This document shows positions 1 to 64,000 of a DNA stretch of 64,000 nucleotides, one piece after another. Location: the NCBI GenBank assembly GCA_945876035.1, contig CAMCMU010000022.1, positions 7,176 to 71,175 on the forward strand, given 5' to 3'. A program made the position numbers and the translations under genes. The first letter of the stretch is position 1. Each line of letters begins with the position of its first letter. The DNA is from Schlesneria paludicola DSM 18645 (lineage in GTDB: Bacteria > Planctomycetota > Planctomycetia > Planctomycetales > Planctomycetaceae). Under the pieces are notes generated by a model that saw only the letters and a list, made by a program, of their open reading frames with translations, ran no database searches and was not told the DNA's origin.

Positions 1-168
1 TGCGAAGAATTTTCCGGAGACCACAGCGGATCCGAAAGCCGTGTTTTCGAGGGGACCGATCCGAGTCCTTCATCGGCATTTACTGCCGGTAAAATCGGTT
101 CAGCACCCCTGTTGGATATCTCATTTATTGTAAGGGTTTGCGTAACAATTGGGGGTGTCGAGGTGGAG

Positions 169-197
169 TTGACAGGAGGCGGGCATGGGGATCTAAT
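169..197 (+). promoter_or_regulatory. Possible sigma70-type promoter for the 326-679 gene
   Basis: Perfect TTGACA (169-174), 17-bp spacer, TCTAAT (192-197; 5/6 match to TATAAT). Confidence 0.35.
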
Positions 198-325
198 TAT
201 TTGTGTGTACGGTGTTATCATCATAGATGGGATCGCGATTGTTTAGGCTTAGTGGAGAGTGAAGCGATTCACTGTCCTCGGGCCACACCGTCTCGGACAG
301 ATTACATGATTTAGGAGAACAGTTC

Positions 326-679
326 ATGCGGAAGATTTTGTCTTGTGTTGCGTGTGTGGCGACGGTGGTTTGTGCCTTGGCCACAGCGTCGAGCGTTCAG
401 GCCCGTCCCGATTACCTGAAAGGCTTCAACGGGAGCTATCCGGCATTGAAAGAAGCCGCCGAGGGAGCCAAATGCGCTATCTGTCACTTCGGCGAAAAGA
501 AGTCCAATCGAAATGACTACGGCAAGGCTGTTGGCACAGCTTTGGGTGCGCCCAAGGTCACAGATGCAGAAAAAATCAAAGCGGCTCTGAAGATGGTCGA
601 AGCTGAAAAAAGTAGTACCGACGGCAAGACGTTTGGTGAGCTGATCAAAGACGGTAAACTGCCTGGAAAAGCTCCCTGA
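326..679 (+). CDS. Small secreted mono-heme cytochrome c-like protein
   Basis: 117 aa; Sec-type signal peptide (MRKILSCVACVATVVCALATASSVQA); one CxxCH motif (CAICH, 473-487); AGGAG RBS upstream; followed by a strong hairpin. Confidence 0.8.
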   Translation: MRKILSCVACVATVVCALATASSVQARPDYLKGFNGSYPALKEAAEGAKCAICHFGEKKSNRNDYGKAVGTALGAPKVTDAEKIKAALKMVEAEKSSTDGKTFGELIKDGKLPGKAP

Positions 680-747
680 TTGAGAAACATTCCTGTCAGG
701 ACGGTTGTCAACCTCTGATAGCTTGTTGTCAATCAGCCTCCGATCAG

Positions 748-788
748 GCACAGCTCAAATTTTCAAGTTTGAGCTGTGCTTTCTCATT
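748..788 (+). terminator. Intrinsic terminator-like hairpin
   Basis: Perfect 12-bp stem gcacagctcaaa/tttgagctgtgc (748-759/768-779) with 8-nt loop, followed by T-rich tttctcattt, about 70 nt after the 326-679 stop. Confidence 0.7.
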
Positions 789-961
789 TCATCGGTGCTT
801 TTCAAAGGCGTTATTCCGTTCCGACATTCGTCATGACTCTGAGCAACTTCGATTTCGCAGATGTTTGAGTCTGAAAAGGCGATGCCTGAATGCGTTCTCC
901 CGTTGGAACGATTCCAGCCGTTTCGTTCAGATCCGTTCTGTTATTCTCACAAGGAAGTTTT

Positions 962-2287
962 ATGGATACGGCATTGACTCGCAGGCGATTTCTTGAGCGG
1001 TCAGTGGAAACAGTCGCTGTCACGGCCGCGTTGGCAAAACTCGGCGCGGTGCATTCTTTTGCTGCGGAAAAAACCGAACCGATACGTCTCGGGATCATCG
1101 GTTGCGGCGGAATGATGTCCGGGCATGTCCAAGGACTTGTCAGCCGGCGTGAAAACGTCTCCATCGCCTGGCTCTGTGACGTGGATCCTGCGCATATTGA
1201 CGCCATGTCCAAGATGGTGGGGCGCGATTTTCAAGCGATTGCCCCCCAACGAACGGCCGACTACGAAGAGGTCCTGAAGGATAAGTCGGTCGATGCCTGC
1301 ATCATTGCCACGCCGCATCACTGGCATGCTCCCATCGCCTTAAAAGCGATGGCTGCGGGAAAAGATGTGTACATCGAGAAACCGATTTCACATGTTTACA
1401 ACGAAGGTCAATTAATCGTTGAGGCAGCAAAAAAATACGGACGCGTTGTTCAGCAGGGGAGCCAGTTTCGGAGCAGTCCAGTCGCCGACAAGGCTGGCCT
1501 GCTATTGAAGTCGGGGATCATCGGCGATGTGAAGGTGGCCCGTGCATGGACGGCAGAATCCCGAACGATTGAAAAAGCGGTTCCTGACGGCATCGCCCCT
1601 GCGGGAGTGGATTATGACCGTTGGCTCGGTCCGGCTCCGTCACGTCCGTTCAATTCCCAACGATTTCACGTCTCATGGCGTTTTTTCAAAGACTACGGCA
1701 ACGGCGAAATCGGTGACGATGGAATTCACGATCTGGATTTGGCGGCATGGGGCCTCGGGGTCGATACATTCCCGAAGCAGATCACGGCTCGAGGCGGTCG
1801 AATGCTGCCCGAGGGCCACTTCAGCGAATATCCGGACAACATGAACGTGACCTATGAATATCCAGACGGTCGATTGTTGATTTACGAAAACTATCCCTTC
1901 ACCGCTTACGGTTTGCATGGATTTGACAACGGCAACGTGTTTTATGGCACGGAGGGCTACATGATCTTTTCGCGTCGCGGTGCGTTCAGTGTTTTCCAAG
2001 GCCAGAAGGGAACGCCAGGTCCGACGGAAGGCAAGGAATTACGCGGCCAAAAGGGATATATCCAGCATATGGCCGAGTTCCTGAATGCCGTGCGGCAGCG
2101 GACGCCAACACGTGCTTCAGCAGAGATCGCACACCGGAGTTGTGCTCTTGTCCATCTGGGCGAAATCGCCTTGCAAACACGCGGAAAGCTCGATTTTGAT
2201 CCGGTCACAGAACGGTTTGTGGACTGTGATGAAGCCAACAAACTATTAACCAAGGAGTATCGTGAACCCTACGGGATCCCCGTTTAG
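962..2287 (+). CDS. Tat-exported Gfo/Idh/MocA family oxidoreductase
   Basis: Twin-arginine signal (LTRRRFL); Rossmann motif LGIIGCGG; IATPHHWH and EKP motifs; DGIHDLD. Start placed at ATG 962 after aaggaag. Confidence 0.92.
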   Translation: MDTALTRRRFLERSVETVAVTAALAKLGAVHSFAAEKTEPIRLGIIGCGGMMSGHVQGLVSRRENVSIAWLCDVDPAHIDAMSKMVGRDFQAIAPQRTADYEEVLKDKSVDACIIATPHHWHAPIALKAMAAGKDVYIEKPISHVYNEGQLIVEAAKKYGRVVQQGSQFRSSPVADKAGLLLKSGIIGDVKVARAWTAESRTIEKAVPDGIAPAGVDYDRWLGPAPSRPFNSQRFHVSWRFFKDYGNGEIGDDGIHDLDLAAWGLGVDTFPKQITARGGRMLPEGHFSEYPDNMNVTYEYPDGRLLIYENYPFTAYGLHGFDNGNVFYGTEGYMIFSRRGAFSVFQGQKGTPGPTEGKELRGQKGYIQHMAEFLNAVRQRTPTRASAEIAHRSCALVHLGEIALQTRGKLDFDPVTERFVDCDEANKLLTKEYREPYGIPV

Positions 2288-2898
2288 GTGGATTTCGGAG
2301 AGATGCACGAGCCTGCTCAAAATCTGAATCAGGCTTTCCCCGCAGGGCGGTGTTGATGTTGATCGGAACTGCGGACGATTCCGAGGACGATCTACTGTGG
2401 AACGGACGTGGCGGTGGCGTGTGCCAATATGCCGCATGCGGGGGTGAACAGCCCAACTCTTGTTTTGAGAGTGACGACGACATTATTGCGGGGTCTGGGC
2501 ATCGCTCCGTGCTGTTCAGTGGTGGTCTGGACCGACTTGAGAGGGCCTGAAACCGCGTCGCTTTTGCGTCAGAAAAGTGCTCTTCGGTCGCCGTTTCTGG
2601 CGCGGGTGAAGCAACATCGGGGCCATAGCCGAGGGGTCTTACCCGTCAGCACGGCCTTCTGACGACGAACCTCAGATGTTGACGAGTCTCCCTAGCGACG
2701 CCAGCACATGAGTTGGCATGATCCCCCCGCGACTCGGATTCCGCCACAGTGCGATTTCAGAGCGTTTGAGGCGATGACGATCCCTTTGATTCACCCGGAA
2801 AATCGCGCCGTTCGCAAGGCTTGCGGCACCCGCCTGATGTCGGCCGAAGGATCTGCGCAGCCCCCCCTCCCCTCCTGCTGCTGCGTACTCCACCTGAA

Positions 2899-2949
2899 TG
2901 TCGTTTCAACAACTATTGTCTTGACGTCATTAAGCCGAAGCCGTATCGT
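2899..2949 (+). promoter_or_regulatory. Sigma70-type promoter plus candidate MarR operator
   Basis: TTGACG (2921-2926)-N17-TATCGT (2944-2949), ending 7 nt before ATG 2957; imperfect palindrome TGTCG-TTT-CAACA (2899-2911) just upstream of the -35. Confidence 0.5.
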
Positions 2950-2956
2950 GTTGAGC

Positions 2957-3460
2957 ATGAGTAACCGTCTGATCAACACGGGCCGAAAGCCGCGATTCGA
3001 TTCGATCCATCAACAGGCGTACCTCAGTCTTTGGCGGACGTACGATCGTTTGAAGGTGGTTGAGGACGCGTTGTTTCTTCCGTTTGAAATTTCAGCACAG
3101 CAATACAACGCTCTTCGTCTGCTGCATGCGGTACATCCAGGGACGATGCCAACTCGTATTTTGGGCAACAAATTGATTTCACGTGCTCCGGACATGACAC
3201 GGATGCTGGATCGTCTGGAAGAACGGCAGTTCGTGCATCGAGAACGCCGTCCGGAGAATCGGCGTGTCGTGGAAGTCGGGATCTCAGCAACAGGTCTTCA
3301 ACTGCTAGAAAACTTATCCCAACGGGTTCGTGAAGGCCACCAACGTCAACTCGGGCATTTATCATCTGCTGAAATCACTCAACTGATCACCCTGCTCCAG
3401 CGGGCTCGGGATCCTCATGAAGAGCCGGGTGGTCGATGGCACAACACTCCCTCGGACTGA
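2957..3460 (+). CDS. MarR family transcriptional regulator
   Basis: Winged-helix MarR pattern (ISAQQYNALRLL...DMTRMLDRLEERQFVHRER..ENRRVVEVGISATG). Start at ATG 2957; the upstream ORF extension is not protein-like. Confidence 0.9.
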   Translation: MSNRLINTGRKPRFDSIHQQAYLSLWRTYDRLKVVEDALFLPFEISAQQYNALRLLHAVHPGTMPTRILGNKLISRAPDMTRMLDRLEERQFVHRERRPENRRVVEVGISATGLQLLENLSQRVREGHQRQLGHLSSAEITQLITLLQRARDPHEEPGGRWHNTPSD

Positions 3461-3515
3461 ATTTCTGTCGGCACTCGAATCCGTGTCAGCACGTTGTCGT
3501 TTAGGAAACTGATTC

Positions 3516-4766
3516 ATGGTATGCAAATCGACTCCTCGAGTGATTGTGATTGGCGGCGGACCTTCGGGGGCGACGGCGGCGACTTTGATTGCGCAGCAAG
3601 GGCATCACGTGCGTCTGTTTGAGCGTGAGAGGTTTCCTCGCTTCCATATTGGTGAGTCGCTGATTCCACAGACGTATTGGACTTTGAAGCGTTTGAACAT
3701 GCTTGAGAAGATGAAGGGGAGTCATTACATCAAGAAATACAGCGTGCAATTTGTGGGATCGAGTGGCCGCTTATCCGAGCCGTTTTATTTTTGGGACAAT
3801 CGCCCTGAGGAGTGTTCTCAAACCTGGCAGGTTCGGCGCAGCGAGTTCGATCACATGTTGCTGCAGAACGCTGAGGAACACGGTGTTGATGTGCAGGAAG
3901 GAACGCGGGTTCTCGAGGTCTTGTTCGAGGGCACTCGCGCCGTCGGAGTCCGTGTTCAGAATGAGGATGGTCGTGACGAGCGGATTGAGCGTGCCGACGT
4001 GATCATCGACGCCAGCGGCCAAAGCTCATTGATCATGGGCAAACTCGGCCTACGAGACTGGGATCCAACGCTCAAAAAGGCGGCTGTCTGGACCTATTGG
4101 AAGGGGGCCTATCGCGATACAGAACAGGATGAAGGGGCAACCATTGTCTTGCAACTTCAGGGAAAGCAAGGTTGGTTTTGGTACATTCCGCTGCACGACA
4201 ACATCGTCAGTGTTGGGGTCGTCGCGAGTTACGACTACTTGTTCAAAAACCGCAAATCGAAAGACCTTGAAACGATCTACCGTGAAGAAGTTGAAAACTG
4301 TCCGGCGGTGAATCAGCGGATTTCAATGGGCGAACGCGCTGACGTTTATCGAGCGGCCAAGGAATATTCCTATCGGTCACGTCAAGCGGCGGGGGATGGC
4401 TGGGTCCTTGTTGGCGACGCCTTTGGATTCCTCGATCCGCTCTACTCTTCCGGCGTCTTGCTTGCCCTCAAATCGGGAGAGTTAGCAGCGGACGCCGTCT
4501 GCGCCGGTCTCCGAGCGGGCGACACGTCCGAGTCTCAACTGCGCTGTTGGGAGACGGACTATGTGCGTGGGATGGAACGCATGCGATCATTGGTCTGTGC
4601 CTACTATGCCGGTTTCAGTTTTGGCAAGTTCGTGGCTCAGCATCCGAATCGAAAAGGGGACATTACAGATCTCTTAATCGGTGATCTTTTCCGGCCAGAA
4701 CTTGACGAGACGCTCGGAATGATCAATGACGCCTTGAAGAATCATAAGGCGACCGTGTTTGACTGA
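3516..4766 (+). CDS. Flavin-dependent halogenase-like FAD oxidoreductase (Trp-halogenase/geranylgeranyl-reductase superfamily)
   Basis: GGGPSG FAD motif; HIGESL; WFWYIP (WxWxIP halogenase motif, 4173-4190); GDAFGFLDPLYSSG; RBS aggaaa upstream. Confidence 0.85.
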   Translation: MVCKSTPRVIVIGGGPSGATAATLIAQQGHHVRLFERERFPRFHIGESLIPQTYWTLKRLNMLEKMKGSHYIKKYSVQFVGSSGRLSEPFYFWDNRPEECSQTWQVRRSEFDHMLLQNAEEHGVDVQEGTRVLEVLFEGTRAVGVRVQNEDGRDERIERADVIIDASGQSSLIMGKLGLRDWDPTLKKAAVWTYWKGAYRDTEQDEGATIVLQLQGKQGWFWYIPLHDNIVSVGVVASYDYLFKNRKSKDLETIYREEVENCPAVNQRISMGERADVYRAAKEYSYRSRQAAGDGWVLVGDAFGFLDPLYSSGVLLALKSGELAADAVCAGLRAGDTSESQLRCWETDYVRGMERMRSLVCAYYAGFSFGKFVAQHPNRKGDITDLLIGDLFRPELDETLGMINDALKNHKATVFD

Positions 4767-4939
4767 TTTGCTTGACGACCTCAATGTTCAGCGCGAGTCC
4801 GGGGTTGTCTCTGGAGAAAATTTTGTCATCCGTTTGCCGGAGCGATTGTTCAACAGGACCGGCGGGATTGTCGGATACGGCTGTTCGTCCCCGAACATCG
4901 GCCCTTTTTTTTCAATCGCCGGCTCCTTGCAGAAAATGG

Positions 4940-5464
4940 TCACACGAGCCGAAATCCCAAAGCACGCATCGATTCTTCCAAGTCACGCAGCGCATACGTG
5001 TGCTCTTCTGCAGGCAGATTCGACCTCACGTCCACGATCAGATCTAGATACACATCGTAATCGTCTTCCAGAAAGTATCGACCGAAGAGGCTGCACTCGG
5101 CGAAGGCCAATGGCAGCCCCACTGTGGACCAGAAAATTTCGATGAACTCACCTTCCTCTTGTCGACGTCCTTGTATTTGGGTGCCGTGATGGATGATCAC
5201 GCCGCGTTGTTTCTCGTTCAGAATGGCCCACGTGAGCCGTTGCGGAGCGGGGCAAGACACCAGATCCAGCGGCGAATCAGAATCGCTTCCGGCAAGCCGC
5301 TGGCACAGTCGAGCGATCACCGCCAAATGAGACGGAAACGAGTTGTCACAGGCCTGCTCATCAAACTCGAAATGAACCACACTCCTGCGGCCGTATGTGC
5401 GGTCTCTTTCCAATTCGGATTGTTGATCGAGAGGATCAATTTCGGAGGGGGTCATTTTTAACAA
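4940..5464 (-). CDS. Hypothetical protein
   Basis: 174-aa ORF with natural acidic/globular composition, convergent with the halogenase gene; no motif recognised. Confidence 0.55.
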   Translation of the reverse strand: MLKMTPSEIDPLDQQSELERDRTYGRRSVVHFEFDEQACDNSFPSHLAVIARLCQRLAGSDSDSPLDLVSCPAPQRLTWAILNEKQRGVIIHHGTQIQGRRQEEGEFIEIFWSTVGLPLAFAECSLFGRYFLEDDYDVYLDLIVDVRSNLPAEEHTYALRDLEESMRALGFRLV

Positions 5465-5625
5465 TTTGGCAACTCCCGTTGTTTAATGTTTCCTGAATTG
5501 TGATTTTCAAGCGTGTTCCACGCGGCTCGCACCTGCGGCCATTGTCGGTCCAACCACGGCGAGCTCACCGCGCGCCAAGCACCCGCCACGAGCGGTCGAC
5601 GTTGCTGAGGCTTCGACTCGGATTG

Positions 5626-5786
5626 GCCGTAGCCCGGTCTCCGTCAAAAGAGGATTGAACCGGCATCGCCAGACTCGTGCTGGAGTTGCTCCTGACCTCG
5701 GGCAGGCCACTCGGTCGTCGTTGTGGCCTGCTGTTCCAGATCCTATCCGGCTCACGGGTCTTGAAGTGGAATCTTGATTTCACGGC
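5626..5786 (-). ncRNA. Candidate structured ncRNA (6S/SsrS-like)
   Basis: On the minus strand, nested pairings: GCCGUG/UACGGC at the ends, UCAAGA/UUUUGA, UGAGCCGG/CCGGUUCA (8 bp), a perfect 9-bp hairpin GCAGGCCAC/GUGGCCUGC and GGAG/CUCC. Lies in a long intergenic stretch with no credible ORF. Strand inferred from G-U pairs. Confidence 0.4.
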
Positions 5787-6634
5787 AGTATCTCTAAGAT
5801 GTGACAGTGGGCCGGGACTTTATTCGTCTGTTTGACGGGTGGACGACATTGGCTCCCGCAGGCGACGAGCCGATGTTGTCCATTGGCCTGCAACAGGCTC
5901 TGCGGAACCCGATCGGTGAAAACGTCGCTCGCCTGCCAGAGTTTATGCGAAATCAAACGGTTGGTGAATCGACAGTTTCCAGGCCTGTGAATTCTCCCCT
6001 TGGAAAACGCGGTCGTCAGTCAACAAACTCCTCGATCCCGACATCCAGCTCCGCGTCACAGAAGACCATTGGTGGTCACACCGAGGGCCGCAAAACGTCT
6101 CCGAACTTCGGTCGGAGGGATTGGTCGACCAACCACGACGATCAGCAGAGCGGATCAACACTCCTTGACCGAAGTTGACACGTTGTTGAAATAACGGCTG
6201 TTGGCCAAGACGGTAGCACCGATCCACGTTGCGGAGGATTCACCGGCCGATGCCGATCCACGCTGACCGTTTTCGGAATTGATCCTGACCGGACACGCGC
6301 GGGCGGCAGCGATACTCGTGGATTTTCTGAGCCTGAATCGGCGTATGCCAAGTCGGCGATAGCGTTTTTTTGCGGCCAGACCTCTTGTCAACCAATCGAA
6401 GGTCATACCGTGGATTCGGCGGGAAGTCCTGATTCCATTACTTCTGGCATCAACGTATGATTCGTCTGCTGCACGCATCGTCGGGTCTTCGAGCCACGTC
6501 GGCGGTGTCACATTGGTGACTTCGGTTGGTGGGTGCAGGGCTGCGTTCGCTATCGAAAGTCCCAGCGATTGACTAGCATCCGACGCAGCGGCGGTCGCCA
6601 GATTTTTGGAATAGACACAAGAGGGAGCTTGATC

Positions 6635-7648
6635 ATGTCCAGGCATTTGATTCTGTCAATGTTCGTTATTAGCGGGATGTCAACCGCATTATTCGCGAAT
6701 GGGCCAGCGGAAACAGTCACGGACTCAGAGCAGGTTTTAAACGAGCTCATGGCGATTCCGGCGGGGCAGATTCCGTCTCGACTGCTGGCGCAGGCCCAAG
6801 GGATCGTGATTGTGCCGAATGTTTTGAAAATCGGCTTTATTGGCGCTGCACGTCGAGGCCACGGAGTGGTCATGGTTCGCGACAGTGAGGGTGAGTGGGG
6901 CTTGCCGCAGTTCCTTGCTCTAACCGGGGGGAGTGTCGGTTTTCAAGTCGGTATCCAAGGCTCCGATGTGGTTTTGGTCTTCACCAATCGCCGAGGTATC
7001 GAGGGATTGTTGCGAGGAAATTTTACCATCGGTGTCGATGCCTCCGCATCCGCCGGACCGATCGGTCGCGATGCTGCCGTGGGAACGAATGCCACAATGC
7101 TCTCGGAAATCTATTCGTATTCACGCAGTCGAGGTCTGTTTCTGGGCGTTTCACTGGATGGTTCGGCCCTTGAAATAGACCATGCTTCTCATGCTTTTTA
7201 TTATGGAACGCCAACCGGTCAGCTCCCGGCACAGGTTCCTAAGGCTGCGGCGGAACTGCGTCACTTTCTGACGGATCTAACGCCACAGGCCGTCTTATCC
7301 ACGGCCGTGGCCTACGATCCCCCCGCGGCCGTAAGTTCGCCGAGGGTTCTGGAAGGTTTGAGACGCACATTAAACCAACACGCAGGCCGTTTGCACTCGC
7401 AGTTGTCCGCCGAATGGCGACACTACCTCGCCTTGCCCAGCGAGCTTCAACAGCCGGGCACGATTCCGTCAGCGGAGACGATGGCACAAGTCATCAAACG
7501 CTATGCACACCTAAATAGCTCCACGGATTACCAGAGTCTGTCGCAAGATCCTGAATTTCTGCGGACCTACGAACTGTTAATTGAATATGATAAAGCGGCT
7601 GCGGCGACTCATCTCACGTTACGCCTGCCCCCCCCTCCGCCACGTTAG
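6635..7648 (+). CDS. Lipid-binding SYLF (Ysc84-like) domain protein, exported
   Basis: Signal peptide; IPNVLKIGFIGAARRGHGV; GGSVGFQVGIQGSDVVLVF; GVDASASAGPIGR; YSYSRSRGLFLGVSLDG; RBS gagggag before ATG 6635. Confidence 0.9.
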   Translation: MSRHLILSMFVISGMSTALFANGPAETVTDSEQVLNELMAIPAGQIPSRLLAQAQGIVIVPNVLKIGFIGAARRGHGVVMVRDSEGEWGLPQFLALTGGSVGFQVGIQGSDVVLVFTNRRGIEGLLRGNFTIGVDASASAGPIGRDAAVGTNATMLSEIYSYSRSRGLFLGVSLDGSALEIDHASHAFYYGTPTGQLPAQVPKAAAELRHFLTDLTPQAVLSTAVAYDPPAAVSSPRVLEGLRRTLNQHAGRLHSQLSAEWRHYLALPSELQQPGTIPSAETMAQVIKRYAHLNSSTDYQSLSQDPEFLRTYELLIEYDKAAAATHLTLRLPPPPPR

Positions 7649-8362
7649 CATCGGCTAGAATATTTTTCGATTCGAACGCCGGCAGGCCATTGTGGCTGGT
7701 GGCGGAGAGCGGTCAGATCGGATCACGAGGTAACACGCAGGTGAAAATCGCTCGTGATGTTTAACCGAACCGCTTTTCAGAAGAAAAGCAGTGCATCAGG
7801 CGGCTGGTCAATTCGCTGACAGAAGACAAAACGGATTTGCGGGTTTCAGGCGAAATTGGTCTCACGGTTGCTGTGGCCGTGTTGCCGATTTCGGCCTGTC
7901 GGCGCAGCGTTCGGTCGTGTGAACGTGGTGACCCTCGAATTCAAAATACCGGTTTGGATTTCGATTCAGAGCATCGCATCGAGTGGTTCCGCCGCACCGT
8001 TGCCCGCGAGTCTCTGGAGCGGACCAACAACTGACGATACGCCGTCGCAATGGGGATCGTTGCGACAGCCAGTCTCTCACGACCTCTTGAGTGTCGCAGA
8101 AATCCCACAGGACTGTCGCTATTCGACTCGCCAAGTTGTGGCATGACCGGCCCAAAATATAAGGGCCTCTGCCGAAGAGTATCCTGAATGGGAGGGGGGA
8201 TTTGACGGTGTCCGGAGCCGTCACGTTTGCACTGCGGGATCGATATCACCACAGGCGAGCGACAGCGAAATCGGCTTCAAGATTCGGCGTTGAATCTTCG
8301 GCCGGCGAGGATCTTTCGTGCCGTTTTGCAGTCTGGCAATTCAAACCGTCTGCACGCGATTG

Positions 8363-9994
8363 CTAACTGTTGAACCAGCCCAAAAAGGCGACGATCAGCC
8401 AGACAAGCACAATCCCCCCCAAGATACAGCCCAAGAACGCGATCGACAGTTCTGAGGGCTCAGCCGGACTGGTGAGTGGAAACTGGTCCTGGACTTTGGG
8501 GGTCGAGGATGGCGTTGATGGATTCAGCCGTTGTGATGCGGGGGACTGATCCGGAGGGATGACGACTGTGAGTGGTTTGGAAAGCCGTGATAAAACCCGG
8601 ACCGGTACCGGTTCGGGTTTCGACAATCGCGGATCTGCGATCAGATCCGAATCCAACCAAGAGTCAATAAAACCGCTTAAGACCGGATCGACCAAATCAG
8701 ATTTCGAATTTGAGGTTGTCTTTGGCGGTAGGGGTGTATCACGGAGTTTGAGAGTGTCTGTTTTGACCATGGACGTCCCGAGTTTCGAATTCGAGGAGAG
8801 GACGTCCGTCGGGGCGGCGTCAGACGGAGTCGCCGGAGAGACGAAGACGGGTATCGCCGCCGAACTTGCTCCAAACTCTTTTTTCCGTGGGCCCACAAAA
8901 ACCAAGGGGTGCGTATCTCTCCAATGTTCGTCGGCATTGTCATCGATCCAAGCGAAAAACGTGTCTGCCACCTCTTTCGAAGTGGTATAACGATCGTCGG
9001 CTTTTTTGTTCATCATTTTTTGAATAATGGCAGACAATGTGGCGGGAATGTCTTTCCTCGAGGCTTCAACGGAAAGTGGTGTTTTGGTTTGGTGGGCCAA
9101 GAGTCGCTGTGTCAGTGTCCCTTCGTTAAACGGGGGACGTCCCGTGAGCAGAAAATACAGCGTGCACCCCAGTCCATAGATGTCCGCTCGTGCATCCACC
9201 GTATGGCTGTCGAGAGCCTGCTCAGGGGCAAGATAATCCGCCGTGCCGAGTACGCGTTCGTCGTGCATGATCGTCAACGACTCCGAGTCATCATCGGTCT
9301 CAAAGAACCGAGCCAACCCCAAGTCCAAGACTTTAACAACCCCATTCAGATCAACCAGCAAGTTCCCCGGTTTCACGTCCCGGTGGACCAAACCCGATTC
9401 ATGAGCATGGTGCAAGCCCAATGCCGCTTGGCGAATATATTCCGCAGCATCGAGAAAGCCGATCAGCCCTTGTTTTTGCACCAACTCATGGAGACTGTTT
9501 CCTTCGACGTATTCCATGACCAGAAAGTGAATTTCCTTCTCGCCGTCCAACTGTGAATCCACGTCATACGCTCGGACAATGTTGGGATGATCCAGCAAAG
9601 CCACCGCCTGGGCTTCACGATGGAAACGAGCGAGATAGGATGAGTCTGCAACGCGTTTTTGGGGCAGTACCTTGACCGCGCTCAGCCGGCGCATGACCGT
9701 GTGTTCGGCCAAAAACACCGAACTCATGCCGCCTCGCCCCAACAACGACAACAGGCGGTACTTTCCCAGAAAAAAACCTTTGTGCCGGCCCTGCAAAAGC
9801 TTCTCTGCCTGCCACTTCGTGATTGCGTTGACGGAGATCAAATACGTCACGAGGGTTGCCGAGTCGTCCGCATCCATAATGCGGACGGGATATTTGGTGA
9901 GCACCGCCTCCAGTCGGTCAGGTTCGACCAATCCACTCTTGTTGAGCAGGTCTAGAAAGGACTCGACGTTGAGTTTGTTGGACATGGACTTCAT
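8363..9994 (-). CDS. Serine/threonine protein kinase (Hanks type), C-terminal membrane anchor
   Basis: LGRGGMSSV, AVKVL, HRDVKPGN, DLG, GTADYLAPEQ; planctomycete-type N-terminal helical extension; Pro/Ser-rich linker; C-terminal TM (IAFLGCILGGIVLVWLIVAFLGWF). Confidence 0.95.
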   Translation of the reverse strand: MKSMSNKLNVESFLDLLNKSGLVEPDRLEAVLTKYPVRIMDADDSATLVTYLISVNAITKWQAEKLLQGRHKGFFLGKYRLLSLLGRGGMSSVFLAEHTVMRRLSAVKVLPQKRVADSSYLARFHREAQAVALLDHPNIVRAYDVDSQLDGEKEIHFLVMEYVEGNSLHELVQKQGLIGFLDAAEYIRQAALGLHHAHESGLVHRDVKPGNLLVDLNGVVKVLDLGLARFFETDDDSESLTIMHDERVLGTADYLAPEQALDSHTVDARADIYGLGCTLYFLLTGRPPFNEGTLTQRLLAHQTKTPLSVEASRKDIPATLSAIIQKMMNKKADDRYTTSKEVADTFFAWIDDNADEHWRDTHPLVFVGPRKKEFGASSAAIPVFVSPATPSDAAPTDVLSSNSKLGTSMVKTDTLKLRDTPLPPKTTSNSKSDLVDPVLSGFIDSWLDSDLIADPRLSKPEPVPVRVLSRLSKPLTVVIPPDQSPASQRLNPSTPSSTPKVQDQFPLTSPAEPSELSIAFLGCILGGIVLVWLIVAFLGWFNS

Positions 9995-10359
9995 TGCCTA
10001 TTGCATCACTGCGGATTCACGCGTCGCGTGGACAACTTTTGGAATTCAAATTTCCATCGACCTGCTCAACGGATTGCAGAATCATTTGCCATGCGGACAG
10101 TCTCTCCAAAGGAAAGGGGCACATGACTGACGGGGATAATGACTGCTCTGCTGCGGCTTAACAACATGTCAATCGAGAATCTTTGAATTCACCTGAGCAA
10201 GGACGACCTCGCTGAAGTGTACACAGTCCCTTTTTTAAAGTATGAACAGTAACGTCCTAGCGGCCCTTTAAAAACAAATGAAACTCTTCGCGGAATTTAT
10301 GAGACTCTGCTTTCGGACTCAACCGCCTGAGGATCGCTCTAACAAAAACCTGAAAAATA

Positions 10360-10899
10360 ATGACTCCCCAGTGCTCAAGCAAACCTCGTTTGACCAGTCG
10401 AGAACGATTTGCTCGATTCGGTTCGATTGTGTTGACGCTCGGAGTCGCCATTCTCGTGTTTCAAGGAATCGAGTCCAGCCAAGGAATTCCAGGAATGCCA
10501 CGGGCATGGCATCAAAATCAATCTCTCTGGCTCGCCTTGGGACTGACGGCCGTGGTGACCGGCGGGCGTCTCTTGTGGAACTCCGAATTACCACGAAACG
10601 AATTACTCACATGGAGACCTGCGATTCCCGGCCAGCGATTTGGCCGGCTTGTGATTTACACGCGGAAAAACTGCTCGTTGTGCACAGAAGCGGTGGAATT
10701 ACTAGCCGACTATTCACTCTGGCTGCCAGATGTGTTTGAGGTCGACATTGATACGGACCCGCAACTGGTTCAAGATTACGGAACGTGTATTCCTGTGATT
10801 GCCTGTGACTCCAAGATCCGGTTTCGTGGACGGATCGACGAAACTCTTCTTCGACGATTGATTGAAGGAACGCCACCAGTTGTCAATGGTCACGTGTGA
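10360..10899 (+). CDS. Membrane-anchored glutaredoxin-like protein (DUF836-like)
   Basis: Two hydrophobic N-terminal segments, then YTRKNCSLC...EVDIDTDPQL..DYGTCIPVI thioredoxin-fold pattern. Confidence 0.8.
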   Translation: MTPQCSSKPRLTSRERFARFGSIVLTLGVAILVFQGIESSQGIPGMPRAWHQNQSLWLALGLTAVVTGGRLLWNSELPRNELLTWRPAIPGQRFGRLVIYTRKNCSLCTEAVELLADYSLWLPDVFEVDIDTDPQLVQDYGTCIPVIACDSKIRFRGRIDETLLRRLIEGTPPVVNGHV

Positions 10900-11112
10900 T
10901 TGTCGATGGATCGTCAACAGACACGGGGATTTTCATTCCGCGATTCGATGCCGACGTGCCCACCGAAAATAGCCCCAAAGCTCGCGGCCACCTGTTCCGG
11001 CGAATTCCACTCAGCAGGGATGCACGATAAGATCCATGACGTAAAAAACAATCCCCAAAATAGTCTCCCCAGCCCGGCCTCACTTTATTCAACCCAATTA
11101 TGGACTCTCATT

Positions 11113-11574
11113 ATGATGATTGATCCCTCTCGAATTTTGATTGCGGACGACAACCTCCAGAACTGCGAGTTACTCGAAGCGTATCTGGCGGATGAGCGAT
11201 TTGTGATTGCCATGGCTCACGATGGTCAGGAGACCCTAAACCAAGTGGTCGAGTTTAATCCTGACCTGATTTTGCTGGACATCATGATGCCCAAACTCAG
11301 TGGCTACGAAGTCTGTAAACATCTCCGAGCGACTCCCTCAACGAAGGATATTCCGATTCTGATGGTTACGGCTCTCAATGAATTGGGGGACATCGAACGA
11401 GCGGTGCAGGCCGGAGCGGATGACTTTCTCACGAAGCCTGTTCATCGGATCGAACTGACGACCCGTGTTCGATCTCTTTTGCGAGTACGGCATCTGACCA
11501 ACCAACGCGATCGTCTGCTGGCTTATTTGGAAGAGGTTGATGGTGAGGCGGTCAAGTCGTTAGGTCTGAAATAG
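11113..11574 (+). CDS. Single-domain response regulator (receiver)
   Basis: ILIADDN, DLILLDIMMPKLSG, MVTA, FLTKP; short helical tail and no output domain. Confidence 0.92.
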   Translation: MMIDPSRILIADDNLQNCELLEAYLADERFVIAMAHDGQETLNQVVEFNPDLILLDIMMPKLSGYEVCKHLRATPSTKDIPILMVTALNELGDIERAVQAGADDFLTKPVHRIELTTRVRSLLRVRHLTNQRDRLLAYLEEVDGEAVKSLGLK

Positions 11575-11607
11575 ACTTAGGTCAAGACCATCACCCGCGC
11601 GATCGGC

Positions 11608-12888
11608 TTGATGCGATCTGTTGTTTGCGATTTCCGTTCACTTTCCATTAACCGTCAGTCGATTTCCGTGATTCCTCTGTCAACCTCCGTCGAGCCACTC
11701 CCGCAAATCGTTCTCAAACCCAGAAAAGCGTTGCCGTTTTTCAGTCGTCATCCATGGGTTTTTCAGGGTGCCGTCGGTTGGCTTGTGGGTGAGCCTCAAC
11801 CGGGCAGCGTGGTCGATGTCGTCGATGATCGGCAGCGATTTGTGGCCCGAGGCCTATTCAATCCCCAGAGTCAAATCTGTGTTCGACTCTATTCTTGGGA
11901 TGCCGCAGATGCGTTTGACGAGGGATTCTGGTCGCGGCGACTGGATGAGGCGATTGCCTTGCGGCGTTCGTTATTCGGTCCGTTCGACCTCGACTCCGCC
12001 TGTCGCCTGGTGTTCAGCGAAGCCGACGGGTTATCGGGACTGACCGTGGATCGCTACGGCGAATGGTTGTTGCTGCAAGTCACCAGTCTGGCACTTTCGA
12101 AACGGATGGAGACTTTGGTCCAACTGCTGCGTGAAAAGTTACAACCACGCGGAATCTGGCTCCGAACCGAAAAGGGGATTCGCGAGGCAGAGGGTCTTGA
12201 ACTCAGCGACGGTCTGTTATGGGGCGAGGCTCCACCGCGACCGCTGGTGATTCATGAAAACGGTGTCAAGTTTTCCCTCGACGTGGCGGAAGGGCAAAAG
12301 ACCGGATTCTTTCTCGATCAACGAAACAACCGTCGCCGTGTCGCGGAACTGGTGAAAGGCCATCGAGTTCTTGATGTCTGCTGTTATTCGGGTGGCTTCG
12401 CCTTGAACTGTCTCGTGAACGGAGCGGCCAGCGAAGTTGTTGGTGTCGACATGTCTGAATCCGCTTTGGCGTTGGCTCAATCGAATGCCGAACTCAACGG
12501 CGTCGCGAATCGACTGACATTGATCAAACGCGACTGCTTTAAGGCACTCGAAGAATTGGACGCGGCAGGCGAGCGGTTTGATACGGTGATTCTCGATCCC
12601 CCCAAACTGGCGCGGCATCGTCAAGGGCTCGATGCCGCATTGCGAGGTTACTACAGCTTAAATCGTTCGGGGATCCGTCTGCTCACTTCCGGAGGAATTT
12701 TTGTGACTTGCAGCTGCTCCGGCCACGTATCACGCGCGATGTTTGTGGACACACTCGCTCAAGCAGCCTTACACGAAAACCGCCGTCTGCAAATTCTGGA
12801 ATGTCGTGGCGCTGCGTCCGACCATCCGACTTCCGCCACCTGTCTCGAAACGGACTATCTAAAATGCTACATTTGTCGAGTTGTGTGA
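11608..12888 (+). CDS. rlmI: 23S rRNA m5C1962 methyltransferase RlmI family
   Basis: HPWVF PUA domain; FSEADGLSGLTVDRY; GQKTGFFLDQR; VLDVCCYSGGF; VILDPP; TCSCS. True start may be GTG 11668. Confidence 0.85.
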   Translation: MMRSVVCDFRSLSINRQSISVIPLSTSVEPLPQIVLKPRKALPFFSRHPWVFQGAVGWLVGEPQPGSVVDVVDDRQRFVARGLFNPQSQICVRLYSWDAADAFDEGFWSRRLDEAIALRRSLFGPFDLDSACRLVFSEADGLSGLTVDRYGEWLLLQVTSLALSKRMETLVQLLREKLQPRGIWLRTEKGIREAEGLELSDGLLWGEAPPRPLVIHENGVKFSLDVAEGQKTGFFLDQRNNRRRVAELVKGHRVLDVCCYSGGFALNCLVNGAASEVVGVDMSESALALAQSNAELNGVANRLTLIKRDCFKALEELDAAGERFDTVILDPPKLARHRQGLDAALRGYYSLNRSGIRLLTSGGIFVTCSCSGHVSRAMFVDTLAQAALHENRRLQILECRGAASDHPTSATCLETDYLKCYICRVV

Positions 12889-13074
12889 CCCGGACAGTCG
12901 CTTTCAGGACAGAGGGCATCCGTCGCCCAATCGTTGACTGTTTGAGAGTTGATCGCTCGGCTATTACCCCCTTTGCCACGTTGGATCGCTGGGCCGTGTG
13001 CCTCGCGTCGATTGAAGATTGGCGTCTGTGATCCGGTTCACTGCGCGTCGTTCACGCCACACCGCTTCGAGAAA

Positions 13075-13108
13075 CCCGCAGAAGTAAACCCCGCAGAAGT
13101 AAACCCCG
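13075..13108 (+). repeat. Short tandem repeat, 15-bp unit x2 plus a partial copy
   Basis: cccgcagaagtaaac cccgcagaagtaaac cccg, about 40 bp upstream of the 13148 start. Confidence 0.85.
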
Positions 13109-13147
13109 AAGACATGAGCTCCCGCTCGAACTGAGAAAGTCCAACGC

Positions 13148-14266
13148 GTGCCTCGCCCTGCCAAGCCCATACCCCACGACGATGAGTACTGCTTCGACGA
13201 GGACGTCCCGACAGCCAGCCTTCCCGTTCGACCGCACGAGCAACTACTGATCGACGTGATCCCCGAACTGCACGCCGTTCGTGTGCTCTGCACCACGGCC
13301 GGTCGTGCTCAATTTGCCGAGACGTACGCCCGAACACGTCCCGAGGCACACGTGGCGTGCTGTTTCTTTGATCTGTATCAGAAGAATCAGAGCGCGTTCC
13401 AGGTCTTCGATCACGGGCCTGTCGAGAATCTGAGGCTGCTGTGCAAACCGGACCTTCCTGAAGGAGAATCGGACCTGGTGGCCTTTTCCTTCCGCAAGGG
13501 TGGCGACGCTGAATTGACGCGGGATCTTCTGCAGCAGGGTTTCCAACGACTTGTCGACGGGGGGCGAATGATAGCCTCCACCGACAACGATGAGGACCAA
13601 TGGTTGCACGAACAGATGCGCGATTTATTTCCCAAGGTGACGCGCCGGCCCTACAAAAAAATCGGCACGCTGTATTTAACGACGAAGACCGGACCGCTGA
13701 AGAAGGTCAAACGGCACGACTTTGAATATGCCTTTCGAGATCAAGGCCGTTTGATTCGTGTTCTCAGCCGACCAGGAGTGTTTTCGCATCGCCGCATTGA
13801 TCTCGGTGCCAGAACTCTGATCAATGCGATGGAAATACGACCGCGGATGAAAGTCCTCGACATGGGCTGTGGCGCGGGTCCCGTGGCTCTCGCAGTCGCC
13901 TTTCGAGCCGAGAATGTCACGGTGATGGCACTCGACTCCAATCCTCGTGCGGTCCAATGTACGGAGCACAATGCCGAAATTAACGCGGCAGCCAATATCA
14001 CGTCGATCCTCGATTGCGAAGGATCGTCGGCCTCCACCGGCGATTTCGATTTGGTGCTGGCCAATCCGCCCTATTTTTCTGGATACGCGATCGCGGAATT
14101 GTTTCTCGATACCGCTTTTCGAGCGCTCAAGCCCGGCGGGTTGGTGCAAGTTGTGACCAAAACACCGAACTGGTTTTTGGAACGAATGCCGCTGTGGTTT
14201 ATCCACATCAACGAGACCGAAGCCAAGGACTACCGTGTCATCTCCGGTCGGAAGCCAAGGCCTTAA
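13148..14266 (+). CDS. RsmC/RlmG-like class I SAM methyltransferase (MTS domain)
   Basis: PGVFSHRRIDLGARTL; VLDMGCGAG; NPPYF; degenerate N-terminal MTase-like half, as in RsmC/RlmG. Confidence 0.85.
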   Translation: MPRPAKPIPHDDEYCFDEDVPTASLPVRPHEQLLIDVIPELHAVRVLCTTAGRAQFAETYARTRPEAHVACCFFDLYQKNQSAFQVFDHGPVENLRLLCKPDLPEGESDLVAFSFRKGGDAELTRDLLQQGFQRLVDGGRMIASTDNDEDQWLHEQMRDLFPKVTRRPYKKIGTLYLTTKTGPLKKVKRHDFEYAFRDQGRLIRVLSRPGVFSHRRIDLGARTLINAMEIRPRMKVLDMGCGAGPVALAVAFRAENVTVMALDSNPRAVQCTEHNAEINAAANITSILDCEGSSASTGDFDLVLANPPYFSGYAIAELFLDTAFRALKPGGLVQVVTKTPNWFLERMPLWFIHINETEAKDYRVISGRKPRP

Positions 14267-14610
14267 ATGCCGTTTGGCGATGTTTTCGTTCTCGGCAAAC
14301 TCAAAAGCGTGATTGCGGACGCCGTCGTGTCCTCGGGGATTGGCCGATCACTCGGGATGTGTGTTGAACATCTTCGATTGTTTTGAGCGGTCTGGGGCTG
14401 CTGTTTCTCGTGCGAGGTCAGCCGATGTTCCAAGATCGTGGTCGGCCGAAATCCGGCGGCCCCGATCGCGTCCTGTTCTGCGATGAAATCAACGTCGTGG
14501 TTAGTTATCATCTGCCGGCCATGCATCTGCGTGGAGATGCATGGCCGTTTCGTCCCACACGTCGGACGGGTGGTTGAGTTTTACCGACATTCCTGCGAAA
14601 GCGAGTTTCT

Positions 14611-16611
14611 GTGCCCGCCAAATGGATTGCGTGGAATCAAGTCGCCAACTTGATTCCTGCGGATGATGCTGGTCGGATGATGGCGCTGGTTGAGCGTCTG
14701 ATTGCGACGGCAGTCGATGCCGTTTCTGTCCAAGACTTCTTCCGTCAACAACTTCCAGAGATGGCAGCCGAGCTCGGCGTGACCGGAGCGGGCGTGATGG
14801 AGCGGCCTCCTGAGTGGATCACCCTCGCCCATTCAGGTCGCTGGAGCGAGATCTCCATTCCAAAACCGCTTCTCGCCGATGTCTTGGACAAGGACTCCGG
14901 TGTGGCAACGATTTTGGAAAACACGGCCAAGGATTCGTTGATCGCTGTTCCCCTCAGAGTTCGCGCACAAACCGGCATTGTCCTGACTTTGACGGGGCGA
15001 ACGATCTCCGAGGACGTTTTGCCGCTAGCGTTTTTTTTGGGCAGAGCGATCGGGGGATGCCTCGATGTCATTGCAGATCGACATCGGTTGTCTCAACGGA
15101 TTGATCGATTGCGAAGCATCTTAAAGATTTCCCACACGCTTTCCTCCATTCGAGAGACTCAACCGCTCCTCGAATCGATTGCGTTTGAGGCCACTCGATT
15201 GCTTGATTGTGATCGCGCCAGCATTTTTTTATGGGACCGCGAGCATCACGAGGTCATTGCCTGCCCGGCTCTCGGCGTGGCAGGCGATTCCTTACGATTG
15301 TCGGACAAAATCGGCATCGTCGGCGATGTGATCCATACGGCGAAACCGCTGCGGATTGACGATGCGTATAACGACGCGCGCTTCCATCGTAAAGTGGATC
15401 AAGCCAGTGGTTATAAGACTCGAAATTTACTCTGTATTCCCTTGCTGGATGGCGACAACACGCTTCTGGGCGCGTTTGAGGTAATCAATAAGAATTCCGG
15501 CGTGTTTACCGCGGAGGATGAGATCACATTGCTGGATCTGTCGACACCAGCGGCGGTTGCTGTTCAAAACACACGCGAACGCGAATTGCTACTCAGGTCA
15601 CACCACCAATTGACGGAACAGGTCACCAAGGGAGCCTCAATCATTGGCCAGAGCCAAGCCATGCAAGCCATGCGGAGTACAATTTGCCGTCTGGCGGAGA
15701 CAAACCTTCCGGTGTTGATTCTCGGCGAAAGTGGGACCGGAAAAGAGGTGGTTGCACAGTCATTACACTATCAGGGACCACGCGCGCAACGCCCCTTCAT
15801 TGCCGTCAACTGTGCTGCAATCACAGAAACTCTGCTGGAGAGCGAACTGTTCGGCCACGAAAAGGGGGCTTTTACGGATGCCCACGAAATGCATCGAGGA
15901 AAATTTGAAATTGCCGAAGGGGGGACGCTTCTTCTGGACGAAATCGGCGACATGAGTTCCGCTGGCCAAGCCAAACTCTTAAGAGTCTTAGAACAAAAAG
16001 TCATCACTCGCGTCGGTGGATCACAGACAATTCCGATCAATGTCAGAGTCCTTGCCGCAACGAATGCTCATTTGGCGGATGCGGTTCGCTCTAAGAAGTT
16101 TCGCGAAGATTTGTATTTTCGCCTGAACGTCGTCACGCTCGAACTTCCTCCTTTGCGCAATCGGGCCGATGACATTTTGCCGCTTGCCGAATACTTTCTG
16201 AAAGGCTTCGCCGTACAAGCCCGACGCCCGCTACTGCAACTGTCTGTCGCAGCGCGTCAACGATTGCAAGTTCACACGTGGCCCGGAAATGTGCGTGAGC
16301 TCAGAAATTTAATGGAGCGAGTCGCGTTTCTGGCTCCTCATGACACGGTGGACGCCGAGGACCTCGCATTTATTCTCAGCCCTGAAGAAAACCGCATGCA
16401 CGAACCGTCTCTCGATTTTGGATTGGGAGAGGCGACCATTGTCTTCCAGCAGGAATTTATCCGTCGGGCCATCAAACGCGTTCGTAATAATATGAGCGAA
16501 GCCGCACGGTTGCTCGGCTTACATCGTTCCAACCTGTATCGCAAAATGGGGCAACTGGGAATGAGCGAGGTCGCTGGCCGCGAAGACGACGATTCGAATT
16601 TGATGAGCTAG
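14611..16611 (+). CDS. GAF-domain sigma-54-dependent Fis-family transcriptional activator
   Basis: GAF (CDRASIFLWD...NLLCIPL...EVINK); Walker A GESGTGKE; ESELFGHEKGAFTDA; LLDEIGD; FREDLYFRLNV; WPGNVREL; C-terminal HTH (AARLLGLHRSNLYRK). Start may be ATG 14677. Confidence 0.93.
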   Translation: MPAKWIAWNQVANLIPADDAGRMMALVERLIATAVDAVSVQDFFRQQLPEMAAELGVTGAGVMERPPEWITLAHSGRWSEISIPKPLLADVLDKDSGVATILENTAKDSLIAVPLRVRAQTGIVLTLTGRTISEDVLPLAFFLGRAIGGCLDVIADRHRLSQRIDRLRSILKISHTLSSIRETQPLLESIAFEATRLLDCDRASIFLWDREHHEVIACPALGVAGDSLRLSDKIGIVGDVIHTAKPLRIDDAYNDARFHRKVDQASGYKTRNLLCIPLLDGDNTLLGAFEVINKNSGVFTAEDEITLLDLSTPAAVAVQNTRERELLLRSHHQLTEQVTKGASIIGQSQAMQAMRSTICRLAETNLPVLILGESGTGKEVVAQSLHYQGPRAQRPFIAVNCAAITETLLESELFGHEKGAFTDAHEMHRGKFEIAEGGTLLLDEIGDMSSAGQAKLLRVLEQKVITRVGGSQTIPINVRVLAATNAHLADAVRSKKFREDLYFRLNVVTLELPPLRNRADDILPLAEYFLKGFAVQARRPLLQLSVAARQRLQVHTWPGNVRELRNLMERVAFLAPHDTVDAEDLAFILSPEENRMHEPSLDFGLGEATIVFQQEFIRRAIKRVRNNMSEAARLLGLHRSNLYRKMGQLGMSEVAGREDDDSNLMS

Positions 16612-16839
16612 ATCTTTGATAGAAGCGACTCAAACACGGTGCACAACAATAACGTTCCGGCTGAAGCGGAATCGCCATGTCAGAGCCGATCACGTCGGCC
16701 CATTCCCCAGCGTCTTTTCCCGCTCAATTGGCAGCCGTCCTGGAACAGTGGTCTGGAGAGACCCGCGTTCCACAGGCGAGAAATGGGTCACCTGTTCGAA
16801 CAGCCGATTCTTGCGAGGCGACGTTTTAGCCACTGTTAT

Positions 16840-17634
16840 TCAGTCGACTTTCGAGTGTTCTCGATCATCATCGCCAATCGGATGTTTCTGCGAGTGGAGT
16901 TCCCGGCGGAGCGCCGCGACGTCCACTTGCAGGTCCCGTACAGTCGATTCAAGGGCGGCCAATCGCTGATCGAAATCGTGATGCTGCGCAGACGCTGGAG
17001 CGATCTCTGAGGCCGTGAGAGATCGGGCGGGACGATCGAAGCGGGGTGACGTGCTGTCTGGGCGATGTTTGGAATCGGGATCTTCGTTCAGGGACGGTAA
17101 CGGCTGATGCTTTTCATCGGTCCCGTAAAGATCATGATCCACTTCCATGCCGCGTCTTTCGAGCGGGCCATTCGCGCGCACCAGTTTTGCATCCAGCAGC
17201 ACCTGCAAATCCGCTCGCAGTTCGTCCTGAGACTCAATCTGCACCATTCGACTGGCGCGTGTTCGCAGTTCTCCCAGTTGTTGCTTACCGCGCAGCAGCA
17301 GTTCGGTCATGATGGCGAGTTGCGGTCCAGTGAGAGTTGTCCGCAACCGCATGTAATGGCGAAAACGCTCCGTGCGTCCCCCCTCGGTATGCAGGCATCC
17401 GACGAAACCGAGTTGTTGCAACTCTTCCAATGTCTGAAAAACGTCAGCCTCATCGTAACTGGAAATGGGGTCGCGATTATTCTTTTGATTGCAACCGGTC
17501 GTCGTGGCCTTGACTGTCATGGGGTACTGGTCTGGCACAGTGAACGCCTTCTCCAGCAAGACACCCAAGACGCGACGTTGCTTGCGAGACAGGGACGTGA
17601 GTGGAATCAATTCGGGATTTGTCGAGTCAGGCAC
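16840..17634 (-). CDS. DUF480 (YceH-like) protein
   Basis: RVLGVLLEK..TVPDQYPMT...CNQKNNRDP; LLLRGKQQLGELRTRASRM; C-terminal coiled coil. Confidence 0.88.
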   Translation of the reverse strand: MPDSTNPELIPLTSLSRKQRRVLGVLLEKAFTVPDQYPMTVKATTTGCNQKNNRDPISSYDEADVFQTLEELQQLGFVGCLHTEGGRTERFRHYMRLRTTLTGPQLAIMTELLLRGKQQLGELRTRASRMVQIESQDELRADLQVLLDAKLVRANGPLERRGMEVDHDLYGTDEKHQPLPSLNEDPDSKHRPDSTSPRFDRPARSLTASEIAPASAQHHDFDQRLAALESTVRDLQVDVAALRRELHSQKHPIGDDDREHSKVD

Positions 17635-17751
17635 AGCGCGTTCTCCGCAAAAATGTATCGTGACAATTCAAACCGACGCGCACTCCGAAACGGCAAACCA
17701 TCTCGAGGATCCGCAAGGAGGCTGACGGAACAACGTGTACCAGATCGAATC

Positions 17752-17958
17752 CTAAATCCCGTAGGTTAAAATCCACAGAACCAAAAAGGCGGCGCTCATA
17801 AATCCGATAATCTGGAGGAATAGCCGAATGGCTCGACCGAGAATTCTTTCGGGGAGCTCATACCGACTTGCGCTGTACACCAGACTGATCGCCAGAGCCA
17901 GAGGAAACAGGTACCAAGTCACGTTGGAACTAAACAGAAGTGATTGCACAGAGGGCAT
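17752..17958 (-). CDS. Small two-TM membrane protein
   Basis: 68 aa, two hydrophobic helices separated by SASRYELPERIL; collinear with its neighbours. Confidence 0.65.
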   Translation of the reverse strand: MPSVQSLLFSSNVTWYLFPLALAISLVYSASRYELPERILGRAIRLFLQIIGFMSAAFLVLWILTYGI

Positions 17959-18014
17959 CCGGTCGCACCTTGATGAAAGTGTCCTGCGAATTTCGGCAAA
18001 TTTTCAACATCGAC

Positions 18015-18953
18015 TCACGCCGGTGACTTGAGAGCCGCGCGCGGCTCTGCACGGGATGTTTCGGCGTCTGATGCAACACGACGTTGCGATTCTCCTGTGG
18101 CCGGCGGTGTCTTGGAATCGTCATTCCCAAGGGGATTCAAATGCTCATCGCCAAACCCATAAGCAGGTCCGCAAATACAATCCCAAAACGCCAAGATGTT
18201 TAACAATCCGGCAATCCAGGTGAACACAAGTGCCAACTCGTAAAGCTTGCCCAAACGACCGTTCAACTCTTGGAGTTGATCGACGTCGGGAGGCGATCCA
18301 TAGGCGTTGAACAGGGAACGAGGAATCGATCCTTCGATCATTTTTCCGGCCAATGCGCTGGGCTCAACAACACCACACTCAATCTGACGTCGAAAACCGG
18401 CCTTGATGGGCTTGTCCAATTCAAAGCGGCCACCGAGCGGAATCTCGATCCGCTCTCCGTCGAGAGACCCTGAAAACGTACCTTCCATTTCTGGACCGTA
18501 GTCTCCTTCTTTGGGGTGTACCGTGACCGTCCCGATCAATGTTCCCCGGTTGGGTTGATCCAAGGGAACCAGCCTCCCTTGAAACTCGGCCGTGAGTGGC
18601 CCGGCGATACGCGTCAGTTTCTGATTCGTGGACTGTTCTGCTCGTTTGTTTTGAATCAGCGCCGGCATCGCCACCGCTCCTGTCGCCAGTTGAGCCGCAT
18701 AGCTCAACGCCACGTGACGAAAGATCCCTCCTTTATCGGGAAGGTTGTACACGACAGTCCCTTCTCCGAGTTTCTGTCCCCAGGCAAAAAGACCCAAAAT
18801 GCTGAACGAATAAATCAGCCCCTTGAGAATTCGACCCTGATAGAAATGGCCGGCGCCCGGAATAAGAATCGCTAAAAGCCCTGCAATCCAGCGGCTCTTT
18901 TCTTCCCAAGGCTTAGGATGAGCAACCCCTGTGCTCGACGAAACAACTGTCAT
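18015..18953 (-). CDS. DUF6677-like membrane protein
   Basis: TM2-like N-terminus IAGLLAILIPGAGHFYQGR; C-terminal ELALVFTWIAGLLNILAFWD; soluble insert between them. Start placed at ATG 18953. Confidence 0.75.
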   Translation of the reverse strand: MTVVSSSTGVAHPKPWEEKSRWIAGLLAILIPGAGHFYQGRILKGLIYSFSILGLFAWGQKLGEGTVVYNLPDKGGIFRHVALSYAAQLATGAVAMPALIQNKRAEQSTNQKLTRIAGPLTAEFQGRLVPLDQPNRGTLIGTVTVHPKEGDYGPEMEGTFSGSLDGERIEIPLGGRFELDKPIKAGFRRQIECGVVEPSALAGKMIEGSIPRSLFNAYGSPPDVDQLQELNGRLGKLYELALVFTWIAGLLNILAFWDCICGPAYGFGDEHLNPLGNDDSKTPPATGESQRRVASDAETSRAEPRAALKSPA

Positions 18954-20191
18954 TTGTGATGTCTCAATAAGATTGATATTGCCTCTGTCAATCGGCTGAG
19001 CACGAATTCCACAACTCAACTCGCAGAAGCGGATTGTAGCACAGGACACATGGAAAGGACTAGGCTCGTTACGATGAACCGCACTGGCCACGCTGTCCAG
19101 CGACAAGGGGCATGACTGACCCACATGCACATCGACCTGTTTGCCTCGACCACGTCAGACATCCCCCGTACCAGACAATCGTTCTGGATTTTCAGACCAA
19201 GGATTCTCTCGGATTGACATTCGTGCACTCGGCACCATGCGTCCGTGGTGTCACGGCGATCACGGATCCGCTCTGCGTGGGTGATTTCTGTTCCGGACAA
19301 ACCGTCGTTCAGCCCTCGTGGTGCGCGAACAGGGGCTGCCTTCCGAAAACAGTCGATTCATCTGACCGAACGGAAGTAGTTCGCGAAGACGTTGCTGGAT
19401 TGCGAGGAATTCGGTGAAGGCGAGATCCTCGCGGATGAGCCCCATCAGAAGCGGGCACAGACATCATCCGGAATCGGTGGTCCCCGTCGGAGTCAACGGT
19501 TCATTCTGAAGTGACACAGAGGTCCTTGCGATCGGATATACCCGTGTGAGTCAGAACGAAAATCCCTGCCGCGTACGTGTCCAACACATCGATGCGTGTC
19601 CTGTTGTGACAGACCACCGGCAATGCCGTTACAAACAAGCTTGATCATCGCGGAACTCCTCCGTCGGCGATTGTCGAGCACCGTTTCCATAAGCTTGCTG
19701 AAATTCGCCGCGCGCGGAACATTGATTCCTCGGCATCCGCGACCAAGCCGCCAGGCTCTGCCTGCCTAGATCGCCCTGCTTGCGGCGGCGAAACTCGCGA
19801 AACGAGAGCGATGGCCACAGGGGCTCGGGCAAGGTGAGGGCCTGTCGTCAGCAGATCTGTTGTCAGCCGAGGCTTACCGGTCACCTGCCCGCAATGACTG
19901 GTGAAAGAGTCAGCCAGCGACACGCACGATGCCAACAGCATGGCCGAATCGTGCGAGGCCACGGACAACGATTGGAAAGATCGCGACGTCGCCGCGTTCA
20001 AGTTGAGTTTCTCGAATTCGTCTTCGTGTTTTGAACTCCGCCATCTACACTGGTAACGACTGTCCCGTGAGCGGTTGTGCGAATGCTCAAGCCTCCGCAA
20101 CGGATTGACCGCGGCGTGCGGAAGAGATCTGTTTTCTAATTCGCCGGTTTGGGACGTTGTTGCACGAACGAGCGATGGGGAGACTTCAGTC

Positions 20192-23100
20192 ATGCAGGGA
20201 TGCGACTGCCGCCGGATAGGACGTTGGTTGATGACGATTGCCTTCGTCGTTATTTGGACCCGATCATGGTCACCAGTGCTTGGTGCGGAAGATCCTTCGA
20301 CGTGGCAGGAAGACGCCGCGTTGCATGATGTGCAGTTTGTCGATACTCAAACCGGCTATGCGGTTGGAGCCCATGGATCCATTCTCAAAACGGCCGATGG
20401 CGGCCGCAGTTGGCGGATCCTGACGAGTGGCACCTCGGGATCGCTGCAGAGTGTCTGCTTTTTGACAGATCAAATTGGCTGGGTCGCAGGGCGTGATGTC
20501 ATTCCGTTTGCGGGGATTGATTCGGGAGTTCTGTTCTTCACCGACAATGGGGGTGAGACATGGAACCCGATCTCCAGTTGCGAACTTCCGGCGTTGCACT
20601 TCGTTAAATTTTTCGGTCTCGAAGAAGGAATCGTGGTCGGACATCCCTCGGCGAGTGCTCCCTCTGGAATTTTGAAAACGACGGACGGCGGTCAATCGTG
20701 GCAACCGATCGCGGGAAGCGTTTCCTATCCTTGGCGAGCGGCTGCGTTTTTGGATCTTGAACGAGGAGCGGTTGGCGGGTCGGAGGCGCGTTTGTCCCTC
20801 GTCTCAGGTGAGCAGTTGCTGGCTTCGAAATTGCCGTCACAAGGACTTCGATCGATCCGAGCCCTGACGCTTCAACACGCCACCAATGACGATCAGGGAT
20901 GGCTTGCCGGTGATGGGGGATTGGTGTTACACACGACCAGCGGTGGCGTCGTTTGGGAGCCACCATTGGCGGCTCTTCCCGAGGCTCTTCGTCAGGGGAT
21001 GGATTTTCACGCTGTTGAAATGCGTCAAGACAACGTCTGGATCGCCGGATCGCCAGGAAGTGTGATCGTACACAGTTCCAATGGGGGACGGAGTTGGAAT
21101 ACACAGTCGACCGGGCAGTCGACTCCGCTGCATTCCATTCGATTCGCAAACGCCACGCACGGCGCGGCTGTGGGGGCTCTTGGTGTGATTCTGCGGACAC
21201 AGGATGGGGGGCAATCGTGGCAGATCGTTCGGGGTTCCGGTCGTCGCTCGGCGATCCTTTCGATTCAGTCACGTCCCTCACGGGTCTCAACGGCGTGGAT
21301 TGCCAAATTGTCCGGAGAGGACGGATATCGGAGTTCGGTCTGGATCGCCAATCGGCAGGACTTTGGTGAGACGGCTCAGAGCAGCGATCTCGATTCGCGG
21401 TTGAGTACCGCGATTGAGCGTTGCGGCGGGAACTCGGCCGAGATTCACTGGCAGCTTCCCGTTGCCGTCACCGGATTGGAGTACGATTCGGGCAAATTGT
21501 TGGCGGATTGGCAGAAGCGCACAGAGGGTAAACTGGGACTGACGTTGGTCGGTACACTCGTGCGTCAGCTTCGAATGTGGAAACCCACAGTGGTCATGCT
21601 CGATCAACCGGCTGCGGATGATGCGGCCAGCCAGCTCCTTTTGGATGCCGCTCTGCGGGCGATTGAGGATGCTGCCGATGCGACGCGGTTCCTTGAACAA
21701 TCCGAAGGCATGGGCCTTCGACCATGGAAAGTCGAGCGGATTTACATGAAGCTCCGCAACGGAGCGGGTGGCGATGCCATTGTCGAACTCGACGAATACC
21801 TGCCAACACGAAAGACAACCGTTCGCATGGCCGCCTCAGCCAGTGATTCCCTCTTACGGACGGATGGAACCGATTCCGGACGAGATTCCGGAGTTCCTCG
21901 GTTGGCCTTTCGCTGGATTGGATCGGACGGACGTCCCGCACTCGCCAAGAAATTGGCTCGCGACTTCTTCGCGGATTTGCCCATCGAACCGGGATCGGCA
22001 GCCCGCCGCAAGATTTCATTCCGAGATGATCGCGATCTCGAGCGACGGCAAAAGCTTGCCCAAAAGCAAAGGAATTTTGCCGTTATGACTCATCAATCGA
22101 TCGATGATCCGCGACTTGCCGGACAAATGATCGGCCAACTCGGCGGCTTGGTCGATGCCATGGACCCGGGACAGGGTGCCGAACTGATGCGAGGACTGGC
22201 CGCAGAATATCTTGATCGATCGCTCTACGAACTGGCGGAAGCGACGAATGTCGAATTAGTTCGCCGGTATCCCAATGAGCCCGTTTCGTTGGAGGCGATG
22301 CGGTGGCTGATTCAGTTTTGGAGCAGCCAAGAAACGGCGTGGCAACGCACTCGAATGATGAGCAACACCACAGTTCAGCCTGTGGTCGACCAGGCCTCCA
22401 ACGCCCGGCAACTTCAACAAGTCGCTAACACGCTCACCCACGGAACAGGATCGGTGACGACCGCGGAATTGCAAAAGGAGGGGCCCACCTTCGGCCAATT
22501 TCAGAACCCGGGACATTTGAATCGACTGAACGTGAAGCTTGATTTTGACAACCAAGGCGTGGCGGATGGCAAAAAAAAGAGAGCTCAGACGACTCGATTG
22601 AGTTCCGTCAATCCGCAAGACTGGCGTGCCGACTCCGTTCGCGACTGGCACAAGCGTGCGACCAATCTTGCAAACCAGCTGCAGACTCAATCAACGTCAC
22701 TGTCGATGTCGCCGGAGATTCAATTTCCACTGGCCGCCCTCCGCCGCGGTGGCCACGCCGGATCCGCCCAGCAGGCAGAGCCGATCTATCGCACTTTTCT
22801 GACCCGAGCAACCGACGATGCCATACGGTCACTGGCTCAACGCGAACTCTGGGCGATGTTCGCCACGGCGGAAGATCCGCAAGAGTTATTGACCTGCCGG
22901 AAATCCGGCGAGAAACCGATCCTCGATGGAACTCTCAGCGATGTTTGCTGGCAGAATGCCAAGGAAATCATGCTGACTCGTCAAACGCGAGATGACGAGA
23001 TTTCTGCTGAATCCGAGGCAACAGATTCGTTGGTCATGCTCGCCTACGATGACGAGTTTTTGTATGTCGGACTTAGCATGCCTCGGCTGGAATCGGGCGC

Positions 23101-23485
23101 AATTGATCCCTCTGTGAAAAAAAACAGGTCTCATGATGCCGACCTCAGCCGACAGGACCACCTCACGTTATGCCTCGACATTGATCGAGACTACACCACT
23201 TGGTACGAGTTTCAGGTGGATCTTCGCGGGTTGACATTCGAGAGTTGTTGGGGAGATCGGCGTTGGGATCCGTCCTGGTATGTGGCCACGGATATCGAGG
23301 ACTCTCATTGGCGCGTTGAAGCCGCAATCCCTTGGGGTGAACTGACGCCAACCCCGCCTCGGGAAGGCTCCGTGTGGAGCATCGCGGTCACGCGTACGAC
23401 TCCTACGGTGGGGATGCGGGCGTGGGTCCAGCCCCCGTTAAAGCGTCCCCGGCCGAGTTCTTTCGGACTTCTTCGATTCCAATGA
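20192..23485 (+). CDS. YCF48/BNR beta-propeller protein with PIG-L-like middle domain and C-terminal CBM9/DOMON-like domain
   Basis: Six [S/T]xDGGxxW-like repeats; LVRQLRMWKPTVVML and AADATRFLEQ..GLRPWKVERIY; C-terminal PILDGTLSDVCW...MLAYDDEFLYV...WRVEAAIPW; ggag RBS before ATG 20192. Confidence 0.88.
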   Translation: MQGCDCRRIGRWLMTIAFVVIWTRSWSPVLGAEDPSTWQEDAALHDVQFVDTQTGYAVGAHGSILKTADGGRSWRILTSGTSGSLQSVCFLTDQIGWVAGRDVIPFAGIDSGVLFFTDNGGETWNPISSCELPALHFVKFFGLEEGIVVGHPSASAPSGILKTTDGGQSWQPIAGSVSYPWRAAAFLDLERGAVGGSEARLSLVSGEQLLASKLPSQGLRSIRALTLQHATNDDQGWLAGDGGLVLHTTSGGVVWEPPLAALPEALRQGMDFHAVEMRQDNVWIAGSPGSVIVHSSNGGRSWNTQSTGQSTPLHSIRFANATHGAAVGALGVILRTQDGGQSWQIVRGSGRRSAILSIQSRPSRVSTAWIAKLSGEDGYRSSVWIANRQDFGETAQSSDLDSRLSTAIERCGGNSAEIHWQLPVAVTGLEYDSGKLLADWQKRTEGKLGLTLVGTLVRQLRMWKPTVVMLDQPAADDAASQLLLDAALRAIEDAADATRFLEQSEGMGLRPWKVERIYMKLRNGAGGDAIVELDEYLPTRKTTVRMAASASDSLLRTDGTDSGRDSGVPRLAFRWIGSDGRPALAKKLARDFFADLPIEPGSAARRKISFRDDRDLERRQKLAQKQRNFAVMTHQSIDDPRLAGQMIGQLGGLVDAMDPGQGAELMRGLAAEYLDRSLYELAEATNVELVRRYPNEPVSLEAMRWLIQFWSSQETAWQRTRMMSNTTVQPVVDQASNARQLQQVANTLTHGTGSVTTAELQKEGPTFGQFQNPGHLNRLNVKLDFDNQGVADGKKKRAQTTRLSSVNPQDWRADSVRDWHKRATNLANQLQTQSTSLSMSPEIQFPLAALRRGGHAGSAQQAEPIYRTFLTRATDDAIRSLAQRELWAMFATAEDPQELLTCRKSGEKPILDGTLSDVCWQNAKEIMLTRQTRDDEISAESEATDSLVMLAYDDEFLYVGLSMPRLESGAIDPSVKKNRSHDADLSRQDHLTLCLDIDRDYTTWYEFQVDLRGLTFESCWGDRRWDPSWYVATDIEDSHWRVEAAIPWGELTPTPPREGSVWSIAVTRTTPTVGMRAWVQPPLKRPRPSSFGLLRFQ

Positions 23486-23882
23486 GGCTCGACCCCATCG
23501 GGCGAGGGCAAATCAATCACGGCGGTTGACTCGAACTGTGGAACCTCAATGCAAAACATCCGTGGCGAAACGCATCGCCGCGAAAACGTCCCCGTCTTTA
23601 GCCAACGAAAATCGCGGAAAGAAAATCGGAGCCGTCCCCGTCGATCTGCGCGACATCGGATCGAAGCAATAGCTGTCACCTCGCTACAAAACAATCCGTT
23701 GACCGGGCCATCTTCTTTTCTGTGCCGTGAGACAATTTCGACCAATGGGACCTCTGAATTCATTCGATGAAGTTGCGAGAGGATGTTATGTCTGGCTGGC
23801 AACTATCGGTCGATCGCTTCGGCCTTTTTTATCGTTCAACGATGGATCGGTTCCATGACTGATATTTCTCCGATGGCATTGC

Positions 23883-24152
23883 TTAGAATTGCTTCTGTCG
23901 ACCATACCGCAGCCAGCGCATCGGCTCTGCTCCAATCGGTGTGAACAGCGGTTGAAACGTCTCGTCTCCGGCCTGATCGGAAACCGCTTCTGCCGAAGCG
24001 GTCCTTGTGGCGGTCCAACGCTCGCAGGCCACGTCGCCGCGGCCCGTTGAGTGCCAGTTCTCGTTGTCCATGACCTGCTGGATGCACCGATTCAAACGCT
24101 TGTGGCCCCAATCAATCCGCAGCAGTTCCTCGATAATCTCTTGATCTCTCAT
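23883..24152 (-). CDS. Possible small hypothetical protein (89 aa)
   Basis: ATG preceded by GGGAG RBS; N-terminal half looks like an amphipathic helix (MRDQEIIEELLRIDWGHKRLNRCIQQVM). Confidence 0.3.
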   Translation of the reverse strand: MRDQEIIEELLRIDWGHKRLNRCIQQVMDNENWHSTGRGDVACERWTATRTASAEAVSDQAGDETFQPLFTPIGAEPMRWLRYGRQKQF

Positions 24153-24550
24153 CGCGCTCCCTGCCGTCATGGCGAGAAAAATCTTGCCTCCCGCTCGGGC
24201 GCAAATCGCAGGCCGTCAATCGCTCCCTGCGCGGACGCTGCGGGCGGTCAGCGTGCCGGTCTTTCGTTTCAGCGTGTGGTGTATATGATCAGTGCTCAGA
24301 TAGAATGACGGATGATCTGATCCGAGTGGATGTCACACATCCCCCGCGAGTGGGGAATTGATTGAGACCCGTTAGGGAGAATTTCGTTGAAGCAGCAAGT
24401 CGGTTTTGGACTTCAATTTCTGGTTTTAACCGCGACACCATTAATCTCATGGTGGCAGATTCAATTTGGATTTTCTTTGATCTGGATGCCGGGGCTTTTG
24501 GCGTGCTCGGTGGTGCTGTTTTGGATCGGCACTCGGATGAGGGAATCGAA

Positions 24551-27500
24551 ATGAGTCAGCACGACTCCTCCAAGTGCCGAATTTCACGACGAGATCGAGG
24601 GCTTTTTTTTGTTTTGGGGACCCGGCTCAGTCGTTCTTTTTCAACTCTTGCCCTATTGATGATCCGTCTTCGTTATGTGTTAATCCTGGCCAGCACTTTG
24701 GTGGCACTGGCGGACGAGCCTACGGCGAAACCGATGCGAGAGCATGCCGCAATCGAATCCGATTCCAGTATGCTCAAAATATTCGGAGCGATTGAGGAGC
24801 TTCTGGACGACAAACAATGGACGGCTGCGGTTGATCGATTGCAGGACATTTCTCAGACGCATGGTCGGTCACTCGTGTTGGCTCATCCCGGGCAGGCCGG
24901 CGGCGTGGCCGTTTATTTGAGTGTCGGCGTGCGCAGTCAGATGATTCTTTCCAGACTGCCGCCGGAGGGATTGGCGACCTATCGCAGCAAGGTTGACCCA
25001 CAAGCCAAACGCTGGTTTGAAAACTGGCAACGAACCCGTGATACGAGCGAACTAGCGCGCATCGTACGAGAGACGTACGTCAGTGGCTACGGCGACAACG
25101 CTCTGTGGGCTCTGGCGGAGGATCGCTGGGATCACGGTGACTTTGCCTCAGCACGACATTACTGGTCACAAATCCTGCCTCTGCCGGAAAACATTCCCGC
25201 CACGGACGTCCTCACGGAGTTACGATATCCTGATAGTGAGCTTGATCCGGCGGCGGTTTCGTCCCGTATCATTTTGTGCTCATGGATGCAGGGTCAGCAG
25301 ACGTTCGCCGAGGATCAGTTGCGACGATTTGAGGAGCGATTTCCGGTGGCGCAAGGTCGGCTGGCAAGCCGGCAGGGGCGGTTTGTGGATTTGCTCAGGC
25401 AAATCTTTGACGAGTCCTTGAAAGAGGAACGTCGCGACGTCGCTTCCGAAGTCGCGACGTTCGCGTTGACTTCGGAGCGAACGCAAATCTTGCCAAGCCC
25501 CGTCGATCTCGGAGCAGCACGATGGGACAGGCCACTGATTCCGTATCAACTACCCGGCTTGGAATCACCCGAATCTCACCCGAATCGGCAGTCGCTGAGC
25601 ACTCATCCCGTTGTTTACCGCGATATCGTTTTGGTGAATGATGCCGATTCAATTTCTGCATTCAATTTGTGGACAGGCGAAGCGGCATGGCCGAACGAAC
25701 AAGGTCTGGCCCAGATCTATCCTCCACTGCCCGATCAACCCTCGGTCGCTCCGTCCCTCGCCTGTGTCGGCGTTCCGTGGTTCACAATGACGCTGGCCGA
25801 TGGCAAGCTCTTGGCTCGAATGGGTTCGCCCGTGACGCGTCAGGCATCCCAGGAGTTGCGAGAGCTTTCGTGCGACCTTGTGTGCCTCGATTTGGAGCAA
25901 GGGCAAGGAAATCTGGTCTGGAAGATCTCGGCCGATGAATGGCAGGCCGATGAGCGGGAACCCTGGCGATTTGAAGGGTCTCCAGTGGTTCAGGATGGAC
26001 GGGCATTTGTGATCCACACGCGTACTCGGCCACAACAGGAATTTGCGGTGACGTCTCTGGATTTGGCCACCGGCAAGCGATTGTGGACGCGATCGATCTG
26101 CACATCGCGGTCGACGATCAGTGCCCATCTGAACCGGGTGAGTCATCTCTTGCCAACCTTGGGCGCTGGCAAAATTTTTGTTTCTACCGATGCGGGGGCC
26201 ATTGTGGCCCTCAATGCGCGAGACGGGGAAATTGAGTGGGCGGTGACCTACGAGAGTCGAATCCCGGCGGATTCCGTTGACCAGTCCGATGATTCAAAGC
26301 ACGCTTTAGTTCCTGCCATGTTTCACAATGGTTTGGTGTTCGTCGCGCCCAATGATTGCGATCGACTGTTCTGCATTGAGGCGGATTTCGGGCAGGTCCG
26401 GTGGCAGAACAGACATCCGCACGGCGAGCGATGGAGGCATCTTCTGGGGGTCATTCAAGACGGCAGCGTTTCCAGACTGATTGTCAGCGGTGACTCACTC
26501 TGGTCCATCAACGGAGACACCGGCAAGGTTTTGAACAGGCACCTTGCGACGGAAGCTGTCGACCAAGGATATGGACGCGGGGTGTTGACCCAAGATGCCA
26601 TATTCTGGCCCACGCGTGAGGCACTACAGATCATTGACACGAAGACCTTTCAGCCGCGACGCAACGTCCTACTGCATACTCCCGACTCGACCAAGACGGG
26701 TGGTAACTTGACCATAGCGGCAGGCACCATGCTTGTCTCTCAAGCAGATCAGCTGGTTGCCTACGGCGAGTACGCCCTACTGAAAGAACGATTAAATCGC
26801 GGTCTTTCCGTGCATCCAGAAAGTGATGATTTCCGTTTGCGACTGGCGGAGATTGAAGTCGCCGAGGGAAATTGTCAGGCCGCCGTTACCATCGTCCGTG
26901 AGCGAGCTCCGGTAAAACATCCAGACCTTTCTTTTCGAGGCGGACCGGATCCCCGCCAACGAGCTCGCCTGCGAGACATCTTCCGGAAGTCTGCCAGCCG
27001 GGAGCGAACGGCAGGACATCTGGCGGCAGCGATCCCGTTGTTGACCGAGCAACTGGATCTGACGATTGAGCCTCGTGACAGAGTCAAGCTTCTATTCGAG
27101 TTGGCCGGAACAGAACGCGCGGGTCAACGGATTGCAGAGGCCGTTGCGGATTGTCAGCGGATTCTTGATGACGCCACGCTGAGCTCGTTGATGAACTCTG
27201 AAAGTACAGCCGGCGCGCGGGCTTCGGCAGAAATCCGCAATCTGATCCACGAGCACGGACGGATCGTTTACGAAGCGATTGAGCGGCGAGCGGAAAACGA
27301 TTTGTCGGCCAGTATCGCCGCAGGCGATACAGGCCGACTGAGACAGACACTCCAACAATTTCCCAACGCGGAATCGACGGAGCGTGGTTGGTTAGAATTG
27401 GCTCAACTCGAACAACAGGCCGGTCACCTTTCCGCGGCCTGCTCGATTCGAGCCCTATTGACTGAGTGGGAACCGATTGCCTTTAACCGTTCTTCTGCGA

Positions 27501-28954
27501 TGGCCTTATGGGCGATCACTCTCGAAAATTGCGGCTATTGGAACACGTCTCAACAAGTCTGGAAACGCCTCGTGGATGAAGTGAGTTTGGATGGTCCGGT
27601 ACGTCGCGGCGACGTGATTCGTCAAGCCTCCGAGCTCGCTCGGGAGCAATTGTCGCGTGCGGAGTATCGCTCTTTTTTAAGCGAGGACGAATCACCGCCT
27701 TCGTTTCTGAATCGATCTTGGAGTGTGAACTGGGGTGGCAACCACATCTCTCGACAGGATGTTCCGGATTCCTCCTCGGTGCAAGCATTCGTTCCCGAGG
27801 GGAGTCCTCCGTCAACATCCCATGCCTGTGTGTTGCTCTGTCAAACATTCGGGGCGGAGTCTCTTTTGGAGTGTCGTGATCGCCTGTCGGGGACGCTGCG
27901 ATGGGATCAAAAAATTTCGGCGAGGCCTCACTGGTTTGCCTATGCGGAGACGTGCCTGCTGGTCGCCAGCGGCCACGAACTCTCCGGACTGACATTAGAG
28001 GAGGGTACTCCCCTGTGGCACGTCGTCTTCAGCAGTGAGATGCCGGATACGAAATCGCCCGCGGAAGTTCAGTGCTATTATCATGCCCCGTGGATCCTCA
28101 GTTACAGTCGGCATGCGGGCGTCCAACGCATCAATTCACGAACCGGTGAAATCGTCTGGAAATATGCCTGGCCAGGGCGATTGCAAGGCGAATGGCCCTG
28201 CGGTCCGCATCGGCTGGGACTGCAAACACTGCATCCCGACAGAACCCTCATGCTGGACATTGCCGCAGGGTCACCGGTGATTGAATTGCCCGGTGTTTCG
28301 GAAGCGTGGCGTTCGCCTCCGGTGATGGATCGACTCGGTCGTGTCGTTCTTGTGGCGAATACGCGTCGCGTGGAATGTTATCAAGGAACCAATTCAAAGC
28401 CGCGGTGGATCTTTTCTGGGGGGATGTCATTCGCGCATCTCGATCCGGTCATTGGGTTGCAAGGCGACCGGCTATTGCTCACCGTTGATGGAACCACGTT
28501 GATCGAGATTGATGCTGAAAACGGCACTCCCAAATGGTCATCAGGCTTAGTTGACCTGCCGTTGGTCGATCCGCCAAGGCAGTTCAGCGTTAGAGAAAAT
28601 TCCCTGTTTGTTGCCGGGCGTGGCATGCTGAGATGCGTCTCACTGTCGGATGGTCAACGTCTGTGGGAAACTTTTCTGGGCCGTACGGAAGAGCAGTGGC
28701 GTACGGTAGCCTGTGGTCCGTTAATTGCCGCATGGCCCCTCTCACCACGAAAGTCACAACCGGTGTCGATCGTCTGGTGCGATGCCCGAACCGGCCAAAT
28801 CGTGCAACGCACAGCGCTGCCGCTCGAAGCGGATTTTGTGGACGTCATCCGTGACGAACACGGAGTGATTGTCTGCACCGATCGAAGTGTTGCCGCGTTG
28901 ATTTCATCCCCCCGTAAGGCCATGGCCGCGAGTCACTCCCATGGACAGCCGTAA
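24551..28954 (+). CDS. Giant PQQ-like beta-propeller / TPR envelope protein
   Basis: Many PQQ-type repeats (LDLATGKRLW, LNARDGEIEW, DRLSGTLRW, INSRTGEIVW, IDAENGTPKW, VSLSDGQRLW) and TPR-like helical blocks; signal peptide if the start is ATG 24659. Confidence 0.88.
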   Translation: MSQHDSSKCRISRRDRGLFFVLGTRLSRSFSTLALLMIRLRYVLILASTLVALADEPTAKPMREHAAIESDSSMLKIFGAIEELLDDKQWTAAVDRLQDISQTHGRSLVLAHPGQAGGVAVYLSVGVRSQMILSRLPPEGLATYRSKVDPQAKRWFENWQRTRDTSELARIVRETYVSGYGDNALWALAEDRWDHGDFASARHYWSQILPLPENIPATDVLTELRYPDSELDPAAVSSRIILCSWMQGQQTFAEDQLRRFEERFPVAQGRLASRQGRFVDLLRQIFDESLKEERRDVASEVATFALTSERTQILPSPVDLGAARWDRPLIPYQLPGLESPESHPNRQSLSTHPVVYRDIVLVNDADSISAFNLWTGEAAWPNEQGLAQIYPPLPDQPSVAPSLACVGVPWFTMTLADGKLLARMGSPVTRQASQELRELSCDLVCLDLEQGQGNLVWKISADEWQADEREPWRFEGSPVVQDGRAFVIHTRTRPQQEFAVTSLDLATGKRLWTRSICTSRSTISAHLNRVSHLLPTLGAGKIFVSTDAGAIVALNARDGEIEWAVTYESRIPADSVDQSDDSKHALVPAMFHNGLVFVAPNDCDRLFCIEADFGQVRWQNRHPHGERWRHLLGVIQDGSVSRLIVSGDSLWSINGDTGKVLNRHLATEAVDQGYGRGVLTQDAIFWPTREALQIIDTKTFQPRRNVLLHTPDSTKTGGNLTIAAGTMLVSQADQLVAYGEYALLKERLNRGLSVHPESDDFRLRLAEIEVAEGNCQAAVTIVRERAPVKHPDLSFRGGPDPRQRARLRDIFRKSASRERTAGHLAAAIPLLTEQLDLTIEPRDRVKLLFELAGTERAGQRIAEAVADCQRILDDATLSSLMNSESTAGARASAEIRNLIHEHGRIVYEAIERRAENDLSASIAAGDTGRLRQTLQQFPNAESTERGWLELAQLEQQAGHLSAACSIRALLTEWEPIAFNRSSAMALWAITLENCGYWNTSQQVWKRLVDEVSLDGPVRRGDVIRQASELAREQLSRAEYRSFLSEDESPPSFLNRSWSVNWGGNHISRQDVPDSSSVQAFVPEGSPPSTSHACVLLCQTFGAESLLECRDRLSGTLRWDQKISARPHWFAYAETCLLVASGHELSGLTLEEGTPLWHVVFSSEMPDTKSPAEVQCYYHAPWILSYSRHAGVQRINSRTGEIVWKYAWPGRLQGEWPCGPHRLGLQTLHPDRTLMLDIAAGSPVIELPGVSEAWRSPPVMDRLGRVVLVANTRRVECYQGTNSKPRWIFSGGMSFAHLDPVIGLQGDRLLLTVDGTTLIEIDAENGTPKWSSGLVDLPLVDPPRQFSVRENSLFVAGRGMLRCVSLSDGQRLWETFLGRTEEQWRTVACGPLIAAWPLSPRKSQPVSIVWCDARTGQIVQRTALPLEADFVDVIRDEHGVIVCTDRSVAALISSPRKAMAASHSHGQP

Positions 28955-29010
28955 AGTCATCGAGACTTGCTGTCACGGAGATTAATGCCTTGGCGTGGAA
29001 GGTCGATTGC

Positions 29011-31233
29011 ATGCACAACAGACGCGAGAACGATGACCAGACGGACCAACGGACTCTTGAAGGCACGCTGTGTCAAGATCTCGATTCCGTGGATCGCTCG
29101 CGTGAAAGCAGCATGCTGATGGGGAAGGCGCCCGCTGCCGTGCCTGGTTTCCGAATTCTCCAGTCTCTCGGAGAGGGAAAATATGGCTCGGTTTGGCTGG
29201 CTCGGGAACAAAATACGGGGAAACACGTCGCCATCAAGTTCTATACCCATCGTCGCGGAATCGATTGGTCACTTCTGGGCCGCGAGGTGGAAAAACTCGC
29301 CGTTCTTTACACCTCACGTAACATCGTCGGGCTGCTCGCCGTCGGTTGGGATCACGATCCCCCGTACTACGTCATGGAGTATCTGGAAAACGGATCGCTT
29401 GCGCCGCGACTGGCGGCCGGCCCACTTTCCTCGCTCGATACGATTCGGATTGCAACGCGAGTCTGCCAAGCTCTGGTTCATGCACACGGCAGTGGAATTT
29501 TGCACTGTGACTTAAAACCCGCCAATATTCTTCTCGATCAAGATTTCGAGCCGCGGTTGTGCGACTTTGGACAATCCCGCATGGCGGATGAAAACCGCCA
29601 TGCCTTGGGCACATTGTATTACATGGCGCCAGAACAAGCGGACCTCAAGGCGGTTCCGGATGCGAGATGGGATGTGTATGCGCTCGGGGCTCTGGTTTAT
29701 CAGATGTTGACCGGATCGATTCCGTTTCGTACGACGGATACGGATCTACGATTGAGTGCGGCCACGTCTTTGGAACAGAGACTTGGTATTTATCGGCACA
29801 TCGTCGAACAAGGGCCGAAACCGTGCGAACATCGGCGCGTGGCTGGCGTCGATCAACAGTTGGCAGAAATTGTTGACAGATGCTTGGCATCCGATCCGGC
29901 GAAGAGGTTCCCCAATGCCCAAGCGGTGCTCGATCGGCTGATGACACGCGAGCGATCGAGGTCCCGGCGTCCTCTTGTTCTTCTCGGACTGGTCCTCCCT
30001 TTATTGTTGATCTTCGCCATCGCTCCGCTGGCGGATCAAGCCATGCGTGATGCCATCAACACGACACAACGCAGTTTGAGCAAGCGGGCGTTGGAGAGTG
30101 ATGTGCTGACCGTCAACCTCTTGTCTGAGAGCATCAAACGCGACATCGACGATCGTTTGGCAGAATTGGATTCGATCGCCTCCGCGCAGGACCTGCGCAC
30201 GTCTGTCATCGAATTCGCCTCAAAGCCGATGGATGCGCGAGGTCCCTTGTGGGATCTCCTTGACGGCATCAAGAAAGAAAATGATAAACGGTGGACCCGA
30301 CTGGAGAGACCGGCGGATGATAGTTGGTTTCTGTTAGACGCCAATGGCTTCCAGCGTTGGCGAGACGTACGCAGCCTGTCTCTGGATCGCTCGTTTGCGT
30401 ATCGCGATTATTTTCACGGAGGCGGATTTCATTATTCTGAAGGGAACGTGCCGTTGGGTTTGTCGCCGATCACGTCGGCTTACGTCTGCGTTCCCTATCG
30501 CGGAACCACCCAGCAACACGACTTGATTGCGCTTGCGGTCCCGGTGTTTTCGCTGGATGACGACGCACAGGTGATTGGAGTTTTGGCGAGATCACTCTCG
30601 CTCAGTAGCTTGCTTCTCGATTACGAAAAGAGCCTACGGTCACAGCGTGTCGATGAGGTGGAACGCAAATTTGCGATCGTTGATAGCCGGCTGATTGGGG
30701 GTACGAGGCAGTGGAAACTATTGGCTCATGGCTGGATGACGAAGGACAATCTGGACCGACTCCACAAGCAAGATCCAAACGGCATCGAGAAGCTGAGTCT
30801 GTCCGACGTTGCCGATCAGGAAGTCCTGTCCGATCTTGAGTTGCTGGTGCAGTCGACGGAATCCGGTGAAGATCGACACGATTTTGATCGTACCGAGAGC
30901 TACATCGATCCTGTCGGACAACTGGATTCCAACACCTATGGCGGCGAATGGTTGGCGGCCTTCAGTCCGATTGGCAAACGCGGCTGGGTGGCCATCGTTC
31001 AAGAACGGAAGGAACCTGTTCTGCGGCCTGTCGAGCAACTGGAATCCCGCCTGATGGCGTGGGCGCTGGGAGCCGTTTTTGTTGTGGTCGCCCTTGTTGG
31101 TGGATCCTGGTGGTTGATCGTGATGCTGATTAACGACTGGGGTCTACGTTGGATCTGTTTTTGGCGTCGTCCAGTACACAGCGCGAGGGGGAATACGTTG
31201 TCCATGACAAGCAAGGGGGCCGATAGTGCTTGA
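29011..31233 (+). CDS. Membrane receptor Ser/Thr kinase with extracytoplasmic dCache-like sensor
   Basis: GEGKYGSV, VAIK, HCDLKPAN, DFG, GTLYYMAPEQ; TM1 PLVLLGLVLPLLLIFAIAPLA; Cache-like segment (LLDANG, FAYRDYF, LIALAVPVF..VIGVL, GWVAIVQE); TM2; short tail. Confidence 0.9.
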   Translation: MHNRRENDDQTDQRTLEGTLCQDLDSVDRSRESSMLMGKAPAAVPGFRILQSLGEGKYGSVWLAREQNTGKHVAIKFYTHRRGIDWSLLGREVEKLAVLYTSRNIVGLLAVGWDHDPPYYVMEYLENGSLAPRLAAGPLSSLDTIRIATRVCQALVHAHGSGILHCDLKPANILLDQDFEPRLCDFGQSRMADENRHALGTLYYMAPEQADLKAVPDARWDVYALGALVYQMLTGSIPFRTTDTDLRLSAATSLEQRLGIYRHIVEQGPKPCEHRRVAGVDQQLAEIVDRCLASDPAKRFPNAQAVLDRLMTRERSRSRRPLVLLGLVLPLLLIFAIAPLADQAMRDAINTTQRSLSKRALESDVLTVNLLSESIKRDIDDRLAELDSIASAQDLRTSVIEFASKPMDARGPLWDLLDGIKKENDKRWTRLERPADDSWFLLDANGFQRWRDVRSLSLDRSFAYRDYFHGGGFHYSEGNVPLGLSPITSAYVCVPYRGTTQQHDLIALAVPVFSLDDDAQVIGVLARSLSLSSLLLDYEKSLRSQRVDEVERKFAIVDSRLIGGTRQWKLLAHGWMTKDNLDRLHKQDPNGIEKLSLSDVADQEVLSDLELLVQSTESGEDRHDFDRTESYIDPVGQLDSNTYGGEWLAAFSPIGKRGWVAIVQERKEPVLRPVEQLESRLMAWALGAVFVVVALVGGSWWLIVMLINDWGLRWICFWRRPVHSARGNTLSMTSKGADSA

Positions 31234-32998
31234 ACTCCTGATGCAAGGTGTGCCGACCTCCGATGTACAGCGGATGCTGCTGCTGCCAGGAAAAACATAT
31301 GCCATCGGCCGCGATGCCACGTCCAACATTTCGGTACCGTGGGAACGACTTCTTTCGCGGCGGCATGCGCATCTCAACGTTTATCCTGACCACGTGCAGA
31401 TCCATCGGCTTTCCTCCGCACGCAATCCGCTGTTCTTTTCCGGAGAGTCCGTCGAGTCGTGTCGTGTCGAAATCGGGCAACACTTTGTCATCGGTACAAC
31501 TTCATTCTCTCTTCTCGAGATTGAGTCCGCCGATTCGGCTGTTGTCCCGCCGGTCGAAGAGATTGCCTTCAAGCCCCAAGAGTTACGAAAAACACGGTAT
31601 CAGGATCCGGAAAACAGGCTTGAAGTTCTGACGCATCTTCCCGAAGTGATTTCCGGCGCCGCGACGGATGGCGAGCTGTTCCATCGATTGGTCAATTTGG
31701 TTCTCAAGGGTGTGGTTCATGCGGAGGCGGTGGCGATTGTCGCCGCCGACGGTGCCGCGATTGTCAACATGCTTCATTGGGACCGTCGCCGTGAAACCGC
31801 CGGCGCGTTTCATCCGTCGCATCGATTGGTTGTCGAAGCCTTGGAACGTCGGCATGCAAGTGTCCTCCACATTTGGGAAAAAAATGCACCTCAGCAGCAC
31901 GATCAAACACTGATTCAAGAATTCGACTGGGCCTTTTGCACACCTGTGCCAGGCCTCACCACCTCACCTACGGGGATTTATATTGCCGGTCGGATGGGAA
32001 AGACATGTGTTCCGGGAACCACTCTGTCTGATGCGTTGCTGCTGGAGGCGGATGTGAAATTCGTGGAGTTGATCGCCGAGATCATAAGTGCGGTGGTTCG
32101 TGCGCGGCGATTCGAGCGACAAAAAGCAGGGCTGCGGCAATTTTTCGCGGCTCCCGTATTGGCCGCCCTCGGCGATGAACTCGACACCACCTTGCTCGAG
32201 CCGAGTGAATGTGATGTCACAGTCATGTTTTGCGATCTCCGAGGATTTAGTCAACGTGCGGAACATGAGTCTGAAGATTTGATTGGCCTGTTGGAAAGAG
32301 TCAGTCGGGCATTAGGCGTGATGACGCACAACATTCTTGCTCACGGCGGCGTGACCGGCGACTTTCAAGGAGATGCCGCACTCGGCTTTTGGGGCTGGCC
32401 GTTTCCTTCGCCCGATGCCGCCGTGCATGCCTGCCGGGCCGCTCTGGCTATTCGCGCGGCATTTTCCAAGGCTGCGGCAGCGAAAAACCATCCTCTGGCT
32501 GACTTTGCGATGGGAATCGGAATCGCGCACGGTCGCGCTGTTGCCGGAAAAATTGGAACGGCAGAACAAGTCAAAGTCACCGTATTTGGTCCGGTCGTCA
32601 ATCTGGCAAGCCGATTGGAGAGTATGTCCAAACAGCTTCGCGTTCCGATCGTTCTTGATGAAGCCACAGCAAACATTATTCGATTGCGTTTGCCCCATTC
32701 GGAAGGTCGTCTGCGTCGGCTCGCTCGAGTACTCCCCTACGGAATGAAAACGCCCCTCGTTGTCAGCGAACTGCTCCCTTCGGAATCGGAGTTTCCGGAG
32801 TTGACCAATGCGCATGTCGCCGAATACGAACGTGGTGTCGAGTGCTTCATTGAGGGGCGATGGGACCTCGCCTATCGACTTCTTCACGGTATGCCTGCGA
32901 GTGACCGAGCGCAAGACTTTTTGATGCAACACATCGTGCAGCACAATCGCAGTTGCCCCAAGGATTGGACTGGAACGATCTGCTTGCCCGTCAAGTAA
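31226..32998 (+). CDS. FHA + GAF + class III nucleotide (adenylate/guanylate-type) cyclase
   Basis: FHA (IGR...LSRRHA...ARNP); GAF-like middle; cyclase core VMFCDLRGFS, FQGDA, IGIAHG, FGPVVNLASRLE. GTG start overlaps the kinase stop by 8 nt. Confidence 0.92.
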   Translation: MLELLMQGVPTSDVQRMLLLPGKTYAIGRDATSNISVPWERLLSRRHAHLNVYPDHVQIHRLSSARNPLFFSGESVESCRVEIGQHFVIGTTSFSLLEIESADSAVVPPVEEIAFKPQELRKTRYQDPENRLEVLTHLPEVISGAATDGELFHRLVNLVLKGVVHAEAVAIVAADGAAIVNMLHWDRRRETAGAFHPSHRLVVEALERRHASVLHIWEKNAPQQHDQTLIQEFDWAFCTPVPGLTTSPTGIYIAGRMGKTCVPGTTLSDALLLEADVKFVELIAEIISAVVRARRFERQKAGLRQFFAAPVLAALGDELDTTLLEPSECDVTVMFCDLRGFSQRAEHESEDLIGLLERVSRALGVMTHNILAHGGVTGDFQGDAALGFWGWPFPSPDAAVHACRAALAIRAAFSKAAAAKNHPLADFAMGIGIAHGRAVAGKIGTAEQVKVTVFGPVVNLASRLESMSKQLRVPIVLDEATANIIRLRLPHSEGRLRRLARVLPYGMKTPLVVSELLPSESEFPELTNAHVAEYERGVECFIEGRWDLAYRLLHGMPASDRAQDFLMQHIVQHNRSCPKDWTGTICLPVK

Positions 32999-33236
32999 GG
33001 AACCCCGTCACGTCAGGAAAGGGTACGGCGGCGACGACGCGTGTGTTGATTTCTACGAACAAACAAGCGAGAAATATGTCCACACGCAAGAGATCCGCGG
33101 TCGTTTGAGATTTTTAGTGTTAGACATCGGCCAATACGGAACCGCGGAAGGCTTCTAAAATCGTCCCGTCCGGATTCATTTGAGTGGGTGAAGGCACGAC
33201 AACGGGACTCTGCATTCTCTCTGATTTCTGTGGAAG

Positions 33237-34433
33237 ATGAGCATGGTTGTCGACTTTCAATCGCATTTGGCGGCGAGTCTCGAAGAGATTAAACGACAAG
33301 GTCTGTATAAGGCGGAACGCGTGATCTCGACGCCGCAGGGGACATTTATTCAGGTCGCTGGCGGCCGAAAAGTACTCAACCTTTGCGCCAACAATTATTT
33401 GGGATTGGCGCAACATTCAACGGTTCGCGACGCCGCTCGGCAAGCCCTCGACGAGTGGGGATATGGCTGCGCCTCTGTCCGATTTATCTGCGGCACGCTG
33501 GGGATTCACAAAGCTCTCGAATCCAAGTTGTCGACGTTTTTACAAACGGACGACACGATACTGTATTCGAGCTGTTTCGATGCCAATGGCGGACTGTTTG
33601 AAACGCTGCTGGGGCCCGACGATGCCGTCATTTCCGATGAACTCAATCATGCAAGCATCATTGACGGAATTCGACTCTGTAAGGCGCACAGATTTCGCTA
33701 CAAGAACAACGACATGGGAGACCTCGAAACACAATTGAAAGAAGCGGATAAATCAAAGGCTCGATTCAAGCTAATCGCCACGGATGGGGTCTTCTCGATG
33801 GATGGCACAATCGCCAATCTGAGCGCCATTTGTGAGTTAGCCGACTCCTACAAGGCACTGGTGATGGTCGATGACTCGCATGCCGTCGGCTTTACGGGCT
33901 CCAGCGGTCGAGGAACACACGAACTGCATGGCGTGGTGGACCGGATTGATCTCCTGACGGGAACCCTCGGCAAGGCGTTGGGAGGAGGCAGTGGGGGCTA
34001 CACGAGTGGTCGCCGAGAGATTGTGGAATACTTGCGTCAGCGTTCTCGCCCCTATTTGTTTTCGAACACTCTCGCTCCAGCGATTGCGGCAGGATCCATC
34101 GCGGCGATCGATCTGCTAACTCAATCGACCGACCTTCGCGACAAACTCGCAGAGAATACCACGTTCTTCCGCAGCGCCATCTCCGCCCTCGGATACTCCA
34201 TCGTTCAAGGAACTCATCCGATCATTCCGATCATGCTTGGTGAAGCATCCCTTGCGACAACGGTTTCCCAAGCCATGCTGGAAAAAGGAGTGTACGTTGT
34301 GGCCTTTAGTTATCCTGTCGTACCACACGGCAAAGCCCGCATCAGGACCCAGATCTCGGCAAGTCATTCCAGGTCCGATTTGGAATTTGCCATCGATTGC
34401 TTCCGTGAAGTCCGTCGTGAGCTCGGCATGTAA
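33237..34433 (+). CDS. kbl: Glycine C-acetyltransferase (2-amino-3-ketobutyrate CoA ligase)
   Basis: GLYKAER; [11 protein letters not shown]; SVRFICGT; [11 protein letters not shown]; DDSHAVG; GTLGKALGG; [10 protein letters not shown]; ARIRTQISA. Confidence 0.95.
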
Positions 34434-34605
34434 TTGGTCTCGACCCGAAACAGTCCTCACAGACAGGCACCTGATCGAGCTACCGGCGGTGACTCACTTT
34501 TGTATTTTTTGAAAGTCCGGCGGAACGGTTACGACACTTTGCGGTAGACTCGATTGGCTCTAAGATCTGTTGTCATTGTAATCTCCTCGATGATCGAAAC
34601 CCGCG

Positions 34606-35418
34606 ATGCCCTCATTCCTGTATTGCTTGAACACCAGCACCATTCGTCCGACACCAATCTTGGACAAGATTCGCATCGCCAGCGAGGTCGGCTATTCGGC
34701 GATCGAGCTCTGGCACGATGACATTGAGGCTTTTATTGCGGCTGGGGGAAAGCTTTCGGACATTAAACGGGCTTTGGACGATGCGGGCCTCGCTCTTCCG
34801 ACGACAATTTATTTACGAGGCTGGTGCGATACAACGGGCGACGAGCACGCCTCGAATCTCGACGAATGCAAGCGCCGGCTTGAGCAGGCGGCCACGCTGG
34901 GCGCGATTCATGCCATTGCCAGCCCACCGAGCGGCAAAGTCGATCTCGAACTAGCCGCACGAAATTATCGCGAATTGATCGCAGTCGGCCTCTCCTTTGG
35001 AGTCAAGCCGGCGATGGAGTATCTCGGTTTTGTCGAGCAATTGAATTCGATTCCGTCTGCCGTGGAAGTGATGGACCTTGCCGCTCATCCTCAAGCCACG
35101 ATCATCGTCGATCCGTTCCACAACTTTCGAGGTGGCGGCGACTTTATGGCTTTGGCAAACCTGCGACACGAACAAATCGCCATTAGCCACTTTAACGATA
35201 CTCCCGCCTCGCCTTCTCGCTTCGAGCAACATGACCATAGTCGGGTCTATCCGGGCGAAGGTCATTTGAATCTGAGGCAATGGTGTGCCCTCCTGAAGCA
35301 AATTGGCTATGACCGCTGGTTGTCACTCGAACTGTTTCGTGAAGATCTTTGGGCGCGAGATCCACGTGACGTTGCCCAACGGGGACTTGATGCGATGCGT
35401 TTGATTGCGGAAACGTGA
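34606..35418 (+). CDS. Sugar phosphate isomerase/epimerase (xylose isomerase-like TIM barrel)
   Basis: CLNTSTI; GYSAIELW; PAMEYLGF; DPFH; HFND; PGEG; WLSLELF. Confidence 0.9.
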   Translation: MPSFLYCLNTSTIRPTPILDKIRIASEVGYSAIELWHDDIEAFIAAGGKLSDIKRALDDAGLALPTTIYLRGWCDTTGDEHASNLDECKRRLEQAATLGAIHAIASPPSGKVDLELAARNYRELIAVGLSFGVKPAMEYLGFVEQLNSIPSAVEVMDLAAHPQATIIVDPFHNFRGGGDFMALANLRHEQIAISHFNDTPASPSRFEQHDHSRVYPGEGHLNLRQWCALLKQIGYDRWLSLELFREDLWARDPRDVAQRGLDAMRLIAET

Positions 35419-35563
35419 TGGGTCAATCTGCGGTTCCCAGAGCCAACCCAACTCTAGACTGCGTTCCTCGTTGCGAGGTTTAAACGTCAGGATCACGACA
35501 GACGCTGACGTTCCCCAAGGGGGTTCAGGGGACGACTTGAAAACAGAAATTGCGTCTGCGTGT

Positions 35564-36643
35564 TTAGAGATATTCCTGCAGTCCCTTTTTTTCGAGCTCG
35601 CTGATCAAGAGCCGCAACGATCCTTCGTCGCGTTTGTCGGCCACGAGCGTCGCTGTCGGAGTATGCACGATGATCAAATCCTGAATACCGACGGTAGCCA
35701 CCAAATGATCGCCCGTGGTTTTGACAATGCATCCCGACGTACTCACGGTACAAACCAGTCCGTCGAGAGTATTCGCCGTCTCATCGGACGCGATCAGCCG
35801 ACTGAGGGCGTGCCAGCTTCCCACATCGTCCCAAAGGAACGGAGCCTTGAGCACACACACAGGAGACGCTTTTTCAAGAACGGCATAGTCAATGGAGATC
35901 GAAGGCATCGATGGAAATTCGGCCTCCAGACGTTCACACCATAATGGTTTATGGAGGCTCACTCGAAGACTCTCCAAAATGGCATGTACTTCGGGAGCCC
36001 ATTTTTTGATCGCGTCCAGAATGGCTTGGGCTCGCCAAACAAAAATACCAGAATTCCAGTAATATTCTCCGGATTCCAAGTAGTGTAATGCGGTCCCTCG
36101 GTCCGGCTTTTCTTGAAAGCTGATGACCTGACAAACATCCGTGGCTTCGACGCTTGCAACAGGGACTCCCCGACGAATGTAACCAAATCCAGTCGCGGGT
36201 GTTGTGGGTTGCACACCCAACAGCATCAACGTTTCCGGAAATTGAATGACCGTCTCGACCGCCTGTTTTACCGCACCCTGAAACAAGAGGGCCGTTTCGA
36301 TCACATGATCGGCCGGCATCACCAGCATCGTTGCCTCGGGATCAACGGCCAAAAGTTGAATGGCCGCCAAGCCGATACACGGTGCCGTGTTTCTCGCGCA
36401 GGGTTCCACCAAAATATGAGTCGACGGAATGTTGGGAAGTTGTCGTGCTGTTTCAGAAGCCAGCGCCGCGTTGGTGATTACCCAAATTCGTTCGGGCGGT
36501 ATCAGCGGAGAGCATCGCCCGGCCGTCTCCTGAATTAACGTCTTTTCACCGGTCAACTTCAGAAACTGTTTAGGAAGTTCCCGGCGACTTTGCGGCCAGA
36601 ACCGCGTACCACTTCCTCCGGCGAGGATGATTGCATGTAACAT
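35564..36643 (-). CDS. manC: Mannose-1-phosphate guanylyltransferase
   Basis: AIILAGGSGTRFWPQSR..PKQFL; EPCARNTAP; PADH; TGFGYI; FQEKPD; WNSGIF; ISIDYAVLEK; WDDVGSW. Confidence 0.93.
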   Translation of the reverse strand: MLHAIILAGGSGTRFWPQSRRELPKQFLKLTGEKTLIQETAGRCSPLIPPERIWVITNAALASETARQLPNIPSTHILVEPCARNTAPCIGLAAIQLLAVDPEATMLVMPADHVIETALLFQGAVKQAVETVIQFPETLMLLGVQPTTPATGFGYIRRGVPVASVEATDVCQVISFQEKPDRGTALHYLESGEYYWNSGIFVWRAQAILDAIKKWAPEVHAILESLRVSLHKPLWCERLEAEFPSMPSISIDYAVLEKASPVCVLKAPFLWDDVGSWHALSRLIASDETANTLDGLVCTVSTSGCIVKTTGDHLVATVGIQDLIIVHTPTATLVADKRDEGSLRLLISELEKKGLQEYL

Positions 36644-36767
36644 CAACGGTCTCTTCAATTCAGGTCCGGCGGAATTACCAGCGAAGTCAAATGCCTCGCG
36701 ATCAGTGTTTCGCACGAGTGCTTGATTTTTTACGAACTTTCCCCATCATGCGGGGGGTGAGGTAATC

Positions 36768-38645
36768 ATGTCAAATCAGTCTTCAGATGAACTTGAACAA
36801 TCCTTGAACGCCATTCGGATCGCGGTGGAACGTGGTCAACTGACCGACTCCGCCGCGGAGAATCTGAATCGCTGGTTGCGCGAATCCTATTACGCAGAAT
36901 ATCGTCAGGCTCTTCATCGACTCGTTAGTCAGAGTAATTTCGATGAATTAGATCGGCTGTTTTGGGAGCGGATCCCGTTCGGGACCGGAGGCCGACGAGG
37001 GCCGATGGCGGACTTTGGCTCGGCGACAATTAATGCAAGAACCATCGCCGAGTCCGCCTATGGACTCGGCGAGTATGTCAAGAGATTTCGAAATCGCTTG
37101 ACGGATTCACGGCAGTCGTCGCCGCCTCATGCAGTCGTCGCATTCGATTCCCGGCATCGCTCCTTGGAATTTGCTCAAGGGACAGCCACGGTCTTAGCCG
37201 CGTCGGGGTTCCTGGTTTTCCTGTTTTCTGAACCTCGTTCAACACCCGAATTATCCTTCGCGGTGCGTTACCTGCAGTGCGATGCGGGCGTGATGATTTC
37301 CGCATCGCACAATCCGCCAACCGACAATGGATTTAAGGCATATTGGTCGAACGGCGGGCAGGTATTGCCTCCGCACGATGCGGGAATTATCGCCTGTGTC
37401 GATGCGGCAACCGAGATTACAAAACTCAATTTCCACGAGGGGGTTCGAAACGGGCGAATTGTCCTGCTGGGCCCGACCGTTGACTCGGCTTACGTGGATG
37501 CGGTCTGCGCCTTGAGTCTTTCGTCTGAACGAGCCGTCCGAGCGCTTTATACACCCTTACATGGTGTTGGTGAATCGTCGGTGTTTCGGGTGATTCGTCA
37601 ATTGGGCTTTGAGGGCGTCACAATTTTTGAGGCACAACGATCACTTGACGGAGATTTCCCCAACGTTCCTGATCATCTCCCCAATCCCGAACGAAGCGAA
37701 GTCTTCATCCCGGCAATTCAAGAAGCAGAGTTAATCGATGCCGAATTAATCCTTGCCTCCGATCCCGATGCAGACCGCTTAGCTGTTGCCGTCCGCGATG
37801 CGACGGGACACTTTGTGATCTTGTCTGGAAACCAACTAGGGGCCCTGCTGACGGACTATGTTTTGAGTCGCAGAGCTCTCCAAGGCTCGATGACGCCAGA
37901 GCATTTTGTTGTCGAAACACTTGTCACAACTCCTCTGATTCAAGCGATTGCCACCGACTACGGTCTCGCGATCGTTAGCGATGTATTGGTCGGATTCAAA
38001 CACATCGCTGCGGAAGTCGATGCTCGTGGAGTTGAGCGATTTGTGTTTGCCGCGGAAGAATCGATTGGATTTATGGCAGGAGACTATTGCCGTGATAAGG
38101 ACGGTGCCATCGGAGCAATTTATGTTTTGGAACTCGCTGCGCAACTCAAACGACAGAACCGAACATTGCTTGACCAACTGTGTGTCTTGCATTCCAAGTA
38201 TGGCTTCCACTACGAATTAACGCGGTCAATCACCTGCACCGGATCGACGGGACGTCGACGTATCGAGCATTTGATGCACAGGCTTCGCGATCAACCACCC
38301 CGATCAGTCGGTTGCTGTCGATTCGAGTCGGTCCGCGATTTCCTGAGAGGCGAAACGCGTCAACTTCCGTCCAATGAGAAGAGTGAATCGCGGAATCATC
38401 CATCTGGAGACATGCTGATGTTTGAGGGTATGAGTGGTGATCATTGCCTGACCATCGCCATTCGTCCTTCAGGAACCGAACCCAAATTGAAGCTTTACGG
38501 TTTTATCAGGACATCGCCCGATCGGAGTTCTTTGGCCAATCAGGAACAGGCCCGTTCGAGTCTGACCGACGTGATGATCGAAATGGAATCATGGCTGTTG
38601 ACGGACCATGGAATGGCGGAAGCGAGTGATCAACGGCGGTTGTGA
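36768..38645 (+). CDS. Phospho-sugar mutase (phosphoglucomutase/phosphomannomutase)
   Basis: FGTGGRRG; SASHNP phosphoserine loop; DPDADR metal loop; AEESIG; RPSGTEPKLK; gaggt RBS. Confidence 0.93.
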   Translation: MSNQSSDELEQSLNAIRIAVERGQLTDSAAENLNRWLRESYYAEYRQALHRLVSQSNFDELDRLFWERIPFGTGGRRGPMADFGSATINARTIAESAYGLGEYVKRFRNRLTDSRQSSPPHAVVAFDSRHRSLEFAQGTATVLAASGFLVFLFSEPRSTPELSFAVRYLQCDAGVMISASHNPPTDNGFKAYWSNGGQVLPPHDAGIIACVDAATEITKLNFHEGVRNGRIVLLGPTVDSAYVDAVCALSLSSERAVRALYTPLHGVGESSVFRVIRQLGFEGVTIFEAQRSLDGDFPNVPDHLPNPERSEVFIPAIQEAELIDAELILASDPDADRLAVAVRDATGHFVILSGNQLGALLTDYVLSRRALQGSMTPEHFVVETLVTTPLIQAIATDYGLAIVSDVLVGFKHIAAEVDARGVERFVFAAEESIGFMAGDYCRDKDGAIGAIYVLELAAQLKRQNRTLLDQLCVLHSKYGFHYELTRSITCTGSTGRRRIEHLMHRLRDQPPRSVGCCRFESVRDFLRGETRQLPSNEKSESRNHPSGDMLMFEGMSGDHCLTIAIRPSGTEPKLKLYGFIRTSPDRSSLANQEQARSSLTDVMIEMESWLLTDHGMAEASDQRRL

Positions 38646-38681
38646 TCGCCAAGCCCCCCCCAAAGGAGAAGACGCCGAGGC

Positions 38682-38706
38682 GAAAGAGACTCGTCGCGTC
38701 TCTTTC
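38682..38706. terminator. Hairpin between convergent genes (possible terminator)
   Basis: Perfect 9-bp stem gaaagagac/gtctctttc with 7-nt loop, 37 nt after the mutase stop; no clear U-tract. Confidence 0.35.
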
Positions 38707-38846
38707 CCGATCGAGCATTGACGACTCCTTCGATCCCTCACAGTGTTTTGGTTTTCGCCGCCCCACGAATTCGCCGAGCGCGATGACGAAAGCGAGCCTG
38801 ATCCACAGTTTTCGGATCGGGCTCGGATTGCGGTGGATCGATTCCG

Positions 38847-39903
38847 TCATTGTGCTCTTGGAAATCCCGCTGATTCTCCGACTGTTGCCGATCTCATTTC
38901 GGTGCCGCCATGATTGATCACGTCGATCAATTGGCGCAAACGGGCGGTATCGCGACGGTTGAGGTGCAAAGCAATACGGGGAAGATCTGACAAGTGCTCC
39001 TGATCCATTTCATCAGGAGCGGCCTGTGTTCTTTCGATACGGCCACTCTCGAGGATGTCTCTGAATTCTTCGTTGATCCGATTCAGCAACGCGTCATCGA
39101 TGGGCGTATGCAGTCGCATGACAAGCCGCTCGTGAAGAGAGCGTATGCTGTCAAAAACCGTATCGAACGTCCGTATTTCATCGACCGCCTCGTCGACAGA
39201 ATCCGTGATGCGTAGCAGCGACAAATCAGGCGCACTGAGCATGTTTCTGTCCAATAATAGCTCGCGAACGAACTCGTACCAAGCCTTCCAATAGGTTCCA
39301 CCGGGTGCATCGATACGGATGATTGGCAGCGGATCTCGCTTGCCGGTCTGGAGCAGTGTCAGAACTTCAAAAAGTTCGTCTTGAGTGCCGAATCCACCGG
39401 GGAAGAAAACCACCGCGTGAACCTCTATGTCGAACATCAGTTTGCGAGTGAAAAAGAATCGGAAGGTCAGCCGTTTGTCGGCAGGAATGATGGTCGAATT
39501 CGCCTCCTCTTCGAACGGCAGCATAATTTTCACGCCCATCGACATCGTCGGGCCCGCACCAACGTGTGCCGCTTCCAGGATGCCTCCTCCGGCACCTGTC
39601 ACGATGATCCATCCGGCCTCCGCCATTCGACGGCCAAAGGCAACCGATGCCACATAGTCAGGATGATCCGTTGGCGTGCGCGACGAGCCAAAAACCGTCA
39701 CCTTATTTTATACGTCGATAGGGCCTGAAAATTTTCAAGGCGTCACGCAGTTCCCGGATCGCTCGGCAGAGCAATTTCAAGTCGCCCAGTGAAGCCTGAT
39801 CGCGTTGCCGTTTGTCCGCCGTGTGCTTGACGTCCGCAATCCAGTGCGTGCGGCCATCTGATTCGGAAGTCCCGCCGGAAAGTGGTGTCGATGCGGCTAT
39901 CAC
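38847..39903 (-). pseudogene. Frameshifted LOG / TIGR00730-like (PpnN-type) nucleotidase gene
   Basis: Fragment 39703-39903 ends FRPYRRIK* and frame 38847-39701 resumes VTVFGSSRT, TGAGGG, FFTRK, PGGFGTQDE. One extra base around the A4 run (39706-39709) breaks the expected PYR..KVTVFG junction. Confidence 0.75.
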
Positions 39904-39966
39904 GACGCTCCGCCATCGGGGAATAAAAGCGGGGACGAGCTCACGAGTGACGTGGCCCGAAAACGG

Positions 39967-40332
39967 TCATCCATCAACGGCGTCGACCGCTTCTGCTCGA
40001 GTTTCATAAATCGCCCACAACGTGTCCAAGGCGGTCAGTTTCAGTACATTTCGTGCCGTTTCGCTCGGCCCCGAAAGAACCATCTCGCCGCCTCGACTCT
40101 TCACCGCCGTATGGCATCGCAACAAGAGTGCCAGAAAGGCCGATCCGAAAAATTTGACTTGGCTGAGATCAATCACCGCCATTGGTGATGCGGCCGATTT
40201 GAGCGGCTCCATCACAATCACAGCCGCCTCTTCAATCAATTCCCAAGGCATCTGTTCCACATTAGGAGAGGGGGTAATGATCACGGTATTTCCGTGCCAC
40301 TCCAACCGAAAGTCATCACTGGGTAAGGTCAT
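39967..40332 (-). CDS. STAS-domain anti-sigma factor antagonist
   Basis: [18 protein letters not shown]; GGEMVLSG; [20 protein letters not shown]. Confidence 0.9.
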
Positions 40333-41082
40333 GTTTCATGATCCATCGCGGTATTTTTTTTGATGTGTTGCTTCACGCCGCACATCGGCAGGCCGAATTC
40401 AGGGAACTCCTGACAAAACTCCCATCTGCTCCGTCAGTCTTCATAACTCCCCTCTGGACTTATCCTCAATCGCTCACATTGCAGCAAGCCTGAAAAAAAC
40501 AGACGGGTCTGATAGGGGCCACGTTCGATTTGGGAAACAGCCGTCGCCTGATCTGTCATCCACGTTTTTCAGGGAATTCCTGACCGGAGGAAATGCACCA
40601 AAGGCGGGCCGCAATACCGCGGCCAAATCTTTTTGGGTGTTCGTCGTTCGTTGCCAAACAATCCCGACCGATGCGACGAGAGTCAGCCGGCAATTCCTGC
40701 AGAAATCGCCTGTGACATCGGAAGCTCAAGATGTCGAATCGGCCTCGAAGCGTGAACAGACAATGATACGGCTCATGCCTCACGGTGGCTTGCGAGCCCT
40801 TCCCCGAACGGCCAACGAAAAGAAGTCCCCTGACACGGCTGAGGCGGAGTCAGCCGCTGGCAAAAACTCTCTGGCGTGAAACGGCATCTCGACCATTTGC
40901 TGCGTCGGGTGTTCCTTGATTTTCGGTGATGACCGGCGTTCACTCGTTTGACATGCGACCGCGGATGAGTCATCGGAGTCTTGTACTTTTTTCTGGCCAA
41001 TCCGTAGAATGGCGGGGCTGAATTTCTGTCGCAATTGTGGCAGCTCGGCGAATGCTTCGGAATTGCCCTAGGTCTATAGAAT

Positions 41083-43497
41083 ATGAGCGAAATCGGACTT
41101 CTTTTGCTGTTCTCGATCGCCTCACCGATGGCTGTTGGCGATGTGGACTTTTCGCATGATATCGTTCCAATTCTTCAGCAACACTGCGCAAAGTGTCATA
41201 CGGGCGATCAAAAAAAAGGGGGCTTGTCGTTCAACACGCGGGAGTCAACGCTGTTGGGGGGCGAGTCCGGAAAAGTGCTCATCCCGGGGAACAGCGTGGA
41301 AAGCGAACTCATCCGGCGGCTGACCAGTGACGATGTGGGTTTCAAAATGCCACCGGAGGGACCTCCCGTTCCATTCGAAACAATTGCCTTATTGAAATCG
41401 TGGATCGATGCCGGAATGTCTTGGGAGCGTGGTTTTACATTTGGGCCGCGTGGCTACGAACCGCCGCTCCAACCGAGAGCCCCCGAATTACCGCCCGTCA
41501 TCGACGGACGATCTCATCCGGTCGATCGATTGATCGATACTTATCTTGTCTCAAAAAGCCGTTCGCGACCGCTGTCGATTGATGACGCCACATTTTTCAG
41601 GCGGATTCATCTAGATTTGGTGGGATTGTTGCCGCAACCGGCAGACCTTGGAATCTTTCTTGATGATCAGAGGCCGGAAAAGCGCACTCGCATCGCTCGT
41701 GAGTTACTCTCTCGTGACATGGATTATGCCGAAAATTGGCTGACGTTTTGGAATGATCTGCTCCGTAACGACTACTCCGGGACAGGTTTCATCACGGGGG
41801 GACGGAAGCAAATCACGCAGTGGCTTTATGAGGCACTGGTGACGAACATGCCTTACGATCAATTCGTGAGAGAACTGATTGCACCACCAACGCCGAACAG
41901 TGCAGGATTTGGTGAAGGGATTCGTTGGCGGGGCGAAGTCAGTGCAGGGCAGACGGTCGAAATTCAATTTGCCCAAAGTGTGGGGCAAGCGTTCCTCGGG
42001 ATCAACTTAAAATGCGCGTCGTGTCACGACAGTTTCGTCGATCGCTGGACGCTTGAGGAAGCGTATGGACTCGCTGCCGTTTACTCAGAGAATCCGCTCG
42101 AAATTCATCGCTGTGACAAGCCTTTAGGCAAACAGGCGCGCGCGGCCTGGCTCTTCCCCGAACTCGGTGAGATCGACGCATTGGCGCCGCAGCCCGAGCG
42201 GCTCAAGCAACTCGCGAACCTGATGACGCATCCCGAAAACGGTCGTTTTCCGCGGACGATCATCAACCGTCTGTGGCATCGTCTCATGGGCCGCGGATTG
42301 GTTTATCCGAACGACGCCATGCAGACGGAGCCCTGGAACACCGACTTGCTCGATTACCTCGCGAGTGACCTCGTGAATCACAAATATGATCTGAAGCAGA
42401 GTCTGGAATTGATCGTCACGTCACAGGCGTATCAATCGCAATCTCAGATCGTGACGCAATTCACAGACGATGTCGGCTACGTCTATGCCGGTCCGCGAGC
42501 CAAGCGAATGACGGCAGAGCAGTTCATCGACACCGTGTGGCAGTTAACGGAATCCGCACCGGGAGGCTACGACGCACAAATCATTCGCGGCAAACGATCC
42601 CGCAACGGGACACGCCGAGGCTCGCTCGTCGGCCAGTGGATTTGGGGTTCCCCAGACTCTCAAACGGCTCTCGGTACTGAAGCGTTTGCATTTCAGACGA
42701 CGTGGGATTTAAAGTCCGTTCCGCAACAGGCCGTGGCCGTGATCACCTGCGACAACAGTTACGTCCTGTATCTGAACGGAGCCCGAGTCGACGCCGGCAA
42801 GAATTGGGAACAGCCGCAGGCCCTGTTGATCACTTCGCAACTCCGTGCGGGTGCCAATGAAATTTTGGTCGTCGGTAAAAACGAGGGCACATCGCCAAAC
42901 CCGGCTGGATTATTTTGCGAACTGCAAGTCTGCACCGCCGACGGAGAAATTCTTTCACTGGGCTCTAACGAATCTTGGTCATGCTCGAATTCGATTCCCA
43001 GCGACAATGGCAATTACCCGACAGCACCGACCGATTGGCGGCCGGCAACTCTCATTACCCAGCATCAGGTATGGTCGAATTCCCTAGAATCGGTGCTCAT
43101 TTCGATGCTCGATCAAGCGTCGCAGTCCAGACCCACGATGGTCCGAGCGGCCCTGATTAAAGGGGATGCGTTGATGAAGTCGCTGGGTCGTCCCAACCGC
43201 GACCAGATCGTCAGCGTCCGCCCGGAGATACTCACGACGCTGGAAGCCATCGACCTCTCCAACGGTCAAACACTGGCAAACTACTTGAATCGTGGAGCCA
43301 CCCGTCTGCGGGACCGCACGTGGGATTCTGTACCTGCTTTTGCCAAGTGGCTCTATCGCTACGCAGTCAGTCGCGACCCGTCGCCTCTGGAATTACAGAT
43401 CCTCAGTAACGCCTTGGGCGAGACGCTGACCGAACAGGGGATCGAAGACATTCTGTGGGCCGTCATCATGCTACCCGAGTTTCAATTGGTGAGATAA
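41083..43497 (+). CDS. Planctomycete cytochrome c (PSCyt1) / DUF1549 / DUF1553 (PSD1) protein
   Basis: Signal peptide; VDFSHDIVPILQQHCAKCH; KMPP; RRIHLDLVGLLP; FLGINLKCASCHD; NRLWHRLMGRG; RMTAEQFID; LWAVIMLPEF. Confidence 0.93.
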   Translation: MSEIGLLLLFSIASPMAVGDVDFSHDIVPILQQHCAKCHTGDQKKGGLSFNTRESTLLGGESGKVLIPGNSVESELIRRLTSDDVGFKMPPEGPPVPFETIALLKSWIDAGMSWERGFTFGPRGYEPPLQPRAPELPPVIDGRSHPVDRLIDTYLVSKSRSRPLSIDDATFFRRIHLDLVGLLPQPADLGIFLDDQRPEKRTRIARELLSRDMDYAENWLTFWNDLLRNDYSGTGFITGGRKQITQWLYEALVTNMPYDQFVRELIAPPTPNSAGFGEGIRWRGEVSAGQTVEIQFAQSVGQAFLGINLKCASCHDSFVDRWTLEEAYGLAAVYSENPLEIHRCDKPLGKQARAAWLFPELGEIDALAPQPERLKQLANLMTHPENGRFPRTIINRLWHRLMGRGLVYPNDAMQTEPWNTDLLDYLASDLVNHKYDLKQSLELIVTSQAYQSQSQIVTQFTDDVGYVYAGPRAKRMTAEQFIDTVWQLTESAPGGYDAQIIRGKRSRNGTRRGSLVGQWIWGSPDSQTALGTEAFAFQTTWDLKSVPQQAVAVITCDNSYVLYLNGARVDAGKNWEQPQALLITSQLRAGANEILVVGKNEGTSPNPAGLFCELQVCTADGEILSLGSNESWSCSNSIPSDNGNYPTAPTDWRPATLITQHQVWSNSLESVLISMLDQASQSRPTMVRAALIKGDALMKSLGRPNRDQIVSVRPEILTTLEAIDLSNGQTLANYLNRGATRLRDRTWDSVPAFAKWLYRYAVSRDPSPLELQILSNALGETLTEQGIEDILWAVIMLPEFQLVR

Positions 43498-43502
43498 ACA
43501 AC

Positions 43503-44933
43503 ATGCACGAAACACGTCGTCAGTTCCTTCAACAGCTTGCAGCAGGCAGTACCGCAGCGATGACCGCTGGTGAACCGAGACGTCTCTTTGCAACAGCTGC
43601 TGGTGAAGAGATCGAGCAGCCGAAGTCCACGGCGGACGCATGCATCTTGCTGTGGATGGGAGGCGGCATGGGCGCGCCCGATACTTGGGATCCGAAAACC
43701 TACGTCCCCTTTGAGGTCGGTCTGCCCATCGAACGCGTTCTCAGCACATTCCCGGCGATCGATACGGTGGTCGATACCATCAAAATCTCGCAGGGGCTTG
43801 AGCATCTGGCACAGATCATGGACAGGGCGACCCTCATCCGCTCACATGTTCAGCCCGACTTGGGGAACATCCTCCATTCGCGGCATCAGTACCATTGGCA
43901 TACGGGCTATGTCCCGCCTCAAACGGTGGCCTGTCCTCATCTCGGAGCGTGGATCGCACGCGTGCTTGGCCCGCAGAACCCGGTGATCCCGCCGTTTATT
44001 AACATCGGACAACGGCTGGAAGGAGTCGGTGAGCAGGAAGAGTTAAAAGCCTTCACCACGGCGGGGTTCTTCGGTACCGAATTCGGTCCGATGAATCTGC
44101 CCTTCGCCGAAGAGGCCGCTCAATCGGTAAAGCCGCCCAAAGGAATGGTCCCTGATCGCTTCGAGAGCCGCTACAGACTCTATCAAAAACTGGTCGATGG
44201 CACGCCGCAGCGTGAGCTGCTCAGCCATCACCAACGGGAGTCGATTGTCCGCTCGATGGATCATGCTTATCGGTTACTCAATTCCCCTGAGCGAACCGCG
44301 TTTGACATCTCTCAGGAACCGAAAGAGAGCTTCGAGAAGTACGATACCGGCCGCTTCGGTCGAGGCTGTTTGCTCGCTCGACGCCTTGTCGAATCGGGAG
44401 CGAGATTCGTTGAAGTGACCACCGAATACGTGCCATTTTTCAATTGGGACACGCACGCCAACGGACACACGACGCTGGTGGACATGAAGAAACAGATCGA
44501 CCGCCCGATCTCGCAACTCGTGCTCGATCTGGAATCGCGAGGGCTCCTTGATCGAACGCTTGTGATCATCGCGAGCGAATTCAGTCGTGATATGATGGTC
44601 GAGGGTCAGCCTGGCTCGAAGGCCAAAGATCAGACGACGGAAAACGTCGATGCCTTCCAAGAACTGAAGCACTACGGCTTGCACCGCCATTTCACAGGAG
44701 GCTCGTCCGTAGTGATGTTCGGCGGCGGAATGAAACGGGGATTCGTGTACGGCAAGACAAATCCGGAACGACCCTGTATTGCCATCGAGAATCCGGTCAG
44801 CGTGAGTGACCTGCATGCAACCATTTTCACCGCGATGGGTATCAGCCCTAAAACCGCCTTTGATGTCGAGAAGCGACCGTTTTATGCCACCGAAGATGGA
44901 AAAGGGACCGCGGTCATGCCTCTATTCGCATAA
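43503..44933 (+). CDS. DUF1501 protein (Tat-exported)
   Basis: TRRQFL signal; ILLWMGGG; DTWDPK; GCLLARRLVESG; WDTH; LDRTLVIIASEFSR; DLHATI. Starts 5 bp after the PSD1 stop. Confidence 0.93.
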   Translation: MHETRRQFLQQLAAGSTAAMTAGEPRRLFATAAGEEIEQPKSTADACILLWMGGGMGAPDTWDPKTYVPFEVGLPIERVLSTFPAIDTVVDTIKISQGLEHLAQIMDRATLIRSHVQPDLGNILHSRHQYHWHTGYVPPQTVACPHLGAWIARVLGPQNPVIPPFINIGQRLEGVGEQEELKAFTTAGFFGTEFGPMNLPFAEEAAQSVKPPKGMVPDRFESRYRLYQKLVDGTPQRELLSHHQRESIVRSMDHAYRLLNSPERTAFDISQEPKESFEKYDTGRFGRGCLLARRLVESGARFVEVTTEYVPFFNWDTHANGHTTLVDMKKQIDRPISQLVLDLESRGLLDRTLVIIASEFSRDMMVEGQPGSKAKDQTTENVDAFQELKHYGLHRHFTGGSSVVMFGGGMKRGFVYGKTNPERPCIAIENPVSVSDLHATIFTAMGISPKTAFDVEKRPFYATEDGKGTAVMPLFA

Positions 44934-45516
44934 CGGTCGTCCGCAAGTCCACGGTTATGCGAATCTCGCGGAAGTATTGGGTGGCCCCCAAGTTGTCTTC
45001 ATGTGCCGTAAACCTGTGTGATGTCAGGAATCCCCGTCGGTTCACGCCGGCATCAATGATTGCTCCGCCAACCGCCGCCGAATCAATTCAAAACTGAGGC
45101 ACAGCCCAACAGCCGATCTCTTGGGAATGGGCTTGCCATCATGGCCCGACACGAAGCACAGATCTGGATTCTTTTAGACAAATCCACGTTTGGATCAGGT
45201 GACTGGCGAGTCGTGTTTCTGATATCCGCCGATGCGCAACAGAAACAGCCCCCCGCTTCAAGATCATAGCGGCATGACCTGTCCAGCGTTGGCCGTGCGG
45301 CTCTGTCAGTTGATCGCCGACGGCGTCTGCGGCGTCGGCGTCAGACCAAGCGGCTTCATCCACCAGCGGCCGTTTTCTTGAATTCAAGAATCGATCGTGT
45401 CGAGTCCCCGCTATCGCTCTCAAATTTCGAGTGCTAGGGTTTTAAGTCCAAGTGCTGGTCGCTAGCATACCTCGCGCGACATTTTGTCTCGTATTTTATT
45501 AAGGATAAAGCAACCG

Positions 45517-47109
45517 ATGCGAATTCTTTGGGATCTGATTGCGAGTGGCCCTCAATGGAATCGCCTCGGTGCCATCGCAATTTCCGGTCTGTTGTTGTCG
45601 GCAGTGTGGTCAGCGTTCGCAAGCGATTTTCGGATGCTTTCGTGCTGTACCGTGATCTGCAGCGCCGGCGATTCAAGAACGCTGGAGTCGTCTCGAACCA
45701 TTGATGTCGGAGCCTTGTCCGGATTGCAAGAAGAACTTTTCGACGTGTTTTTTGACCCGCAACGTCAGCGAGATGTCGTGGGAAAAAAACTCCGCCGTTC
45801 TGACGACGACGGCCAAATATTCGGTGTCCTGAATCCGAACAACGAAACGAGGAAACGTCAGACAGAACGCCTGTTGGCATTGAAATTTTCTGCTCCTCAA
45901 GATGCCGATTCGGTTGCGGCTCAAAAACAATTGAATCGTCCGATCAAAATTGTCGAGCCTCTGCGACTTTCCTTGGATGACCTTTCTGCGGTGAGGACCC
46001 CATTCGGTGAACCGAATGACTACAAGCCTTGGATTGTCCGACTCAAGAATGGCGAGTTATTGCTTGTGGCCTTCTGCTTCGGCGGAATTTCCCGCGATCA
46101 GCTTCCCAAGGGGGCTCTCTTTTTTGAGCGAGCAGTTTTTTGGCGATCAAGGGACGACGGGCAAACGTGGAGTTCTCGTGAAGAGCGAATGGATCTTCAC
46201 GGTCGTGAATTTGCAATCACGTCCCTTTCCGATGGCACTCTGATCATGCCCTGCCAATTACTCCGTGATGATTCGTCAAATCAGGCGGGCCATAGTTACA
46301 GCAAGATTTTTCGTTCGGTCGATGGTGGCCACGTTTGGACCGAAACACGGATCGGGCCGGAGGGGTTTCCGGAAAAGGCGCAGACTGCAGTCGACTGGAA
46401 TGCCATCGAATTTCCGGATGCGGACCATCCCGGAAAAACGATTGTTCAGTTAGGGGTCAGTATGCAATTTGGAGGTCACGCCGCGGCGGATCATGTTTAT
46501 TTGTGGCGTTCGCGTGATAGCGGCGCAACGTGGGACAAATCCTTCAACCCCGAGACCGATCACTGGAGCGACGTTGACGGGTTTTGTTCACAGACAACGA
46601 CCTATCGCACGGCTTCAGGGAGCCTGTTCCATCCGGTTCGAGTCGATGCCACCGGACCTCATTGGGAATTGCCAGCGATTGCCGGTTTTGAACGACGTTC
46701 TGGCGATCAGGATGACCGGACCATGCTCTGGAAGTCGACGGACAATGGTCGGAGCTTTCATAAACACAAAGATGGAGGCCGATTCGGGACTTACGGAGAA
46801 ATGTACCCCCGCTTTTTGAGACTACAAGACCAGCGACTGCTGCTGACATTTACGGTTCGCAGCAATTCGACAGATGGATCGCCGCTGGGACTTCGTGGCC
46901 TCATCAGCACGGATGACGGCGAGACATGGGACTTTCAACATGATCGAATTGTGCTCTCTGACCGCAACCATGGCACGAGTGGTGGCGGCTTCGGAAACAC
47001 CATTCAGTGTGCTGATCAATCACTGATCTCCTGTTACAGCTATCGCGGCGAAGATCGTAAGACACACATCGAGACTGTCCGATGGAATCTTCCCGCCACG
47101 CGTGAATGA
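45517..47109 (+). CDS. Exported BNR/Asp-box (sialidase-fold) protein
   Basis: Five Asp-boxes (SRDDGQTW, SVDGGHVW, SRDSGATW, STDNGRSF, STDDGETW); N-terminal hydrophobic signal. Start is 45484 or 45517. Confidence 0.85.
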   Translation: MRILWDLIASGPQWNRLGAIAISGLLLSAVWSAFASDFRMLSCCTVICSAGDSRTLESSRTIDVGALSGLQEELFDVFFDPQRQRDVVGKKLRRSDDDGQIFGVLNPNNETRKRQTERLLALKFSAPQDADSVAAQKQLNRPIKIVEPLRLSLDDLSAVRTPFGEPNDYKPWIVRLKNGELLLVAFCFGGISRDQLPKGALFFERAVFWRSRDDGQTWSSREERMDLHGREFAITSLSDGTLIMPCQLLRDDSSNQAGHSYSKIFRSVDGGHVWTETRIGPEGFPEKAQTAVDWNAIEFPDADHPGKTIVQLGVSMQFGGHAAADHVYLWRSRDSGATWDKSFNPETDHWSDVDGFCSQTTTYRTASGSLFHPVRVDATGPHWELPAIAGFERRSGDQDDRTMLWKSTDNGRSFHKHKDGGRFGTYGEMYPRFLRLQDQRLLLTFTVRSNSTDGSPLGLRGLISTDDGETWDFQHDRIVLSDRNHGTSGGGFGNTIQCADQSLISCYSYRGEDRKTHIETVRWNLPATRE

Positions 47110-48134
47110 CCACAAAAAAACTTTGGCCGCCTCAATTTGAGGCGTTTCTACAACACGTCGAGGAAACACAAATGTCGCGTCGCACCGTCTATTTCAGTGG
47201 CAAGTTTGTTCCGGAAACAGAAGCTCGTGTTTCGATTTTCGATTCGGCGCTCATGTTTGGCGATATGGCTTTTGAAATGACTCGGACATACAACCGCAAG
47301 CCCTTCAAGCTGCGCGAGCATTTGGAACGCCTCTACGGTTCCCTCAAACTGATGGAGATCCATTGTGGTTTGAGCATTGATGAGATGGAACGACTGACCC
47401 TGGAGACACTGGAGAGAAATCTGCCGACCGAGTCTGAAGATATGGACTGGCAGATCATGCACGATGTTTCCAGAGGCCCGATGGAAATCTATCGAACCTC
47501 TTTTCCTGAAGGAATCGGCCCGACGGTATCGATCAATTGCTGGCCACAGATCACCCATATGGGAGGCTTCGCATCGAAATACGTCAGTGGAGTGTCGCTC
47601 GTCATTCCCGCGCAGCAAACCCTCTCCGCACATCAGGTTGATCCCAAGGCCAAAACTCGCAGTCGCCTGCATTACCAAATGGCAAACCTTCAAGCAGCCC
47701 GAATGGGGGCGGGATCCTGGCCACTACTGCTTGACGTCGACGGCTTTCTTTCCGAAGGACCCGGCTGGAACGTCTTTTTAGTGCGTGATGGTGTGTTGTA
47801 CACCCCAGAGCCTCGGAACATTCTGCTCGGAGTCAGCCGGCGCACGATCTTCGATCTCGCCAAACAGCTTAAAATTCCTGTGCAAGAAACAAATCTAGGC
47901 CGATATGAAGCGCTCCAAGCCGATGAAATTTTTTGTTCCGCGACATCCTATGGGCTTGTCCATGCCGCGACATTTGAAGGCCAAAAGATTGGCGACGGTG
48001 GCGCGGGTCCCGTCTTTCGTCGATTGTTGGAGGAATGGAAAACGTTGGTCGGTGTTGATTTTGTGGCTCAAGCGCATGACTATGCCGCGCGTCTGCCAGC
48101 ATGGTTGGCGCAGCAGTCGTCATTGAATCGATAG
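47106..48134 (+). CDS. Class IV PLP aminotransferase (BCAT/D-AAT-like)
   Basis: ARVSIFDSALMFGDMAFE; LREHLERL; PLP Lys in AKTRSR; LSEGPGWNVF; ILLGVSR; ADEIF. ATGA overlap with the upstream gene. Confidence 0.9.
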   Translation: MTTKKLWPPQFEAFLQHVEETQMSRRTVYFSGKFVPETEARVSIFDSALMFGDMAFEMTRTYNRKPFKLREHLERLYGSLKLMEIHCGLSIDEMERLTLETLERNLPTESEDMDWQIMHDVSRGPMEIYRTSFPEGIGPTVSINCWPQITHMGGFASKYVSGVSLVIPAQQTLSAHQVDPKAKTRSRLHYQMANLQAARMGAGSWPLLLDVDGFLSEGPGWNVFLVRDGVLYTPEPRNILLGVSRRTIFDLAKQLKIPVQETNLGRYEALQADEIFCSATSYGLVHAATFEGQKIGDGGAGPVFRRLLEEWKTLVGVDFVAQAHDYAARLPAWLAQQSSLNR

Positions 48135-48171
48135 TCAACAGTTCTATTTTCTTGAGAGTGCCAGTCACATC

Positions 48172-49161
48172 ATGCAACTTCGTCCCCTTGGATCGAGTGG
48201 TCTGCTCGTATCACCTGTCTGCCTCGGTACGATGACCTATGGAACGCCTGTTGCCGAAGCAGACGCGATCCGGCTGACTCATGCGGCCATTGATTTGGGT
48301 ATTAATTTTATTGATACAGCCAATGCCTATGAGGGGTACGCACGCTATGTCGGAAGTGCCGGTGGAGCCGCCGAGGAGATTGTCGGTAAGGCGCTACGTG
48401 ACCGGCGTGATCAAGTCGTTCTGGCCACAAAGGTGGCCTGCCCTCTCGGACCAGGACCACAAGATCGGGGCTTGTCGTCCGTGCATATTCTGCGAGAATT
48501 GGACCGCAGCCTGAAGCGACTTCAAACAGATGTGATTGATCTGTACGTCATTCATTTTCCCGACAAACACGTTCCTCCGGAGGTGACTCTAAAGGCCATC
48601 GATATAGCAATCCAGCAGGGAAAAATTCGGTACTTTGGTGCCTCGAATCACGCGGCGTGGCAACTTTGCGAGCTGCTTTGGCTGGCCGACAAATCTCAGT
48701 TGACACGCCTCGTCTGTTCGCAAATTCCTTACAGCTTGCTGAGACGTGAATATCACAACGACCTCCCCTTTTGCCAAAAGCATGGTGTCGGCGTGACTCC
48801 CTATCAATCGCTTCAGGGAGGCCTGCTGACTGGAAAGTATCGAAGAGGTCAGACACCGCCGGCGGATTCTCGAGCGGCAGAAAAGCCGGAGTGGGTCTGG
48901 AAGCGGGATGACGCCCTGTACGACCGACTGGAAGCCATGGAAAACGTAGCGGCAGAAACGGAAATTTCGTTGTTCGAGTGTGCCTTGGCGTTCACGCTGG
49001 CGCAACCCGCGATGAGTTCCTTGATTGTGGGAGTCAAAACGGTCGAACAGCTGAACGCCGCGATCGCAGCCTCGAACGTGCAATTGACGAGCGAGCAATT
49101 GGCGAAACTCGATGCACTCTGCCCTCCACCATGGCGTCAATCCGATCCGATTCGAGGATAG
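48172..49161 (+). CDS. Aldo/keto reductase
   Basis: LGTMTYG; FIDTANAY; VVLATK; SLKRLQTDVIDLYVIH; GASN; LQGGLLTGKY; IVGVKTVEQL. Confidence 0.93.
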   Translation: MQLRPLGSSGLLVSPVCLGTMTYGTPVAEADAIRLTHAAIDLGINFIDTANAYEGYARYVGSAGGAAEEIVGKALRDRRDQVVLATKVACPLGPGPQDRGLSSVHILRELDRSLKRLQTDVIDLYVIHFPDKHVPPEVTLKAIDIAIQQGKIRYFGASNHAAWQLCELLWLADKSQLTRLVCSQIPYSLLRREYHNDLPFCQKHGVGVTPYQSLQGGLLTGKYRRGQTPPADSRAAEKPEWVWKRDDALYDRLEAMENVAAETEISLFECALAFTLAQPAMSSLIVGVKTVEQLNAAIAASNVQLTSEQLAKLDALCPPPWRQSDPIRG

Positions 49162-49163
49162 AA

Positions 49164-49197
49164 ACCCGTTCCGTCTGTTGTCCGGAGTGAACCGGGT
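49164..49197. terminator. Imperfect hairpin in the 37-bp gap between convergent genes
   Basis: acccg/cgggt, ttc/gaa and tccg/cgga pairings; no U-tract. Confidence 0.25.
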
Positions 49198-49198
49198 G

Positions 49199-50755
49199 CT
49201 AACGTGAATTCTCCTTGGGCGTTGTGTTGACCTCAGTCTTCAGTAGTTCCTTCATTTCTTCGACTATCTGCTTTGATTTATCGTCGTTCAAGTATTGTCT
49301 GATCAACTCCAACATGTCGTTACACAGACGCATGATGCGAGCCTCGCTTGCTCGATCTTTTCGAGCGATTGCCGCATTGACTGCAGGGACTCGAATCACG
49401 GCAAGCTTCTCTTCAAACGTCTTCACGCTCGGCAACTGTGGTATGCGGTCCAGTCCGGCGCGGACTTCTGTCCAATCACTTCGCCGTGCTGCAACTCGCA
49501 TCGAGGCAAAGTGTGTCGCCCGAATGGCCACTGCGTCGAGAAGTTGTTCTTGGAGCATCTGAACGTTGGCCTCAGCCGTCAACCGCGCCTCGTCGTCCGG
49601 AACATCCAAGCGAGTTTCGGCAATGCTTCCCTGTGCGAACGGAACGCGGGCCAAGAGATGCTTTCCGCTGTAGACAAACAGCCAGATCGTCGGCGTATCG
49701 CCGGCATTCGAAAGTTCCACCTGACCGCGTCGATCGGTGATCAACTCTTTTAACAGGTGTTCTCGGTGAGCCACGGAGTCGTCAGAATTGGGTATGAGCG
49801 AAGATTTTCGCACTTCGATCCGATGCGCTGCCAGCGGGATCGGTGGCTTTGTTTGAGCCATCAACTGCAGTCGAGTATTGAACCGATGTGGCCGCAGGCC
49901 CATCGCTAACGTTTCGACACGACCACGTTTCTTTCCACCGATCGGCGAACGCAGTCCGCTTTCCAAATGACAATTTGCATGGGATCCCTCCAATTCGGTG
50001 ACCGCTAGATACGTCCACGGGATTAACTGCAATTTTTCCAGTCGCTGCTCGCGGTTTCGAAATCCGATCACGGGCACAAAAAGATCATTCGGCCTGACCA
50101 GAGCGAGTGCCTCATCCAACACCGGTAGAGCACCGGCACGAAGCCGAACTCGTACGGCATCGCCCGCGACGTCTTCAACAATTCCGATTGGACGAAACAG
50201 CAAGTGACACAGCTTGAGTATTTCCAGAGCAAGATTACGCTGGTCGAGGACTACTTGGCCGACCGGTTCTGAGACGAATTGCATTTCCGGCTGCCACGAT
50301 CGCACATCAATTTGGTACCCCGGGTGTGCGGCCTGAAGCGATACCATAAACCAGACATCGATCCGCTCGCTCTGTTCCACGGCGATCCCCGCCCGTTGCA
50401 TCCATTGCTCCGGTGCCACTTGCATCAGCCCCCGCGCTCCCAGCGGGTCAACTCGAGTGGTTGTTTCGATTTGTAGGCTCCATGCTTCACCAATCAGCAG
50501 ACGCGCCAAGTTTCCAATCGGATTCGTTAGCGACGGTTGAGCGATCGATGCCTTCGCCGCCGAATCCATCGCGACAATCAAACGCACTTTATAGGGGCGC
50601 AGATCGTAAGCCAGATCCTCAAAAGGATCCTCCGCCTGAGCAGCCCGTGTGACGGCACCCAGTAGCAACGACAAGGCGAGCCACAGCCGCAGACTTGAGG
50701 TTTGTCCAGTCGTCGTTTTTCGTACTTGACGGATTTGGTATTTGTCGAGCCTCAA
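49199..50755 (-). CDS. Secreted hypothetical protein, last gene of the ExbBD-kinase cluster
   Basis: 518 aa; TTG start with GAGGGAG RBS, 21 bp after the upstream stop; signal peptide (LWLALSLLLGAVTRAAQA); beta-rich middle; helical C-terminus. Confidence 0.82.
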   Translation of the reverse strand: MRLDKYQIRQVRKTTTGQTSSLRLWLALSLLLGAVTRAAQAEDPFEDLAYDLRPYKVRLIVAMDSAAKASIAQPSLTNPIGNLARLLIGEAWSLQIETTTRVDPLGARGLMQVAPEQWMQRAGIAVEQSERIDVWFMVSLQAAHPGYQIDVRSWQPEMQFVSEPVGQVVLDQRNLALEILKLCHLLFRPIGIVEDVAGDAVRVRLRAGALPVLDEALALVRPNDLFVPVIGFRNREQRLEKLQLIPWTYLAVTELEGSHANCHLESGLRSPIGGKKRGRVETLAMGLRPHRFNTRLQLMAQTKPPIPLAAHRIEVRKSSLIPNSDDSVAHREHLLKELITDRRGQVELSNAGDTPTIWLFVYSGKHLLARVPFAQGSIAETRLDVPDDEARLTAEANVQMLQEQLLDAVAIRATHFASMRVAARRSDWTEVRAGLDRIPQLPSVKTFEEKLAVIRVPAVNAAIARKDRASEARIMRLCNDMLELIRQYLNDDKSKQIVEEMKELLKTEVNTTPKENSR

Positions 50756-50776
50756 TTGGAAATCTCCCTCATACCT

Positions 50777-53716
50777 CTAAGGTGTGTCCTGAGGATACCA
50801 AGACTGCAACGCCCATTGCTCGACATTGTCATAGGCATGCATCGGCTTGGCAGGCAGGCCGTAAAGATTTCGTCTCGCCACCAGAAATTCATCTACTTCC
50901 CACAAGGGAATGTAACGCGTCTCCGTCAGGAGATCGGCCATCAGTTTGTGCATTCGTTTAACCGCCGTCGGCCAATCCGTCGTGCGTTCGAGTTCGAGCA
51001 ACGAGTGTCGTGTTCGCTCGGGGAGCCCCTGAAGAGCCTCGACACCAGTGCCTGCTTGCAATGTCAGAAGTGGCCAGAGATCGACAATCGGTTCGACGAA
51101 ACTGGCGGTTCTGTAACAGAGATCCCACTCGTCGAGTGACTTGTCGTCGCTCGATTCGGAGTGATCGATCAAGGTGACATCCAGCCCGACTCTCTTCCAG
51201 TGCGGAATCATTGCTTGAACAATGGATCGCGAACTGAAATCCGCTGGACAACTGATTCGCAACGTGGGGAGAGTCCCTCCCAGATGCTTTTTGGCAGTGA
51301 ACGCGAGTGTTGCTGCCAACTGTGGATTGTAAACCGGTTGCTCAATCTGCTTGTTGTAACCGTAGAGGCGTGAGGAAAACGGGGCGGTGACGAGTCTCGC
51401 GTAGGATTCTGGGGCACCGATCAATACCACGTCTCGCAAGATCTTCTCTCGGGGAATTGCGTGGAGTAAGGCTCGACGCAATGCCCCGTCATGCAATGCG
51501 GCTGTTTTGGGTTGAAACACCAGAAAGTGCGACTTGGGTAACGCATAAGGCAGCACCACAAATTGGTTATCGCCCTGTAGAGCCTTCAGGTCATGGAGAT
51601 CGGCCAGAGGAAGCAGCGTCACTTCATCTCGCTGCAATCCCTGCAAGGCCTTCTCCCACGAGTCATATTTTACTTCAACGATCTGATCGATGAACCGTAG
51701 ACGCTCGCTTGTTGGCTGCTCGCGGACGCGGCGGTAGCGAGTCTGTCGATCGGTCTCGGACACAACAGAAAATCGCTGCAAGTCCGGAGCCGGATCTTGG
51801 TGTGTTAACGGCTTGGCCGTGAACGGGTCTTGCTGTACAGGGATGGCCATTTGCCAAAACGATTCAATACGCAACGGCAGTCGGTTGAAATAAAGCGTGA
51901 ACTCCGAGGGACTCTGTACTGAAATGCCGTCAACAAAACCGCTGAGACGTTCGTCGAAACGCGCGTTTTTCGGATCGAGTCGGGAGGACAAATCGGCATA
52001 GACGTCCGACGATGTGATTAACGGCCGTGATTCCCAAGACGCTCTTTTCAGATTCAGTTGAAAGCGGACGTGTCTGCCGAGATCCATCGGCTCCCATGTG
52101 TCAAAATACGCCGATTGATACCGCACATGTTGGTCGGGAATCCGGGATGGTTCGAATATTGTCGGAATGGAAATCAGCAGGCGGGCTCGTTCTTCGTTCG
52201 CCGTTTCAAACGGAGCCCCATTTGTCTTTTTGGATAAACCAAGAACGCCAACACGCACAATTTGGCATTTTTCGGTGAGCTGACGATGAACCTCCTTCAA
52301 GCCGGGTGTTTCTGGCCAAATCCGTGCAGCGCGATCAATGATTTCGAAGGCTTCTACATTGTCTCCGCGACGGGAGGCGTCTTTGGCCATCTCCATCGAG
52401 GCGGCTGTCAAGGCGAGCCATTCGTCAGTCCATTTCTTGACGACGGAATGATCGGGTTCGTAATTCGCAAGTCGATAAAGAAAATGCCTCGCCTGCCTGT
52501 ATTGCTTCCGTTCTACAAGCGATTCAATCAACTGATTGACCACCCGAGCCATTGGATTCACGACGCCGAGAAATTTTCTTTCCGGTGTCCAAATTTCGCC
52601 AAGCAAACGCAACGCACCTTCCAAGTCGTTGGCCCTTTCATGGGATTCGGCGTCTTTAAGTACGAGTTTCGCATAGACCTCTTCAAATTTGGGCCAGAAG
52701 GGAATCAGCACATCTTCCAACTGAGGTGGTGCGGGTCGCGGATAATCATTGGGCCGCACAAAGCGCAATGCCTTTCGCTTTGTTGCCAATTCCGTTTCCA
52801 ACTCTTTTATTTCGTTCGACAGTGGGCCGATAATACTGGAGATCTCGCCGGCGGCCTTGGCACCAAGATTGCCTTGCTTCTGCTCTGTTCGAAGCTGTTC
52901 TCGCTGAGCTTTCAATGCATCGAGTTCGGCGGCACTTGCTTTTTCGTCAGCCTCCAACTCGGCCTGAATGCGTTTGTTGTTCTCGAGGTGTCTCCGGTTC
53001 AGTAGAAGCATCAGATCGTAAGCCAAGGGCAATTGTTTTTCGTTGATCAATTGTTCCACACGGCGCAAGATCAGGTCTTCATAATAGACGACAAAGCGAA
53101 TTTTCTGGACGTCCAGTACATAGTCCGGATCGACGGTGTCGTCCAACACAGTGACCGCCAATTTTGCTGCGGCCTGCGTGGCTTTTTGCATTCGGTCTTT
53201 GGATGCCGCCAGCAGATCCTCTGGAATCTGTCGTCGTTCTTCCAAGCTCTGGCTTCGATCTCGCGAAAATTGTCGTTCGGCCTCCAATAATTGTGTGCGG
53301 TGGTAATTGCGCACGCGTGTGTAGGTGGCTTCCGCCTGTTTCTGTCGAAATGATAGACGGGCGATGGAATCAGGACGCGGCGAAATCGGTGCCACAAGAA
53401 GAACTTTTTCTGAAAGGAGCACCACCTCATCGAACGGCTTTCCTGTCAGCAACTCCTCCGCGGACGGCAGCGGCATTTCGTCGTACCGCGTGAGCGAGCT
53501 GTCGTCTTTGGGATCGTCCGCATGAGCCGGCAGATTCAGAAACTTGACCGTGAGAAGAAAATTCAATCCAAGGACAATCAGCAGATGTTTTTTTAGGATC
53601 CGTCGTGCCCGCAATCCGATTGGACGACGTCCATCGGTCGCCGCGGCCGCAGCACCAATCACGATCCCTTTCCGATGCGTTCTGCATACCGAATTATCTG
53701 CGTGCATACTCTTCAT
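50777..53716 (-). CDS. TPR/coiled-coil + family 5 extracellular solute-binding domain protein
   Basis: Signal/TM; long coiled coil; TPR-like helices; SBP_bac_5-like C-terminal half (ITSSDV, IDQIVEVKY, LRRALLHAIPREKI, WKRVGLDV, YIPLW). ATG 53716 overlaps the upstream TGA (ATGA). Confidence 0.85.
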   Translation of the reverse strand: MKSMHADNSVCRTHRKGIVIGAAAAATDGRRPIGLRARRILKKHLLIVLGLNFLLTVKFLNLPAHADDPKDDSSLTRYDEMPLPSAEELLTGKPFDEVVLLSEKVLLVAPISPRPDSIARLSFRQKQAEATYTRVRNYHRTQLLEAERQFSRDRSQSLEERRQIPEDLLAASKDRMQKATQAAAKLAVTVLDDTVDPDYVLDVQKIRFVVYYEDLILRRVEQLINEKQLPLAYDLMLLLNRRHLENNKRIQAELEADEKASAAELDALKAQREQLRTEQKQGNLGAKAAGEISSIIGPLSNEIKELETELATKRKALRFVRPNDYPRPAPPQLEDVLIPFWPKFEEVYAKLVLKDAESHERANDLEGALRLLGEIWTPERKFLGVVNPMARVVNQLIESLVERKQYRQARHFLYRLANYEPDHSVVKKWTDEWLALTAASMEMAKDASRRGDNVEAFEIIDRAARIWPETPGLKEVHRQLTEKCQIVRVGVLGLSKKTNGAPFETANEERARLLISIPTIFEPSRIPDQHVRYQSAYFDTWEPMDLGRHVRFQLNLKRASWESRPLITSSDVYADLSSRLDPKNARFDERLSGFVDGISVQSPSEFTLYFNRLPLRIESFWQMAIPVQQDPFTAKPLTHQDPAPDLQRFSVVSETDRQTRYRRVREQPTSERLRFIDQIVEVKYDSWEKALQGLQRDEVTLLPLADLHDLKALQGDNQFVVLPYALPKSHFLVFQPKTAALHDGALRRALLHAIPREKILRDVVLIGAPESYARLVTAPFSSRLYGYNKQIEQPVYNPQLAATLAFTAKKHLGGTLPTLRISCPADFSSRSIVQAMIPHWKRVGLDVTLIDHSESSDDKSLDEWDLCYRTASFVEPIVDLWPLLTLQAGTGVEALQGLPERTRHSLLELERTTDWPTAVKRMHKLMADLLTETRYIPLWEVDEFLVARRNLYGLPAKPMHAYDNVEQWALQSWYPQDTP

Positions 53717-56700
53717 GGCTGCGCCTTGGATTCCATTTGATACATGGTTCCATCGCATGCGATGGCGAACAAATGATCACCAATGATTTGCAATCCCAGA
53801 CTCAGCACCTGTGGCTGTTGTAGGCGTTGCAGTTCGTGACCATTCGCCATGTCGATCGCCAGCACCGTCCCGTCACGGCACGCCAGCCATAACTGGTCCT
53901 GCCACATGACCGGTGAACCGGCGGGCTGACGATTGGCGAGAGACAGCGACCAACGGACGGACAACTCTTTTCCGGCAGAGACCGCATGCAGAATGTCATC
54001 GCCGGACCACACCAGTTGACTGTTGCCGACCACCCACAGACTTCGAACAGGGGCCACGAACGTGCGCTCTCCCATCACGTCGAAAGAAGGAATTTTGAAC
54101 TGCCTGAGTGTTCCTGACGAATCCACGACGAACAACTCATCGCCATTCAACGCGGGATTCACATCGATGGGAACGTCCAACTGCAGCGTGGATATCTCCG
54201 CGAGGTACGGACGATCTCCCTTCCGCTTTTGAATGTGTCTCAGACGTCCCGTATCATCGCATGCGATCAGTTCATTCCCCGTGAGACGCAAAAGGTACCG
54301 CCAACGACTGGCCGTGTTTTGTTCGGTGGGAGCAATCCAGTCCTGAACAGCTTTGTTTGTCGAACCCAGAGGCGCCCATTTCAGTCGACCGGACAGAGGT
54401 AGAACCAGACCCTCATCGAGCAATACCGGCGGCGCTTCCACGGTATCGCCGTTCGCTAGAGTGATTGTGGAATCGGTCTGTCCGATGCGATTCAAAATCC
54501 AAATGGATGTCGATCCGCCCATGGCGATGACGGCAATTCGTCCGTCGTGCAGGCGGGATGCGAAGAGTGGCAAACGCATGTTCTTCGGAAGATCGAGTTC
54601 TGTTGCGGCCTTTAACTCAATGCCACCGTGTTTTAAGCGAGTGGCTCCAAGGGACACAATTTGACCGGCTTCGTTAACAATGATCGAGCTTTCGGGATCC
54701 CGCGAGACGGTAACTTCCAGAGGTTCGGCGCCGAGCACCGTGCGCCACGGGCTGAGCATTCGTTCACGATCGACGGCCGAAAAAATCACGGCGTCATGAA
54801 ACGACGCCTTGCGCCCGACAAAGAATTGTTGGCCAGAAATCTGCAACGGTTGACACGCGATTCCCTCGGCAGTGGCATTCGGATCCATGCGGATAGAATC
54901 GGCGGAAATATCAAAACGTCGAAATGCTGAACTGGCTGACCAGAGTTGCTGGTCAGGCCCTAACGCGACATACGTCGCGCCGCCGTATCCGCCTTTGACA
55001 CGGTATTGACCAATGGCCGTTAATTCCACACGCGTTGGCTCGTCCGTCACAGAAAATGCCGCGAGATGTTCGTTACTCGATGCGACGACTAACTGATTTC
55101 CCCGAATGACGGGCAGATCCCGCACCGTACCAACCACCCTTGATCCATTGAGTTCGGGCAGCGGCTGAGACGGTTTGTCGGCATCCCAAATGCGTAGGTG
55201 CGCACTGTCCGATTTGTCGTTCTCGCACAACAACAACAATCGTCCCATGCCGAGTGGCGAGGCTTCGATCGATCCCGCTGCGTGGTCCGTGAAGGTCATG
55301 GCGGCAGCGGCTAGCGGGCGAAGAGTGAGCGAATAAATCATGGCCATTTCACCAGGGATCAAAAGATGTTGAGCGTCATGTGACACGGCCGGTGGGCCAA
55401 TAACATCTTGCGAAAACCGAACTGTAGTCGTCAGTGTTCCTGAATCGAGTGCGATTCGATTCAGCAACCGGCCCTCAGTGGCAAGATAGATCTGCCCTTC
55501 TTGAACCAGTGGCGCGGAACGCGGTTTACCCGCCAATTGATGCCGCCATATCAGTTTGCCATTATCGGGCCGACAACAGAGAAGGGCCTGCCGCCGTGCG
55601 TCATGGATGAGTAGCGAGGGTTGAGCCCCCGTCGCGAGAATCGGGAAAAACCGCGTTTCGAAACCGACGATTCGACGCCAGATCGTTTCTCCCGTACCCG
55701 TATCGACGGCATAACAACAGTCCTTGGCGATGACGTACACGAATCGGTCTTGCGAAGTCTCTTCGGTTCTCAACCGCGTGTGAAACAGGCTCAGAGCGGA
55801 TGTCACCACTGATGCAGTGTCGTCATCCGTCTCCGCCGCGATTTCTGTGGCGTCGATAGCGATCACGGAACGTTCCAAATCGAGAGCTTTCTGCAGCACC
55901 TCTTTAACACGCTTTTGACTCGAAATCTCGGGGAATCTTCGGATTAGCTTCTCCCGCTCCGATAAGGCGGTCATCGGTTGGCCGGCGGCTAACGCGGCGT
56001 CCATCAGGGCCACCGCCGCTTCAAATGTCTTTTGTTTTTCGATCGCTTTTTCGGCAAGCTCTTTTGCTAATTTGATCCGAGTCAGCGTTCCAGTGGGGGG
56101 TGTCGTCGGTTCCGCATACCGCTCAAGAATTGCGCACGCCTCATCGGAGACAATCAGCAAATCGGCGTCGTGCGTTGACTCGGCAGACTTGGCGGAACCG
56201 AGTGAAATCTCCTCCCCAAACCTGAACAGTGCGGAATGAAGATCGGCGAAATCGGAGTCTTTTCGGTGGTTCGAAATGAGTAGCTTCAGCTTTTCCAAAC
56301 CCCGTTTCCAAGCCGGACTCCCGCCAGAGATCTCTTTCTGTACGAGTGTCTTGTCCAAACCTCGCTCAGCGAACCTGCGTAGCGAATGGCTGGAGTTTTT
56401 TTGAATAAACTCTTCAAACGACGCGATGGCCTGCGCATATTTTCCGTCAGTGGACTCGGCCACGGCGCGGTCATACAGCCGGAACGATTGTTCGCGACTA
56501 ATCAAAAACCAGAAGATGCCGGTCACGAGCAATAACAGCAACCCCAACGAGGCCAGTCCAATCACCAACGGAGATCGAACGATATCTTGCTCTCCGGGTC
56601 GCGCTCGTGTCGACATCGATTGAACACCGACAGCCACACGTTCTGCATCAGCAAACGCCGCTGCTGTTTTGTGTTTTTTGGGGGATTTTAACGCGTTCTG

Positions 56701-57309
56701 ATCGGTCCCGTCCAATTTTGTGTCCGGAATCTCTTGCGATTCGGCGACGACACGACCGTCGAACAAAGACAAATCTTCCACAGGCTTGGGCATCGATGCG
56801 GAGGACTTAAGGGCCTCCCAGGCGTCATCCTCCAACAAGATGTCTTCTGGAGGCTTACGTCTCGAGGGTGCGGGCGCCTTCGTTTTTGTTTCGAGGCCAC
56901 TCGCCGACACTTCCGGAATTTTTGGAACGGGTGGGATTTTCGTTGGGGACGACGCTTGCTGAGGCGGCGCCGCAAGTTCATATTTCGTCTCCGTGTCGTC
57001 CGACCGAGGATCTGCGGAGTGCGCAGCATCGATGTAGTCCAGATCGACACTACCCACGCGAATCACATCTCCCGGTGTGAGCATCATCCGAGCCACGCGG
57101 ACACCGTTGACCTCGACTCCCCGTTCTGATCCGGCGGCCACTTCAAATGCCGTTTTGTTCCAACTGACGCGACAGTGCATGGTCCCGACACCCTCTTCGT
57201 CGATGCTCACATCGTTAAAAGCCTGGCGGCCAATCGAGAGGGGTTGTCGACGTGACAATTCTCGAACTTCCACCGAACCGTTTGAAAAATGGAGTTTGAG
57301 TGAGGGCAT
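53713..57309 (-). CDS. FHA + TM + TPR + PQQ-like beta-propeller protein
   Basis: N-terminal FHA fold (LSIGR...MHCRV...VNG...LTPGDVIRVG); Pro/Lys-rich linker; one TM (LVIGLASLGLLLLLVTGIFWFLI); TPR helices; repeats such as VDTGTGETIWRR, PDNGKLIWRH, IDMANGHEL. Confidence 0.9.
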   Translation of the reverse strand: MPSLKLHFSNGSVEVRELSRRQPLSIGRQAFNDVSIDEEGVGTMHCRVSWNKTAFEVAAGSERGVEVNGVRVARMMLTPGDVIRVGSVDLDYIDAAHSADPRSDDTETKYELAAPPQQASSPTKIPPVPKIPEVSASGLETKTKAPAPSRRKPPEDILLEDDAWEALKSSASMPKPVEDLSLFDGRVVAESQEIPDTKLDGTDQNALKSPKKHKTAAAFADAERVAVGVQSMSTRARPGEQDIVRSPLVIGLASLGLLLLLVTGIFWFLISREQSFRLYDRAVAESTDGKYAQAIASFEEFIQKNSSHSLRRFAERGLDKTLVQKEISGGSPAWKRGLEKLKLLISNHRKDSDFADLHSALFRFGEEISLGSAKSAESTHDADLLIVSDEACAILERYAEPTTPPTGTLTRIKLAKELAEKAIEKQKTFEAAVALMDAALAAGQPMTALSEREKLIRRFPEISSQKRVKEVLQKALDLERSVIAIDATEIAAETDDDTASVVTSALSLFHTRLRTEETSQDRFVYVIAKDCCYAVDTGTGETIWRRIVGFETRFFPILATGAQPSLLIHDARRQALLCCRPDNGKLIWRHQLAGKPRSAPLVQEGQIYLATEGRLLNRIALDSGTLTTTVRFSQDVIGPPAVSHDAQHLLIPGEMAMIYSLTLRPLAAAAMTFTDHAAGSIEASPLGMGRLLLLCENDKSDSAHLRIWDADKPSQPLPELNGSRVVGTVRDLPVIRGNQLVVASSNEHLAAFSVTDEPTRVELTAIGQYRVKGGYGGATYVALGPDQQLWSASSAFRRFDISADSIRMDPNATAEGIACQPLQISGQQFFVGRKASFHDAVIFSAVDRERMLSPWRTVLGAEPLEVTVSRDPESSIIVNEAGQIVSLGATRLKHGGIELKAATELDLPKNMRLPLFASRLHDGRIAVIAMGGSTSIWILNRIGQTDSTITLANGDTVEAPPVLLDEGLVLPLSGRLKWAPLGSTNKAVQDWIAPTEQNTASRWRYLLRLTGNELIACDDTGRLRHIQKRKGDRPYLAEISTLQLDVPIDVNPALNGDELFVVDSSGTLRQFKIPSFDVMGERTFVAPVRSLWVVGNSQLVWSGDDILHAVSAGKELSVRWSLSLANRQPAGSPVMWQDQLWLACRDGTVLAIDMANGHELQRLQQPQVLSLGLQIIGDHLFAIACDGTMYQMESKAQP

Positions 57310-57399
57310 TGGTGGTTATCGCGACTGGAGAATCAACGCTTTAAGGAACAATCGAAATCGATGAAACGCAGGACGCTATCGAATCTTTTTCAGACGAAA

Positions 57400-58176
57400 T
57401 TAGTCGTTGGCCGTTTTTCCAGAGGCCAGCCGAATTTTTTGCATGCCGACTTCATTTGCGGCATCGATGACGGCGATGACTCCTCGATGCAATGCCGCCG
57501 CATGGGCCGAAAGCAGTAGCTCGGTCTTTTGCTCAGAACGCATTTTGGCTCTCAAGATGTCCGCTATTTTTGAGGGATCCGAAAGTTGTTCATCATCCAC
57601 GAAGAGTACGTTCGACGCATCGATTTTGACGAGAATGGAGGTTCCTTCAAAGTCATTCAGTGTCTGCATTTGCTGTGTCGCTCCTTTCTGGTCGGGATCC
57701 GTCGAGGGCGTTTTGATGGTCTTTTGCATGGCAAATGAAGCGGACACCATGAAGAAAATCAACAGTTGAAACGTCACATCGACCATAGGCGTCAAATCCA
57801 TTTCATCGTCGGAACGTTTCCTTCTGCTGAGCATAAATGTCGAATTCGTGACGTCGGGCAACGTCGCTGCAACGTTATCTCCGTCTTCCCCCGCATCATC
57901 ACACTGAGTTTTGACGCCGACCGCTGCCGAGGAAGAGAACACACCGCCCGACCCAGTCAGTACCGATTGCTCGTCACTCCGTTCGGGATCTAGAGATTGC
58001 CTGTTGCTTCCTGTCGCCTGCAGAACGTTGCTACGCTTGGGCTGCGGCTCAAAAACATCGCCTTGGGGAACGACTATTTTTTCACGGCACTTGGGGCACT
58101 CAACGATTGCTCCTGCCTTACGGCTAGCGATGCTCATCGATTCAGAGCATCTGTGGCAGCGAAACCGAATTGCCAT
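57400..58176 (-). CDS. exbD: ExbD/TolR family protein with N-terminal zinc ribbon
   Basis: N-terminal CHRC-x16-CPKC; low-complexity linker; DLTPMVDVTFQLLIFFMV TM with the conserved Asp; periplasmic ExbD domain (VIAVIDAANEVGMQKI). Confidence 0.9.
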   Translation of the reverse strand: MAIRFRCHRCSESMSIASRKAGAIVECPKCREKIVVPQGDVFEPQPKRSNVLQATGSNRQSLDPERSDEQSVLTGSGGVFSSSAAVGVKTQCDDAGEDGDNVAATLPDVTNSTFMLSRRKRSDDEMDLTPMVDVTFQLLIFFMVSASFAMQKTIKTPSTDPDQKGATQQMQTLNDFEGTSILVKIDASNVLFVDDEQLSDPSKIADILRAKMRSEQKTELLLSAHAAALHRGVIAVIDAANEVGMQKIRLASGKTAND

Positions 58177-58344
58177 GATGGCCTCACAACACGCTCATAA
58201 AACAACCAAAACACAGGTACTGTTCTACAGTGGTCACACGCCGCGTGACAACGATCATCGAGACCGAGATCCTTTTGAAAACATCGGGCCGAGCCAATCA
58301 CCGTTGCTCATTTTCGAAATCATTTCTGTGGAAGAGACTGGCCC

Positions 58345-58809
58345 TTATTCCACCGGCTTGTCTCCGACCCCCATGAAAATCTCGACCCCCTCGACAGACT
58401 TGATTTGTCTCGCCACATCTTCGACCAAGCCGTGCGGCACGTCTCCTTCGGCCTTAATGACAACTTGAAGTCGCCCTTCGCGGACATGACTTTCAATATA
58501 CTGCTTGACCTCATTGAGATTCCCCGCCTGACCTTTGACATCTCCGAGAATAATTTGGGAGGATTCAGAGGAGTTCGCAGGTGCAAGAATGGTCACCACC
58601 GCCGCTCCCGCAGCATCAATTCCAAGGCTGTGCTGAGCCGGTGGAATGTCTATGTCCGGCTCCCCTTGCATTGTGGATGAAACCATAAAAAAGATCAGCA
58701 ACAAAAATGTCACATCGATCATGGGAGTAATATCGAATTCGCCATCGGGCGGCTTGCGCCGACCGCCTATCGAGCCTGTGGCGTCAGAAAAAAGATTGCG
58801 ATTTGCCAT
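58345..58809 (-). CDS. exbD: ExbD/TolR family protein
   Basis: FDITPMIDVTFLLLIFFMVSS; VVIKAEGDVPHGLVEDV. Confidence 0.92.
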   Translation of the reverse strand: MANRNLFSDATGSIGGRRKPPDGEFDITPMIDVTFLLLIFFMVSSTMQGEPDIDIPPAQHSLGIDAAGAAVVTILAPANSSESSQIILGDVKGQAGNLNEVKQYIESHVREGRLQVVIKAEGDVPHGLVEDVARQIKSVEGVEIFMGVGDKPVE

Positions 58810-58854
58810 GCACTTGCTGCATCCAAAAGGTCGCGGACGTGTCCTTGAATGGTC

Positions 58855-59517
58855 TTATATTTTTTTGCGGGGCGCTGTCGCCAGTTCCAGTTCGTCCAAG
58901 ACTCGACCAATTTGGTGTTGAACAGCATCCGTAAGGCGTCCGATTCCGGCGGACATTGATGCCATACACATCACCAACGGAATCGCGATCATCAGTCCGA
59001 CAGCAGTCGTGATTAAAGCAAAACTGATGTCGGTAGCGAGTTTCGCGGGATCGACGCCTGTTCGTTGACTCCCCGCGATCTTGCCGAAGGCGGCAATCAT
59101 TCCGAGGACTGTTCCTTGGAGACCGAGCATGGGAGCCGTCTTGACCACAGTGTTGACCCACGACATCTGGTAGTCGAGTTCCGCCAACACTTCCCGTTCA
59201 AATGTCTCGCCCAGCAACTGCCGCAATTTTCCAATCGGCTGATCGCGATTGGAAATCGCGATCAGAGACAACTGAGGGACCGCCTTCGACCAGTACGGCG
59301 GAGAATCACACAATTGAACGACCGAATCGAAGTCTCGTGCCTGCAATCGCTCACGGACTTGGTTGACGAAATCATCAGCGACCGCTTGCGACCGAAAACG
59401 CTTCTGGTCGATACGCCGAAAAATTAAAATGGTGAGGAACAATCCATAGATCGCGGCGATCCCTTGCAGGGGATAGATCAGATTGCTCATGAAATCGACC
59501 ATCGCGGTCATATCCAT
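58855..59517 (-). CDS. exbB: MotA/TolQ/ExbB proton channel protein
   Basis: TAPMLGLQGTVLGMIAAF and ALITTAVGLMIAIP helices; GAGG RBS before ATG 59517. Confidence 0.92.
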   Translation of the reverse strand: MDMTAMVDFMSNLIYPLQGIAAIYGLFLTILIFRRIDQKRFRSQAVADDFVNQVRERLQARDFDSVVQLCDSPPYWSKAVPQLSLIAISNRDQPIGKLRQLLGETFEREVLAELDYQMSWVNTVVKTAPMLGLQGTVLGMIAAFGKIAGSQRTGVDPAKLATDISFALITTAVGLMIAIPLVMCMASMSAGIGRLTDAVQHQIGRVLDELELATAPRKKI

Positions 59518-59734
59518 GACGAGGTACCTCAAGCGGATAAGAGGACGAGCAAATAGCAAATCTCAATGCGTTCGACGCGACTCCAATCTGCTCGGCGGAA
59601 GATTAGCATCTCGACGAGCAATTTTCTATCGAGCAACAGTGCAGCCTGTGTTCCCCGTGGATCGGTAAAATAGCGTATTGCACTGGCCAGATTCGGTCGA
59701 TGACGCGCCGATAATCGAATGACGTTGCGGGAAT

Positions 59735-62380
59735 TCAGTGATCCGGCTCGATCATTAATGGTGTTTGCTTTTGGAGCAGGTTGTCTTTTAATTCGTTGGA
59801 CTGTGTCTTGATGTAGGTAAACAATTCCACGGGTGTCAGATGGAGGTCTCGGTCGATGTCCGCGCCCCCTTGAAGGGCATTGGCGAAGCACCAAGCGAAC
59901 AACCCGTGTTCCTTTTCGGCCAAGTAGCGGCTTTGCTGACCGCTGTCAGTAGCCGTGATGACGGCCGTCGAAAGAAACGGGTTGTGGATCTTCGGAATCA
60001 GGGCCGCCCCAGCCGATTGCCGTTGCGCGTCCTTCCCTTGGATCGCTGGCGTGACGTCAAGAAGTAATAATTTGTCTAAAGAAGCACATTCATTGAGTTT
60101 AGCCGCGAGCCAATCGAGTGAAATTCCCGTCACGGCCATCTTGGAAAACTCGAAATCTTTCGGGGCCAAATAGACCTTGTCGTCGTCGCCTCGATAGGCA
60201 TGCCCAACAACATAAATCAGCACCTGCGTCTGTGGCTCAGCACTGCTGAGAGTCTCCACGAACTGACGCTCCCATTCCTTTTTTGTGCCATCCAGAAGCA
60301 ATGCCCCACGTGATTCCGACACCGCGTAATAAGAGATCAATGCCTCCTGAACCAGTCGAGCATCGTTGAGCGCCGAGGTCAGCGGTGACAGCGTCCGATC
60401 CAAATACCCCTGAGTCCCCAGAACAATTGTCCAGCGATCTGTTTGAACGGGTCTTCGAGCATCGATTGACAGAACATTCAAGTCGCCATTGGCCGCGGTG
60501 GAATAGGTCGCATGAATGTTGTCAAACCTTCGTAAATCAATCAATCTCACGCGTTTGAATGCGAGAGTTATATCACTCTGATCATTGACGACCAAGACTT
60601 TGCTGTCCCCGTTTGCGAGACGTATGGTGACACTGTTTTCTTGATCGCTGATAGCATGGACGGTGCCCTCGATGTTCCTATTCCGAGTCGCCACAATATC
60701 CACGATTTCGGTGTCATGTGTGACCGAAACTCTGTCGCCGGATTGCAGAACCGCCGCTGTGAGTGGCGGTTGCTCCCGCCCTTCGTCAACGTTGAGCTGA
60801 ACTTTGCAATTGGCAGCAACGGACAAACTGAATGTCTTGGAAGACGATTTCTGGCCGACCTGAATCACCAAACGGGAGTGATCGGCGTCATAGCTTTGGA
60901 CGATTCCCACAAACGTCATCGTGCGTCGAGCCGCCAGCGCGTTGAGAACTCGACCTTTCCCCGCTCCAGGCTCTTTCAGATGCGTTATTTCCAAGCGATC
61001 ACCTCGTTGCAGATCGTGCAAGGAGACCGCAGAACCGTTGAGCAACAGTCGGGCCGCAGCGGGAACTCGAATCGGAAGATCGTCACGGAAGATTCCTTCT
61101 TCCATCGACAACACAAGACGTGACTCGGGTAAGGACAATTCGCGAAGAATTCCGCGTGTTAGAACGGGGCGATCCACGACCATACTCACAACTAAATCCC
61201 GTTCCACACGGTCAAGTTCCAGCTCGACGTGATCCCCTTCCAAAAGATCACGGAGCAAAATATTTTTTTTGTCGTTCAGCAGAAAAATCTTTTGCTGACG
61301 CGGAAGCCGGAATTGTTCGAGAGATCCCGTGTTCAGATCCTGGACAACCAATTCGTTTCGGTCGTTGGCAACGTCTCGGATTGCTCCATAGGTTTTGAGA
61401 GCCGGATCGGCTTGCGGTTTGCTGTTAGGAACCATCAAAACCGCTGCACAGCTCAGCAGCGATAGCAACAGAGCGGCAATGGCGACAAGTCGTTTTCGTC
61501 CTTTGCGATTTTCGGCAGCCACATCTTCGGCTTCCGATTCGTTCGGAGCACCAATCAACCGGATATCAATTTGCAAATCCGAGAGCGCTTCATCAGCCGA
61601 ACGGTAACGCAGCGAGGGATCCTTCTGCGTGAGTTTCTGAACGACATGCGCCATGTCCGAAGGGACTCCCTGAAGGACGCGGCCAATTTCTGGTAGGCGC
61701 CGATCGGGTGCCGCATGCCACATCATCCAGGCAATCTGCTGGTTGCGTCCGTGGGCATTGAGTCCGGGAAACAGTCCTTCAAAATATTCTCCACACATTA
61801 AGTCGTAGGCGGAAAACCCGAGGGAATAAAGATCACTCTGCGGCCCGACTTCTCCGAAGTCATTGGAAACCGTTTCTGGAGCCATGTACTTCGTAGTCCC
61901 CTTCAACAGACTCCCCTCGGCATTGTTGGCCCGTCGAGCCAGCCCGAAGTCACCAAGCTTGACTCGGCGTCGAGCATCGATCATCAGATTACTGGGCTTG
62001 ATGTCTCCATGAATAATCCCATGGGAATGAAGATATTTCAGGGCTCGCAGGACATGTGCCAGAGTGGCTCGCAGAGCCCTTAAATCAACCTGCCGCCCGG
62101 AAAGCCGTGCCGTCAGATTGCTTTGCATCAACTCCATAACCAGCCAACCTCGATCGCGCACAATGTCAAAAATCGTGACGATATTCGGATGCTGAAGTGA
62201 GGCCAGTAGTTGAGCTTCCCGCCAGAATCGATCGAGTTGCCCCGGATCCGCCAAAAATTCCGAATGAAGTTGCTTAATGGCGACCTCACGCCCGAGTTCG
62301 GTGTCTCTTGCACGATAGACGGTAGCGAAACTCCCCGCACCAATTTTTTCCAAAATTTGGTATCGCGTCTCAATGCTCAC
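59735..62380 (-). CDS. Receptor Ser/Thr kinase with four OB-like repeats and a C-terminal caspase-like (peptidase C14) domain
   Basis: IGAGSFATV, VAIK, HGDIKPSN, DFG, GTTKYMAPE; TM LVAIAALLLSLLSCAAVLMV; four L..GD.V repeats; caspase fold (WTIVLG..Y, NDARLV, YVVGHA, LLLLDVT, HGLF...LQGGAD). Confidence 0.92.
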   Translation of the reverse strand: MSIETRYQILEKIGAGSFATVYRARDTELGREVAIKQLHSEFLADPGQLDRFWREAQLLASLQHPNIVTIFDIVRDRGWLVMELMQSNLTARLSGRQVDLRALRATLAHVLRALKYLHSHGIIHGDIKPSNLMIDARRRVKLGDFGLARRANNAEGSLLKGTTKYMAPETVSNDFGEVGPQSDLYSLGFSAYDLMCGEYFEGLFPGLNAHGRNQQIAWMMWHAAPDRRLPEIGRVLQGVPSDMAHVVQKLTQKDPSLRYRSADEALSDLQIDIRLIGAPNESEAEDVAAENRKGRKRLVAIAALLLSLLSCAAVLMVPNSKPQADPALKTYGAIRDVANDRNELVVQDLNTGSLEQFRLPRQQKIFLLNDKKNILLRDLLEGDHVELELDRVERDLVVSMVVDRPVLTRGILRELSLPESRLVLSMEEGIFRDDLPIRVPAAARLLLNGSAVSLHDLQRGDRLEITHLKEPGAGKGRVLNALAARRTMTFVGIVQSYDADHSRLVIQVGQKSSSKTFSLSVAANCKVQLNVDEGREQPPLTAAVLQSGDRVSVTHDTEIVDIVATRNRNIEGTVHAISDQENSVTIRLANGDSKVLVVNDQSDITLAFKRVRLIDLRRFDNIHATYSTAANGDLNVLSIDARRPVQTDRWTIVLGTQGYLDRTLSPLTSALNDARLVQEALISYYAVSESRGALLLDGTKKEWERQFVETLSSAEPQTQVLIYVVGHAYRGDDDKVYLAPKDFEFSKMAVTGISLDWLAAKLNECASLDKLLLLDVTPAIQGKDAQRQSAGAALIPKIHNPFLSTAVITATDSGQQSRYLAEKEHGLFAWCFANALQGGADIDRDLHLTPVELFTYIKTQSNELKDNLLQKQTPLMIEPDH

Positions 62381-62767
62381 GATCCGTTACTCACAAGGGC
62401 CGACAAAATTGAGTTGGTAGGAACGGATGCAGGATGAGCGATTGAGTCTTCGGGATCAAGTAACCCGCTCAAGAAGTGCGATGCGCTTTCGAGTTTTCAA
62501 AATATTTCGGGCGGGACTCGCGAGACCGCTCCAATGGCCACGGTTCTAATCGACCTCAGTCCCCAATCACGTCCTTGGCTCAGCGGGATGTGTGGCGTGG
62601 AGCATCGTTTTCAAATTTATAAAGCTATACTTGCGAATGGAGAGCGTTTAGTCTTGTCTTTATTCAGCAGTCAAAGCGGCCACTCTGTCCGCCGTTCGTT
62701 GCACAAAGTACTGTATGCCATTGACGGCCCCGCTTTCGATGCTTCGTGTCATCCCCAGAGACCGATC

Positions 62768-63793
62768 ATGACTGACAAATTGCGTTTGGCAATACTTGAA
62801 CTCCTTGAGGGACGCAGCTTAAGCGTCGATTTGATGCACTCGGCCATCGGTGAGATCATGGATGGAAGATCGACCGAAGTGGAAATCGCGTCACTCTTAA
62901 CCGCCCTGCGTTGTCGCGGTGAATCGGTGAACGAGCTTGTCGGCGCGGCACAAGCCATGCGAGAGCGAGCGACCTCAATTCCGTGTCGAACAATCAATCT
63001 GCTCGATACCTGTGGGACCGGTGGCGATTCTCTTCACACGTTCAACATCAGTACCGGCGCGGCTTTGGTGGCAGCGGCTGCCGGACAACCGGTGGCGAAA
63101 CACGGAAATCGAAGCGTCTCGAGTAGTACTGGTTCCGCCGATGTCTTGGAAGCTCTGGGAGTGAATCTTCAGCTGACACCCAATCACATTGCCAATTGCA
63201 TTGATACCGTTGGCATTGGATTTTGCTTCGCGCCCCTGTTACACGGAGCGATGAAATACGCCGCTCCCGTCCGAAAACAACTCGGAATTCGTACCATCTT
63301 TAACCTGCTTGGCCCACTGACGAATCCAGCCCAGGCCAGCTTTCAGCTTGTGGGAGCCAGTCGTGTTTCCTCAGCGGAATTGTTGGCACAGGCGCTTCAC
63401 AAACTGGGGACCCAACGCGCTCTCGTTGTGTGCGGCAATGACGAGCTCGATGAGGTCAGCTTGTGGGGAGTCACAACGGTATTTGAGGTTTCTTGTGAGG
63501 GGGTTCAGTGCCAAACGTGGACCGCCTCGGAGTTGGGCTTGGACCCCTGCCGTGTCGAGGATTTGCAGGTTTCCAATGCCGCTGAAAGCGCCGCAATCCT
63601 GCGCAATGTCTTCGCCGGAGCGAAGGGCCCAACTCGTGACATCTTGGTGGCCAATGCGGCGGCAGCGTTACTTGCCGCAAACCGCGCCGAATCTATTCGG
63701 ACTGCCATTCCGCTGGCGGCGGCAGCGATTGATACCGGGCGAGCCGCTCGATTGTGCGAGTGGCTGATCAAATTCACACGAGAGAGAGCCTAA
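62768..63793 (+). CDS. trpD: Anthranilate phosphoribosyltransferase
   Basis: DTCGTGGD; FNISTG; VAKHGNRSVSSSTGSADVLEALG; GFCFAP; RTIFNLLGPLTNPA; LDEVS. Start at ATG 62768. Confidence 0.96.
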   Translation: MTDKLRLAILELLEGRSLSVDLMHSAIGEIMDGRSTEVEIASLLTALRCRGESVNELVGAAQAMRERATSIPCRTINLLDTCGTGGDSLHTFNISTGAALVAAAAGQPVAKHGNRSVSSSTGSADVLEALGVNLQLTPNHIANCIDTVGIGFCFAPLLHGAMKYAAPVRKQLGIRTIFNLLGPLTNPAQASFQLVGASRVSSAELLAQALHKLGTQRALVVCGNDELDEVSLWGVTTVFEVSCEGVQCQTWTASELGLDPCRVEDLQVSNAAESAAILRNVFAGAKGPTRDILVANAAAALLAANRAESIRTAIPLAAAAIDTGRAARLCEWLIKFTRERA

Positions 63794-64000
63794 TTCATTG
63801 ACTGTAAACGCGATACACCCGATCGAAGCTCGAATCACTCCGCCTGACGTTTGCTTGTCGCAGTTTCTTGGCCAGTGGCTTTGTCCATCGATGGAGGACT
63901 GTCGGTCTAACGCGGAGATTCAGAGTGTGTCTGTTCTCAACGCGTGATCCATGCGTGAGCATCGGGCCAAGGCCGATATCCTTGAGCGGGGACATCCTCA

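Follow-up and report, generated by a model that had tools for sequence, protein, structure and literature searches.

An aspartate at the base-specifying position of a planctomycete class III nucleotide cyclase family points to a probable change in base selection

Within a 64,000-nucleotide stretch of DNA from Schlesneria paludicola DSM 18645 (contig CAMCMU010000022.1 of assembly GCA_945876035.1; hereafter "the window"), a gene on the plus strand at positions 31,226 to 32,998 encodes a 590-amino-acid protein that, judged from its sequence, is a genuine class III nucleotide cyclase and apparently an active one, in which the lysine that specifies the base in adenylate cyclases is replaced by an aspartate. 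It belongs to a family found in hundreds of Planctomycetia species, in which this noncanonical base-recognition residue is fixed and linkage to a sensor kinase is frequent. As the best explanation, to which we give a probability of roughly 45%, we propose that the protein is a cyclase under the control of a kinase and an FHA domain, with altered base selection and most likely a preference for GTP. Because Asp consistently stands at the Lys/Glu specificity position, the enzyme is probably not a standard producer of cAMP.

The class III cyclase homology domain (approximately residues 325 to 518; positions 32,198 to 32,779) matches Pfam PF00211 with an E value of 4e-14 and 53 bits against a cutoff of 21.9, and its best sequence matches in the PDB are Cya2 (2w01), OaPAC, CyaB, and CyaC. 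In Foldseek comparisons, the target-normalized TM scores of the domain were 0.85 for CyaC, 0.83 for CyaB, and 0.80 for Cya2. The preliminary description of this DNA had named both metal-binding Asp residues (in FCD and GDA) and the transition-state Asn and Arg (in VNLASR), and all four motif residues were recovered, align to solved cyclases, and are conserved. The first metal-binding Asp, D337 (32,234 to 32,236, within the FCD codons at 32,228 to 32,236), is found in 121 of 121 proteins of the close set, which comprises the window protein and 120 close homologs, and in 147 of 151 rows of the wider family alignment. The second, D383 (32,372 to 32,374), is invariant among the close homologs and present in 149 of 151 rows, while the Asn and Arg of the NLASR segment (32,600 to 32,614), N459 (32,600 to 32,602) and R463 (32,612 to 32,614), are kept in 147 and 148 of the 151 rows, respectively. 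A chance motif or a stretch that is not a gene was ruled out by the Pfam match, the fold, and the conservation.

The gene starts with GTG at 31,226, with an alternative ATG at 31,241, and homologs align from residue 1 (consensus MxxLxAQG). The protein has no transmembrane segment (maximum 19-residue hydropathy, 1.78), and its AF2 model has a mean pLDDT of 91.7. It is a soluble chain of five parts: an FHA domain, a GAF-like domain, a signaling helix, the cyclase domain, and a C-terminal helical domain. The FHA domain (approximately residues 14 to 98; 31,265 to 31,519) is matched by the Pfam models FHA and Yop-YscD_cpl, the former (PF00498) with 21.5 bits (cutoff, 20.7); the family profile matches the FHA structures GarA, Rv0020c, and 3gqs, and the phosphothreonine-binding residues G28, R29, S44, H47, and N67 are all at least 90% conserved in the family. 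The GAF-like domain (approximately residues 128 to 265; 31,607 to 32,020) was modeled separately by AF2 with a pLDDT of 90.8 and resembles the GAF domains of phytochromes, sensor kinases, and PDE5A in Foldseek, with E values of about 1e-4 and TM scores of only about 0.4 to 0.55; the Pfam search gave no GAF match in this region. According to DSSP on the model and to the sequence, a long signaling helix (residues 266 to 304) follows and then a short element, LRQFFAAPVLAALG, leading into the cyclase domain (32,021 to 32,179 for helix and element together). The family consensus in this region is FFSPxVLxAL, and we take the LRQFFAAPVLAALG element to resemble a cyclase transducer element. Behind the cyclase domain, the C-terminal helical domain (approximately residues 528 to 590; 32,807 to 32,995) is modeled with helices at residues 528 to 572 at a pLDDT above 95 and has G544, W546, D560, P578, W581, and G583 as conserved residues.

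HMMER alignments place D379 (codon GAC, 32,360 to 32,362), which lies in the motif G-D-F-Q-G-D-A four residues before D383, at the position occupied by Lys in adenylate cyclases and by Glu in guanylate cyclases: bPAC, OaPAC, and the Cya2-E488K fusion have their Lys there, and Cya2 has its Glu (tidEfmGD). The second specificity residue, T452 (32,579 to 32,581, in VTVFG), is located seven residues before N459 and aligns with the Thr of bPAC and OaPAC and with the Gly of Cya2. The alignments to solved cyclases therefore bear out the preliminary description in its assignment of both specificity positions, that is, in the replacement of the adenylate cyclase Lys by Asp and in the Thr at the second position. 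It had also proposed to look at the conservation of the Asp in the family, and here Asp379 occurs in 121 of 121 proteins of the close set and in 147 of 150 cluster representatives (50% identity), the other three having Glu, the guanylate cyclase residue that is absent from the window protein; Lys appears in none of the 120 close homologs and in none of the 150 representatives. Across 81 loci, the Asp379 codon drifts between GAT (45 loci) and GAC (34 loci) while the amino acid is kept, indicating purifying selection on the Asp codon. In a large search, the best 150 of 53,019 matches were all (150/150) members of this planctomycete cyclase family.

The residues around D379 have changed as well. 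Q381 (32,366 to 32,368), a polar residue two positions before the second metal-binding Asp, occupies a column in which Cya2 has Met and both bPAC and OaPAC have Ile; in the 151 family rows it is Gln in 82, His in 53, and Leu in 13, and it covaries with residue 452, for which we counted 78 Thr, 54 Gly, 12 Ser, 4 Asp, and 3 Asn. K450 (32,573 to 32,575), two residues before T452, is kept in 140 of 151 rows (93%) and aligned with a Lys of Cya2 (KYG). K450 could reach the base, where, by analogy with Cya2, it would be expected to support the acidic residue and not to act as a donor to adenine N1.

At least 554 species-level genomes contain a member of the cyclase family, with the same 590-amino-acid FHA/GAF-like architecture; almost all of these genomes are labeled Planctomycetota, and the gene behaves as a core gene across Planctomycetia. 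Its neighbors in the window are a Ser/Thr kinase and an aminotransferase. The kinase, a membrane protein of 747 amino acids encoded directly upstream on the plus strand (28,990 to 31,233; Pfam Pkinase, E value 2e-46), has its kinase domain at residues 55 to 313 and hydrophobic segments at 328 to 348 and 688 to 713, which enclose a region of about 340 amino acids without a Pfam match, presumed to be an extracytoplasmic sensor; the two genes share 8 nucleotides, from the cyclase start to the kinase stop codon. Of 62 informative loci, 32 have an orthologous sensor Ser/Thr kinase gene immediately upstream of the cyclase gene and in the same orientation, usually overlapping it or separated from it by less than about 200 nucleotides; these loci bear the labels Planctomycetaceae, Pirellulales, Thermoguttaceae, and Gemmataceae. 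No other gene is a conserved neighbor of the cyclase in the 81 loci compared, and roughly half of the loci lack the adjacency, the examined Schlesneria loci among them. A linked cyclic nucleotide receptor was found neither among the window open reading frames of at least 220 amino acids nor as a conserved gene in the 81 related loci. Both this negative result and the incomplete kinase linkage count against the explanation proposed here.

We propose a pathway in which the upstream membrane kinase would sense an extracytoplasmic signal and phosphorylate a threonine, either one of its own or one of the cyclase; the FHA domain would dock on the phosphorylated residue, and the resulting change would reach a cyclase dimer by way of the GAF-like domain and then the long helix. 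Of this picture, the analysis shows the domain composition, the catalytic residues, the alignment of D379, the conservation, the taxonomic range, and the gene linkage, whereas we infer the dimer, its substrate, the direction of regulation, and the target of the kinase. Each chain carries all six canonical catalytic positions and has a rebuilt base pocket, with the invariant D379 in place of Lys, Gln or His (Q381) in place of a hydrophobic residue, Thr, Gly, or Ser at position 452, and K450 beside it. In adenylate cyclases, the Lys donates a hydrogen bond to adenine N1, and in guanylate cyclases, guanine N1-H and N2-H2 donate hydrogen bonds to a carboxylate. Since the carboxylate of D379 could accept these guanine hydrogen bonds, a preference for GTP, with cGMP as the product, appears the most likely outcome.

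Several features are compatible with cGMP: the acidic residue at position 379, the Thr, Gly, or Ser at the second position, the occasional family members in which Asp has changed to Glu, and the alignment of Lys450 with the Lys of Cya2. The contact of Glu with guanine N1 and N2 is the main determinant in guanylate cyclases, and the second residue matters mainly for shape (PMC7384201). The latter ranges over Cys, Ser, Thr, His, Ala, and Gly in guanylate cyclases (PMC4215837), a range that includes T452 and the Thr, Gly, and Ser common in the family; T452 also lies within the Asp/Thr pair used at this position by adenylate cyclases. A literature search on the planctomycete cyclase family and on Asp at the base-specifying position of class III cyclases returned nothing relevant, and no characterized guanylate cyclase with Asp at this position was found in it. 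This negative result speaks against GTP, and so does the length of Asp, which is one methylene shorter than Glu and may fall short of guanine unless the base shifts or a water molecule bridges the gap.

Among the solved structures, Cya2 of Synechocystis PCC 6803 (PDB 2w01) is the closest relative, both by single sequence (55 bits) and in the family profile search, where a Cya2-derived chain scored best (98.6 and 97.6 bits). The two proteins, with about 27% identity across the cyclase domain, share the fold, the DLRGF and GD motifs, an acidic first specificity residue, and a Lys in the K450 column, and the D-G pair frequent in the family parallels the E-G pair of Cya2. They differ in the pocket, which has Glu, Met, and Gly in Cya2 but Asp, Gln, and Thr in the window protein, and in architecture, since Cya2 sits in the membrane and carries a CHASE2 sensor, whereas the window protein is soluble and has FHA and GAF-like domains. 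Glu488 of Cya2 is the aligned counterpart of Asp379, and the substitution E488K alone turns Cya2 from a guanylate into an adenylate cyclase (PMC5995499). This Glu is said to be helped by a supporting Lys (PMC6005667), which may be the one aligned with K450.

The alternative that fares best is that the protein is still an adenylate cyclase, in which adenine N6-H2 would donate a hydrogen bond to the D379 carboxylate, T452 or K450 would contact N1, and the product would be cAMP. The resemblance to class IIIb adenylate cyclases (CyaC of Arthrospira/Spirulina, CyaB of Pseudomonas aeruginosa, bPAC, and OaPAC) is considerable: the fold corresponds, with target-normalized TM scores of 0.80 to 0.85 and a fit to CyaC and CyaB no poorer than that to Cya2, the metal-binding and transition-state residues are the same, and a helical linker leads into the domain. 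The second specificity residue, Thr, is shared with bPAC and OaPAC and is a hallmark of class IIIb adenylate cyclases, which counts against the GTP reading. The mycobacterial enzymes Rv1900c (Asn/Asp) and Rv0386 (Gln/Asn) keep their activity with noncanonical pairs and are nevertheless mainly adenylate cyclases, and databases name the planctomycete family adenylate cyclase, by automatic annotation only. Against this, all aligned adenylate cyclases have Lys at the D379 position and the one natural guanylate cyclase in the alignments has an acidic residue there, and it is the charge at this position that sets the substrate in Cya2. In bPAC and OaPAC, the Lys is combined with Ile, whereas the planctomycete family combines Asp with Gln or His; CyaC and CyaB also carry Lys at the base-specifying position. 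Finally, the strict retention of Asp, with Glu as the sole alternative, argues that a carboxylate is needed, as a relaxed site would vary more. We therefore regard cAMP as an unlikely product, at about one chance in four.

It is less likely still that the protein is a pyrimidine or broadly promiscuous cyclase making cUMP, cCMP, or mixed cyclic nucleotides for housekeeping signaling, not for phage defense. The preliminary description had drawn a comparison with the Pycsar pyrimidine cyclases, and as a matter of chemistry this comparison stands: PycC and PucC enzymes are class III-type cyclases, and changes at and around the Lys-equivalent position give them other base specificities. In the cytidylate cyclase EaPycC, R142 lies four residues and Q144 two residues before the metal-binding D146, and Q144, the equivalent of Q381, is a CTP-specificity residue (PMC11224242); at exactly these positions the planctomycete family has Asp and then Gln or His. 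D94 is among the residues listed as selecting UTP in the uridylate cyclase BcPycC (PMC11224242), and residue numbering suggests that it occupies the same column as D379. Together with the Gln at the Q381 position, this makes pyrimidine or broad specificity chemically possible, and the PADLOC PycC models match with an E value of 3.6e-17 and score slightly above Pfam PF00211 (60.5 bits for PDLC00734, versus 53 bits). On the other hand, the placement of D94 opposite D379 depends on residue numbering, and by the same numbering, BcPycC Tyr50 and Arg97, which are said to narrow the pocket (preprint 10.64898/2026.08.12.744502), would match Phe335 and Gly382, both common class III residues. Purine cyclases are the closest relatives of known structure, and no PycC chain appears among the best 60 sequence matches in the PDB.

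Far less probable is a cyclase-like domain that has lost all or nearly all catalytic activity and serves as a scaffold or sensor: although a few family members lack catalytic residues (P0213, P0175, and P0207), the window protein and over 95% of the representatives keep the metal-binding Asp pair, the Asn, and the Arg, a pattern that indicates selection for catalysis. Membership in a Pycsar- or Pucsar-type antiphage system, the part of the Pycsar comparison that did not hold, is effectively refuted, in spite of the PADLOC profile match, which may reflect no more than generic cyclase-domain similarity, by gene context and distribution: these are two-gene defense systems with a cyclic nucleotide-activated transmembrane or TIR effector, whereas no CNB-TM or CNB-TIR effector adjoins the cyclase in the window or in the 81 related loci, and its phylum-wide occurrence with constant architecture, FHA and GAF-like regulatory domains, and a kinase partner is that of a core gene and unlike a defense island.

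Seen across the family, the odds lean slightly toward a core pathway of Planctomycetia that leads from a sensor Ser/Thr kinase through an FHA domain to a cyclase with an Asp/Gln-His/Thr-Gly pocket and yields a product other than cAMP, that is, cGMP or a cyclic pyrimidine. In the cGMP version, guanine would be recognized by Asp, a mode that is previously undescribed; in the more radical version, a cyclic pyrimidine would be an ordinary second messenger outside phage defense. To our knowledge, few bacterial cGMP pathways have been described, and cyclic pyrimidines have so far been tied to phage defense. The cGMP examples with a named function that we met in the analysis are single enzymes or a defense offshoot (Cya2, XC_0250, and the Pucsar cyclases). 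If the product is not cAMP, then cGMP or another cyclic nucleotide would be a general second messenger of a whole phylum, and an Asp-based rule would be added to the Lys/Glu code for annotating class III cyclases, under which the planctomycete family is at present labeled adenylate cyclase automatically.

The regulatory half of the protein has parallels of its own. As in the mycobacterial pairs of GarA or Rv0020c with Pkn kinases, the canonical phosphothreonine-binding residues are present and a Hanks-type kinase adjoins. The difference is that the FHA domain of the window protein is fused to a nucleotide cyclase, so that the output would be a second messenger. Cya1 of Synechocystis is also an FHA-cyclase fusion, probably with the canonical Lys.

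The cyclase gene (31226-32998, + strand) is an open reading frame of 590 codons whose product has no transmembrane segment and carries a class III cyclase domain at residues 330-475 (Pfam PF00211, E 4e-14, 53 bits against a cutoff of 21.9); no NCBIfam model covers the protein. It belongs to the class III cyclase superfamily, showing every defining feature tested here. The motifs quoted in the preliminary description were all recovered in place on the + strand, namely F-C-D with the metal Asp D337 (32234-32236), G-D-F-Q-G-D-A with D379 (32360-32362) and the second metal Asp D383 (32372-32374), V-T-V-F-G with T452 (32579-32581), and V-N-L-A-S-R with N459 and R463. The central proposal, that Asp occupies the base-specifying position, was borne out by HMMER alignments to solved cyclases, which are unambiguous around D379 (hggvtgDfqGDaal in the query, hggtidEfmGDgil in the Synechocystis guanylate cyclase Cya2, hggtidKfmGD in the Cya2-E488K fusion, ggevtKfiGDcvm in bPAC and OaPAC). 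D379 stands opposite the Lys of adenylate cyclases and the Glu of Cya2, and therefore lies in the Lys/Glu specificity column. T452, seven residues before N459, likewise proved to be the second specificity position, opposite Thr in the photoactivated adenylate cyclases and Gly in Cya2, and the rule invoked for the two positions (Lys-Asp/Thr versus Glu-Cys/Ser) is given in PMC6005667. At the first position the query thus has neither the Lys of adenylate cyclases nor, taken strictly, the Glu of guanylate cyclases. Cya2 is the best solved relative by single sequence (55 bits, HMMER), and a family profile built from 71 sequences scored highest against the Cya2-derived fusion 6fht and Cya2 itself (98.6 and 97.6 bits). 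For the AlphaFold2 model (mean pLDDT 91.7), structural superposition gives target-normalised TM scores of 0.80-0.85 against CyaC, CyaB and Cya2.

About 270 clusters matched the cyclase domain at E ≤1e-30 when 1.84 billion cluster representatives were searched exhaustively. All six catalytic positions, D379 among them, are invariant across the 120 database clusters nearest to the query (59-100% identity), and 147 of the best 150 representatives have Asp and three have Glu at the first specificity position, so the Asp is conserved family-wide, a check that the preliminary description had called for. Most of these 150 share the architecture of about 590 residues; the remainder are shorter, often fragments. 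Since the Asp codon drifts between GAT (45) and GAC (34) across 81 genomic loci, the residue itself is held by selection. The second position is more varied (Thr 78, Gly 54, Ser 12, Asp 4, Asn 3), and position 381, two residues before the second metal Asp and Ile or Met in the aligned cyclases, is polar in the family (Gln 82, His 53, Leu 13). Lys450, two residues before T452 and opposite a Lys of Cya2, is 93% conserved. The prevailing combinations at 379-381-450-452 are D-H-K-T (52), D-Q-K-G (52), D-Q-K-S (11) and D-Q-K-T (10): D379 and K450 are fixed while positions 381 and 452 (32366-32368 and 32579-32581) covary, His with Thr and Gln with Gly or Ser, which may reflect compensation inside one pocket or merely two subclades. 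In a small subgroup (representatives P0221, P0229 and P0255) Glu-Leu-Ser-Asn replaces Asp-Gln/His-Lys-Thr/Gly, with joint changes at the acidic position, at the Lys and at the second specificity position. Just after the second metal Asp, the segment G-F-W-G-W-P (G387-P392, 32384-32401) is almost invariant; the matching segment of Cya2, bPAC and OaPAC contains no Trp.

The base pocket is deliberately unlike that of an adenylate cyclase, and we tentatively favor a GTP-preferring cyclase producing cGMP, with a probability of roughly 0.45. This reading draws on the requirement for a carboxylate at the first position (Asp, rarely Glu, never Lys) and on the nearest solved relative, Cya2, in which E488K demonstrates that this position alone sets G versus A (PMC5995499). 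It also draws on structural work on guanylate cyclases, which indicates that base choice is dominated by contact of the Glu with N1/N2 and that the second residue mostly gives the pocket its shape (PMC7384201), and on the second residues of the family, whose T, G and S fall inside the reported guanylate cyclase range (PMC4215837). Lys450 adds a further parallel to Cya2, as the Lys aligned with it is presumably the supporting Lys described as aiding the Cya2 Glu (PMC6005667). We found no characterised guanylate cyclase using Asp at the first position and, in the literature, neither a report of Asp there in a signalling cyclase nor a paper on this family, whose database names (adenylate cyclase or adenylate/guanylate cyclase domain protein) are automatic. 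Against GTP stand this lack of a characterised Asp-bearing guanylate cyclase and the Asp side chain, shorter than that of Glu. That the product is instead cAMP seems unlikely, even though class IIIb adenylate cyclases likewise have Thr at the second position, and Rv1900c and Rv0386 are still adenylate cyclases despite odd specificity pairs; a product other than cAMP would heighten the interest of this Asp-bearing family. A pyrimidine or promiscuous cyclase appears less probable again. In its favor, pyrimidine cyclases differ at exactly the positions altered here: in EaPycC, R142 and Q144 precede the metal Asp D146 by four and two residues, and D94 of BcPycC is among the listed UTP-selecting residues (PMC11224242). 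More than 95% of the best 150 representatives retain both metal-binding Asp residues, the Asn and the Arg, and the query looks like an active enzyme; an inactive one is highly improbable. Least credible of all is a Pycsar-type defence cyclase, which fails at the system level, no cNMP-binding effector having been found near the cyclase in the window or related loci. Elsewhere in the family, P0213 has lost catalytic residues (second metal Asp to Phe, Asn to Ser, Arg to Val) and the transition-state Asn is Gln in P0175 and Glu in P0207; these representatives may be inactive paralogues.

Directly upstream of the cyclase lies a Hanks-type Ser/Thr kinase (28990-31233, +), whose TGA (31231-31233) and the cyclase GTG start (31226) give an overlap of 8 nt that suggests translational coupling. 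One database gene call (P0001, 585 aa) begins instead at ATG 31241; the earlier GTG is favored by homologues and by the model. The kinase contains an unassigned region of about 340 residues bounded by two hydrophobic segments, presumably an extracytoplasmic sensor. Among the 62 loci with sufficient upstream DNA, 32 have an orthologous kinase directly upstream on the same strand; they are spread over several orders, and the kinase is the sole neighbor conserved beyond a handful of related loci. The Schlesneria loci examined have no upstream kinase. In the cyclase itself, Pfam gives a marginal FHA match (residues 25-90). The canonical residues that bind phosphothreonine, Gly-Arg, Ser-x-x-His and Asn, are retained (G28, R29, S44, H47, N67), and FHA structures matching the family profile include GarA and Rv0020c. 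Residues ~128-265, modelled separately (pLDDT 90.8), match GAF domains in Foldseek at modest scores (E ~1e-4, TM ~0.5). The cyclase domain is preceded by a helix of 39 residues (266-304) and a short conserved stretch, FFSPxVLxAL in the family, and is followed by a conserved helical domain. Because the gene pair is conserved and the FHA site intact, we propose a model in which the sensor kinase would generate a phosphothreonine that docks the FHA domain, and docking would be relayed to the cyclase dimer by way of the GAF-like domain and the helix.

With each GTDB species represented by a single genome, at least 554 genomes encode a relative of the cyclase. The 80 best are mostly labelled Planctomycetota (Planctomycetaceae, Pirellulales, Thermoguttaceae, Gemmataceae), and the few contigs with other or generic labels are taken to be mis-binned. 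Three loci labelled Candidatus Kuenenia or Chitinophaga (L033, L035, L037) have orthologues that share about 50% identity with the query, as in Planctomycetaceae; these contigs are probably MAG sequences that were mis-binned or mislabelled, and they give no evidence of the family beyond Planctomycetia. The gene content of the window, which includes PSCyt/DUF1549-DUF1553 and DUF1501 genes, is likewise planctomycete-like. A 518-aa ORF (49199-50755, -) gave no Pfam match at E ≤1e-4. The 64 kb hold three Hanks-type Ser/Thr kinases, the other two at 8363-9994 (-) and 59735-62380 (-), and a GAF-containing sigma-54 activator (14611-16611, +). Two very large PQQ-type beta-propeller proteins are also encoded, one of 1198 aa with an N-terminal FHA domain (53713-57309, -) and one of 1530 aa directly upstream of the kinase-cyclase pair (24362-28954, +); a PQQ-propeller relative occurs upstream of the cyclase in just one further locus (L016).
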